36,702 bases of DNA, taken from positions 1-36,702 of IMG/VR virus record IMGVR_UViG_3300020045_001809; one strand, 5' to 3'. Source of the stretch: a virus (taxonomy: Duplodnaviria > Caudoviricetes). Shown piece by piece: positions 1-36,702 of the stretch; within the stretch, counting starts at the first letter, position 1, and every line of letters begins with the position of its first letter. The position numbers and the translations under genes were made by a program. The notes below the pieces were generated by a model, which searched no databases, had not been told where the DNA came from, and saw nothing but the letters and a program-made list of their open reading frames with translations.

Positions 1-121
1 GGATTTGGACGGTTTGCCAACGGCATAAATTCGTAAAATTTGCAACATTCAAATCCGGGGTGAATTCATTTCATTCCGGATTTGCTATTTTTAACCAAAC
101 AAAAAAACATCATCATGGCCA
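1..121. repeat. Terminal direct repeat, left copy (circular assembly overlap)
   Basis: 1-121 is identical to 36582-36702 and cuts through the end of the major tail gene. Confidence 0.97.
50..92 (+). terminator. Hairpin/putative intrinsic terminator after major tail gene
   Basis: CAAATCCGGGGTGAA-TTCAT-TTCATTCCGGATTTG followed by CTATTTTT. Confidence 0.55.
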
Positions 122-429
122 ACACGGTAAAAGCCTACAAAAACCACAACGGAAACATCATCATTGATTGTGGAACCTATCAGGGACAACGGATCCAATA
201 TGTCATCACGGACACGGGTGTTGTTCAGGTGTCCGGACGTCTATTGACAACCGATTTCACCGGAATGGAAGAACAATATTGGGACAACATGATTTTGTCC
301 GTGTTGGACAATGCAAAGTTGTATCAATCAGAGGGCCGCAATTTATCGGTGGATGAAATTGTTCAATTGACAATTTTGACCAACGAAAAAACGGAGGATT
401 TTGATTCACCGGAAAACCCACAACCATGA
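115..429 (+). CDS. Hypothetical protein
   Basis: ATG at 115 after A/C-rich leader; ATGA overlap with next gene. Confidence 0.75.
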   Translation: MANTVKAYKNHNGNIIIDCGTYQGQRIQYVITDTGVVQVSGRLLTTDFTGMEEQYWDNMILSVLDNAKLYQSEGRNLSVDEIVQLTILTNEKTEDFDSPENPQP

Positions 430-938
430 TCATCAAAAAACGATTGTTGGACACGGTGGATCCGGTGGTGGCGGCCGGGGTGAATGCCCTACATTTCGCC
501 ATTGGTTCCACTATGGACATCCAAATGTTGGCCGGGTTGACTGAACCACCCGTATGGAAGTCCCTGAAATATCAGGGTGGCAACATTGAAAAGGTCAACA
601 AGGCCCGGGCGGATGTCGGGTTGTTTGAACTATCCACCACCCACAATGTGAAGATTGTGGAACCGGGTTGGGGTAAACAATTACAGGACGGGACCGGGGC
701 ATTGGTGGCCGTTACCACACCGGGTGGTTCAGTCCGTTACGGATTGAACAAAAACGTGTTGGACGCCATTGGTTGGGTGTTGGAAAACACACCGGGCGTG
801 GAAATTGACACCATGGTGAATGAAAGTTTCGCCACCATATTCATCCACAAACCGGAAACCAAACACGTTGAATCCGGAACCACCTATGAATTGATCAATC
901 CCGAAACACCGGAATCCATCACAGAGGAAAACCAATGA
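426..938 (+). CDS. Hypothetical protein
   Basis: 170-aa ORF, ATGA-coupled on both sides. Confidence 0.8.
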   Translation: MIIKKRLLDTVDPVVAAGVNALHFAIGSTMDIQMLAGLTEPPVWKSLKYQGGNIEKVNKARADVGLFELSTTHNVKIVEPGWGKQLQDGTGALVAVTTPGGSVRYGLNKNVLDAIGWVLENTPGVEIDTMVNESFATIFIHKPETKHVESGTTYELINPETPESITEENQ

Positions 939-1453
939 ATGAATTCAAATTCCTGATCATCCATTGCACCGCCACCCCGGAAGGAAGGTCCGTGACGGCC
1001 GAAACCGTCCGGAATTGGCACACAAAACCAAAACCGGTTGGCCGTGGATGGTCCCGGGTGGGATATTCCGATTTGATTCTATTGGATGGGAGCCGTCACC
1101 GGTTTGTCCGTCACAACGGGGACAAATGGATTGATCCAAATGAAGTCACCAACGGTGTGGCCGGAATGAATTCCGTTTCCCGACATGTTTGCTATGTTGG
1201 CGGATTGACACCGGACGGGAAAAAGGCAAAAAAGACATTGACGGAATCCCAATCCGGGATCCTGTCATCCATCATTGCAGAGGTGTTGACATACAACCCC
1301 GGGGTGTTGATTGCCGGACACAATCAATTTGCCAACAAAGATTGTCCATCATTTTGGGTTCCGGATTGGATCCGTCACGGTTGTTTGATCCGGGTTCCTG
1401 AAAAAAATATCTATCAAAAAGATCCATTTGGCTATGGTACAAAAATGCATTGA
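935..1453 (+). CDS. Endolysin, N-acetylmuramoyl-L-alanine amidase (T7 lysozyme-like Amidase_2)
   Basis: IIHCTAT, GWSRVGY, CYVGG, GHNQFANKDCPSF zinc-ligand motifs. Confidence 0.93.
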   Translation: MNEFKFLIIHCTATPEGRSVTAETVRNWHTKPKPVGRGWSRVGYSDLILLDGSRHRFVRHNGDKWIDPNEVTNGVAGMNSVSRHVCYVGGLTPDGKKAKKTLTESQSGILSSIIAEVLTYNPGVLIAGHNQFANKDCPSFWVPDWIRHGCLIRVPEKNIYQKDPFGYGTKMH

Positions 1454-2384
1454 TAAAATTATTGGGATCCGGTGTTTGACCGGTTATGAAAACCCAACAT
1501 CCGGATTGTTCATCAATGATTTGGAGGGCCTGAACCTGAAATATGCGGCCGCCATTACGGATGAACAATCATCCGGGTTGTTGTTCATGAAATCCAAAAT
1601 TGAATTTGCCACCCAATTGGTGTTGTCTGAATTGGCGGCCTATATGATGCCGTATTTCCGGGCCAATTCCACTATGGATGAAACCCGTGTGGGTGAATTT
1701 GGAACCAATAACATTGCACCGGCCGGGATTCCGATTGACCGGGGTGTGAAGATCACCACCCGGACATCCCGGATGATGCGGATCCGGATCCAAACCGTCA
1801 ACATCCGGATGGCACAAACAAACACATCCGGAACCCTGATCATCACGGACGGACCGGATCAGGCGTCATTCCCGTTCACCACGGACACCAATGGCCATGC
1901 ATCCATCAACTTTGATTTCATTTCCAAAACCAATTCCGTTTTGGTCACGGTGGACAATAACACGTTTGGCATGAACAACACGGTGGTGAAAACCGGGTGC
2001 AATTGCACCACCAAACAATCCCAATATTTGACGGCAACCGGATGGAACGGATCCGTTCCGGCTAACACCACCTATGGTTTGCAAGTTCAGGCCACCGGGG
2101 AATGTTCCATGGATGAATTTGCATGTATTTTGGGGGTGAAATTAGCTTTGCCATTGTTGTACCGTTCCGGGTTGGAAATTGTGAAGGAAGCCAAAACCAC
2201 GGACCGGTTGAATTCATTGACCATGTTGGATGATGAAAAAGCGGAATTCATGTTTGATGAATTTTCAAAACAGTATGACAAACAAATGAAAATGTTGATT
2301 CAAACCATCCCGGATTTGATGAAACGGGTGGATGATTGTTGTGTTGTTTGTAATCAATCCCGATACGTTCAGGGACGCCCGTAA
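1434..2384 (+). CDS. Putative head-tail adaptor / Cys-rich virion protein
   Basis: Helical N- and C-termini flanking a beta-rich insert; 9 Cys including CNC and DDCCVVC; late-gene context. Function is inference. Confidence 0.5.
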   Translation: MVQKCIDKIIGIRCLTGYENPTSGLFINDLEGLNLKYAAAITDEQSSGLLFMKSKIEFATQLVLSELAAYMMPYFRANSTMDETRVGEFGTNNIAPAGIPIDRGVKITTRTSRMMRIRIQTVNIRMAQTNTSGTLIITDGPDQASFPFTTDTNGHASINFDFISKTNSVLVTVDNNTFGMNNTVVKTGCNCTTKQSQYLTATGWNGSVPANTTYGLQVQATGECSMDEFACILGVKLALPLLYRSGLEIVKEAKTTDRLNSLTMLDDEKAEFMFDEFSKQYDKQMKMLIQTIPDLMKRVDDCCVVCNQSRYVQGRP

Positions 2385-2413
2385 AAATTTCTATTTTTGA
2401 AAAAACCAAACCC

Positions 2414-2509
2414 ATGAAAAACACACAAATTGAATCCCGTGGATGCGGATCCTGTGGAGGTACAAAACGCCCGTCAACCGTTTCCCGGCCAACCAAACCC
2501 CGAAAATGA
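2414..2509 (+). CDS. 31-aa basic CxxC micro-protein MKNTQIESRGCGSCGGTKRPSTVSRPTKPRK
   Basis: Translated by hand; A/C-rich leader, fills the intergenic gap, stop overlaps holin start as ATGA; below ORF-track cutoff. Confidence 0.7.
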   Translation: MKNTQIESRGCGSCGGTKRPSTVSRPTKPRK

Positions 2510-3036
2510 AACCCACAATTGAAGGTGACATCATCCCCATTTTCAAATCCGTTTTTTCATTGAATTTGAAAATGGAAATCCTATTGACAACCATCTTTGG
2601 CGGATTCACCTTTGGAGCCGTGACGGGTTTCACGGCCAATTGGATATTTGAACCGGCCATTTCATTTTATTTCCTGTTGTTGCTAATTGCGGCCGACCAT
2701 TTCACGGGGATGTCTGTGGCGTGGAGGCGTGGGAAATTTGAAACCCGGAAGGCATTGCGGGTGTTTTGGACGTTATTGGCACACACATGGTTGTTGGTGT
2801 TTGCCACCAATCTGTCCCGTGGATCTGTGGCTCTGTATTGGCTTAATGAGGGGATATTTGTTCCTCTTGTATTGGTGAACATGATTTCATTGGTCAAAAA
2901 CCTGTCATTGATGGGTTTGGTCAACAAACAATTCACGGTTTTGTTTTACAAAAAGGTGGACACATACAAAAATGAATTCGCACAAACAACCAATGAAATG
3001 GTGGGTGATCCTGTGGATGACCGTGGTGATCAATGA
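2506..3036 (+). CDS. Putative holin
   Basis: Several TM segments, xDHFTG motif, basic C-terminus, near amidase and spanin; start 2506 (alternative 2572). Confidence 0.75.
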   Translation: MKPTIEGDIIPIFKSVFSLNLKMEILLTTIFGGFTFGAVTGFTANWIFEPAISFYFLLLLIAADHFTGMSVAWRRGKFETRKALRVFWTLLAHTWLLVFATNLSRGSVALYWLNEGIFVPLVLVNMISLVKNLSLMGLVNKQFTVLFYKKVDTYKNEFAQTTNEMVGDPVDDRGDQ

Positions 3037-3424
3037 AGGGTGTGTCACACAACAACGGTGTTTGGAAAAATTCCCACCGGAAACCACCACATCCACAACC
3101 ACCGTCACCCGTGACACGTCCGTGTTTGTTCCCGGAAGGGAAACGGACACGGTTTTCATTGCCGTTCCCGGGGACACCGTGACGGTGGTGGACACCTTGA
3201 CCCAAATCAAAATCCGGATGGTGAAACGTCCCGGGGACACCGTGTTTGTTTCCGTGGATTGTCCGGGTGACACCGTGTTTTTGCCGGGCGTGATCCGGGA
3301 AACCGAAATCAACAAAACCCAACATCATATTGTCCGGCCAAAACCGTTCCCATGGTGGATCCTTTTGTCCATTGCAACCGTTTTGTTTGGGTTGGGATAC
3401 ATGATCAATTCATTCAAAAAATGA
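2972..3424 (+). CDS. Putative unimolecular spanin (lipoprotein with C-terminal TM)
   Basis: Hydrophobic signal ending in NEG-C, beta-rich DTV repeats, C-terminal PWWILLSIATVLFGLGY TM plus KK; start may be 2993. Confidence 0.7.
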   Translation: MNSHKQPMKWWVILWMTVVINEGCVTQQRCLEKFPPETTTSTTTVTRDTSVFVPGRETDTVFIAVPGDTVTVVDTLTQIKIRMVKRPGDTVFVSVDCPGDTVFLPGVIRETEINKTQHHIVRPKPFPWWILLSIATVLFGLGYMINSFKK

Positions 3425-3915
3425 CATTCCCTGAATGGAAAATATTGGTTGTTGAAATTGCCCGGGCATTAACCCGGGACCAAAACAATTTGTTGTTGTT
3501 GGGGGCAAAGGATTTGGAAGGGCGAATGAAACAACGGATTTTCAACAAGGGGAAAAATTCGGATGATTTGCCAATTGGTCCATACAAATCCAAATGGTGG
3601 ATCAAACAACGGAAGAAAGGCGGAAAATATTCCCCGGGCGGCCGCCAAACCAAATATGTGGATTTGGAAAATACTTCCGAACTGCGAAATTCCATTCAGG
3701 TGGTGAAGGATCCACCGGGGGTGGCATTGGCCGTGATCAATGATTTCAATTTTGACAAAGCCATGGGACAACAAATCATTCAGGGCAAAAAAAAGGGATT
3801 GGACAAAATGTTGATCTTTGAACCAACGGCAAAGGAAATCAAAGGGGTTCAGAACTACATCAATGACCTGATTGATGAAAAAATTGATGACATTTTAAGA
3901 AAATACAAATCATGA
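3421..3915 (+). CDS. Putative neck / tail-completion (virion morphogenesis) protein
   Basis: Basic protein with RQTKYVDLENTSELRNSI, resembling the L-x-x-T-G-x-L-x-x-S motif of neck proteins; ATGA coupling. Confidence 0.6.
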   Translation: MTFPEWKILVVEIARALTRDQNNLLLLGAKDLEGRMKQRIFNKGKNSDDLPIGPYKSKWWIKQRKKGGKYSPGGRQTKYVDLENTSELRNSIQVVKDPPGVALAVINDFNFDKAMGQQIIQGKKKGLDKMLIFEPTAKEIKGVQNYINDLIDEKIDDILRKYKS

Positions 3916-4439
3916 TTCAACCACTATTGGACGCCATTGTGGCCAAAATGTTCCAAAAAAACCCATTGTTTGAAAAGGGTGTTTCATTGGCCCGGATTGA
4001 TTCAAAGGGGCGGATCCTGATCCAAACCGATCCGGAAAAAAATGAATTCCAATGGGGCGGAATCACGGATCAGTCACAAAATTATTTTTACATACGTCAC
4101 CGGAATTCCGGGGAAATATTCCATGAACCGGCCCCCGGCAAACAATTTGTTTCATGCAATGGACCCGGGAAAACCGTTTCCCGTTATGAATTCCGGGTGG
4201 TGTCATGCATGACCAACTTTTGCCCCTACAAATTGGAAAAAATCATCCGGGATTCATTGGTGATGGCGGATTTCCAAAATACCACCACGGTGTCAAAAAT
4301 TAACGCCACCCCGATACGTTCCCAAATTGATTCTATGGCCGTGGTGGAGGAAGAAAACCCCGAGCCAAAGCAATTTGATAAAAATCTGATTTTTGTGGCC
4401 GTGGATTTTGACCTATCCATGGAAATCACTTATTTTTGA
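3912..4439 (+). CDS. Putative tail terminator / connector protein
   Basis: Size, position after neck gene, C-terminal beta strand; inference. Confidence 0.4.
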   Translation: MIQPLLDAIVAKMFQKNPLFEKGVSLARIDSKGRILIQTDPEKNEFQWGGITDQSQNYFYIRHRNSGEIFHEPAPGKQFVSCNGPGKTVSRYEFRVVSCMTNFCPYKLEKIIRDSLVMADFQNTTTVSKINATPIRSQIDSMAVVEEENPEPKQFDKNLIFVAVDFDLSMEITYF

Positions 4440-4456
4440 TCAAAACCAAACCGGCC

Positions 4457-4771
4457 ATGATCTGTGGATGTGTCAAAAATTTAGGGTGTTTTACACCGGG
4501 TCAAATCATTGATTTTGGATTCATCAACCCATGTGTGGGTGATGCGGATTTCATTTTTGAAATTTGGTCCAACGGAAATTTCACCACGGACACGGTGACC
4601 ATTGGAACCGGGGCGGATGTGACATTGCCATTCACGTTCAATGAAGATTCAGAAACATTGATCAAAATCAAATTGCCGGATTGCATGACCGGCCCGGGCG
4701 TTCACTATGCCACATCACAGGACGGGGCGTGTACGTTTTCAGTTCATGGCATTCCAACGGTTTGTGTGTGA
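4457..4771 (+). CDS. Small Cys-rich beta protein, probable virion component
   Basis: 104 aa, 7 Cys, starts MICGCVKNLGC; TGATG overlap with next gene. Confidence 0.6.
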   Translation: MICGCVKNLGCFTPGQIIDFGFINPCVGDADFIFEIWSNGNFTTDTVTIGTGADVTLPFTFNEDSETLIKIKLPDCMTGPGVHYATSQDGACTFSVHGIPTVCV

Positions 4772-5193
4772 TGGAATCAAAACCGGTCCCATCTGAATTC
4801 AAAGTGATCACGGCCGTGATCTTTGGGGTGGCCATGTTGGCCGTTTTCCTGAATTTCGCATTCACCCACCCGGGAACATTTGAAATGGTCATGGCGGCCA
4901 TTTTCGGGGCATTGGGGACGTTTTTTCTGCATGGTGTGTGTTTTCCCCCGGGAAAAATATTTGGACGGTGGATTCCATTTTTGGAACGTAATTTCAGGGA
5001 CAACCCAAAAAACCCGTTTGGATTTTTGGCCAACCCATTGGGGTTGTGTGCATATTGCCAAAACATTTGGATTGGTTTGATTTCGTTTGTGATCATGCAA
5101 CAACACGTTGAAATGTCATGGTGGTTTTTGTTGCCATCATTATTCATTTGCCATTTAATGTTGAACGTATTGGACAAAATGTTTTGGTCATGA
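4771..5193 (+). CDS. Four-TM membrane protein with CxxC motif (DUF1360-like; candidate thiol-disulfide oxidoreductase)
   Basis: 140 aa, four hydrophobic segments, NPLGLCAYCQNIW at the start of TM3; family call by motif resemblance only. Confidence 0.65.
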   Translation: MESKPVPSEFKVITAVIFGVAMLAVFLNFAFTHPGTFEMVMAAIFGALGTFFLHGVCFPPGKIFGRWIPFLERNFRDNPKNPFGFLANPLGLCAYCQNIWIGLISFVIMQQHVEMSWWFLLPSLFICHLMLNVLDKMFWS

Positions 5194-5663
5194 AAAAAAT
5201 CACATTACCATCCTTCAAAACACTACCGAACCCACCGGGATGTTGTTCCAATTCATTGATCCGGGATTTGGTTTTCCCGGAACCCACCCCGGGCGGATGT
5301 TGTGGTGAACAAACCTATCCAATGACACCACCGGAAACCATCCCCGGTGATTATTTGGACACCGGGTTGACGCCATACACCGTATTGGGGACATGTGATT
5401 CAACATTGGTTTTTTCAGTTACATATGACCGGATATTGGATGACCCGTTTTTTAGTACAGACGTTTATTGGAACGGAAATCCAATTGGATTGACCCCGGG
5501 CGGATCCGTATCCATTACCGTTTCACCCGGTGATCAATTGTTTTTCATTGCCATCATGGGAATCACAGGCATGGGTCAGGGCGTTTTTACCTTCCGGGTG
5601 ATCAATCAAACGTGTGGCGAAGTGACACCAACGGTGGTTTTTGTGGCCACATTGGGTGCATAA
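5190..5663 (+). CDS. Cys-rich beta protein, probable virion component
   Basis: 157 aa, two GCC motifs, 6 Cys, beta-sandwich-like C-terminal part; ATGA coupling. Confidence 0.55.
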   Translation: MKKITLPSFKTLPNPPGCCSNSLIRDLVFPEPTPGGCCGEQTYPMTPPETIPGDYLDTGLTPYTVLGTCDSTLVFSVTYDRILDDPFFSTDVYWNGNPIGLTPGGSVSITVSPGDQLFFIAIMGITGMGQGVFTFRVINQTCGEVTPTVVFVATLGA

Positions 5664-5674
5664 AGCCATCCCGG

Positions 5675-5794
5675 ATGTGAAATTTTGGGATTGATTTTCA
5701 ATCATTTCCAAATATTCCTGAAAAAATGTTTCGGAATGATTAGGAATTCCACCGGGTTGGTGTATCTTTGACAAATCAAATCAACAACAACATG
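5675..5794 (+). promoter_or_regulatory. Promoter repeat A, copy 1 (Bacteroidota -7 box TATCTTTG at 5763-5770)
   Basis: 90 of first 106 nt identical, without gaps, to 9120-9225. Confidence 0.8.
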
Positions 5795-5980
5795 AAAAAT
5801 CAAATTGTCACAGGCACGTCCGGAACCAAAAATCACCTTTGGAACGGTCCGAAAACAATGTGTAATGTGAGAAGCCAACAAAAGGAATATGAACGGTTTT
5901 TCATTGAAACATATCAAAAATACCCTGAAACGTGTTGTGTGAAATGTGTTTCATACCTTCAAAAAAGGGGTAAAATTTAA
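5792..5980 (+). CDS. Small putative zinc-binding protein
   Basis: 62 aa, H..C..CCxxC pattern, first gene after promoter repeat. Confidence 0.65.
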   Translation: MKNQIVTGTSGTKNHLWNGPKTMCNVRSQQKEYERFFIETYQKYPETCCVKCVSYLQKRGKI

Positions 5981-5985
5981 TCAAA

Positions 5986-6023
5986 AACCGGGGCCGGGAA
6001 ACCGGCCCCACAATACAACAACA
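5986..6023 (+). repeat. GNRA hairpin plus leader repeat, copy 1
   Basis: GGGGCCGG-GAAA-CCGGCCCC then ACAATACAACAACA; 37/38 identical to 9521-9558. Confidence 0.9.
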
Positions 6024-6025
6024 CC

Positions 6026-6385
6026 ATGGCAACAACAACATCAATCAAAATTGGAACCCGTGTGAATTACATGGGAAAAGTGGGAACCGTAGTTGAAAAG
6101 GCCCCAGCCACCCATGAAACCCCCGTCATCTATGTGGTAAGATATGACAACCGTGAATTGGGTTGGGGTTATTTTAGCGGAAGGGATTTGAAACCCTATG
6201 TTGTGAAACCCGGATTGCAAATCACCGTTGAATTCACCCCGGAGGAATTCCAATGTTTGCGTTCATATTTCAGCGAAAAAATCACAATGAACATTTTGAA
6301 ATGTTTGGTTGCCGACATGATGAAAAACGCATTCATGGCCAATGAACCGGCAATGTTTGAAAACCTAAACACAACCAAATCATGA
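6026..6385 (+). CDS. Hypothetical protein (SH3/KOW-like N-terminus)
   Basis: IKIGTRV..GKVGTVV pattern; good leader. Confidence 0.7.
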   Translation: MATTTSIKIGTRVNYMGKVGTVVEKAPATHETPVIYVVRYDNRELGWGYFSGRDLKPYVVKPGLQITVEFTPEEFQCLRSYFSEKITMNILKCLVADMMKNAFMANEPAMFENLNTTKS

Positions 6386-6654
6386 AAACCCCTTCAAAAT
6401 ACGGTTTTGGTGACGTACAGGACACGGACGCCATCCAATACATGGAAACGGCCATGGAAAACGGAACGGATCCACAAACGGCATTGGCAGACCTGAAAAT
6501 GGTGGACGCCATGTTGACCATGAGGAAACAACATTTGTTGGTTCATGGATTCATCCGGACAACGAAAAATGGCTATCAACGGAAGGGTTCATCAATTTAT
6601 GACGCCATGAATGGAATCATTGACGCCCGGATGCACGGGGCGTTCGACCAATAA
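6382..6654 (+). CDS. Hypothetical protein
   Basis: ATGA-coupled 90-aa ORF. Confidence 0.7.
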   Translation: MKTPSKYGFGDVQDTDAIQYMETAMENGTDPQTALADLKMVDAMLTMRKQHLLVHGFIRTTKNGYQRKGSSIYDAMNGIIDARMHGAFDQ

Positions 6655-6664
6655 CACCAAAAAC

Positions 6665-7036
6665 ATGAAAACAACAACACAAATCAAACAGGAAATTGAA
6701 TCCGCCATCCATGACGGCATGGCATTGGATCCAAAAAAATTCAAGGATTTCAGGGAATATGAAAACGCCCGTCAAAAAATCCGGAACAACATCAAATTCA
6801 TGAACAATGTCAAATTGTATTTGGAATCAAACCCAACCCGTGAATTCATTGTTTCGGAAATTGCCCGGATTGAAAAGATCATGGCCGGGTTGACGGATGG
6901 TTTTGAATTGAAATTGGCCGCAATGCGGAAAACCCGGAACATTGATGAAAAACGGTTGATGGCGGAATTCAAACGGGAACAGGGGTTCACAGACATGAAA
7001 AAAAAGGTCACATTCCTCAAATACATTCTATCATGA
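6665..7036 (+). CDS. Hypothetical helical protein
   Basis: ATG at 6665 after A/C-rich leader. Confidence 0.7.
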   Translation: MKTTTQIKQEIESAIHDGMALDPKKFKDFREYENARQKIRNNIKFMNNVKLYLESNPTREFIVSEIARIEKIMAGLTDGFELKLAAMRKTRNIDEKRLMAEFKREQGFTDMKKKVTFLKYILS

Positions 7037-7437
7037 ACAACAACGAAAAAAAGCCGCCAACCATCACCATCCCGGATGACGGGGCCAATCTTCCGGACAT
7101 GAACCGGATCAACAACCCCCGGGATTTCCGGTTCCTTCAAAGGAATGGGACATGGGAAATGATCACAGACATACACGGCCGAAAATTCATTAATTCAAAA
7201 AAGGGAAAACGGGGTGTTCCTGTTTCAATTGCAAAAATCAATTTTGCAACCGGTGTGAACCCAATGGAACCGGCCATGTTAATGATGGCCGCCCCTGAAA
7301 TGGCCAATTTGTTGGACACGGTTCAGCATTGGGGGCCGGTGATCCTGAAAAATTTGAAGCCATTGGAACATGAAATCATGGCGGATGTTTTGCGTGACAT
7401 TTGCAACCTATTGGACAAAATACAACCACAATCATGA
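7033..7437 (+). CDS. Hypothetical protein
   Basis: ATGA-coupled; LMMAAPEM motif of a kind common in small phage proteins. Confidence 0.7.
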   Translation: MNNNEKKPPTITIPDDGANLPDMNRINNPRDFRFLQRNGTWEMITDIHGRKFINSKKGKRGVPVSIAKINFATGVNPMEPAMLMMAAPEMANLLDTVQHWGPVILKNLKPLEHEIMADVLRDICNLLDKIQPQS

Positions 7438-7628
7438 AAAACATTTACATCATCATTATTGCATCCATTGGATGTTTGTTCATCCTTTTGGGATCCGCCA
7501 TCACCGGGTTGGAAATATGGTTTTGGCGTGGGATTGCCACATTGGTTTTGTTGTGGGTGGTCACATCATGGAACAAAAAAGATCCTAAACGTCCTGATCA
7601 GGATGAAATCACCAAATCCGTGTTTTGA
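7434..7628 (+). CDS. Small two-TM membrane protein
   Basis: Two hydrophobic segments, basic tail, ATGA coupling. Confidence 0.65.
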   Translation: MKNIYIIIIASIGCLFILLGSAITGLEIWFWRGIATLVLLWVVTSWNKKDPKRPDQDEITKSVF

Positions 7629-7637
7629 AAAAAAAAT

Positions 7638-7665
7638 GATCCCGGGGCAACAACTCCCCGGGATC
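7638..7665. promoter_or_regulatory. Perfect 10-bp intergenic hairpin
   Basis: GATCCCGGGG-CAACAACT-CCCCGGGATC; no downstream U-tract on +, but an upstream A-run could make it a minus-strand terminator. Confidence 0.6.
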
Positions 7666-7683
7666 GATTAATCACCTGAAAAG

Positions 7684-7974
7684 ATGACCAACAACAACAC
7701 CACAAAGATGGACAAAAACCACAACCATCCAATGTTTGACCGTAAAAACGGCAAACGGATTTTTGAAATTCAGAACGAATTCACGGAATTGGAATTGAAG
7801 TTCATCCGGAATGCCGTCAATAGGCTATCCGGACACGTTGAACAATTGGATTTGGATGACGTCCCATTGATTTCATTGGAATGGCTCCGGAAGTTCATGA
7901 ACGCCAATCAGGGTGAATTCTTTGAGCCGGGTCAATATCTTTGTTTGATAATTTCATCCAAAACCAAAATTTGA
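7684..7974 (+). CDS. Hypothetical protein
   Basis: ORF track; start 7684 or 7708. Confidence 0.65.
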   Translation: MTNNNTTKMDKNHNHPMFDRKNGKRIFEIQNEFTELELKFIRNAVNRLSGHVEQLDLDDVPLISLEWLRKFMNANQGEFFEPGQYLCLIISSKTKI

Positions 7975-7978
7975 AACC

Positions 7979-9103
7979 ATGATCAGGACCGTCAACAATG
8001 GAACACAACTAATTCAGGCGGCCATTGATGCCGCCAATTTCCCAATCACCAAAATTGTGGTGGACAATGATTCCGGGGTGATCACGGTTCCGGCCGGGGT
8101 GACGGTTCCCAAAAAATTGAAGGCCACATCCAAACAATTGGAAATTGATTTGCAGGGACACACCATCATTGCCGGTGGATCCATGGAATATGTCATTGGC
8201 CGGGAACAACCCATTGACAACAATGAATCCATCAACATGATGCAATCCCAACGGTTTGTCATCAAAAACGGATTGATTGATTGTAAATTGATGGCCGGAA
8301 CCGGGGTGTTGATGCGTTCCACCTATCATGATAACATCAACGGGGTGACGGTGATCAATGGCCTGAATGGCGGCATCATTGAACAATTTGGAATGAACGC
8401 CAAAATTGAACAATGTGAAGTCCGGAACACCATGGGAATTGGGATTGGGTTGATGCGTGGAATGCACCCGGGTTCCGGGTTCAATAATTCCGGATCCAAT
8501 TCATCCCGGATATTGCAATCCCGGGTTTTTCCAAAGGATGGCCAAATGGCGTGTTTTGCGGCATCCGCCACCGGATCCGTGATCATGGACGGGGCCATTG
8601 TTGATGCCGCCCGTGATCAGTCCCCACAACGTGGATATTGGATTTTCAATGAAGGGTCCACCACGGCCAAAAACGTGACCATTGAAAATTGGTGGGGTGA
8701 AACCGTGACGGATTTGGCCATGTTTGATTTGAATCTGAATGGTGGATATTGCCGAATTTCCGGAGGGTTCCCACAATACGGTGGAACATTGGTCAAAGCC
8801 ATTGGCATCAATTACGCTGAACTATTTTTGGACATGACCGGGTTCATTCCCGGAACCACCAAATTCCAAACACAACCCGGTGGGGTGGTTTGGTCATTCC
8901 GTGACAACAACACGTCATTTGATTTTGCCAACCCGGCCAATTGGGTGGGTGGGGTGTTGCCACAGAAGTGGTTCATTGAACGGTTTGGATCTTCAAAGGA
9001 TCGGGAATTCCGTGTTCCCGGTGGGTTCAAATTGAACGGATCCAACATCATCAACCAAACCACATTGGACACCATTTTGGCCGGTTATGTGAAAAAGCCA
9101 TAG
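7979..9103 (+). CDS. Right-handed beta-helix (pectin-lyase-like) protein, possible depolymerase/tailspike
   Basis: IDLQGHTI, VIKNGLID, INGVTVIN, KIEQCEVRN, NVTIEN rung-like repeats; G/N/I/V-rich. Confidence 0.6.
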   Translation: MIRTVNNGTQLIQAAIDAANFPITKIVVDNDSGVITVPAGVTVPKKLKATSKQLEIDLQGHTIIAGGSMEYVIGREQPIDNNESINMMQSQRFVIKNGLIDCKLMAGTGVLMRSTYHDNINGVTVINGLNGGIIEQFGMNAKIEQCEVRNTMGIGIGLMRGMHPGSGFNNSGSNSSRILQSRVFPKDGQMACFAASATGSVIMDGAIVDAARDQSPQRGYWIFNEGSTTAKNVTIENWWGETVTDLAMFDLNLNGGYCRISGGFPQYGGTLVKAIGINYAELFLDMTGFIPGTTKFQTQPGGVVWSFRDNNTSFDFANPANWVGGVLPQKWFIERFGSSKDREFRVPGGFKLNGSNIINQTTLDTILAGYVKKP

Positions 9104-9119
9104 GAATTTGATGTGTTGA

Positions 9120-9240
9120 ATGTGAAATTTTGGGATTGATTTTCAGTAAGTTCCAAATAATTGTGAAAATATGTTTCGGAATCATTAGGAATCCGGGCGG
9201 GTTGATGTATATTTGTCAAACCAAACACAACAACATCATG
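9120..9240 (+). promoter_or_regulatory. Promoter repeat A, copy 2 (-7 box TATATTTG at 9208-9215)
   Basis: Diverged direct repeat of 5675-5794. Confidence 0.8.
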
Positions 9241-9516
9241 GAAAACATCAACATCAAAACCATTGAAGATCTGAAAAAGATCATGGACGCATCCGGCAAA
9301 AAATATGAAATTGTTGAAGATCGTTTCACCCCAATGTTGGGAATCTACACCGGAAAACATTGTTGGAATTGGTTCAACCTGTTGATTATTGAAGGCGAAC
9401 CAATTTATTTCCTTTTTGTTCAACAATATTCACAAAACACCGGAAAAACCAAAAAATCCGGAAATGGTTCCGCCAAATATTCCGCCATCCGTCAATTGGA
9501 AAAAATAATCAAATAA
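9238..9516 (+). CDS. Hypothetical protein
   Basis: First gene after promoter repeat copy 2; ATG at 9238. Confidence 0.7.
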   Translation: MENINIKTIEDLKKIMDASGKKYEIVEDRFTPMLGIYTGKHCWNWFNLLIIEGEPIYFLFVQQYSQNTGKTKKSGNGSAKYSAIRQLEKIIK

Positions 9517-9520
9517 GAAC

Positions 9521-9558
9521 AACCGGGGCCGGGCAACCGGCCCCACAATACAACAACA
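9521..9558 (+). repeat. GNRA hairpin plus leader repeat, copy 2
   Basis: GGGGCCGG-GCAA-CCGGCCCC then ACAATACAACAACA. Confidence 0.9.
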
Positions 9559-9595
9559 ACATGAATGCTTCCGAAGTAATCAACACAACAACATC

Positions 9596-9862
9596 ATGAG
9601 AAAAATGTCATCATCCTTCCACGTCACCGTGACGCCAATGAAACAAAACGTCCGTGACATTTATGAACCCGAAATTTTCATGGACTATCAAAAATCCGTG
9701 AAGTACTTCAAATTGCTTTGTCATGATCTGAATTTGCCAACACCAAAAAACATTGACAACCCACCCGTTGATTTGGGTGGACGGTGGGCCGAAATCACGG
9801 CCGGTGGTGAGGGGTTTGATTATCAAATCAAAATGAAAACCCAAATCATCATTTCAAAATAA
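9596..9862 (+). CDS. Hypothetical protein
   Basis: 88-aa ORF with A/C-rich leader. Confidence 0.7.
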   Translation: MRKMSSSFHVTVTPMKQNVRDIYEPEIFMDYQKSVKYFKLLCHDLNLPTPKNIDNPPVDLGGRWAEITAGGEGFDYQIKMKTQIIISK

Positions 9863-9892
9863 AATTTCAATTATATTTGTCAACCAACAACA
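9857..9892 (+). promoter_or_regulatory. Promoter repeat B, copy 1 (TATATTTG 9872-9879)
   Basis: AAATAAAATTTCA-NN-TATATTTG-Y-CAA shared with 14232-14267. Confidence 0.7.
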
Positions 9893-9897
9893 ACAAA

Positions 9898-10161
9898 ATG
9901 AAAACATACAACGGGAATTGGGCCTACCGTGGCTATTCTTATGATTTTTCAATGAACGCTAAATCATTCCGTGATGTGGCGGAAAAATTGGGGTGTTCAT
10001 TATATGTGGCCAAAAACTATTTTTCCATAGGGATGAAAAAACACATTGATGGAATCATTGTCACACCATATGGTTTCAATTCACGGATGGCCATTGGTCA
10101 CACCAATGAAATGACATTGGAGGAATTCAAAAAAGCAATTGACAACAACACCAAAAAATAA
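9898..10161 (+). CDS. Hypothetical protein
   Basis: ATG at 9898 after CAACAACAAA leader. Confidence 0.7.
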   Translation: MKTYNGNWAYRGYSYDFSMNAKSFRDVAEKLGCSLYVAKNYFSIGMKKHIDGIIVTPYGFNSRMAIGHTNEMTLEEFKKAIDNNTKK

Positions 10162-10162
10162 A

Positions 10163-10888
10163 ATGGAAAACGAAATCAAAACCCCGGCCAACTTTTGGGA
10201 ATCACCATCCCGGGCCAATCTGAATGCCGCCATGGTGGAATTCAGCAAATTGAATGTCACCGTCAAAAAAGACCGTGACGTGGAATTCACCACCAAATCC
10301 GGTGGAAAAATGACCCGGAAATATGTCACATTCGACAACATTGTCATGGCAACCAAAAAACCATTGGCGGAATGTGGATTGTTCATTGAACAACATTTGG
10401 CCGGTGACATGGTGTTGACCCGGTTGAACCACGTTTCCGGTGAATTTGTGATGTCCGGATTCCTGTTTCAAAAAATGGATGGCAACACATTGACCAATTC
10501 ATTGCAAAATGCCGGTGGCGGATTGTCGTACATTAAACGATATGCATATTCCGCATTGTTGGGAATCCCATCAGATGATGACATGGATGGTGAAGATCAA
10601 AACAAGCCACAGGCAAAACAAAGCCGTCCGGCCAATCAGGGGCGTCCAACACCGAATCCGGTTCCCGTTTCACCACAGGATGAAATGAAGGCATTGGAAG
10701 CCGCCAAAAACGAAATTTGGACGTGTCCCAACATGGAATGTTTGAAACAAACATGGACCAAACACCGGAAATGGCAAAAGGATCCGGAATTCATCTTTGC
10801 AAAGGATGGCCGCAAACGGGAATTGGAAACCATGGAAGCCATGGGAACCATTGAAACACCACCAACACAAATCACCAATCCATCATGA
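10163..10888 (+). CDS. erf: ERF-family single-strand annealing protein
   Basis: QNAGGGLSYIKRYAYSALLGI..DDDMDG ERF signature. Confidence 0.9.
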   Translation: MENEIKTPANFWESPSRANLNAAMVEFSKLNVTVKKDRDVEFTTKSGGKMTRKYVTFDNIVMATKKPLAECGLFIEQHLAGDMVLTRLNHVSGEFVMSGFLFQKMDGNTLTNSLQNAGGGLSYIKRYAYSALLGIPSDDDMDGEDQNKPQAKQSRPANQGRPTPNPVPVSPQDEMKALEAAKNEIWTCPNMECLKQTWTKHRKWQKDPEFIFAKDGRKRELETMEAMGTIETPPTQITNPS

Positions 10889-11283
10889 CCAAAAAACAAA
10901 TTGACCAAATCAAATTCAGGATCCGTAAAAAATTCGGAACCATCCGGTGTTTTTGCCGGTTGACCGGTGTGGATGAAAAAATGATCCGTCATTTCCTGTC
11001 CGGGAAAATGAGCCCGGGATCCGCCACCATCACACACAAAGCCATCACCCGGTTGTTGGTGGTTTATTCCAAAGTGAAGATCACCAACCCGGATGTGATC
11101 CAACCACATGAACGGGAATTGGTCCGGGTCGGGATTGTCACCCGGTTCAAATCTGTGTCCGGGTTTTGTGAAAAATATCCACAATTCAACAAAGTGTTCA
11201 TTTCCAATGTGATCAATGGAAGGCGGATCCGCCATGACAAACGGGTTGATGATTTGTATATGGTCATTCAAAAATTTAAGTAA
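10885..11283 (+). CDS. Putative transcription regulator with tandem HTH domains
   Basis: Two related basic units (KFGTIRCFCRLTGV..RHFLSGK and RFKSVSGFCEKYP..SNVINGR). Confidence 0.6.
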   Translation: MTKKQIDQIKFRIRKKFGTIRCFCRLTGVDEKMIRHFLSGKMSPGSATITHKAITRLLVVYSKVKITNPDVIQPHERELVRVGIVTRFKSVSGFCEKYPQFNKVFISNVINGRRIRHDKRVDDLYMVIQKFK

Positions 11284-11289
11284 TATTGC

Positions 11290-11411
11290 AACGCCACGTT
11301 TTTGATATGCCCAAAATATCCAAATATTCAAATTCTCACATCCTTTATCCGGGTGATCATGTCGTTTCTGTTGGGCAGATACGTGGCAACCATGATCCCC
11401 GGAATAAAGGA
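11290..11411 (+). ncRNA. Candidate structured leader RNA upstream of replication initiator
   Basis: 20-bp stem 11341-11361/11391-11411 with loop segments complementary to 11293-11299 and 11308-11314. Confidence 0.5.
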
Positions 11412-11425
11412 AACACAATTTGAAA

Positions 11426-12178
11426 ATGGGAAAAGATCCGGCCGTTTTATTCTATCCCGGTGATTTCATGGTTGGAACATTTTCCATGACCATGGAAGAA
11501 AGGGGACAATACATCACATTGTTGTGTTTGCAACATCAAAAAGGACGTTTGACGCCCCGGGATTTGGCTATGGTTGGCAACCCGGGAGTGGAAGTGTTGG
11601 ACAAATTTGAACAGGATGAAAACGGGTTGTGGTTCAATAAAAGGATGGAAGATGAGGCCACCAAACGGGCCAATTTCACGGAATCCCGAAGAAATAACCT
11701 GAAAAAAAACCAAAAAAAACCAACACACATGGATGACCATATGGACACACATATGGGAAAACATATGGAAACCCATGTGGAAAATGAAAATGAAAATGAA
11801 AATAGAATTGAAATAAAGGGAAAAGGGGTGAAGGGGAAAAGGGAGCCGGAAACACCGGTGGCCGAAATCACCCATCCGTTTTCTGAAATCATCAAAGATT
11901 GTCCAAACGTCCGGAAATTGAAAAACCAATTGACGTTTGAACAATCGGAAAAACTAATCCATGAATTTGGATTTGACCAAACCCGGGAAATTTTGCTACA
12001 AATGGAAAATTATCGTGGTTTGGATAGGAAGTATCAATCAGTACATTTGACGGCATTAAATTGGCTAAAAAGGGCAAAAAATGGGACATTTGACAACAAC
12101 ACCAACAACAACAAACCCGGTTTTGGAAAAAATCAACCGGGAAAACCTGATTTCACGGATTCCATCCGCCAATTTTAA
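11426..12178 (+). CDS. Replication initiator-like protein (DUF1376/YdaU-type N-terminus)
   Basis: KDPAVLFYPGDFMVGT..EERGQYITLLCLQ; internal repeats; C-terminal TALNWLKR; start 11426 or TTG 11420. Confidence 0.8.
   Translation: MGKDPAVLFYPGDFMVGTFSMTMEERGQYITLLCLQHQKGRLTPRDLAMVGNPGVEVLDKFEQDENGLWFNKRMEDEATKRANFTESRRNNLKKNQKKPTHMDDHMDTHMGKHMETHVENENENENRIEIKGKGVKGKREPETPVAEITHPFSEIIKDCPNVRKLKNQLTFEQSEKLIHEFGFDQTREILLQMENYRGLDRKYQSVHLTALNWLKRAKNGTFDNNTNNNKPGFGKNQPGKPDFTDSIRQF
11726..11803 (+). repeat. Iteron-like repeats, probable replication origin
   Basis: CAYRTGG five times at 12-bp period (11726, 11738, 11750, 11762, 11774), then GAAAAT x4, flanked by A-rich tracts, inside the initiator gene as in lambda O. 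Confidence 0.65.
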
Positions 12179-12989
12179 CAGGGAAATAATCCGGGCCGTA
12201 TATGGGCCAAAGATCCGGGACATTGCCCCGGACAATGATGAACCCATCAAACAGGTTTTGCGGTATGTCATCACCCTGATTGGTTTGAAACCTGAAAATT
12301 TCCCAACGGACATCCAAAAAACCGTGTTGATCAATTTCATCCGGACGGATTTGGGACATTTCGGATTGGATGAAATCCGGGTGGCATTCCACATGGCCAT
12401 AAAAGGGGAAACGGGAATTGACGCCACCCATTTCCAAAACTTTTCCGCCCCATACATCACCGGGGTGTTGATGGCCTATGAAAAAACAACCCGGGCGGCC
12501 GCAATCAAAAAATTCAAACAATTGGAACAATCCGAAATGAGCAAACAAAACAATTTGTCACCCGTGGAAATCAAACAAAAATCCCATGAATTCATGGTGG
12601 ATTCCATCATTGGACCGTGGAATTATTATTTGAAAACCGGTGTGATCACCTTTGGAATCCTTCCTTTTGGGGTGGTTTACCGGTGTTTGGCGGATCAATT
12701 GGGGTTCCTTCAAATGACCCCGGAACAAAAAAAGGATGTCCATGTCCGGGCTATTGATGAGGTTTTGAAGCGGATCAACAAACCAACCATGGACCGGGAT
12801 AAACACCGGGAAATGATGAATTTGATTGACCGGATTGAAAAGGACGGGATTGGCGTGGTGATGAAGGATGACATCATTTCCGTTTGCCATGAATTTTCCG
12901 TCAAAGATTATTTCCAAAACTGCAAAACGGACGGGATTGATTTGGAATCCATGGTCCGGGATTGGATTGAAAATGACAAAATAATTTGA
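12081..12989 (+). CDS. Putative replication accessory protein (helicase-loader position)
   Basis: 302-aa helical ORF overlapping the initiator 3' end; function inferred from position only. Confidence 0.45.
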   Translation: MGHLTTTPTTTNPVLEKINRENLISRIPSANFNREIIRAVYGPKIRDIAPDNDEPIKQVLRYVITLIGLKPENFPTDIQKTVLINFIRTDLGHFGLDEIRVAFHMAIKGETGIDATHFQNFSAPYITGVLMAYEKTTRAAAIKKFKQLEQSEMSKQNNLSPVEIKQKSHEFMVDSIIGPWNYYLKTGVITFGILPFGVVYRCLADQLGFLQMTPEQKKDVHVRAIDEVLKRINKPTMDRDKHREMMNLIDRIEKDGIGVVMKDDIISVCHEFSVKDYFQNCKTDGIDLESMVRDWIENDKII

Positions 12990-12993
12990 CGCC

Positions 12994-13215
12994 ATGGAAA
13001 ACAAAATTGAATGGAAAAATTTTTTTGGTGGCCATGGTGACAAGTGGTTTGATCGTTACTACAAAGCGGAAATAAATGGACACCGGGTTGAAAAACGTGA
13101 AACAAACAGGATGACACGTTTTTCAATTGGAAACATGGATTTGGCCAAAAAAAAGTTCAAAACGGAAGCAGAATTGATCATTGAAGTTAATAACCTAAAA
13201 CCAAAAACACCATGA
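12994..13215 (+). CDS. Hypothetical protein
   Basis: ORF track, tight packing. Confidence 0.7.
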   Translation: MENKIEWKNFFGGHGDKWFDRYYKAEINGHRVEKRETNRMTRFSIGNMDLAKKKFKTEAELIIEVNNLKPKTP

Positions 13216-13454
13216 AAAAAACAACACCAACAACACCGAAAATTTCAACACCCTATGTGATTGAAAGGTTTGATCAGGAAACAACATTGTGGGGATTAAA
13301 AGCCTTTTATTTCCGGGTGAAACGTGTCCGGGGCGGCAAAATCATTTTTCTATCACACCCGTACAACACCAAACAAATCAGGTCCCGGGAAATCATCACC
13401 ATCATGAACACATTGTTCCGGGATGGATCCGTCACCATTACAGATCAACAATAA
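13212..13454 (+). CDS. Hypothetical protein
   Basis: ATGA-coupled ORF. Confidence 0.7.
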   Translation: MKKTTPTTPKISTPYVIERFDQETTLWGLKAFYFRVKRVRGGKIIFLSHPYNTKQIRSREIITIMNTLFRDGSVTITDQQ

Positions 13455-13478
13455 AACAAGCTAAAAACCAAAAATCAA

Positions 13479-13874
13479 ATGAATCAAATCATCATTGTGG
13501 GGAATTTAGGAAATGACCCGGAAATCAAACATTTTGAAGGTGACAACATGGTGGCCAATTTCAATGTGGCCGTGGCGGAACGCTACAAAAAGGGAACGGA
13601 AGTGGTGGAAACCACGGAATGGTTCCGGTGTGTGGCATGGAACAAAACGGCCAAATTCATTGAAACACACACACGAAAGGGAAACAAAGTGTTGATCACC
13701 GGCAAAATGAAGTCCCGGGAATATGAAAAAGACGGTGTAAAACGTTACATCACGGAAATCCATGTGGACCGGATTGACCAATTGACATGGCCGGAAAAAA
13801 CGGAGGAATTCGCCCGCCAATCATCACCATCACCAACGTCAATTCCACAGGGTGGGGATGACCTTCCATTTTGA
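13479..13874 (+). CDS. ssb: Single-stranded DNA-binding protein
   Basis: MNQIIIVGNLGNDPE, TEWFRCVAW, DDLPF C-terminus. Confidence 0.97.
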   Translation: MNQIIIVGNLGNDPEIKHFEGDNMVANFNVAVAERYKKGTEVVETTEWFRCVAWNKTAKFIETHTRKGNKVLITGKMKSREYEKDGVKRYITEIHVDRIDQLTWPEKTEEFARQSSPSPTSIPQGGDDLPF

Positions 13875-13883
13875 TTTCAAACC

Positions 13884-13912
13884 GGGGTGGCCAAAATCAA
13901 AACGGCCACCCC
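13884..13912 (+). promoter_or_regulatory. Intergenic 9-bp hairpin after ssb
   Basis: GGGGTGGCC-N11-GGCCACCCC, no U-tract. Confidence 0.6.
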
Positions 13913-13926
13913 TTAAAAACAAAACC

Positions 13927-14232
13927 ATGTATTTCATCCTATCATTGAAACACACATCAAAACAGGACCGGTTCATGACCCTATGGCGGCCGGACAATTC
14001 CGGATATTGTTTGGGGTTGGACACGGCCGGGAAATATGAAAAAGTGATCCCGGATTATCATGACACGGAAACCAATCAACCCATCCCAATTGATTCCGGG
14101 GCCGTCATGTTGGATTATGGCATGATGGAAGGGGGTGAAATTGGGATCCTGAACAATGAAAACAACCGGAATTTGTTGGGTTTGGAATATCACCGGGGCA
14201 ACATGAAAAAAATTGAACAAAAAAAGTATTGA
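13927..14232 (+). CDS. Hypothetical protein
   Basis: ATG at 13927; ILSLKHT..TLWRPDNSGYC..AGKY looks like a conserved phage family. Confidence 0.75.
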   Translation: MYFILSLKHTSKQDRFMTLWRPDNSGYCLGLDTAGKYEKVIPDYHDTETNQPIPIDSGAVMLDYGMMEGGEIGILNNENNRNLLGLEYHRGNMKKIEQKKY

Positions 14233-14267
14233 AATAAAATTTCATCTATATTTGCCAAACAACAACA
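14232..14267 (+). promoter_or_regulatory. Promoter repeat B, copy 2 (TATATTTG 14247-14254)
   Basis: Matches 9857-9892; overlaps the inverted repeat TGAAAT-AAA-ATTTCA (14230-14244). Confidence 0.7.
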
Positions 14268-14277
14268 CAACAACACT

Positions 14278-14553
14278 ATTTCACAATCAAAAAAAATCAA
14301 CACCACAAAACGGGAATTTCTTTGTTTTCATTTAGGGATTGCCATGGATGAAGTTGGTGAGTATAGATACCGGGCCGGGTTGACGTCCGTTCCGGTTTAT
14401 GCCTTTTCAGAATCCTATTTTTGTGCCACCCGAAAAAATGAAAAACCGGCCAAAGACCGTGACGGGTTGATGGAATGGGAATGGTCAAAGGTGGCGGAAT
14501 CTGAAAATGGATTCATTGTTTGGGAATCAATAAACAACAACACAACAACATGA
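14278..14553 (+). CDS. Hypothetical protein, possible ATT start (first ATG at 14344)
   Basis: Frame is open from ATT 14278, which follows the typical CAACAACAC leader. Confidence 0.55.
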   Translation: MSQSKKINTTKREFLCFHLGIAMDEVGEYRYRAGLTSVPVYAFSESYFCATRKNEKPAKDRDGLMEWEWSKVAESENGFIVWESINNNTTT

Positions 14554-15005
14554 ACAAATACATCATCACCACTAAAGGATTGGTTTCGCAACCCATAAAA
14601 GGGGCCAATGATTTCGTCAACGGATACACCACCATTCAATTTGAGGGGTCCCCGGATGAATTATCTGAATTCATCAAATCCATTTCCAAAGATCAGTCCA
14701 CCATCAAAGTGGTTGGAATTACCAATTTGGCGGACATCCTGATTGAAATCAAAAACAACCAAAAGGATGACCATGATGACGGCCATTTTGAAATTTCGGA
14801 TTGCTATGAACACCGGACATGGCGTGTGCTGAAAACGGATGTGTTGCAATGGATCCCGGACATGGAATCCGCCCGGATTGTTACCGTGTTACGTCACTAC
14901 ACCACGGCCCGGTTGTATGTGAATAAAAATGATTTTTATTCATGGATTGAAGATCCCAACGGACAATCAAAAACGCTAATTTCACCACCATACCAATCAA
15001 AATGA
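14550..15005 (+). CDS. Hypothetical protein
   Basis: ATGA-coupled, start 14550. Confidence 0.7.
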   Translation: MNKYIITTKGLVSQPIKGANDFVNGYTTIQFEGSPDELSEFIKSISKDQSTIKVVGITNLADILIEIKNNQKDDHDDGHFEISDCYEHRTWRVLKTDVLQWIPDMESARIVTVLRHYTTARLYVNKNDFYSWIEDPNGQSKTLISPPYQSK

Positions 15006-15211
15006 AAACAAAAACAAAAATTGGATTGATCACGGCCGTTCCGATATTCACGGCATTGGTTTTGGTGATGGTCATCATCATTGCCATCAAACGGGTGATC
15101 CTTTGGATCTTTGATTTGATTGGCACATTGGATGGCCTGATTTATTTGGCCAAAAAATCCGGGGCAAAGGTCACATCAATGAAACGTGAATTCAAAACCA
15201 AAGCGGAATGA
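15002..15211 (+). CDS. Small membrane protein
   Basis: One TM segment, ATGA-coupled. Confidence 0.65.
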   Translation: MKTKTKIGLITAVPIFTALVLVMVIIIAIKRVILWIFDLIGTLDGLIYLAKKSGAKVTSMKREFKTKAE

Positions 15212-15402
15212 ATATCATTTGGCCATCCCGGAAACAAAAGGAATTGAAGGACATTCAAACCCAAATCAATTTTGTGGATGGTCAAATCCTTCAAACAAAA
15301 AATTTGATTCATCAATTGAATTCCGTTTTGAAGAATCATGAAATCAACAAAGCAAGGTTGGAAGCGGAAGCCGACAAAGTAAGAAAGCGAAAAGAACCAT
15401 GA
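15208..15402 (+). CDS. Small coiled-coil protein
   Basis: Heptad pattern, ATGA-coupled. Confidence 0.65.
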   Translation: MNIIWPSRKQKELKDIQTQINFVDGQILQTKNLIHQLNSVLKNHEINKARLEAEADKVRKRKEP

Positions 15403-15548
15403 TTGAAAAAACCATGTTGGCCGTTTTTATGCTCCACATGGGATGTTTTGCCGTCCTGATCACCTACATGACCCATCACCGTTTCCGCCAAAAACGTAAA
15501 AGGAAAAAACAACAACAAAAACAACAACAACATGATCACAAATTTTGA
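15399..15548 (+). CDS. 49-aa single-TM micro-protein
   Basis: Hand-translated MIEKTMLAVFMLHMGCFAVLITYMTHHRFRQKRKRKK..; ATGA-coupled; not in ORF track. Confidence 0.55.
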   Translation: MIEKTMLAVFMLHMGCFAVLITYMTHHRFRQKRKRKKQQQKQQQHDHKF

Positions 15549-15939
15549 ATCCATCACCGTTGAATTGACGGAAGATGAACAAAAAATGGTGGATGTGGTG
15601 GTGTCCCGGTTCAAACAAAAACCCGGCCGCCAAAATTTAGTCACCAACCACCAAATTTTGACCGGGTTGAACAATGCGTTTGGCCTGAACCTATCGGAAC
15701 CCCGGATCCGGAAAATCATCCAATTCATCCGAATCAACAACATCCTTCCGGGATTGATTGGGGTTTCCCGTGGATATTATTACACGGAAAACATTGATGA
15801 AATTGAATCATGGATCCAATCCATGGAAGAACGGGAACGGTCCATTGCACAATCCCGGATGGTGGCACAAAACCACGTCCGGTTGTTGAAACGGAACCAA
15901 AACCCGGAACAATACATTGTCAACCCTGAATTGTTTTGA
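15532..15939 (+). CDS. Winged-helix DNA-binding protein
   Basis: LSEPRIRKIIQFIR..GVSRGYY wHTH pattern. Confidence 0.7.
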   Translation: MITNFESITVELTEDEQKMVDVVVSRFKQKPGRQNLVTNHQILTGLNNAFGLNLSEPRIRKIIQFIRINNILPGLIGVSRGYYYTENIDEIESWIQSMEERERSIAQSRMVAQNHVRLLKRNQNPEQYIVNPELF

Positions 15940-15941
15940 TC

Positions 15942-16070
15942 ATGGGACCATGTGATCACATCAAATTGGTGGCCTATATAGGTTTTGCCATTTGGTTTTT
16001 GGCCGGATATTCTTTGGGGAAATCAAAAAAATCAAAAAACAAAAACAAACAACAACATGAAAACACATGA
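15942..16070 (+). CDS. 42-aa single-TM micro-protein
   Basis: Hand-translated MGPCDHIKLVAYIGFAIWFLAGYSLGKSKKSK..; fills the gap. Confidence 0.5.
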   Translation: MGPCDHIKLVAYIGFAIWFLAGYSLGKSKKSKNKNKQQHENT

Positions 16071-16353
16071 TTTGAAAATCCTTCCGATGTATTTTGAACG
16101 GGTGCAATCCGGACAAAAAAAATTTGAAGTCCGGCAAAATGACCGGGATTTCCAAACCGGGGACACCGTGGAATTGGCGGAATGGGATCCGGATCAAAAG
16201 GTGTTCACCGGCCGGAACGTAATTGGTGAAATTGAATATCTTTTGCCGGATTATGTGGCCGGGATTTCGCCCGGGTTTTGCGTGTTTGGGTTCCGGGTGG
16301 TGGATGGTAAGGCGTCATATTTCAATGATTACAAATTCCCTGCAAACACATAA
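16057..16353 (+). CDS. ASCH/PUA-like (DUF3850) protein
   Basis: HDLKILPMYFERVQSGQKKFEVRQNDRDFQTGD signature. Confidence 0.9.
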   Translation: MKTHDLKILPMYFERVQSGQKKFEVRQNDRDFQTGDTVELAEWDPDQKVFTGRNVIGEIEYLLPDYVAGISPGFCVFGFRVVDGKASYFNDYKFPANT

Positions 16354-16379
16354 ATTTGAACCACTAAAAACCAACAACC

Positions 16380-16892
16380 ATGGAAATCAATCTTCAAAAC
16401 CTGAATGCCGCCACCGGATCAAAAGGGATTCTTTTGTCATTCATGCCCATTCAGGACCCGTCAATGTGTTATTTGCTTTATTTGGAGCGGAAGTACATCC
16501 AACAACAAGATCCACAGGAATTGGAAGGAAAATCCGGTTTGTGGTCACAGGCATTGGGATGGTTCAATCCGGCCGGACGGGCGTTTTGGGATGAACGCCA
16601 AACATCCATTGGACCCACCATTCAATGTTTTGTCAACATGTTGAACAATGCGTTGATTGCGGATGGTTCAAAATATCAGGCGTGTGTTGCCATTTATAAA
16701 AAGATCAGGACCGGGGAAACGTCCGGATCAATGGAATTGGTTGGATATTCACAAAATTTCATTGTGACGGCCCCCAATTTGTATCCAACACCATCACAGG
16801 ACACTACCACATCCACACCGGTGTCACCAACACCAACCACGGAGCCGGTGACAACCACCACCGTGAAGCCGGGAAAAGGTGGCAAAAAGTAA
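16380..16892 (+). CDS. Hypothetical protein with Thr/Pro-rich, basic C-terminal tail
   Basis: 170 aa; preceded by TAAATTTG box at 16351-16358. Confidence 0.7.
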   Translation: MEINLQNLNAATGSKGILLSFMPIQDPSMCYLLYLERKYIQQQDPQELEGKSGLWSQALGWFNPAGRAFWDERQTSIGPTIQCFVNMLNNALIADGSKYQACVAIYKKIRTGETSGSMELVGYSQNFIVTAPNLYPTPSQDTTTSTPVSPTPTTEPVTTTTVKPGKGGKK

Positions 16893-17070
16893 AAGGCCAA
16901 AGCGGATTGATGACCCGGTGAAACAAATCCGGGTTGTCAACCGTTTTTGTGATGACATTCAATCGGATTTGGCAAATGATGATCAGGTGTCATTCACGGA
17001 TTTTCACATCCAATTTCTGAACATTGAATTCATGCGTGAATATTTCATTGACCTAATTTTGACCAAATGA
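16879..17070 (+). CDS. Hypothetical protein
   Basis: GTG start, ATGA overlap with next gene. Confidence 0.55.
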   Translation: MAKSKRPKRIDDPVKQIRVVNRFCDDIQSDLANDDQVSFTDFHIQFLNIEFMREYFIDLILTK

Positions 17071-17453
17071 GTATCAAACGGAAATTTGTCCGACAATTTG
17101 AACGGGATGTTGCCCGGATCAACATGGAATTTTGGACGGTGGTGATGGCTTTTCAGGAATCTTTGTTTGGCCATGATTGGGACAAACCCGGAATGGATTC
17201 ATTCCCCGTGTTTGAAAAATACAACGGGGCGTGGATGGAATTTTGCAAAAAGTGGAATTCCGAAAATGTCCGGGCCGGGAAGGCGGATCCAATGGCTTTT
17301 CATAGATTTGCCATTGATGACACCATTCCTGTGGTGACCATCCCGGAACAAACCCAAGTTCACAAAGGGGAAAATGAAGAAAAAACCGGGGACAACGGAA
17401 GTCCCGAAAAAATCCAAAGCGAAATCCACAACGTCCACCAAATTACAGGTTGA
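17067..17453 (+). CDS. Hypothetical protein
   Basis: 128-aa ORF. Confidence 0.7.
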   Translation: MSIKRKFVRQFERDVARINMEFWTVVMAFQESLFGHDWDKPGMDSFPVFEKYNGAWMEFCKKWNSENVRAGKADPMAFHRFAIDDTIPVVTIPEQTQVHKGENEEKTGDNGSPEKIQSEIHNVHQITG

Positions 17454-17934
17454 CGAAAAACGGCAAATTGCCGCCCGGATCTTTGAACTTTATCAGGACG
17501 GGAAATTCACCATTGAATCATGTTGTAAGGAATGCGGAATTGCACCCCGTACATTGTCCAATTGGTGTTTGGATGATGCCGAAATTGCGGCCGGATATAA
17601 AAAGGCAAAGGAAGAATCCGGCAAAATGGGCCGGGAATGGTTACGGGAAAAGGCGTTGGATTCCCTTCAAAAACTGATCACCGGTTTTTGGATAGAGGAA
17701 CCGGAAACCGAAACCGAAACCACGGAAATCAAAAACCGTCACGGGGTTGTGACCCAAACAATCACCCGGACAAAATCACGGACGAAAAAACGCTACATCC
17801 AACCAAACCCAACGGCCATCATCTTCACATTGAAAAACAGGGATCCGGAACATTGGAATGTGGCGGAACCAACCGGTCCGGTGGATGAGGTAGAACAGGT
17901 GTTCAAAGTAGGGGATCAGATCATCAAATTTTAA
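17374..17934 (+). CDS. terS: Terminase small subunit
   Basis: N-terminal HTH, PNPTAIIFTLKNRDPEHW motif, upstream of TerL. Confidence 0.85.
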   Translation: MKKKPGTTEVPKKSKAKSTTSTKLQVDEKRQIAARIFELYQDGKFTIESCCKECGIAPRTLSNWCLDDAEIAAGYKKAKEESGKMGREWLREKALDSLQKLITGFWIEEPETETETTEIKNRHGVVTQTITRTKSRTKKRYIQPNPTAIIFTLKNRDPEHWNVAEPTGPVDEVEQVFKVGDQIIKF

Positions 17935-17977
17935 CAATATGATGATTCCGTCATTGCCTGATAAAAAACAAACAACC

Positions 17978-18268
17978 ATGAGAAAAGGAATGTTGATTGC
18001 GTTGGCGGCCGGGATGGCGGCCATGGGAGCCGGTTCCGGAACCGGAATGGGTTTTGGTGACGCCCCTGAACCATTGAAGATTGACCCGGAAGCGGAATTG
18101 AAGCGGATCCAAAAAAATAAAGAACGGGCAAAGGTGAAATCAGGTTTGACACCGTTCATTTTTTCAAACGGGGACATCCGACATTGTTTGAATATGAAAT
18201 CCGCAATGAAAAAGGCGGAAAAAATGGGTTGCCGTGTAATTGGTGAAAAGATCAATGAACAATATTGA
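17978..18268 (+). CDS. Hypothetical protein between terS and terL
   Basis: ATG 17978 after A/C leader; Ala/Gly/Met-rich N-terminus. Confidence 0.65.
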   Translation: MRKGMLIALAAGMAAMGAGSGTGMGFGDAPEPLKIDPEAELKRIQKNKERAKVKSGLTPFIFSNGDIRHCLNMKSAMKKAEKMGCRVIGEKINEQY

Positions 18269-19571
18269 CCAACCCACCATTCAACGGGTTTCATTTGAAC
18301 CACATCCCAAACAACGGGAATTTGTGGAAGCGGTTTTCAGTTTCAAACACCGGTTTTTGTTGTTTGGTGGGGCGGCCGGTGGTGGGAAATCCTTTGTGTC
18401 ATTGGCAATCCTGATCATGTTGGCCAAAATATTCCCGGGATCCAAATCACATGTTGTCCGGGAATCCCTTCCGACATTGAAACGGACAACCATCCCGTCA
18501 TTTTTCAAATTGTGTCCAAAAAAGTTCATAAAAAATTACAACCAATCTGATCAGGTGGTGACGTTCACCAATGGATCCACCCTGTCATTTTTCCCGGAAA
18601 ACTACGTTCAGGACAAAAATTTGACCCGGTTTGATGGATTGGAAACCAACTTTTTTTTGATTGAAGAAGGTCAGGAATGTCAGGAAAAAACATTTGAAAA
18701 ATGCAAATTGAGGGCCGGACGCCACATCATCCCGGGATTGGAACATCAACCCAAACCCATGATTTTGGTGACGTGTAATCCATCACAGAATTGGACAAAA
18801 AAGGTGTTCCATGAACCGGCCAAAAATGGGACATTGGGTGATCAGTATTTTTATCTCCAATCATTGATGAAGGATAACCCATCATTGACGGAAGAATATT
18901 TGGAAGGGTTGGAAAATATTGATGAAGTGACCCGGGCCATTTTCGTTGATGGTGATTGGGATGTGGTGGATGTGGGGCGTCCCTATGCCTATTCATTCCG
19001 GAAAAACAAACACGTCCGGCCGGATCTTCAAATCAACAAAAATGAACCCATCATTTTGTCATTTGATTTCAACGTGGATCCAATTACATGCATTGCCGGA
19101 CAAAGCTATGGAAACACCATCCGTATTTTGAAGGAATTCAGATTGACCAATTCCGACATTTTCCAATTGTGTCAACATGTCCGTTCCACCTTTGGGGATC
19201 AGTTTTTCATCATCACCGGGGATGCGTCCGGCCAAAACCGTTCCGCCATGACGTCCGGGGCGTTGAACTATTACCGGATCATCCAAAAGGAATTGGATTT
19301 GCCAAAAAGTGCATTCAAGGTGCCAACATTCAACCCGGGGGCGAAAAACGCCCGTGTGTTGATGAATTCCGTGTTGGAACGCCATGGTGATTTCCTGATT
19401 GATGCATCATGTTTGTGGACCATCAATGATTTGCAATTTGTGGAAGTGGATGAAGCCGGGGAAATGAAAAAGGACCGAACCAATGAAAACAAAAAGGCGG
19501 ATTTATTGGATTGCCTGAAATATTACCTTTGGACGTTCCATTCCACGTTCATCAAATTTATCACCAAATAA
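18255..19571 (+). CDS. terL: Terminase large subunit
   Basis: PHPKQ, Walker A GGAAGGGKS, Walker B FLIEE, motif III TCNP, nuclease SFDFN and DLLDCLKY. Confidence 0.97.
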   Translation: MNNIDQPTIQRVSFEPHPKQREFVEAVFSFKHRFLLFGGAAGGGKSFVSLAILIMLAKIFPGSKSHVVRESLPTLKRTTIPSFFKLCPKKFIKNYNQSDQVVTFTNGSTLSFFPENYVQDKNLTRFDGLETNFFLIEEGQECQEKTFEKCKLRAGRHIIPGLEHQPKPMILVTCNPSQNWTKKVFHEPAKNGTLGDQYFYLQSLMKDNPSLTEEYLEGLENIDEVTRAIFVDGDWDVVDVGRPYAYSFRKNKHVRPDLQINKNEPIILSFDFNVDPITCIAGQSYGNTIRILKEFRLTNSDIFQLCQHVRSTFGDQFFIITGDASGQNRSAMTSGALNYYRIIQKELDLPKSAFKVPTFNPGAKNARVLMNSVLERHGDFLIDASCLWTINDLQFVEVDEAGEMKKDRTNENKKADLLDCLKYYLWTFHSTFIKFITK

Positions 19572-19582
19572 CAACAACAACC

Positions 19583-19840
19583 ATGAAACAATATCATCCG
19601 GAAGCGGAAAAATTCAGGGACGCCATTGGAAAATTGCCGGACATCAAAAAAGAGGTGGAGCCAAACCAAATTGATTTGAATCAAATTGATAGTTCCATAA
19701 AGGAAGGGAAATGGTTGATGGCGGCCGTTTCAATAATCACAACCACATCGCACCGTGACAAAACACCAATGGAGGTGATGGGGATTGTTGATAGGCTATC
19801 AAAGAAAATGTTTGGTGAAAAGGAGGTTGAAAATGTTTGA
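19583..19840 (+). CDS. Hypothetical protein
   Basis: ATG 19583 after CAACAAC leader. Confidence 0.65.
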   Translation: MKQYHPEAEKFRDAIGKLPDIKKEVEPNQIDLNQIDSSIKEGKWLMAAVSIITTTSHRDKTPMEVMGIVDRLSKKMFGEKEVENV

Positions 19841-20417
19841 TTTCCTGAAAAAAAAGAAGCCAACCCCGGTGAAATCCCGGATCCCATTGGTCAAAATTTA
19901 CACGGACAAATTTGGGAATGATTGGTTCCAATATGAATCACCTTTGCAGATTCCGGCAAAACGGGCCATTGCGGCCGAAGTGGCCACCCGGTATGCCGAA
20001 ATGAAATTGACCCGGGATGAATTGTTGATCCTGATCCGCCACATGAAGGAATTGGGAAACAAAGGGAATTTCATTGACGTTTTCGCCATCCTGAATGAAA
20101 TTGAATTCCGGGCGGAAACATTGGCAGAGGAAAACACATTGTTGGAATTAGCCATGTCTTATTTCGTCATTGCCGGTGAAGATGAAACGGACATTGACAA
20201 AATGGCCAACCAACGGAAAATGGATGTTTTCAATCAGGACGGGGACGCCCGTGGTTTTTTTTTGGAAAAGTCGTTCCAATTCACAACGGACTATTCCAAT
20301 ATGTCGGACACCGTTATCCACGATTATTTGAAGAAACACCGGGTGGAAGGGCAAAAATTAGATCACATTTTGCAACGGTTGAAATCGGGAAGTACATTGA
20401 CGAAATCAACTACCTGA
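19833..20417 (+). CDS. Tail assembly chaperone (gpG-like)
   Basis: Directly upstream of tape measure; contains T9 slippery run. Confidence 0.7.
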   Translation: MFDFLKKKKPTPVKSRIPLVKIYTDKFGNDWFQYESPLQIPAKRAIAAEVATRYAEMKLTRDELLILIRHMKELGNKGNFIDVFAILNEIEFRAETLAEENTLLELAMSYFVIAGEDETDIDKMANQRKMDVFNQDGDARGFFLEKSFQFTTDYSNMSDTVIHDYLKKHRVEGQKLDHILQRLKSGSTLTKSTT

Positions 20418-20605
20418 ATCAACTGATTTGTGATTCCAAACCGTCCGAAATGGCGGCCATGGAACGGTTGGGGGTGGATGAGTACTATCAAACCATCAAC
20501 ACATGGTTGAAGATCCGGGAGGAAATGAGCCGGACAACGGAAAATTTGCGAAATTCGGACGGTGAAACAGGATCCGGGGCGTCCCGGAAACGGTTGACAT
20601 CCTAA
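20255..20605 (+). CDS. -1 frameshifted extension of tail chaperone (gpGT-like)
   Basis: T TTT TTT at 20255-20261; -1 frame open to TAA 20603-20605 (..YIDEINYLNQLICDSKPSEMAAMERLGVDEYYQTINTWLK..). Confidence 0.7.
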   Translation, partial: FFFGKVVPIHNGLFQYVGHRYPRLFEETPGGRAKIRSHFATVEIGKYIDEINYLNQLICDSKPSEMAAMERLGVDEYYQTINTWLKIREEMSRTTENLRNSDGETGSGASRKRLTS

Positions 20606-20616
20606 AAACCGAAACC

Positions 20617-23600
20617 ATGGCCGTCAAAAACGTATTATTCCGGATCAATGCCGACACATCCGGGGCAAAAAAGGGGTTGAACGAAATTGAAAAGGAAATC
20701 AATGACGTTGATAAAGCCGCCAAAAACACCGGGAAAACCATGTCCGGGTTTGGTGGGACTTTGGCCAATGCGGCCGCCACATTTACCGGCATTGCCGTAG
20801 GATCCGCCATCACGGCATTGGGTGTGGATTCCATCAAAGCGGCCGCAGATTTTGAACAACTGAACATTTCGTTTGAAACATTTTTGGGTTCCGCTGAACA
20901 GGGAAAAAAGGTGTTGGAAGATCTTCAAAAATTTTCCGGGGCCACACCGTTCACCGGGAAGGAAGTTCAAACGGCCGGCAAAGCCTTGTTGGCATTCGGC
21001 ATTGATGCGGAAAACCTGATCCCGACATTGACACGAATTGGGGACATTTCGGCCGGAACCGGAAAAAATTTCAATGAATTAGCCATCATTTATGGCAAAG
21101 CAAGAACACAGGGAACATTGTTTGCAGAAGATATAAACCAATTGACGGAAGCCGGGATCCCAATCATTGGGGAATTTGCCAAACAATTTGGTGTGGCGGA
21201 ATCACAGGTGAAAAAATTGGGTTCAGAAGGGAAAATCAGTTTCGCCAATTTGGAAAAGGCGTTCCAATCATTGACGTCACAGGGCGGAAAATTTGCCGGG
21301 TTGACGGAAAAATTGTCCCAATCCACGTCCGGACGTTTTTCCACATTGGTGGACAATTTTGACCAATTGAAAATTTCCATTGGAACCGGGTTGTTGCCGG
21401 TGGCGGAATCTCTGATTGATACGTTCACCGGGTTCATTGATGCCATCCGGAACATCCCCACATTTGTGGAGGAAAACCGGACGGCTCTGTCATTATTGGC
21501 CGGGGTGTTGACAACCTATGTGGCGTCATTGGCGGCAAATAACGCCATCACATTGGTTTCAATTTTGCGTCAAAAGGCATTGGGGGGCGAATTTGGAATC
21601 ACGGCCATCCGCCAAAGATTGGCCACGGCCGCCCAAAAGGCAGACACCACGGCCAAACGGATTGGGGCGGTGGCCACAGAGGGGGCAACCATAGCGGTTC
21701 AGGGGTTCAATGCCGCCCTGAATGCCAATCTAATTGGGTTGGTCATTGGTGCATTGACAACTCTCTATTTGCTTTTCGGGGATTTCGGGGATGAAGTGGA
21801 TGACACCACGGAAAAGGTGGAAAAGTTCATTGACGCCAACACGGCCGTGGGGAATTTTGCGAAGGATTTCCAAAAAAATGTGAATGAGGAATCCGGGGCG
21901 TTGAACAAATTGGTGGCGGATCTGAAAAAGACAACGGCCGGATCAAAGGAACGCCAAACCATCATTGACCAAATCAATTCCAAATACGGCACCACCCTGA
22001 AAAATTTGAAGGATGAAACGGAATTTGTGAAACAATTGGATGGCCAATATCAAAAGGCCATTCAGTCCATTAAGGAAAAGGCCATTTTGCAAGCCGGTGA
22101 AGATAAATTGGTCAAATTATATCAGGAACAATTCCGTGTCACACAACAATTGAATGACGCATTGGCGGAAAGGGATGAAATCCAAAAAAAGATCACAACC
22201 CAATTTCAGGACACCAATGTTCAACCATTGATTGATCAGGCGTTGTCCATTAATGATGTGAAGGTGGCGGCCGCCAAAAAGGAATTGGCCGACATTGACA
22301 CGGCATTGAAAAAAATTGAGGCCATTTACAAAAAGATCACACCGGCCACCACGAATGAAGATGAAAACACCCCGGCCGGTGATCCTGAAAAGATCAAAGC
22401 CACGGCCAAATTGTTGTTGGATCTGTCAAAGGAATTGGAAAAACTACGGGCGGAAAATGACATCAAACCAATTGAATTGATTGACCCGGAAAACGTGGAT
22501 CAGTCCATTGCACAATTGGAAAAATTGAAACAGGCCCAAAAGGATCAAATTGATGCATCCATCAATGAACGGATCCGTGAAGCCAAAGCGGCAAAAATTT
22601 TGACCACGGAAGTGGAATCCCAATTGGAGCAAATCCGGAATGAACAAAAAATTGGAACCGAAATTGAATTCCAAAACAAAATCAATTCCATCCGCAAACA
22701 GGCGGCCATTGATGATGCCAACACGTTGAACGAAATTGATCAATTGGCATTGGAAAAACGGTTGTTTGAAACCGAAACGGCCAACGGGAAAATTGAATCC
22801 GCCATGGCAGATTTGCAAGACCGGTTGGCCAAAGCCACCACGGAAAAGGCCCGTGAAGCCATCCGGGCGGAATTTGCGGCAAAGATTGATGAGATCCGCA
22901 AAGGATACAAAGCGGAAGAAGCCATCAGGATTCAACAAATTGAATTGGCCCGGGATCAGGAATTGGCCAACGTGAATTTGACGGCCAATGAACGGAAGTT
23001 GATCATTCAAACGGCCGAATTGGAAATCCTGAAAGTGAAAAAGGATTATCAGGACAAAAATGTTGAATTGAACAAACAGGGGAATGAAACCGTCACCAAA
23101 AATGATGAGGAAACCCAAAAGGCCATCATTGAAGGGGTGAAGGAAGTGACAAAGGAAACCATTGATTTGATCAATTCCGTGAATGCCGCCCGGATTGCGG
23201 AAGCGGATCAGGCCATTTCAGTTCAGGAACAACGGATTGAAAAGGCCCGGGAAATTGCAGACAAAGGGAATGCCGAAATTTTGCAATTGGAAGAAGAAAG
23301 GTTGACCAAATTGAATGAACAACGGGCCAAATATGTCCGTCAACAACAGGCATTAGGATTGATTGAAATGGTGACCAATTCAACGGTGGCCATTTCCAAA
23401 GCGGCCGCAGAAGGTGGGGCGGCCGCCCCGTTCACCATTGCATCCACATTGATTGCATTGGCGGCCGGGTTCATTGATGCCAAAGCACAGGCACAGGCGG
23501 CCGGGGGTTTTGCGGAAGGTGGTTTCACCGGCCATGGCGGCAAATATGAACCGGCCGGGGTGGTTCACCGGGGTGAATTTGTTTTCAATCAGGAAAAAAC

Positions 23601-23841
23601 CCAAAAGTTCCGTCCAATATTTGAAGCCATCCACAAAGGGCGTGATCCGTTCATTGCATCCGGCATGGCCGAAAAAATTGTGGTGATCAACAATTCCGGA
23701 ATGGATGAAAAATTGACCCGGATTGAAAAGGCAATCAGGGATCAAAAGGGTTTTGAATTGTCAATTTCGGAACGTGGGATCCACGGGATGGTTTCCAATT
23801 TACAATGGAAGGATTCCCGGATCCGTAACAAATCAAAGTGA
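20617..23841 (+). CDS. Tape measure protein
   Basis: 1074 aa, tape-measure N-terminal domain (TPFT, EDINQLTEAGIP), coiled coil, C-terminal GFAEGGFTG..PAGVVHRGEFV. Confidence 0.95.
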   Translation: MAVKNVLFRINADTSGAKKGLNEIEKEINDVDKAAKNTGKTMSGFGGTLANAAATFTGIAVGSAITALGVDSIKAAADFEQLNISFETFLGSAEQGKKVLEDLQKFSGATPFTGKEVQTAGKALLAFGIDAENLIPTLTRIGDISAGTGKNFNELAIIYGKARTQGTLFAEDINQLTEAGIPIIGEFAKQFGVAESQVKKLGSEGKISFANLEKAFQSLTSQGGKFAGLTEKLSQSTSGRFSTLVDNFDQLKISIGTGLLPVAESLIDTFTGFIDAIRNIPTFVEENRTALSLLAGVLTTYVASLAANNAITLVSILRQKALGGEFGITAIRQRLATAAQKADTTAKRIGAVATEGATIAVQGFNAALNANLIGLVIGALTTLYLLFGDFGDEVDDTTEKVEKFIDANTAVGNFAKDFQKNVNEESGALNKLVADLKKTTAGSKERQTIIDQINSKYGTTLKNLKDETEFVKQLDGQYQKAIQSIKEKAILQAGEDKLVKLYQEQFRVTQQLNDALAERDEIQKKITTQFQDTNVQPLIDQALSINDVKVAAAKKELADIDTALKKIEAIYKKITPATTNEDENTPAGDPEKIKATAKLLLDLSKELEKLRAENDIKPIELIDPENVDQSIAQLEKLKQAQKDQIDASINERIREAKAAKILTTEVESQLEQIRNEQKIGTEIEFQNKINSIRKQAAIDDANTLNEIDQLALEKRLFETETANGKIESAMADLQDRLAKATTEKAREAIRAEFAAKIDEIRKGYKAEEAIRIQQIELARDQELANVNLTANERKLIIQTAELEILKVKKDYQDKNVELNKQGNETVTKNDEETQKAIIEGVKEVTKETIDLINSVNAARIAEADQAISVQEQRIEKAREIADKGNAEILQLEEERLTKLNEQRAKYVRQQQALGLIEMVTNSTVAISKAAAEGGAAAPFTIASTLIALAAGFIDAKAQAQAAGGFAEGGFTGHGGKYEPAGVVHRGEFVFNQEKTQKFRPIFEAIHKGRDPFIASGMAEKIVVINNSGMDEKLTRIEKAIRDQKGFELSISERGIHGMVSNLQWKDSRIRNKSK

Positions 23842-25589
23842 TGGCAACAACAATGAAAATTGAATTGAACGGGACGTTGATCACGGGAAGGATTGACGGA
23901 ACGGATCAATTCCAAATAACAATCAGGCGGAAGGATGATGACGGATCCATGGCCAAATCCTTTTCATCTGAATTGACATTCTATGATGACGGATACAACA
24001 TTTTAAAAACCCAATTGATTGATGATCCCATTGGGTTCACCAAAACGGTGGCGGTGAAGGTGTGGGATTCATGTTGTGAAACCCCGTTTGAATTTGTCAT
24101 CAAAGGGGATGGAATTGATTGGTGTGAACCGGGATGTTTCATCACGGCCAATTTGATTGAGGAAGCCCCGGAAATCAATTGTGTCCGTTCCACCATGTTA
24201 TGGGACAACCACAACGGGTTTTTGGGACGCCAATTCATTCCCATCCGTTATTGTATTGAAATGAAACCGGAATTCATTCAATACGTTTTGACCTTTTTGA
24301 CATTTATCATGAATTTGATTTTCACGGCCATCCTGATTCCGTTGATTGCCGTGATTTTGGTCATCTTTTCAATCATTTATGCCGTTTGCTCCGTCATTTC
24401 CCTGATTTGTTCCATCCCTTTGATTGGATGCACCCCACCAAATTGCAATTCCGGATTCACCAACCCCACGGTGGTGATCAATAACATCATTCAGGCATTG
24501 GCGGAAATCAATGAATCCATTGTCCCATGTGGCCGGTTCCACCCATCACCATACATCCGGGATTACATCACCAACGTGTGTCAAAAATGTGGATTGACGT
24601 TTCAATCATCCATCCTGAATGACCCGTCATCACCCTATTTCAACACCGTGATGGTGGCGGCCCAAATCAAAAAGGGGCGGAAGAAAAATGACGGGGATTT
24701 CACGTTGATTGGTGACAACAAGCCGGTGGAAACATTGGCCACATTGTTGGATGATTATTTGAAACCGGTGTTCAACGGGGATTATCGGATCACCGGGGGC
24801 GTGTTGATTTTTGAACGGAAGGATTGGTTTCAAACCACCGTGAATTGGATTGACACGGAACAATTGTTGAACAACCATGACATCATTGACAATGCCATTT
24901 GTTATTCATGGCAGGACCGGGAACGGTATGCATATGGCCGGTTCCAATACCAACCGGACGCCATGGATTACATTGGAAATGAAGCCAAATCACGGTGGAA
25001 TGACATTGTGGAATGGAATGTCCCCTATTCACCGGGGCAATCCGGGGAAAAGTCCGTCCAATTGCCAATTTCACCGGCACGGTTCAGGGGTGACGGGATT
25101 GACACGGACATTTTCACGTTTTTCAAAAATGCATTGGGGGGCGTGATCAACACCATTTTTTTTGGGGCGTTTTCCAATTATGACCGGGCGTTATTGATCA
25201 ACCAACACACGTTTTTCAACTATAAATTTCTGATATACAACCCGGGATCCGGAAGTGACGGGGAGGTGGTGAATTATTTTGATGATGCATACACGGGCGG
25301 CCCGGTGGCCGGGGATCCGGATGAACGGTTCAATTATCCATTTTGGTTTGTGGAAGGCCATCCCGGGAATCTCTATTCCAATTTCCATTTCATTGATGAT
25401 CCACGTTTGCCGGGATCCACACAATTTGATTTCAAATTTGAATTCCGTTTTGTGTGTGACCAATTGGATTCATTTGATTTTGGGAAAACCGTCAAATTGA
25501 TAAAGGGCGGAACATACGTCAACGGGGTGGTTCAGGAAATGAAAATTGATTTTTCCAACCGGACCATCACCATCAATGGATTTGTTTGA
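23841..25589 (+). CDS. Tail tip/hub protein with internal hydrophobic segment
   Basis: TGATG-coupled to tape measure; 15 Cys; about 50-aa uncharged stretch. Confidence 0.65.
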   Translation: MATTMKIELNGTLITGRIDGTDQFQITIRRKDDDGSMAKSFSSELTFYDDGYNILKTQLIDDPIGFTKTVAVKVWDSCCETPFEFVIKGDGIDWCEPGCFITANLIEEAPEINCVRSTMLWDNHNGFLGRQFIPIRYCIEMKPEFIQYVLTFLTFIMNLIFTAILIPLIAVILVIFSIIYAVCSVISLICSIPLIGCTPPNCNSGFTNPTVVINNIIQALAEINESIVPCGRFHPSPYIRDYITNVCQKCGLTFQSSILNDPSSPYFNTVMVAAQIKKGRKKNDGDFTLIGDNKPVETLATLLDDYLKPVFNGDYRITGGVLIFERKDWFQTTVNWIDTEQLLNNHDIIDNAICYSWQDRERYAYGRFQYQPDAMDYIGNEAKSRWNDIVEWNVPYSPGQSGEKSVQLPISPARFRGDGIDTDIFTFFKNALGGVINTIFFGAFSNYDRALLINQHTFFNYKFLIYNPGSGSDGEVVNYFDDAYTGGPVAGDPDERFNYPFWFVEGHPGNLYSNFHFIDDPRLPGSTQFDFKFEFRFVCDQLDSFDFGKTVKLIKGGTYVNGVVQEMKIDFSNRTITINGFV

Positions 25590-25601
25590 TAAATTTGAAC
25601 T

Positions 25602-28526
25602 ATGGCAGTATCAGGGAACTTTATTGAAGTCATTGGCCTATCCACGGCCGTTGACAATCCGATTTACTACGGTTCGGCCGGGTGTTGTGGGATTGTCAAC
25701 CTAAAAATCCGCATTCTTCCCATTGACGTTTTCCCGTTGATGCCGTTCACATTGAAGGTTGTGACATGGACGGACGGTTGTTCATCCTATGCACCAACCA
25801 TGGTGAATGGGCAACCATGGGCCAATCCATTGACAACCCCGGTGATCATGAATCCCGGTGATGTGGTGGACATTCAATTGGCCATTTGTTCATGTGTCGG
25901 GGTTGGGAATACGTTTGCCGGACAATTGTATTTGGAAGGGGATGACGCCACGGCCACAACATACAATCAAACAACCAACTATACGTTCATTGAACACAAC
26001 ATTGCGTCATTGCCGCCATTCACGGATACATATGTGAACCACTATCCATGTGACGGTGATCCATCATGTCCACCACGTCCGGGATACATTTATTTCACCA
26101 ACCCCACGGTGGCGGATGTGTGGGTGGGCGTGATCATGGGAGCCGGTCCATTGTGCCGGGTGGATGGCGTGGTTGTTCCGACATATACGGCCCCGGGATT
26201 GGGAACATCCTTTTTGGCCAAAGCAGGGCAGACCTATGAAATTGAATCATATCAATGTCCAACGGCCGGGGCGGTGTCATGGTGTATTGATTTTGAAATT
26301 TGCGGGGATCTTTGGTCATCAACATATGGTTGTTGCCTGATCATTGACACCCCGGTGACGTGTGGTCCCTGTGATTTGGCGTGTGTATCATTGGAAATTC
26401 AGGATGCGGATTCAATTTTGGGATCCACGTCCGGATCATGTCCATCCATGGGTGGATATGTGGCGGAACGGGCAATTGGTGAGGAATTGAAATTGCAATG
26501 GACGGTTCAATATGCCAACAACTTTTTTGGCGGTGACATTGATTTCTATTTCAACCCGTGGTTGTATGGTGATGTGTGCAATTTTGCATCAAAATACGGA
26601 TCCGGGATCATTGATTCACCACCCCCGGTGGCGTTCCATTTCAGAATCCAACCGTCCCATGTGGCGGATGGCCTATGTCATGACATGACGTTGATTGGTG
26701 CCGGAATCAATGCATTGAATCAAAAAAATTTCACGGCCACCATTTGTGTTTCAACGGACATGACGGCCGTGATTAACTTCAAATGGTTTGTGATTGCAGA
26801 CATTGACAATTGGTTGGACTCATCCGTGGTTCCAAACCAACCCAAATTGTTGAACAATCACATTTCCGCCCCGGTGCCATTGGTCAACACGGTGATGTCA
26901 GCATTCAACACAAACAAAAACATTTGTTTGTTGGCATACATAAAGGATCCAAAAACGGAAGTTCCTTCCGTGGGTGATCCATCCATCATGGTGCCATATG
27001 AATGTCATCTGATTTCAAACATTGGTTTCACGGCCCGTTTTTACAATGACGGAATCACGGGCGGCCCGGCCGAAATGACCAACCCGGAATTTGAATTTGA
27101 ACGGAACGGGGTGATTGTTCCGGGGTTGTCATCCTATGCCAAAACAAAAGTGACATTCCGCATCACCTACGGACCCCCACCATCCACGGCACAAATCACC
27201 CATTGTTATTTTTGGTTGATTGACGCCAATCAATTCAATGATTTTGTGGATTTCCCGGACAATTATGATTCATCCCGGGCGTTGATCACCACCATCCCGG
27301 GTGTGACCGTGTTGGATAACAAATTGCAATCCCCATCCGTAGGTCCAACCCACATTGGCGGTGGAACCTATGAAATGTCGGCATATATCGGGGGTGGAAT
27401 TTTGGGTGGTGGACAATATTACATCATTGCCGTTCCATATGCACAGGATGAACCAATGGTCAATTCCTTCATTTCAGGTCCCATCCCGGTGACACCGGTT
27501 CCGGGAATTGAAGGGTGTTGTCCACCTGATTTGTCACAAAATATTTGGTGGGATTATTACAATTCATATTCCGGATGTTTCACTCCAACCATGAAGGAAC
27601 GCATCCGGAACACCCTGTTGATTGAACCGGGTGATTTTGGAACGTGTTTGGAAAATTGGGGTTGGGATCCAATGGATTTTGATTGGTTCAATTTCATGAA
27701 GTCCGTCACGTTGAACATTTACAGGCGTGTGACTAATTATCCCACACCATTACAAAACACCTATTTCGTTTTTGATTCCTTCAAATCCATCCGTGACACG
27801 GCCGTGTCCGGGAATTGGATCAATCCACGTCCGGATGAATTTTTAGTGGAAGAATCAGCCGGGGTGAAATTGGATTTGATGTGGAACGGCCGGGTCCGTT
27901 ATGAATCCAACATTCCGGTTCCGCCATCCAATGTGTTTGTTGCCGGTGTGTCCACCCCAATGAACCGTGTTCCGGCCGGTGGAGCCGCCCCGGCATACAT
28001 CACGGCCAACAATGCAAATTTTGATTGGGCCAATACGGACATTTATTTTGAATATGTGGTTGAATTTGATCTGTCATTTCTTTTTGGCGGAAACCCATGT
28101 GTGTTCAATCAGGTGTTCATTAACCGGATCAAACCAATTGATTTTGAAACCACCCCAAACCCATATGGACAATTGTTTGAACCACTATTGGTGGAAGGGG
28201 TGAAGGGTGTGACCAAAACCGAAATCACCGGCCAATTTTGTCCAAATGATTATGACTATTTGTTGGTGACCATGGAATCATTGGCCGCCATGGATGGACG
28301 TGTTTATGCATTTTTGGATCCGTATCCATATGGGGTGGCCAACCTGATTGAAAAGGACCCAACCACATCACCATCCGGGTTCACACAATTGGGATTGGCA
28401 TTGGGATACATTTATGCACAGGACGCCACCCATGTCGGAACAAAATCTGAATGGAAATTAGACATCAATTCCATTCCGCCCGGGAAATACCAACTTTGCA
28501 CATTGTTTTTAGACAAAAAACCGTAA
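25602..28526 (+). CDS. Large Cys-rich tail protein (putative receptor-binding/baseplate)
   Basis: 974 aa, beta-rich, acidic, 30 Cys, tail module. Confidence 0.6.
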   Translation: MAVSGNFIEVIGLSTAVDNPIYYGSAGCCGIVNLKIRILPIDVFPLMPFTLKVVTWTDGCSSYAPTMVNGQPWANPLTTPVIMNPGDVVDIQLAICSCVGVGNTFAGQLYLEGDDATATTYNQTTNYTFIEHNIASLPPFTDTYVNHYPCDGDPSCPPRPGYIYFTNPTVADVWVGVIMGAGPLCRVDGVVVPTYTAPGLGTSFLAKAGQTYEIESYQCPTAGAVSWCIDFEICGDLWSSTYGCCLIIDTPVTCGPCDLACVSLEIQDADSILGSTSGSCPSMGGYVAERAIGEELKLQWTVQYANNFFGGDIDFYFNPWLYGDVCNFASKYGSGIIDSPPPVAFHFRIQPSHVADGLCHDMTLIGAGINALNQKNFTATICVSTDMTAVINFKWFVIADIDNWLDSSVVPNQPKLLNNHISAPVPLVNTVMSAFNTNKNICLLAYIKDPKTEVPSVGDPSIMVPYECHLISNIGFTARFYNDGITGGPAEMTNPEFEFERNGVIVPGLSSYAKTKVTFRITYGPPPSTAQITHCYFWLIDANQFNDFVDFPDNYDSSRALITTIPGVTVLDNKLQSPSVGPTHIGGGTYEMSAYIGGGILGGGQYYIIAVPYAQDEPMVNSFISGPIPVTPVPGIEGCCPPDLSQNIWWDYYNSYSGCFTPTMKERIRNTLLIEPGDFGTCLENWGWDPMDFDWFNFMKSVTLNIYRRVTNYPTPLQNTYFVFDSFKSIRDTAVSGNWINPRPDEFLVEESAGVKLDLMWNGRVRYESNIPVPPSNVFVAGVSTPMNRVPAGGAAPAYITANNANFDWANTDIYFEYVVEFDLSFLFGGNPCVFNQVFINRIKPIDFETTPNPYGQLFEPLLVEGVKGVTKTEITGQFCPNDYDYLLVTMESLAAMDGRVYAFLDPYPYGVANLIEKDPTTSPSGFTQLGLALGYIYAQDATHVGTKSEWKLDINSIPPGKYQLCTLFLDKKP

Positions 28527-28529
28527 TCC

Positions 28530-29585
28530 ATGGGACTATATTTCACATCATACACCACCGGGTTCACCACATATTGTGATCAATCACCCAATTGTGAATT
28601 GACGGATTCATTGTCCCGGATTGCCTGTCAACAAATTGAAATGTTGGATTGTGGGGATGGGCCATGTGACAAATTGATCATCAACAACGGGTTGTTGCTT
28701 TGTGATTGTGAAGATTCCACCAATTGCAACCCCTGTTTCAATGACCGGGCGTTTTGGAACGTAATCAACCCAACGGATACATTGACATTTCAATTCCAAC
28801 AAATTGACATGGTGAACGGTCAAAATCCGGCCGGACCATTTGGTTTTTGGGGAACGGAGCAATTTGCCAACGGATACATCCGGGATTGTTGTACGGGTGA
28901 ATATTTGGGTGGGGCGGAAAACCCGTCAACCATTGTTTTCTATTCCGGTTCGGCCGGGGTTGGTGTGTTCCCCGTCCGTGATTACAAAGGTGACATCACA
29001 TGGAAAAACATCCAACAAATACAGGTTTTTCCGGAATTTTTTATCCCGGAAATGGAAGCGCAATTCCCAAATTGGGACGGGTGTTTTGTTTTTGAATGGG
29101 TGTTTAATGAGGGAACAGATGATGAATATCGGGTTTGTTCAGAGCCATACAAGGTGAACCCATGTCCGGACAAAAATGACACCGTGATGTTGGAAGGCCA
29201 ATTCCCAAATTTGGATTGTTTCGGGTATTATTACGGGGATGAAGCGGTGGGAAATTCCATGGCAAATTTCCCGTTTGTCAACCAATACCGTGTGTATGGA
29301 TCCATGGAACAAACGTCATTTGGCATTGAAAAACAATTTGTGGGGACATACATGAAAACCGTTTCAAGTGATGTGACGGAAAATTGGTTGTTCCGGACAA
29401 TTGGTGTTCCATCCCCTGTGGCCAAATTGATCACCAACATTTTGGCGGCCGAAACCGTCATTGTGGACGGGGTTGAAATGGTGGCGGATGGTGAAGTGCC
29501 AAAGAACAATGAAACGGGTTCACAATGGTTCATTGATGCCGTGATGAAACGTGTGGATTGCTCAAAAACCTATTCATGTCAATAA
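28530..29585 (+). CDS. Cys-rich tail protein (distal-tail-like candidate)
   Basis: 351 aa, 17 Cys, tail module. Confidence 0.5.
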   Translation: MGLYFTSYTTGFTTYCDQSPNCELTDSLSRIACQQIEMLDCGDGPCDKLIINNGLLLCDCEDSTNCNPCFNDRAFWNVINPTDTLTFQFQQIDMVNGQNPAGPFGFWGTEQFANGYIRDCCTGEYLGGAENPSTIVFYSGSAGVGVFPVRDYKGDITWKNIQQIQVFPEFFIPEMEAQFPNWDGCFVFEWVFNEGTDDEYRVCSEPYKVNPCPDKNDTVMLEGQFPNLDCFGYYYGDEAVGNSMANFPFVNQYRVYGSMEQTSFGIEKQFVGTYMKTVSSDVTENWLFRTIGVPSPVAKLITNILAAETVIVDGVEMVADGEVPKNNETGSQWFIDAVMKRVDCSKTYSCQ

Positions 29586-29598
29586 ACAGGAAAACGAA

Positions 29599-31518
29599 AT
29601 GAAAATAGTTGAAATCAACCAATATTTGAAGGATCTTCCGGAACCCAAAAAAAAGGAAAAATGGGTGGAGGTCCGGGATGAAATGATTGTCCACACCCGT
29701 GGGGCAACCCCCGGGGACATCCTTTTGAAAAGGCGTCCCAATGAAGATCCGGAAGTTCAAAAATATCGGTTGGAAATTTATGAACCCATCACAAAAGGGT
29801 CCATGAACCGGGCCATTGATAAATTGTTCCGGATATTTCAATCCGCCAACTTTTCCATCAAGGTGTCCGGGCAATTGTCGGAATATTTGGACAAACAAAA
29901 ATTTTCCAACCAATATTTCTATTCCTACATACAAAAATTTGTTGTCAGGCGGATGATTGAAGATCCCAACGGGTTTTTGGCGTGGATCCCATCCGGCCCG
30001 GGCGTGGAAGATTCCACCAAAAAGGTGGATGTCACCCCGGTGTTGATTGAATCCGGGAAGGTCCGGTTTTTGACGGAAGATTCCATCACATGGTTGGATC
30101 CGGATCAAAAATCAATGATCCGTAAAAACGGGAAATTAGTGGAGGAAGGGGATGTTTATTTCACATTGACAACCACCGGGTTTTTCCGCCATAATCAGGA
30201 AGGGGACACCATCAAAAAACGGTTTGTGTTGGTTCCCATCTATGAACACAACATGAATCAGGTCCCGGCCATGGTGTTGGGTGGTGATCAAACCGATGAT
30301 GGATATTTTGAAAGCTATTTTTCTTCATTCCTTCCGTTTGCAAATGAAGCCATCCGCCAATATTCCGATTGGCAAGGCGTAATGACAACAACGTGTTTCC
30401 CTTACCGTGAAGAAGTGGCGGAAACGTGTTCCGCCCCGGGATGTCGTGACGGATATTGTTATGACGCCAAAAAGGATGAAAATTTCCCTTGTAAGGAATG
30501 TAAAGGAATGGGCCGGATCATTGTCCGTTCACCGTTTGGTGTGTTTTTGCGTGAAAAAGGTGGTGGCGTTTTGGATCCACAGGGCGGATCCGGTGGTGAC
30601 GTTCCAATGTTGCGGTTCATTTCCCCACCGGTTGACGTGATCAGGGAATCCCGTGAGGCGTGGGAATTATTATTGGACAAAGCGGAACGGGCATTGTGTT
30701 TGGACAACGTGGAGGAAGCACAATCCGGGGTGGCCAAAAAAATTGACCGTGAGGATGGTGACATGGTATTGACAAAGGTTTCCAACAACGTGTTTGATGA
30801 AATCATTTTCAAATCCCTGTTGTTCATTGAAAAATACAGGAACGTGACGGACCCAATGGATCCAATCATTGTGAAACCAATTTCGTTTTCATCCAAAACG
30901 GAAGATGATTTGATTGATGAACTGAACAAATTGACGGACAAAAACGCCCCAATTTCGTTTTTGGTGGAAGCCACAAAGGATTTGGCCAAAAAACGGTTTT
31001 CATCCAACAAAGCCATTGCCCGGATGGTGGAAATTTTGGTTTCATATGACCCGATATATCACGTCACCAAAAAGGATCAACAATTGATGTTGGCGTCCGG
31101 CATCATCAAAAAGGATGTCCTAATCCGTTCCGTATATGCCTACAAAGCATTGATGACATTGGTGTCCAAAAACGGTTCCGAATATTTGGAAAAGGAAATG
31201 GAAACCATCTTCATGGATTTGGACAAAGCCATTCAACCGGAAGTGGATAAAATAATGAACCAACCATTGGTTTCATTGGGTGGCACCCCGGCCGGTGGTG
31301 GCGGAAACGGTGAATTTGTGGATGAGGAATTGAAGGCCAAAGCTAATTTAAAGGGATCTGTTGGTGGTGTTCAGGGGATAATTGCCATCCAACAAAGTGT
31401 GGCCCGGGGATTCACGTCCCGGAATGCGGCCGTTGAACTTTTGATGGAAATTTATGGGTTTTCCCGTGAAGTGTCTGAAAAAATGATTGGGGATCCAATT
31501 GACGCCCCGGTGGAATAA
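29599..31518 (+). CDS. Portal protein with zinc-finger-like insertion
   Basis: Size, AQSGVAKKIDR (SPP1-type portal SGxAK motif), upstream of MuF and scaffold. Confidence 0.85.
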   Translation: MKIVEINQYLKDLPEPKKKEKWVEVRDEMIVHTRGATPGDILLKRRPNEDPEVQKYRLEIYEPITKGSMNRAIDKLFRIFQSANFSIKVSGQLSEYLDKQKFSNQYFYSYIQKFVVRRMIEDPNGFLAWIPSGPGVEDSTKKVDVTPVLIESGKVRFLTEDSITWLDPDQKSMIRKNGKLVEEGDVYFTLTTTGFFRHNQEGDTIKKRFVLVPIYEHNMNQVPAMVLGGDQTDDGYFESYFSSFLPFANEAIRQYSDWQGVMTTTCFPYREEVAETCSAPGCRDGYCYDAKKDENFPCKECKGMGRIIVRSPFGVFLREKGGGVLDPQGGSGGDVPMLRFISPPVDVIRESREAWELLLDKAERALCLDNVEEAQSGVAKKIDREDGDMVLTKVSNNVFDEIIFKSLLFIEKYRNVTDPMDPIIVKPISFSSKTEDDLIDELNKLTDKNAPISFLVEATKDLAKKRFSSNKAIARMVEILVSYDPIYHVTKKDQQLMLASGIIKKDVLIRSVYAYKALMTLVSKNGSEYLEKEMETIFMDLDKAIQPEVDKIMNQPLVSLGGTPAGGGGNGEFVDEELKAKANLKGSVGGVQGIIAIQQSVARGFTSRNAAVELLMEIYGFSREVSEKMIGDPIDAPVE

Positions 31519-31521
31519 AGC

Positions 31522-33201
31522 ATGGCGGAACCAACTGTTTTTTCCAAAAACATCAACACCCTGTTGGATGAAAAATCCAAAGGGATTTCCACGGCCGAAA
31601 AAAAGTTCATGGCCGGATGGGATGGAATTGAAAAACACATTTTCAAACGGGTGAAGGAATATTCCCTGAAATTGGGAACCACGGGCGGTGTGTTGGATTT
31701 TGATCCGTCCAACGTAGAACACGTCAACGGGTTGTCAAAAGTGATTTTGGACGCCATTGATACATCCGAATATCCCGAAAAGGTGAAGGATTACATCCGG
31801 GATTTTGATGTGATTAAAAAAACCAACATGGAAATCCACGGGGATGTGAACGGGTTGTCAAAAAAGGAATTGGAAAAAGCCATCAACCCGGTTCAACAAC
31901 AAATGGTGGATCAAACCATCACCGGGTTGACCGGTTCCGGGATTGACACGGAATTCATCCAACCCATGAAAGAAGGCATCATGAAAAACATTGTTGCCGG
32001 TGCAACCATGGCGGATTTGGAAAAGGTCATTGAAGGCTTCATCATTTCCAACCCGGCCCGGTTGGGACGGTTGACCAACTATTCCCAACAAATTGCCCGG
32101 GATACATTGAACCAATTTGATGGCCAAATTAATTCACGGATTGCCACGGAATTTGGCCTGAATGCCTACCGTTACGTGGGAAGCCTGATTGATGATTCCC
32201 GTCCCCAATGCATCCGGTGGGTGAGAAAAGAGGTGTTGACCAAAGATGAATTGGAGGCGGAAATTAATTGGGCCAACAATAACGGTTCAGGAATGATCCC
32301 GGGAACCAACCCTGAAAATTTCGGAACATTCCGGGGTGGTTACAATTGCCGCCATGCCGCCATCCCGTTCAAATTGACCAAATCCCAATTGGAAGAATTG
32401 GGGAAAAGGGAGCCGGATCCACCAAAACCACCGGATCCACCAAAGGATGAATATGACATTGGATTAACTGAATCACAAAAGGATTTAAATTTGACATTTG
32501 GACAATCCGCAAAAGTTCCGGACAATTTGAAATATTTGAATTTGCCGGATCAATTGTTTGAATTGTCGGACAATGGTTCCGCAAATATTGGGGCGGCCGG
32601 TTCCCATTACGACCCATTCACAAAAAAAGTGGAATTGGGATTGAATTCACAAAGGGCCAAAGCCGGGCCAACTTATTCACCACGTGTGACCATCCATGAA
32701 TATGCACACCGGACACATTTCAATGAAAAGTGGTTCACATTGGTAATGGATGAAGCGGATCCCGGACACATGAAATCATTTGAAGATTCTGTCAATTTGT
32801 TCAACAAAAAATTTTCAACCCGGGCATCAAAAAAGGCGGCCGGGGTGGATGCCGTGACCATGGCGGATGTTGCCAAAAATTTTGACATTTCAATGTTGTT
32901 GGACAAATACAAAGGGAAAATCCCCGGGGCTAATGAACGGGATGTTGTTGAACTTATTGTTGCCTATTTGGACACAATTGAGGCATTGAGCCGGGGGAAA
33001 TATGGAATGGGCCATGGCAAAAAGTATTTCACACAACGTGCCGGGGCGTTCCGGCCAATGGAATGGTTTGCCCATGCATCTGAAAATTATTGGTTCGGAA
33101 ATATTGTTTTCAAAACTGAATTCCCTGAACTTTATGATCAAATGATGGATTACTACAAAAACAGGGTTGTGAATGAAAAATTGTCAAAATTCAAAAAATG
33201 A
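31522..33201 (+). CDS. MuF/SPP1 gp7-like minor head protein with C-terminal HExxH metallopeptidase domain
   Basis: YRYVGSLIDDSRPQC..RGGYNCRH MuF motifs; Pro linker; IHEYAH..EWFA..FPELY. Confidence 0.8.
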   Translation: MAEPTVFSKNINTLLDEKSKGISTAEKKFMAGWDGIEKHIFKRVKEYSLKLGTTGGVLDFDPSNVEHVNGLSKVILDAIDTSEYPEKVKDYIRDFDVIKKTNMEIHGDVNGLSKKELEKAINPVQQQMVDQTITGLTGSGIDTEFIQPMKEGIMKNIVAGATMADLEKVIEGFIISNPARLGRLTNYSQQIARDTLNQFDGQINSRIATEFGLNAYRYVGSLIDDSRPQCIRWVRKEVLTKDELEAEINWANNNGSGMIPGTNPENFGTFRGGYNCRHAAIPFKLTKSQLEELGKREPDPPKPPDPPKDEYDIGLTESQKDLNLTFGQSAKVPDNLKYLNLPDQLFELSDNGSANIGAAGSHYDPFTKKVELGLNSQRAKAGPTYSPRVTIHEYAHRTHFNEKWFTLVMDEADPGHMKSFEDSVNLFNKKFSTRASKKAAGVDAVTMADVAKNFDISMLLDKYKGKIPGANERDVVELIVAYLDTIEALSRGKYGMGHGKKYFTQRAGAFRPMEWFAHASENYWFGNIVFKTEFPELYDQMMDYYKNRVVNEKLSKFKK

Positions 33202-33401
33202 AAAAATTACAAATCCTTTTGGGTGAATATATGATGGCCAATCCACAGGCGGAAAATCCAATGTCATTTTTGGAAGTGTTTGGGATTGATGGATTGATTG
33301 AGATTTTGGAAAAAGCCAAAAACCGGTTGGTGACATTTGAAACGGGCGATGATTTGACGGATGTGATCACACCATTGATTGACGGCCGGAAATTCGTTTG
33401 A
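33198..33401 (+). CDS. Small acidic protein, candidate immunity protein for the MuF toxin domain
   Basis: 67 aa, ATGA-coupled to MuF; role is inference. Confidence 0.5.
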   Translation: MKKLQILLGEYMMANPQAENPMSFLEVFGIDGLIEILEKAKNRLVTFETGDDLTDVITPLIDGRKFV

Positions 33402-33448
33402 TTTTCGTTTCAAAACCCGAAATCATTACATTTGGGAAAAATTACACC

Positions 33449-33826
33449 ATGTCGGAAAAAATAAAAGTCCAAAACCTGAAAACCGGGCAAATCAAAATGA
33501 TGACCCCGGCCGCCATCAACCAATTGAAATCATCCGGGTTGTTTGGCCATTTTGAAATCATTCAGGACATCAAAATCCCATCAACGGGTGTTCCACCCGA
33601 TGGTGATCAAATCCCCGTTCCCGTGGATGAAAACCCGGTTGGGACGCCAATTGATCCATTGCCGGTTGAACTGAATCCTGTGGATGAAAAACCGGAACCA
33701 TTGATGGCCGTTGAACTGAACATGGACGTGGTGGATGACATCCCGGATTCAGATCCGGAACCAAAACGGGGTGATCAGGATGGAACGGAACCAAAAAAGC
33801 CAACAACAAAATCCAATAAAAAATGA
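33449..33826 (+). CDS. Hypothetical protein, Pro/Asp-rich C-terminus
   Basis: ATG 33449, preceded by TACATTTG box at 33427-33434; ATGA-coupled to scaffold. Confidence 0.7.
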   Translation: MSEKIKVQNLKTGQIKMMTPAAINQLKSSGLFGHFEIIQDIKIPSTGVPPDGDQIPVPVDENPVGTPIDPLPVELNPVDEKPEPLMAVELNMDVVDDIPDSDPEPKRGDQDGTEPKKPTTKSNKK

Positions 33827-34662
33827 AAAACATTGAATCCCTATTGAAAAAAATTGGGTTCAAATCATCCGACATCACCAAATTGATGGGAACGGATGAA
33901 TTGGATCAGGCGGCCATTGATGCCATGGCGGAATCATTTCAAGCCACCACCCGGGAAGCCATCCAAAATGACCCGGATTTCATTGACGCCATCAAAGCAC
34001 CTTTGACGGCAAAGGAACGGGCAACCATTGAAGGGAAAATCAAAAAAACATTTGGTTTGACGTCCGATGAAATGAAGGACAAAAAGATGGATGAAATCAT
34101 GGAATTGGCCGTCAACAAAATCAAATCCCAACACACCGGAACGGCCGATGAATTACAAGCCAAATTGCAGGAATTGGCCCGTGAAAACAAACGGTTGTTG
34201 GAGGAAGTAATACCGGCAAAGGAAAATGAAGCCACCGGAAAAATCAAATCATTCAAAAAGGATTTGAAGATCCGTGAAAAATTATCATCCCGGAAAAATG
34301 CGGATGGGACGTCATCATTTTTGGTGGATCCTTCCGTTTTCCTTCCGGCATTGAACGCCAATTTGGACCGTGATTTTACCATTGATTTGGATGACAAAGA
34401 TGAATTCATCATCAAAACCAAAGATGGTTTGAACCCATTGTCACCGGACAAAACAAAGGTGTTGACCTTTGATGAAATTTTGGATTCACAATTGGTGTCC
34501 ATGAATGTGATGAAACAATCCAACGGGAAGCCGGTGACGCCACCATCACCAAACACAATGTTCACCCCGGATGCCGGTGGAACAAAATTCAATCTTCCGG
34601 GATTGGAACGGGCCAAAGCCAACGAAACGGACATGGCAAAAATCCGGACGTTTGGCAATTGA
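33823..34662 (+). CDS. Capsid scaffolding protein
   Basis: Charged helical protein directly upstream of major capsid gene. Confidence 0.75.
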   Translation: MKNIESLLKKIGFKSSDITKLMGTDELDQAAIDAMAESFQATTREAIQNDPDFIDAIKAPLTAKERATIEGKIKKTFGLTSDEMKDKKMDEIMELAVNKIKSQHTGTADELQAKLQELARENKRLLEEVIPAKENEATGKIKSFKKDLKIREKLSSRKNADGTSSFLVDPSVFLPALNANLDRDFTIDLDDKDEFIIKTKDGLNPLSPDKTKVLTFDEILDSQLVSMNVMKQSNGKPVTPPSPNTMFTPDAGGTKFNLPGLERAKANETDMAKIRTFGN

Positions 34663-34702
34663 CAAATTGTTCCCCTTATTCATGAGGGAAACAAATTGAA
34701 CC

Positions 34703-34738
34703 AACCCCGGCCATTGATTTGGTTGGGGTTTCGTTTTT
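34703..34738 (+). terminator. Intrinsic terminator after scaffold gene
   Basis: AACCCCGGCCA-TTGATT-TGGTTGGGGTT then TCGTTTTT; a second hairpin lies at 34667-34694. Confidence 0.7.
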
Positions 34739-34763
34739 GAAGGCGAAAAAATATTATCCGCAT

Positions 34764-34796
34764 TTTGGACATTTCCAAAAAATGGATTTATATTTG
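34764..34796 (+). promoter_or_regulatory. Bacteroidota sigma-A promoter for major capsid gene
   Basis: TTTG (34764-34767) N21 TATATTTG (34789-34796). Confidence 0.75.
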
Positions 34797-34799
34797 GAT

Positions 34800-34940
34800 C
34801 CGGGTGTGGTTCACCTTAAAAACCAAAACCGGGATTGATCATCCGAAATGATCACCGGGGATGCCGACCCAAAAAACGGAAATCACACCATGGCATCCAT
34901 GGCCTGATTCTGATTTTTGGGTTTTGCGTTTTAATCCGGG
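34800..34940 (+). ncRNA. Candidate structured 5' leader of major capsid mRNA
   Basis: Two small pseudoknot-like units plus alternative hairpins in a roughly 185-nt leader. Confidence 0.45.
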
Positions 34941-34986
34941 AACAAACAAAATCATTCAACAAAAACAAACCAAAAACCAAAAAAAA

Positions 34987-35979
34987 ATGGCATACACACA
35001 GGGCCTCTGTTCAAAGATACAGGCCAACATTAATGGTGTGGCAGGGATGAACGCCCCGGCCCTTGCACGTCAAAAAGTGGGTGTAATTGATGCACTCATG
35101 TCCCCGGTGAACCGAATGGGTTTCACGGAAGAAATTGTCCCAACCAACGGAAAATTCAGAGCCGTACAGATCAATTACATTGGTCAGGCGTGTGATTCCG
35201 ATGTGGACGTCACCACAACCATTGATTGCACCCCGGACGTAACACCGGAACCATTGGAATCCCTGATCACCACATTCCAAAGGGCGGCCTATAAAATGTC
35301 ATTTGACGAAACCGAAATGCGGAAATTGTGTGAAGCGGATTCCGTTTGGGTTGGTCAAAACATCATGCGAGCCATGAACGCCATCAACGTGAAGGTTGAC
35401 AAAGTACTTTTGGCGTCACTTGTTACCCTATTGACGCCACAGGATTTGGCATTGTTCAACACCACCGGAACACCAAATCCGATGGCCTACGCCACATTGA
35501 TCAATGAATTTGACAAAATTGGAACATCCGGTTCACCTTTATTGGTTGGCGGATCCAATTTCAATGTGTTTGCCAAAGCCCAACAAATTGCATGTTGCAA
35601 CACGGTGGCCGGTGTTGACCTGTCACAGATCACATCCAATGGATATTTTTATTCCGATCCATCAATTGATGGAATTGTGGATGCGAAGGCATTTTTCGGA
35701 TGGGCACCCGGTGTATTCCAAATGGTAACATGGAACAAATATGTGGGTGACTATGCAAAACGCAATGATTCATTTGAACACGGCACAATTGTGGATCCGT
35801 TCACCGGATTACGTTATGACCTTAAGACATCATATGATGATTGTGCGGAAAAATGGTTTGTTGAATTGTCATTGAATTGGCAGTCATGGACGGCCCCGGA
35901 TGCGTATTGTGCGGCCGGTTATCCAATGTTGCAATTCAACGATTGTTCAGACGGACCATTAGGTTGTCCGACCCCGTAA
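34987..35979 (+). CDS. Major capsid protein
   Basis: 330 aa from ATG 34987 (strong A/C leader), after scaffold, own promoter and downstream hairpin; 10 Cys. Confidence 0.8.
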   Translation: MAYTQGLCSKIQANINGVAGMNAPALARQKVGVIDALMSPVNRMGFTEEIVPTNGKFRAVQINYIGQACDSDVDVTTTIDCTPDVTPEPLESLITTFQRAAYKMSFDETEMRKLCEADSVWVGQNIMRAMNAINVKVDKVLLASLVTLLTPQDLALFNTTGTPNPMAYATLINEFDKIGTSGSPLLVGGSNFNVFAKAQQIACCNTVAGVDLSQITSNGYFYSDPSIDGIVDAKAFFGWAPGVFQMVTWNKYVGDYAKRNDSFEHGTIVDPFTGLRYDLKTSYDDCAEKWFVELSLNWQSWTAPDAYCAAGYPMLQFNDCSDGPLGCPTP

Positions 35980-35996
35980 TCCAATAAACAATCAAA

Positions 35997-36027
35997 AATC
36001 CACCCGGTGAAACATCCGGGTGGTTTC
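35997..36027 (+). terminator. Hairpin/weak terminator after major capsid gene
   Basis: CCACCCGG-TGAAACAT-CCGGGTGG-TTTC. Confidence 0.55.
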
Positions 36028-36060
36028 ATAAAATAAAAACCACAAAAAACACAAAATATC

Positions 36061-36609
36061 ATGGCCATTTGTTCATCAACTTGCGCCCCAACCTTACCGG
36101 CACCCTATTCAACCGGTTGTTCCATTGTTCCCCGTGGTGGTGGAATCAAAAGGTTGGCATTCATAAAATGTGATTATGATTTCACATTGATTTCATCACG
36201 GGCGGAATGGGATGCCGCCATCATTGCCGGTGACATTGTGTTATCCGGACTGATTGTTGGTCAAAAACCAAAAGGATCATTCACCAAAAAACGGTTGGCG
36301 TCATGCGCCCCCGAAATCACCGTGGGTGCCACCAAAACCATCACGTTTCAGGATTACAATTCCGGGGATGCGTGTACCCTGTGGACGTTTTGGAATGCAA
36401 TTTTGGCGTCACCGTCAAAATACAAATTGGCGTATCAACTTTGTGACAACATGTTATATGGTCCAATCAATGATTTTGATTTGGAATTGGATGAAGTGCA
36501 TGAAGATACAAGCGAAGGAAATTCATTCATGGATGGAACAATCACATTTCAGGGTGTGGCAATGTTGTGTCCTGTGGAAGTGGATTTGGACGGTTTGCCA
36601 ACGGCATAA
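36061..36609 (+). CDS. Putative major tail tube protein
   Basis: 182 aa, N-terminal C..GGGIKRLAF motif, beta-rich, terminal GTITF strand; 8 Cys. Confidence 0.65.
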   Translation: MAICSSTCAPTLPAPYSTGCSIVPRGGGIKRLAFIKCDYDFTLISSRAEWDAAIIAGDIVLSGLIVGQKPKGSFTKKRLASCAPEITVGATKTITFQDYNSGDACTLWTFWNAILASPSKYKLAYQLCDNMLYGPINDFDLELDEVHEDTSEGNSFMDGTITFQGVAMLCPVEVDLDGLPTA

Positions 36610-36702
36610 ATTCGTAAAATTTGCAACATTCAAATCCGGGGTGAATTCATTTCATTCCGGATTTGCTATTTTTAACCAAACAAAAAAACATCATCATGGC
36701 CA
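36582..36702. repeat. Terminal direct repeat, right copy
   Basis: Identical to 1-121. Confidence 0.97.

Follow-up and report, generated by a model that had tools for sequence, protein, structure and literature searches.

The late operon of an uncultured tailed phage, analysed here over a window of 36,702 nucleotides (the whole stretch of DNA), encodes a 140-residue membrane protein (4771..5193, + strand) which profile comparison relates distantly to DUF1360, although its score stays under the Pfam cut-off. It may be a membrane thiol oxidase that faces the cytoplasm and helps to cross-link shells, a function to which we give about even chances. A direct terminal repeat at 1..121 (no strand) indicates that the genome is complete, and the late operon is continuous from the capsid gene over the genome join to position 5663. 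For the region 2414..5663 an earlier, sequence-only reading had described a CxxC membrane protein, its small cysteine-rich neighbours and a cysteine-pair peptide, and had interpreted them as a phage-encoded disulfide relay; as a whole, the description is confirmed and the interpretation is partly supported.

The membrane protein and its kinship with DUF1360

In the AlphaFold2 model of the 140-residue protein (pLDDT 86, pTM 0.70) there are four long helices (residues 9-32, 36-52, 94-112 and 117-138), and the CAYC motif, C93/C96, sits where helix 94-112 begins. The earlier description of a four-helix protein with CAYC opening the third helix thus agrees with the model, but the first helix is absent from 125/150 aligned relatives, which shows that the core of the family consists of three helices. 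The CxxC is kept in 149 of the 150 profile matches; the two residues between its cysteines vary freely, and a W follows. Lysine and arginine are enriched before the CxxC relative to its far side in 143/148 relatives, and from this positive-inside bias the motif is predicted to lie on the cytoplasmic face; the same bias was found in 69/70 Bacillota DUF1360 proteins.

A third cysteine, C57, lies in the same loop as the CxxC, and a third loop cysteine occurs in 88/150 relatives. Such an extra cysteine would suit the resolution of mixed disulfides, as expected of a reductase or isomerase that keeps virion or coat cysteines free, or reshuffles wrong pairs, until the shell closes. The co-occurrence evidence described below is compatible with either direction. 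The cytoplasm, however, already contains thioredoxin and thiol buffers, and it is an oxidant sink that would need to sit in the membrane; we regard a reducing or reshuffling role as improbable.

Similarity to DUF1360 (PF07098), which had been suspected, was found at the profile level: hhalign aligned the family with DUF1360 with a probability of 65% (E 6e-5) and with CxxCxxxW in register, though at the Pfam gathering threshold of 21 bits the 140-residue protein itself gives no match, and 10 of 100 relatives match PF07098 weakly (best 19.5 bits). The family profile matches ReqiPine5 gp09 (E 6e-8), Jollymon (E 4e-6) and Big4 (E 1e-4), and ReqiPine5 gp09 itself exceeds the Pfam cut-off for DUF1360. 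The top Atlas match (0.91), flagged as weak, has 42% DUF1360 members, and in a tree the family forms a deep branch separate from DUF1360. DUF1360/phrog_781, crAss001 gp97 and ReqiPine5 gp09 are likewise small membrane proteins with a K/R-rich loop before a helix-opening CxxCxxxW; relative to DUF1360, the 140-residue protein adds the N-terminal helix and the loop cysteine. B. subtilis, whose YjcA we take to be a DUF1360 protein, scores in the PF07098 control search. In the accessible parts of the literature naming the domain, no function for DUF1360 was found.

Kinship with DsbB or VKOR, also raised from the sequence, found no backing in sequence or fold. The Pfam models of DsbB, VKOR and MauE matched neither 12 family members (E<=1) nor 100 relatives (E<=0.05), and no sequence match of the membrane protein to these enzymes was found among PDB sequences. 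Foldseek and VIA-align searches of the model against the PDB gave nothing at E<=0.001 (best Z 6.2, unrelated bundles); DsbB, VKOR and MauE, whose four-helix fold binds quinone, were not among the structures listed. As far as the available part of bioRxiv 10.64898/2026.03.05.709764 goes, DsbB, VKOR and MauE are also small helical bundles with a cysteine pair at the membrane edge; their site is periplasmic and their partner has a thioredoxin fold, whereas the site of the 140-residue protein is predicted to be cytoplasmic. In the phage genome we recognised no gene for a thioredoxin fold, and none of the 50 window ORFs scanned against PHROGs was named as a thioredoxin.

Neighbouring genes and the cysteines of the presumed virion

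The membrane gene overlaps both of its neighbours: its ATG with the stop of the upstream gene (4457..4771, +), its stop with the ATG of the downstream gene (5190..5663, +). The suggested coupling between two small cysteine-rich beta proteins therefore holds for the overlaps and for the cysteines (7 and 6, respectively); of the two beta folds, modelling covered the upstream one. The upstream product is a 104-residue protein with an N-terminal CxC, predicted as an Ig/FnIII-like beta-sandwich (best Z 6.3 in a fold search), and as such it was ruled out as a thioredoxin-like carrier. Its counterpart lies directly upstream of the membrane gene in 42/42 family loci, and C3, C5 and C11 are invariant in 30 alignment rows. 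The 157-residue downstream protein, with two CC pairs, is the product of a variable gene that closes the late operon and was detected in 7/42 loci.

At 2414..2509 (+) a 31-residue peptide contains GCGSCGG, its cysteine pair being followed by a Lys/Arg/Pro tail. Since a matching short ORF is kept at the equivalent position in all 42 distinct family loci, this peptide noted in the sequence-only reading is encoded by a gene and is not a chance ORF. Codon-position statistics of the peptide were given no weight, since the search pattern had itself fixed the first and second positions. The membrane gene, the 104-residue CxC gene and the peptide occur together in 42/42 loci, which bears out the expected co-occurrence with a CxxC-type micro-ORF, though the pair is often CxC (19 CxxC, 22 CxC, 1 CC). 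The proposal that the peptide is the CxxC carrier of a relay fared less well: with CxC in 22/42 relatives, and a look-alike in phage Milano annotated as virion-associated, the peptide is likely a cross-linker or substrate of the virion rather than a relay shuttle. A role as mobile shuttle is possible but doubtful.

The operon also carries an amidase endolysin (935..1453, +; PF01510, phrog_822), a holin (2506..3036, +; PF05105), whose start overlaps the stop of the peptide gene, and a spanin-like gene. This company, and the fact that the family count represents one lineage, would fit a lysis accessory or an unrelated late gene linked to cysteine-rich virions by shared ancestry only. The pairing recurs, however, in actinophages, in Milano-type phages (with a different protein family) and in Bacillota spore-coat loci, and we consider such an explanation very unlikely.

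Capsid, major tail and portal genes gave no database match, and no cultured or solved relative of the window capsid protein was found. The presumed major capsid protein (34987..35979, +; 10 Cys) was assigned from its position after a scaffold-like gene, and the presumed major tail protein (36061..36609, +; 8 Cys in 182 residues) from position and size. Position likewise identified a presumed head-tail adaptor (1434..2384, +; 9 Cys in 316 residues) and a presumed tail-completion protein (3912..4439, +; 3 Cys). Three tail-tip genes follow the tape measure (23841..29585, +), with 15, 30 and 17 Cys in 582, 974 and 351 residues. With outer and inner groups assigned from gene position after the sequences were seen, the cysteine content of the presumed outer virion proteins is 3.3% (105/3171), compared with 0.3% for those presumed to be inner and 1.2% for all other proteins, in line with the cysteine-rich outer virion proteins that had been predicted.

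The cysteine count of the capsid protein is even in 85/92 relatives and in 25/29 after clustering at 70%, falling to 11/15 at 60% and 4/6 at 50% clustering, and four pairs of cysteine columns co-vary (r 0.84-0.96), among them 69/308 and 320/327. From such sequence patterns we infer that the virion cysteines are probably paired as disulfides. CxxC and CxC are, on the other hand, common metal ligands, and pairwise co-variation would also suit a metal or iron-sulfur site in which the CxxC motifs of two protomers, or the CxxC and a CxC hook, bind zinc or a cluster and the virion cysteines are stitched by metal. The membrane-protein family has no second invariant ligand pair, and in solved virions with such cysteines (Milano, crAss001 and Jabs) disulfides were seen, as far as the available parts of the sources describe them; a metal site thus appears to have a small chance.

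A possible route of disulfide formation

In the proposed oxidase reaction, the CxxC of the 140-residue protein, predicted to face the cytoplasm, would oxidise the cysteines of virion proteins during assembly; the electrons would enter the membrane, with quinone as the probable acceptor, and a disulfide-stapled particle would form before lysis. The peptide and the 104-residue protein, through their N-terminal CxC/CxxC hooks, would be the first substrates or would serve as cross-linking arms, for which the linking proteins of Milano are a model. We infer the topology, the electron direction, the quinone acceptor and the timing of this route. The small three-helix core counts against a quinone site and thus against an oxidase. 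If the route is true, a very small catalyst for disulfide formation in the cytoplasm could result; according to the available part of PMC4727284, inverted DsbB or VKOR can drive disulfide formation in that compartment.

No disulfide-forming enzyme of phages was described in the literature searched, which left most subscription papers outside. Among other viruses, the poxvirus relay consists of E10R-A2.5L-G4L, and the poxvirus and mimivirus pathways depend on an Erv-fold enzyme with FAD and on a thioredoxin-like protein, neither of which was seen in this phage. Soluble carriers of the poxvirus type were not matched, the peptide pair being CxC or CC in 23/42 loci and the 104-residue neighbour a predicted beta-sandwich. 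The likeness lies elsewhere: in the accessible part of PMC13576161, poxvirus and mimivirus encode thiol oxidoreductase pathways, in which viral proteins with a cysteine pair accompany virion proteins that carry disulfides and are made in a reducing cytoplasm.

Other phages and spore-coat loci

Within the capsid family the membrane gene was found in 24/25 records at least 90% complete (the one miss ends before the expected place), a co-occurrence that represents one lineage. That the gene tracks cysteine-rich virions, as had been anticipated, is strictly true within this family; outside it there are exceptions in both directions. Big4 carries a DUF1360 gene beside the portal gene, yet has 0.2% Cys in its virion block, and in G049 (173 kb, 82% complete) the gene is present and no virion proteins stand out as rich in cysteine. 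Conversely, Pam3 and NBD2, reported to have disulfides, are matched by none of three search profiles. The crAss001 phage, whose tail has inter-subunit disulfides (PMC10172136), carries a relative (E 3e-19) outside its virion block, and its capsid protein has 2 Cys.

These phages also bear on the possibility that the protein is a tether or assembly platform, which would anchor proteins with a CxC hook, or the portal vertex, to the inner membrane (a mixed disulfide may be the link), with the virion disulfides forming by themselves in air at or after lysis. In Jollymon and Big4 the membrane gene is immediately followed by the portal gene, and in ReqiPine5 it lies two genes before the portal gene; cysteine-poor Big4 has retained both the gene and a CGCG motif in a gene near it. 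NBD2 gp39 produced alone in E. coli forms disulfide-bonded tubes, oxidised unaided (PMC13576161, available part), and oxidation during or after lysis is raised in the accessible part of the Jabs report (bioRxiv 10.64898/2026.07.24.740622). A tether, however, would not need two cysteines of fixed spacing around a free dipeptide, and the portal gene is far from the membrane gene in this family and in crAss001. We consider a tether unlikely, less so than the other alternatives to the oxidase.

A disulfide network has been solved in the Milano virion, according to the accessible part of PMC10491603. Milano has a membrane gene with CxxC at a helix start, followed by a GCGCG peptide gene; among its relatives the CxxC membrane gene is present in 36/36 and a GCGCG-type peptide in 34/36. 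Tried as a homologue of the 140-residue protein, Milano gp4 showed no profile similarity to its family and no homology was detected; it has one predicted membrane helix in place of four. Milano (PMC10491603, PMC10811340) and Jabs (bioRxiv 10.64898/2026.07.24.740622) share with the window, as far as the accessible parts of these sources show, cysteine-rich outer proteins, a cysteine-free tape measure and N-terminal cysteine arms, whereas their capsid family is unrelated to that of this phage, and their networks are known from particles, while a network in the uncultured phage is predicted from its genes.

In a blind panel selected by a terminase motif, the median cysteine content was 0.5% over 81 loci, and the sole record with a family match among 44 records has a cysteine-rich virion. 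Five other loci of this panel, each with a cysteine content of 1% or more, gave no convincing match in the DNA searched. A PF07098 match in record G050 was rejected (internal stops, no CxxC in the frames read), record G051 gave a weak Milano-type match (E 1e-3, one stop), and a generic CxxC-plus-hydrophobic detector returned only wrong-frame noise.

More broadly, and at somewhat less than even chances, DUF1360-like proteins may form a class of membrane thiol oxidases, facing the cytoplasm, that is not yet described. Such enzymes would enable tailed phages and sporulating Bacillota to build shells cross-linked by disulfides (virions and CotY/Z coat layers, respectively) in a reducing cytoplasm and would recognise CxC/CxxC hooks at N termini; the Milano gp4 family would be a convergent counterpart and the basic cysteine peptide a carrier or packaged cross-linker. 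If this is true, a function would be assigned to a domain of unknown function common to phages and spore formers; candidates in cultured systems are B. subtilis yjcA, mycobacteriophage cluster B gp7, Milano gp4 and crAss001 gp97. A literature search on yjcA, cotY and spore disulfides, with most subscription papers outside it, gave no assigned function; B. subtilis yjcA is under sigma-E control (PMC517825). In 29/70 Bacillota loci, the DUF1360 gene and a Pfam CotZ gene (cotY/Z, for cysteine-rich spore-coat proteins) are no more than 5 kb apart. In 100 sampled Bacilli, 5 of 12 CotZ genomes are without DUF1360 and 15 of 22 DUF1360 genomes without CotZ; 7 carry both genes, which in 6 of these genomes are separated by 2 kb or less.

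The CxxC membrane protein and its predicted orientation

A disulfide relay had been proposed for the window from sequence alone, and all its coordinates were borne out. In the predicted structure of its central component, the 140-aa membrane protein (4771-5193, + strand), there are four long helices, of which the third opens with C93/C96. A profile search with its family yielded 254 representatives; the CxxC, with a highly varied dipeptide, is kept in 149 of the best 150, which is partly by construction because the motif carries weight in the search profile. Alignment A2, which took in 150 of 161 sequences, omitted the sole one whose motif is broken. The first helix is absent from 125 of the 150 aligned relatives, and 88 have a third cysteine in the loop before the CxxC. 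When windows of 15 residues each are compared, 143/148 relatives and 69/70 Bacillota proteins have more K/R ahead of the motif than at the other end of the helix; therefore, by the positive-inside rule, the CxxC is predicted to face the cytoplasm. In DsbB, VKOR and MauE, in contrast, the site lies on the opposite side of the membrane (10.64898/2026.03.05.709764).

Of the suggested affiliations, DsbB and VKOR gave no match. The protein is DUF1360-like, as indicated by profile matches to actinophage and Bacillota members, a profile-profile match at 65%, viral fold neighbours (the top one a 139-aa crAss001 membrane protein, taken to be gp97) and a weak Atlas lead, but it scores below the Pfam cut-off. 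In a 47-row tree a long branch parts the window group and crAss001 gp97 from the actinophage and Bacillota members. A literature search found no function for DUF1360.

We give about even chances to the 140-aa protein being a membrane thiol oxidase facing the cytoplasm, and we infer every chemical step: substrate thiols would attack the CxxC disulfide, electrons would then be handed to quinone, and N-terminal cysteine hooks would serve as first substrates or linkers. That it acts as a reductase or isomerase seems improbable. Membrane thiol oxidases and disulfide pathways encoded by large eukaryotic viruses are already known kinds; for phages, no virus-encoded pathway has been described according to PMC13576161.

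Cysteine-rich company in the window and its capsid family

The window record is a complete virus of 36.7 kb with a terminal repeat of 121 bases, and a single relative, annotated in an Aequorivita bin, suggests a Bacteroidota host. Starting at the capsid gene, the late operon continues over the join as far as 5663. PHROGs names the terminase, tape measure, head-maturation protein, endolysin and holin; the capsid (34987-35979, +), major tail, portal and adaptor genes are identified only from where they lie. Cysteine content is 3.3% in the presumed outer proteins, 0.3% in the inner and 1.2% in the remaining ones, in groups drawn up after the data were seen; the tape measure has 0 Cys in 1074. The 140-aa gene overlaps both neighbours by start-stop coupling, and the 31-aa peptide gene (2414-2509, +) likewise overlaps the holin.

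The capsid family was surveyed in the 48 longest records out of 80 loci. The membrane gene was found in 24 of the 25 records at least 90% complete; the single exception stops 3.7 kb past the capsid gene, the usual distance being 6 kb. All 42 distinct family loci have the 104-aa CxC gene (4457-4771, +, in the window) immediately upstream, and all 42 have the peptide, with its cysteine pair as CxxC (19), CxC (22) or CC (1). The 104-aa protein is predicted to fold as an Ig/FnIII-like sandwich, not as a thioredoxin, and brings to mind linking protein 1 of Milano (PMC10491603).

An even number of capsid cysteines is found in 85 of 92 full-length relatives, and in 25/29, 11/15 and 4/6 after clustering at 70%, 60% and 50%; four pairs of cysteine columns co-vary in the alignment. 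Such a pattern would be expected of disulfides, and metal pairs would yield the same; we regard a metal site as the 140-aa protein's role as quite unlikely.

Virion cysteine in other phages

Two terminase-motif scans gave 240 loci, with a terminase ORF in 148 and at least 1200 aa downstream in 81. Median cysteine in this blind panel was 0.50%, with 6 loci at or above 1%; by the same measure the window has 1.63 and Milano 1.48. Of the 44 blind records searched over their full length (18 with a completeness of at least 90%) the family profile matched one, G056. This record ranks fourth of 81 in cysteine, has 10 Cys in the presumed capsid protein and, immediately upstream, a CxxC-led 105-aa gene; as its layout suggests a distant relative, it does not count as fully independent. 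G056 (L551:13264-20000, L550:9811-17815) is provirus-like, with host-type genes at its flanks and a distant version of the family's cysteine-rich virion block.

Milano, whose disulfide network is solved (PMC10491603), encodes gp4 (L014:3913-4287 with gp5), an unannotated 81-aa protein with CPCC ahead of one membrane helix and one further near-invariant cysteine. Then follows gp5, a 42-aa basic GCGCG peptide annotated as virion-associated. In Milano-type relatives with enough upstream DNA the membrane gene was present in 36/36 and the peptide in 34/36, by profiles built from those same loci. No similarity was found between this membrane family and that of the 140-aa protein. In ReqiPine5 and Jollymon, DUF1360 precedes the portal gene; both have about 1.1% cysteine and a small GCSC/GCGSC gene. 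For crAss001, disulfides are described in the tail and gp57 (PMC10172136).

The correlation between gene and cysteine-rich virion that had been anticipated holds in that the gene tracks extensive disulfide networks, but with exceptions. Big4 keeps the membrane gene, yet has 0.2% cysteine, and in G049, a record carrying the gene, a cysteine-rich virion was not seen; the Pam3 and NBD2 genomes matched none of the three profiles used, although disulfides are reported for both. Because of these four, the gene is neither a sufficient sign of virion disulfides nor required for them. When produced in E. coli, gp39 of NBD2 is disulfide-bonded with no helper from the phage (PMC13576161). That the protein is a tether and virion oxidation spontaneous is rather unlikely, and an unrelated role very unlikely. 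Big4 gp66 (L548:17958-18335), near DUF1360 in this cysteine-poor virion's genome, has a CGCG motif and a basic tail; its hook may be the true DUF1360 partner.

Spore-coat neighbours and further features

Spore-coat assembly takes place in the cytoplasm of the mother cell, and CotY/Z are linked by disulfides. Scanning bacterial genomes for the motif yielded 120 loci, of which 80 had DNA and 70 the ORF; a Pfam CotZ gene lies within 5 kb of DUF1360 in 29 of these 70 Bacillota loci (43 cysteine-rich neighbours scanned), and others are close to unnamed cysteine-rich 240-aa genes. Among 100 independently drawn Bacilli, DUF1360 was present in 22, CotZ in 12 and both in 7 (p 0.004, uncorrected for kinship and sporulation), at most 2 kb apart in 6 of the 7. 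Like cotY/cotZ, the DUF1360 gene yjcA of B. subtilis is sigma-E controlled (PMC517825) and Bacilli-specific.

Near DUF1360, several Bacillota have in place of cotY/Z another type of cysteine-rich neighbour, of 210-240 aa with mostly 13-15 Cys and no Pfam match (L114:1567-2286, L115:2327-3037, L152, L160, L162, L181, L130, L158). At locus L171, cysteine-rich collagen-like and SipL-like genes adjoin DUF1360.

Gene order in the window is odd (20617-29585, 29599-36609): the terminase is followed by the tape measure and tail-tip genes, after which come those for portal and head. Lysis genes are interspersed among head-tail genes. Outside the virion block, a 374-aa gene (7979-9103) of repeat-like beta-helix character had no PHROGs match. 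Alike intergenic motifs, a possible promoter repeat, precede several genes (36610-36702/29-117, 5664-5791, 9085-9150), and two AT-rich stretches (5680-5770, about 9100-9170) are near-identical, judged by their translations.
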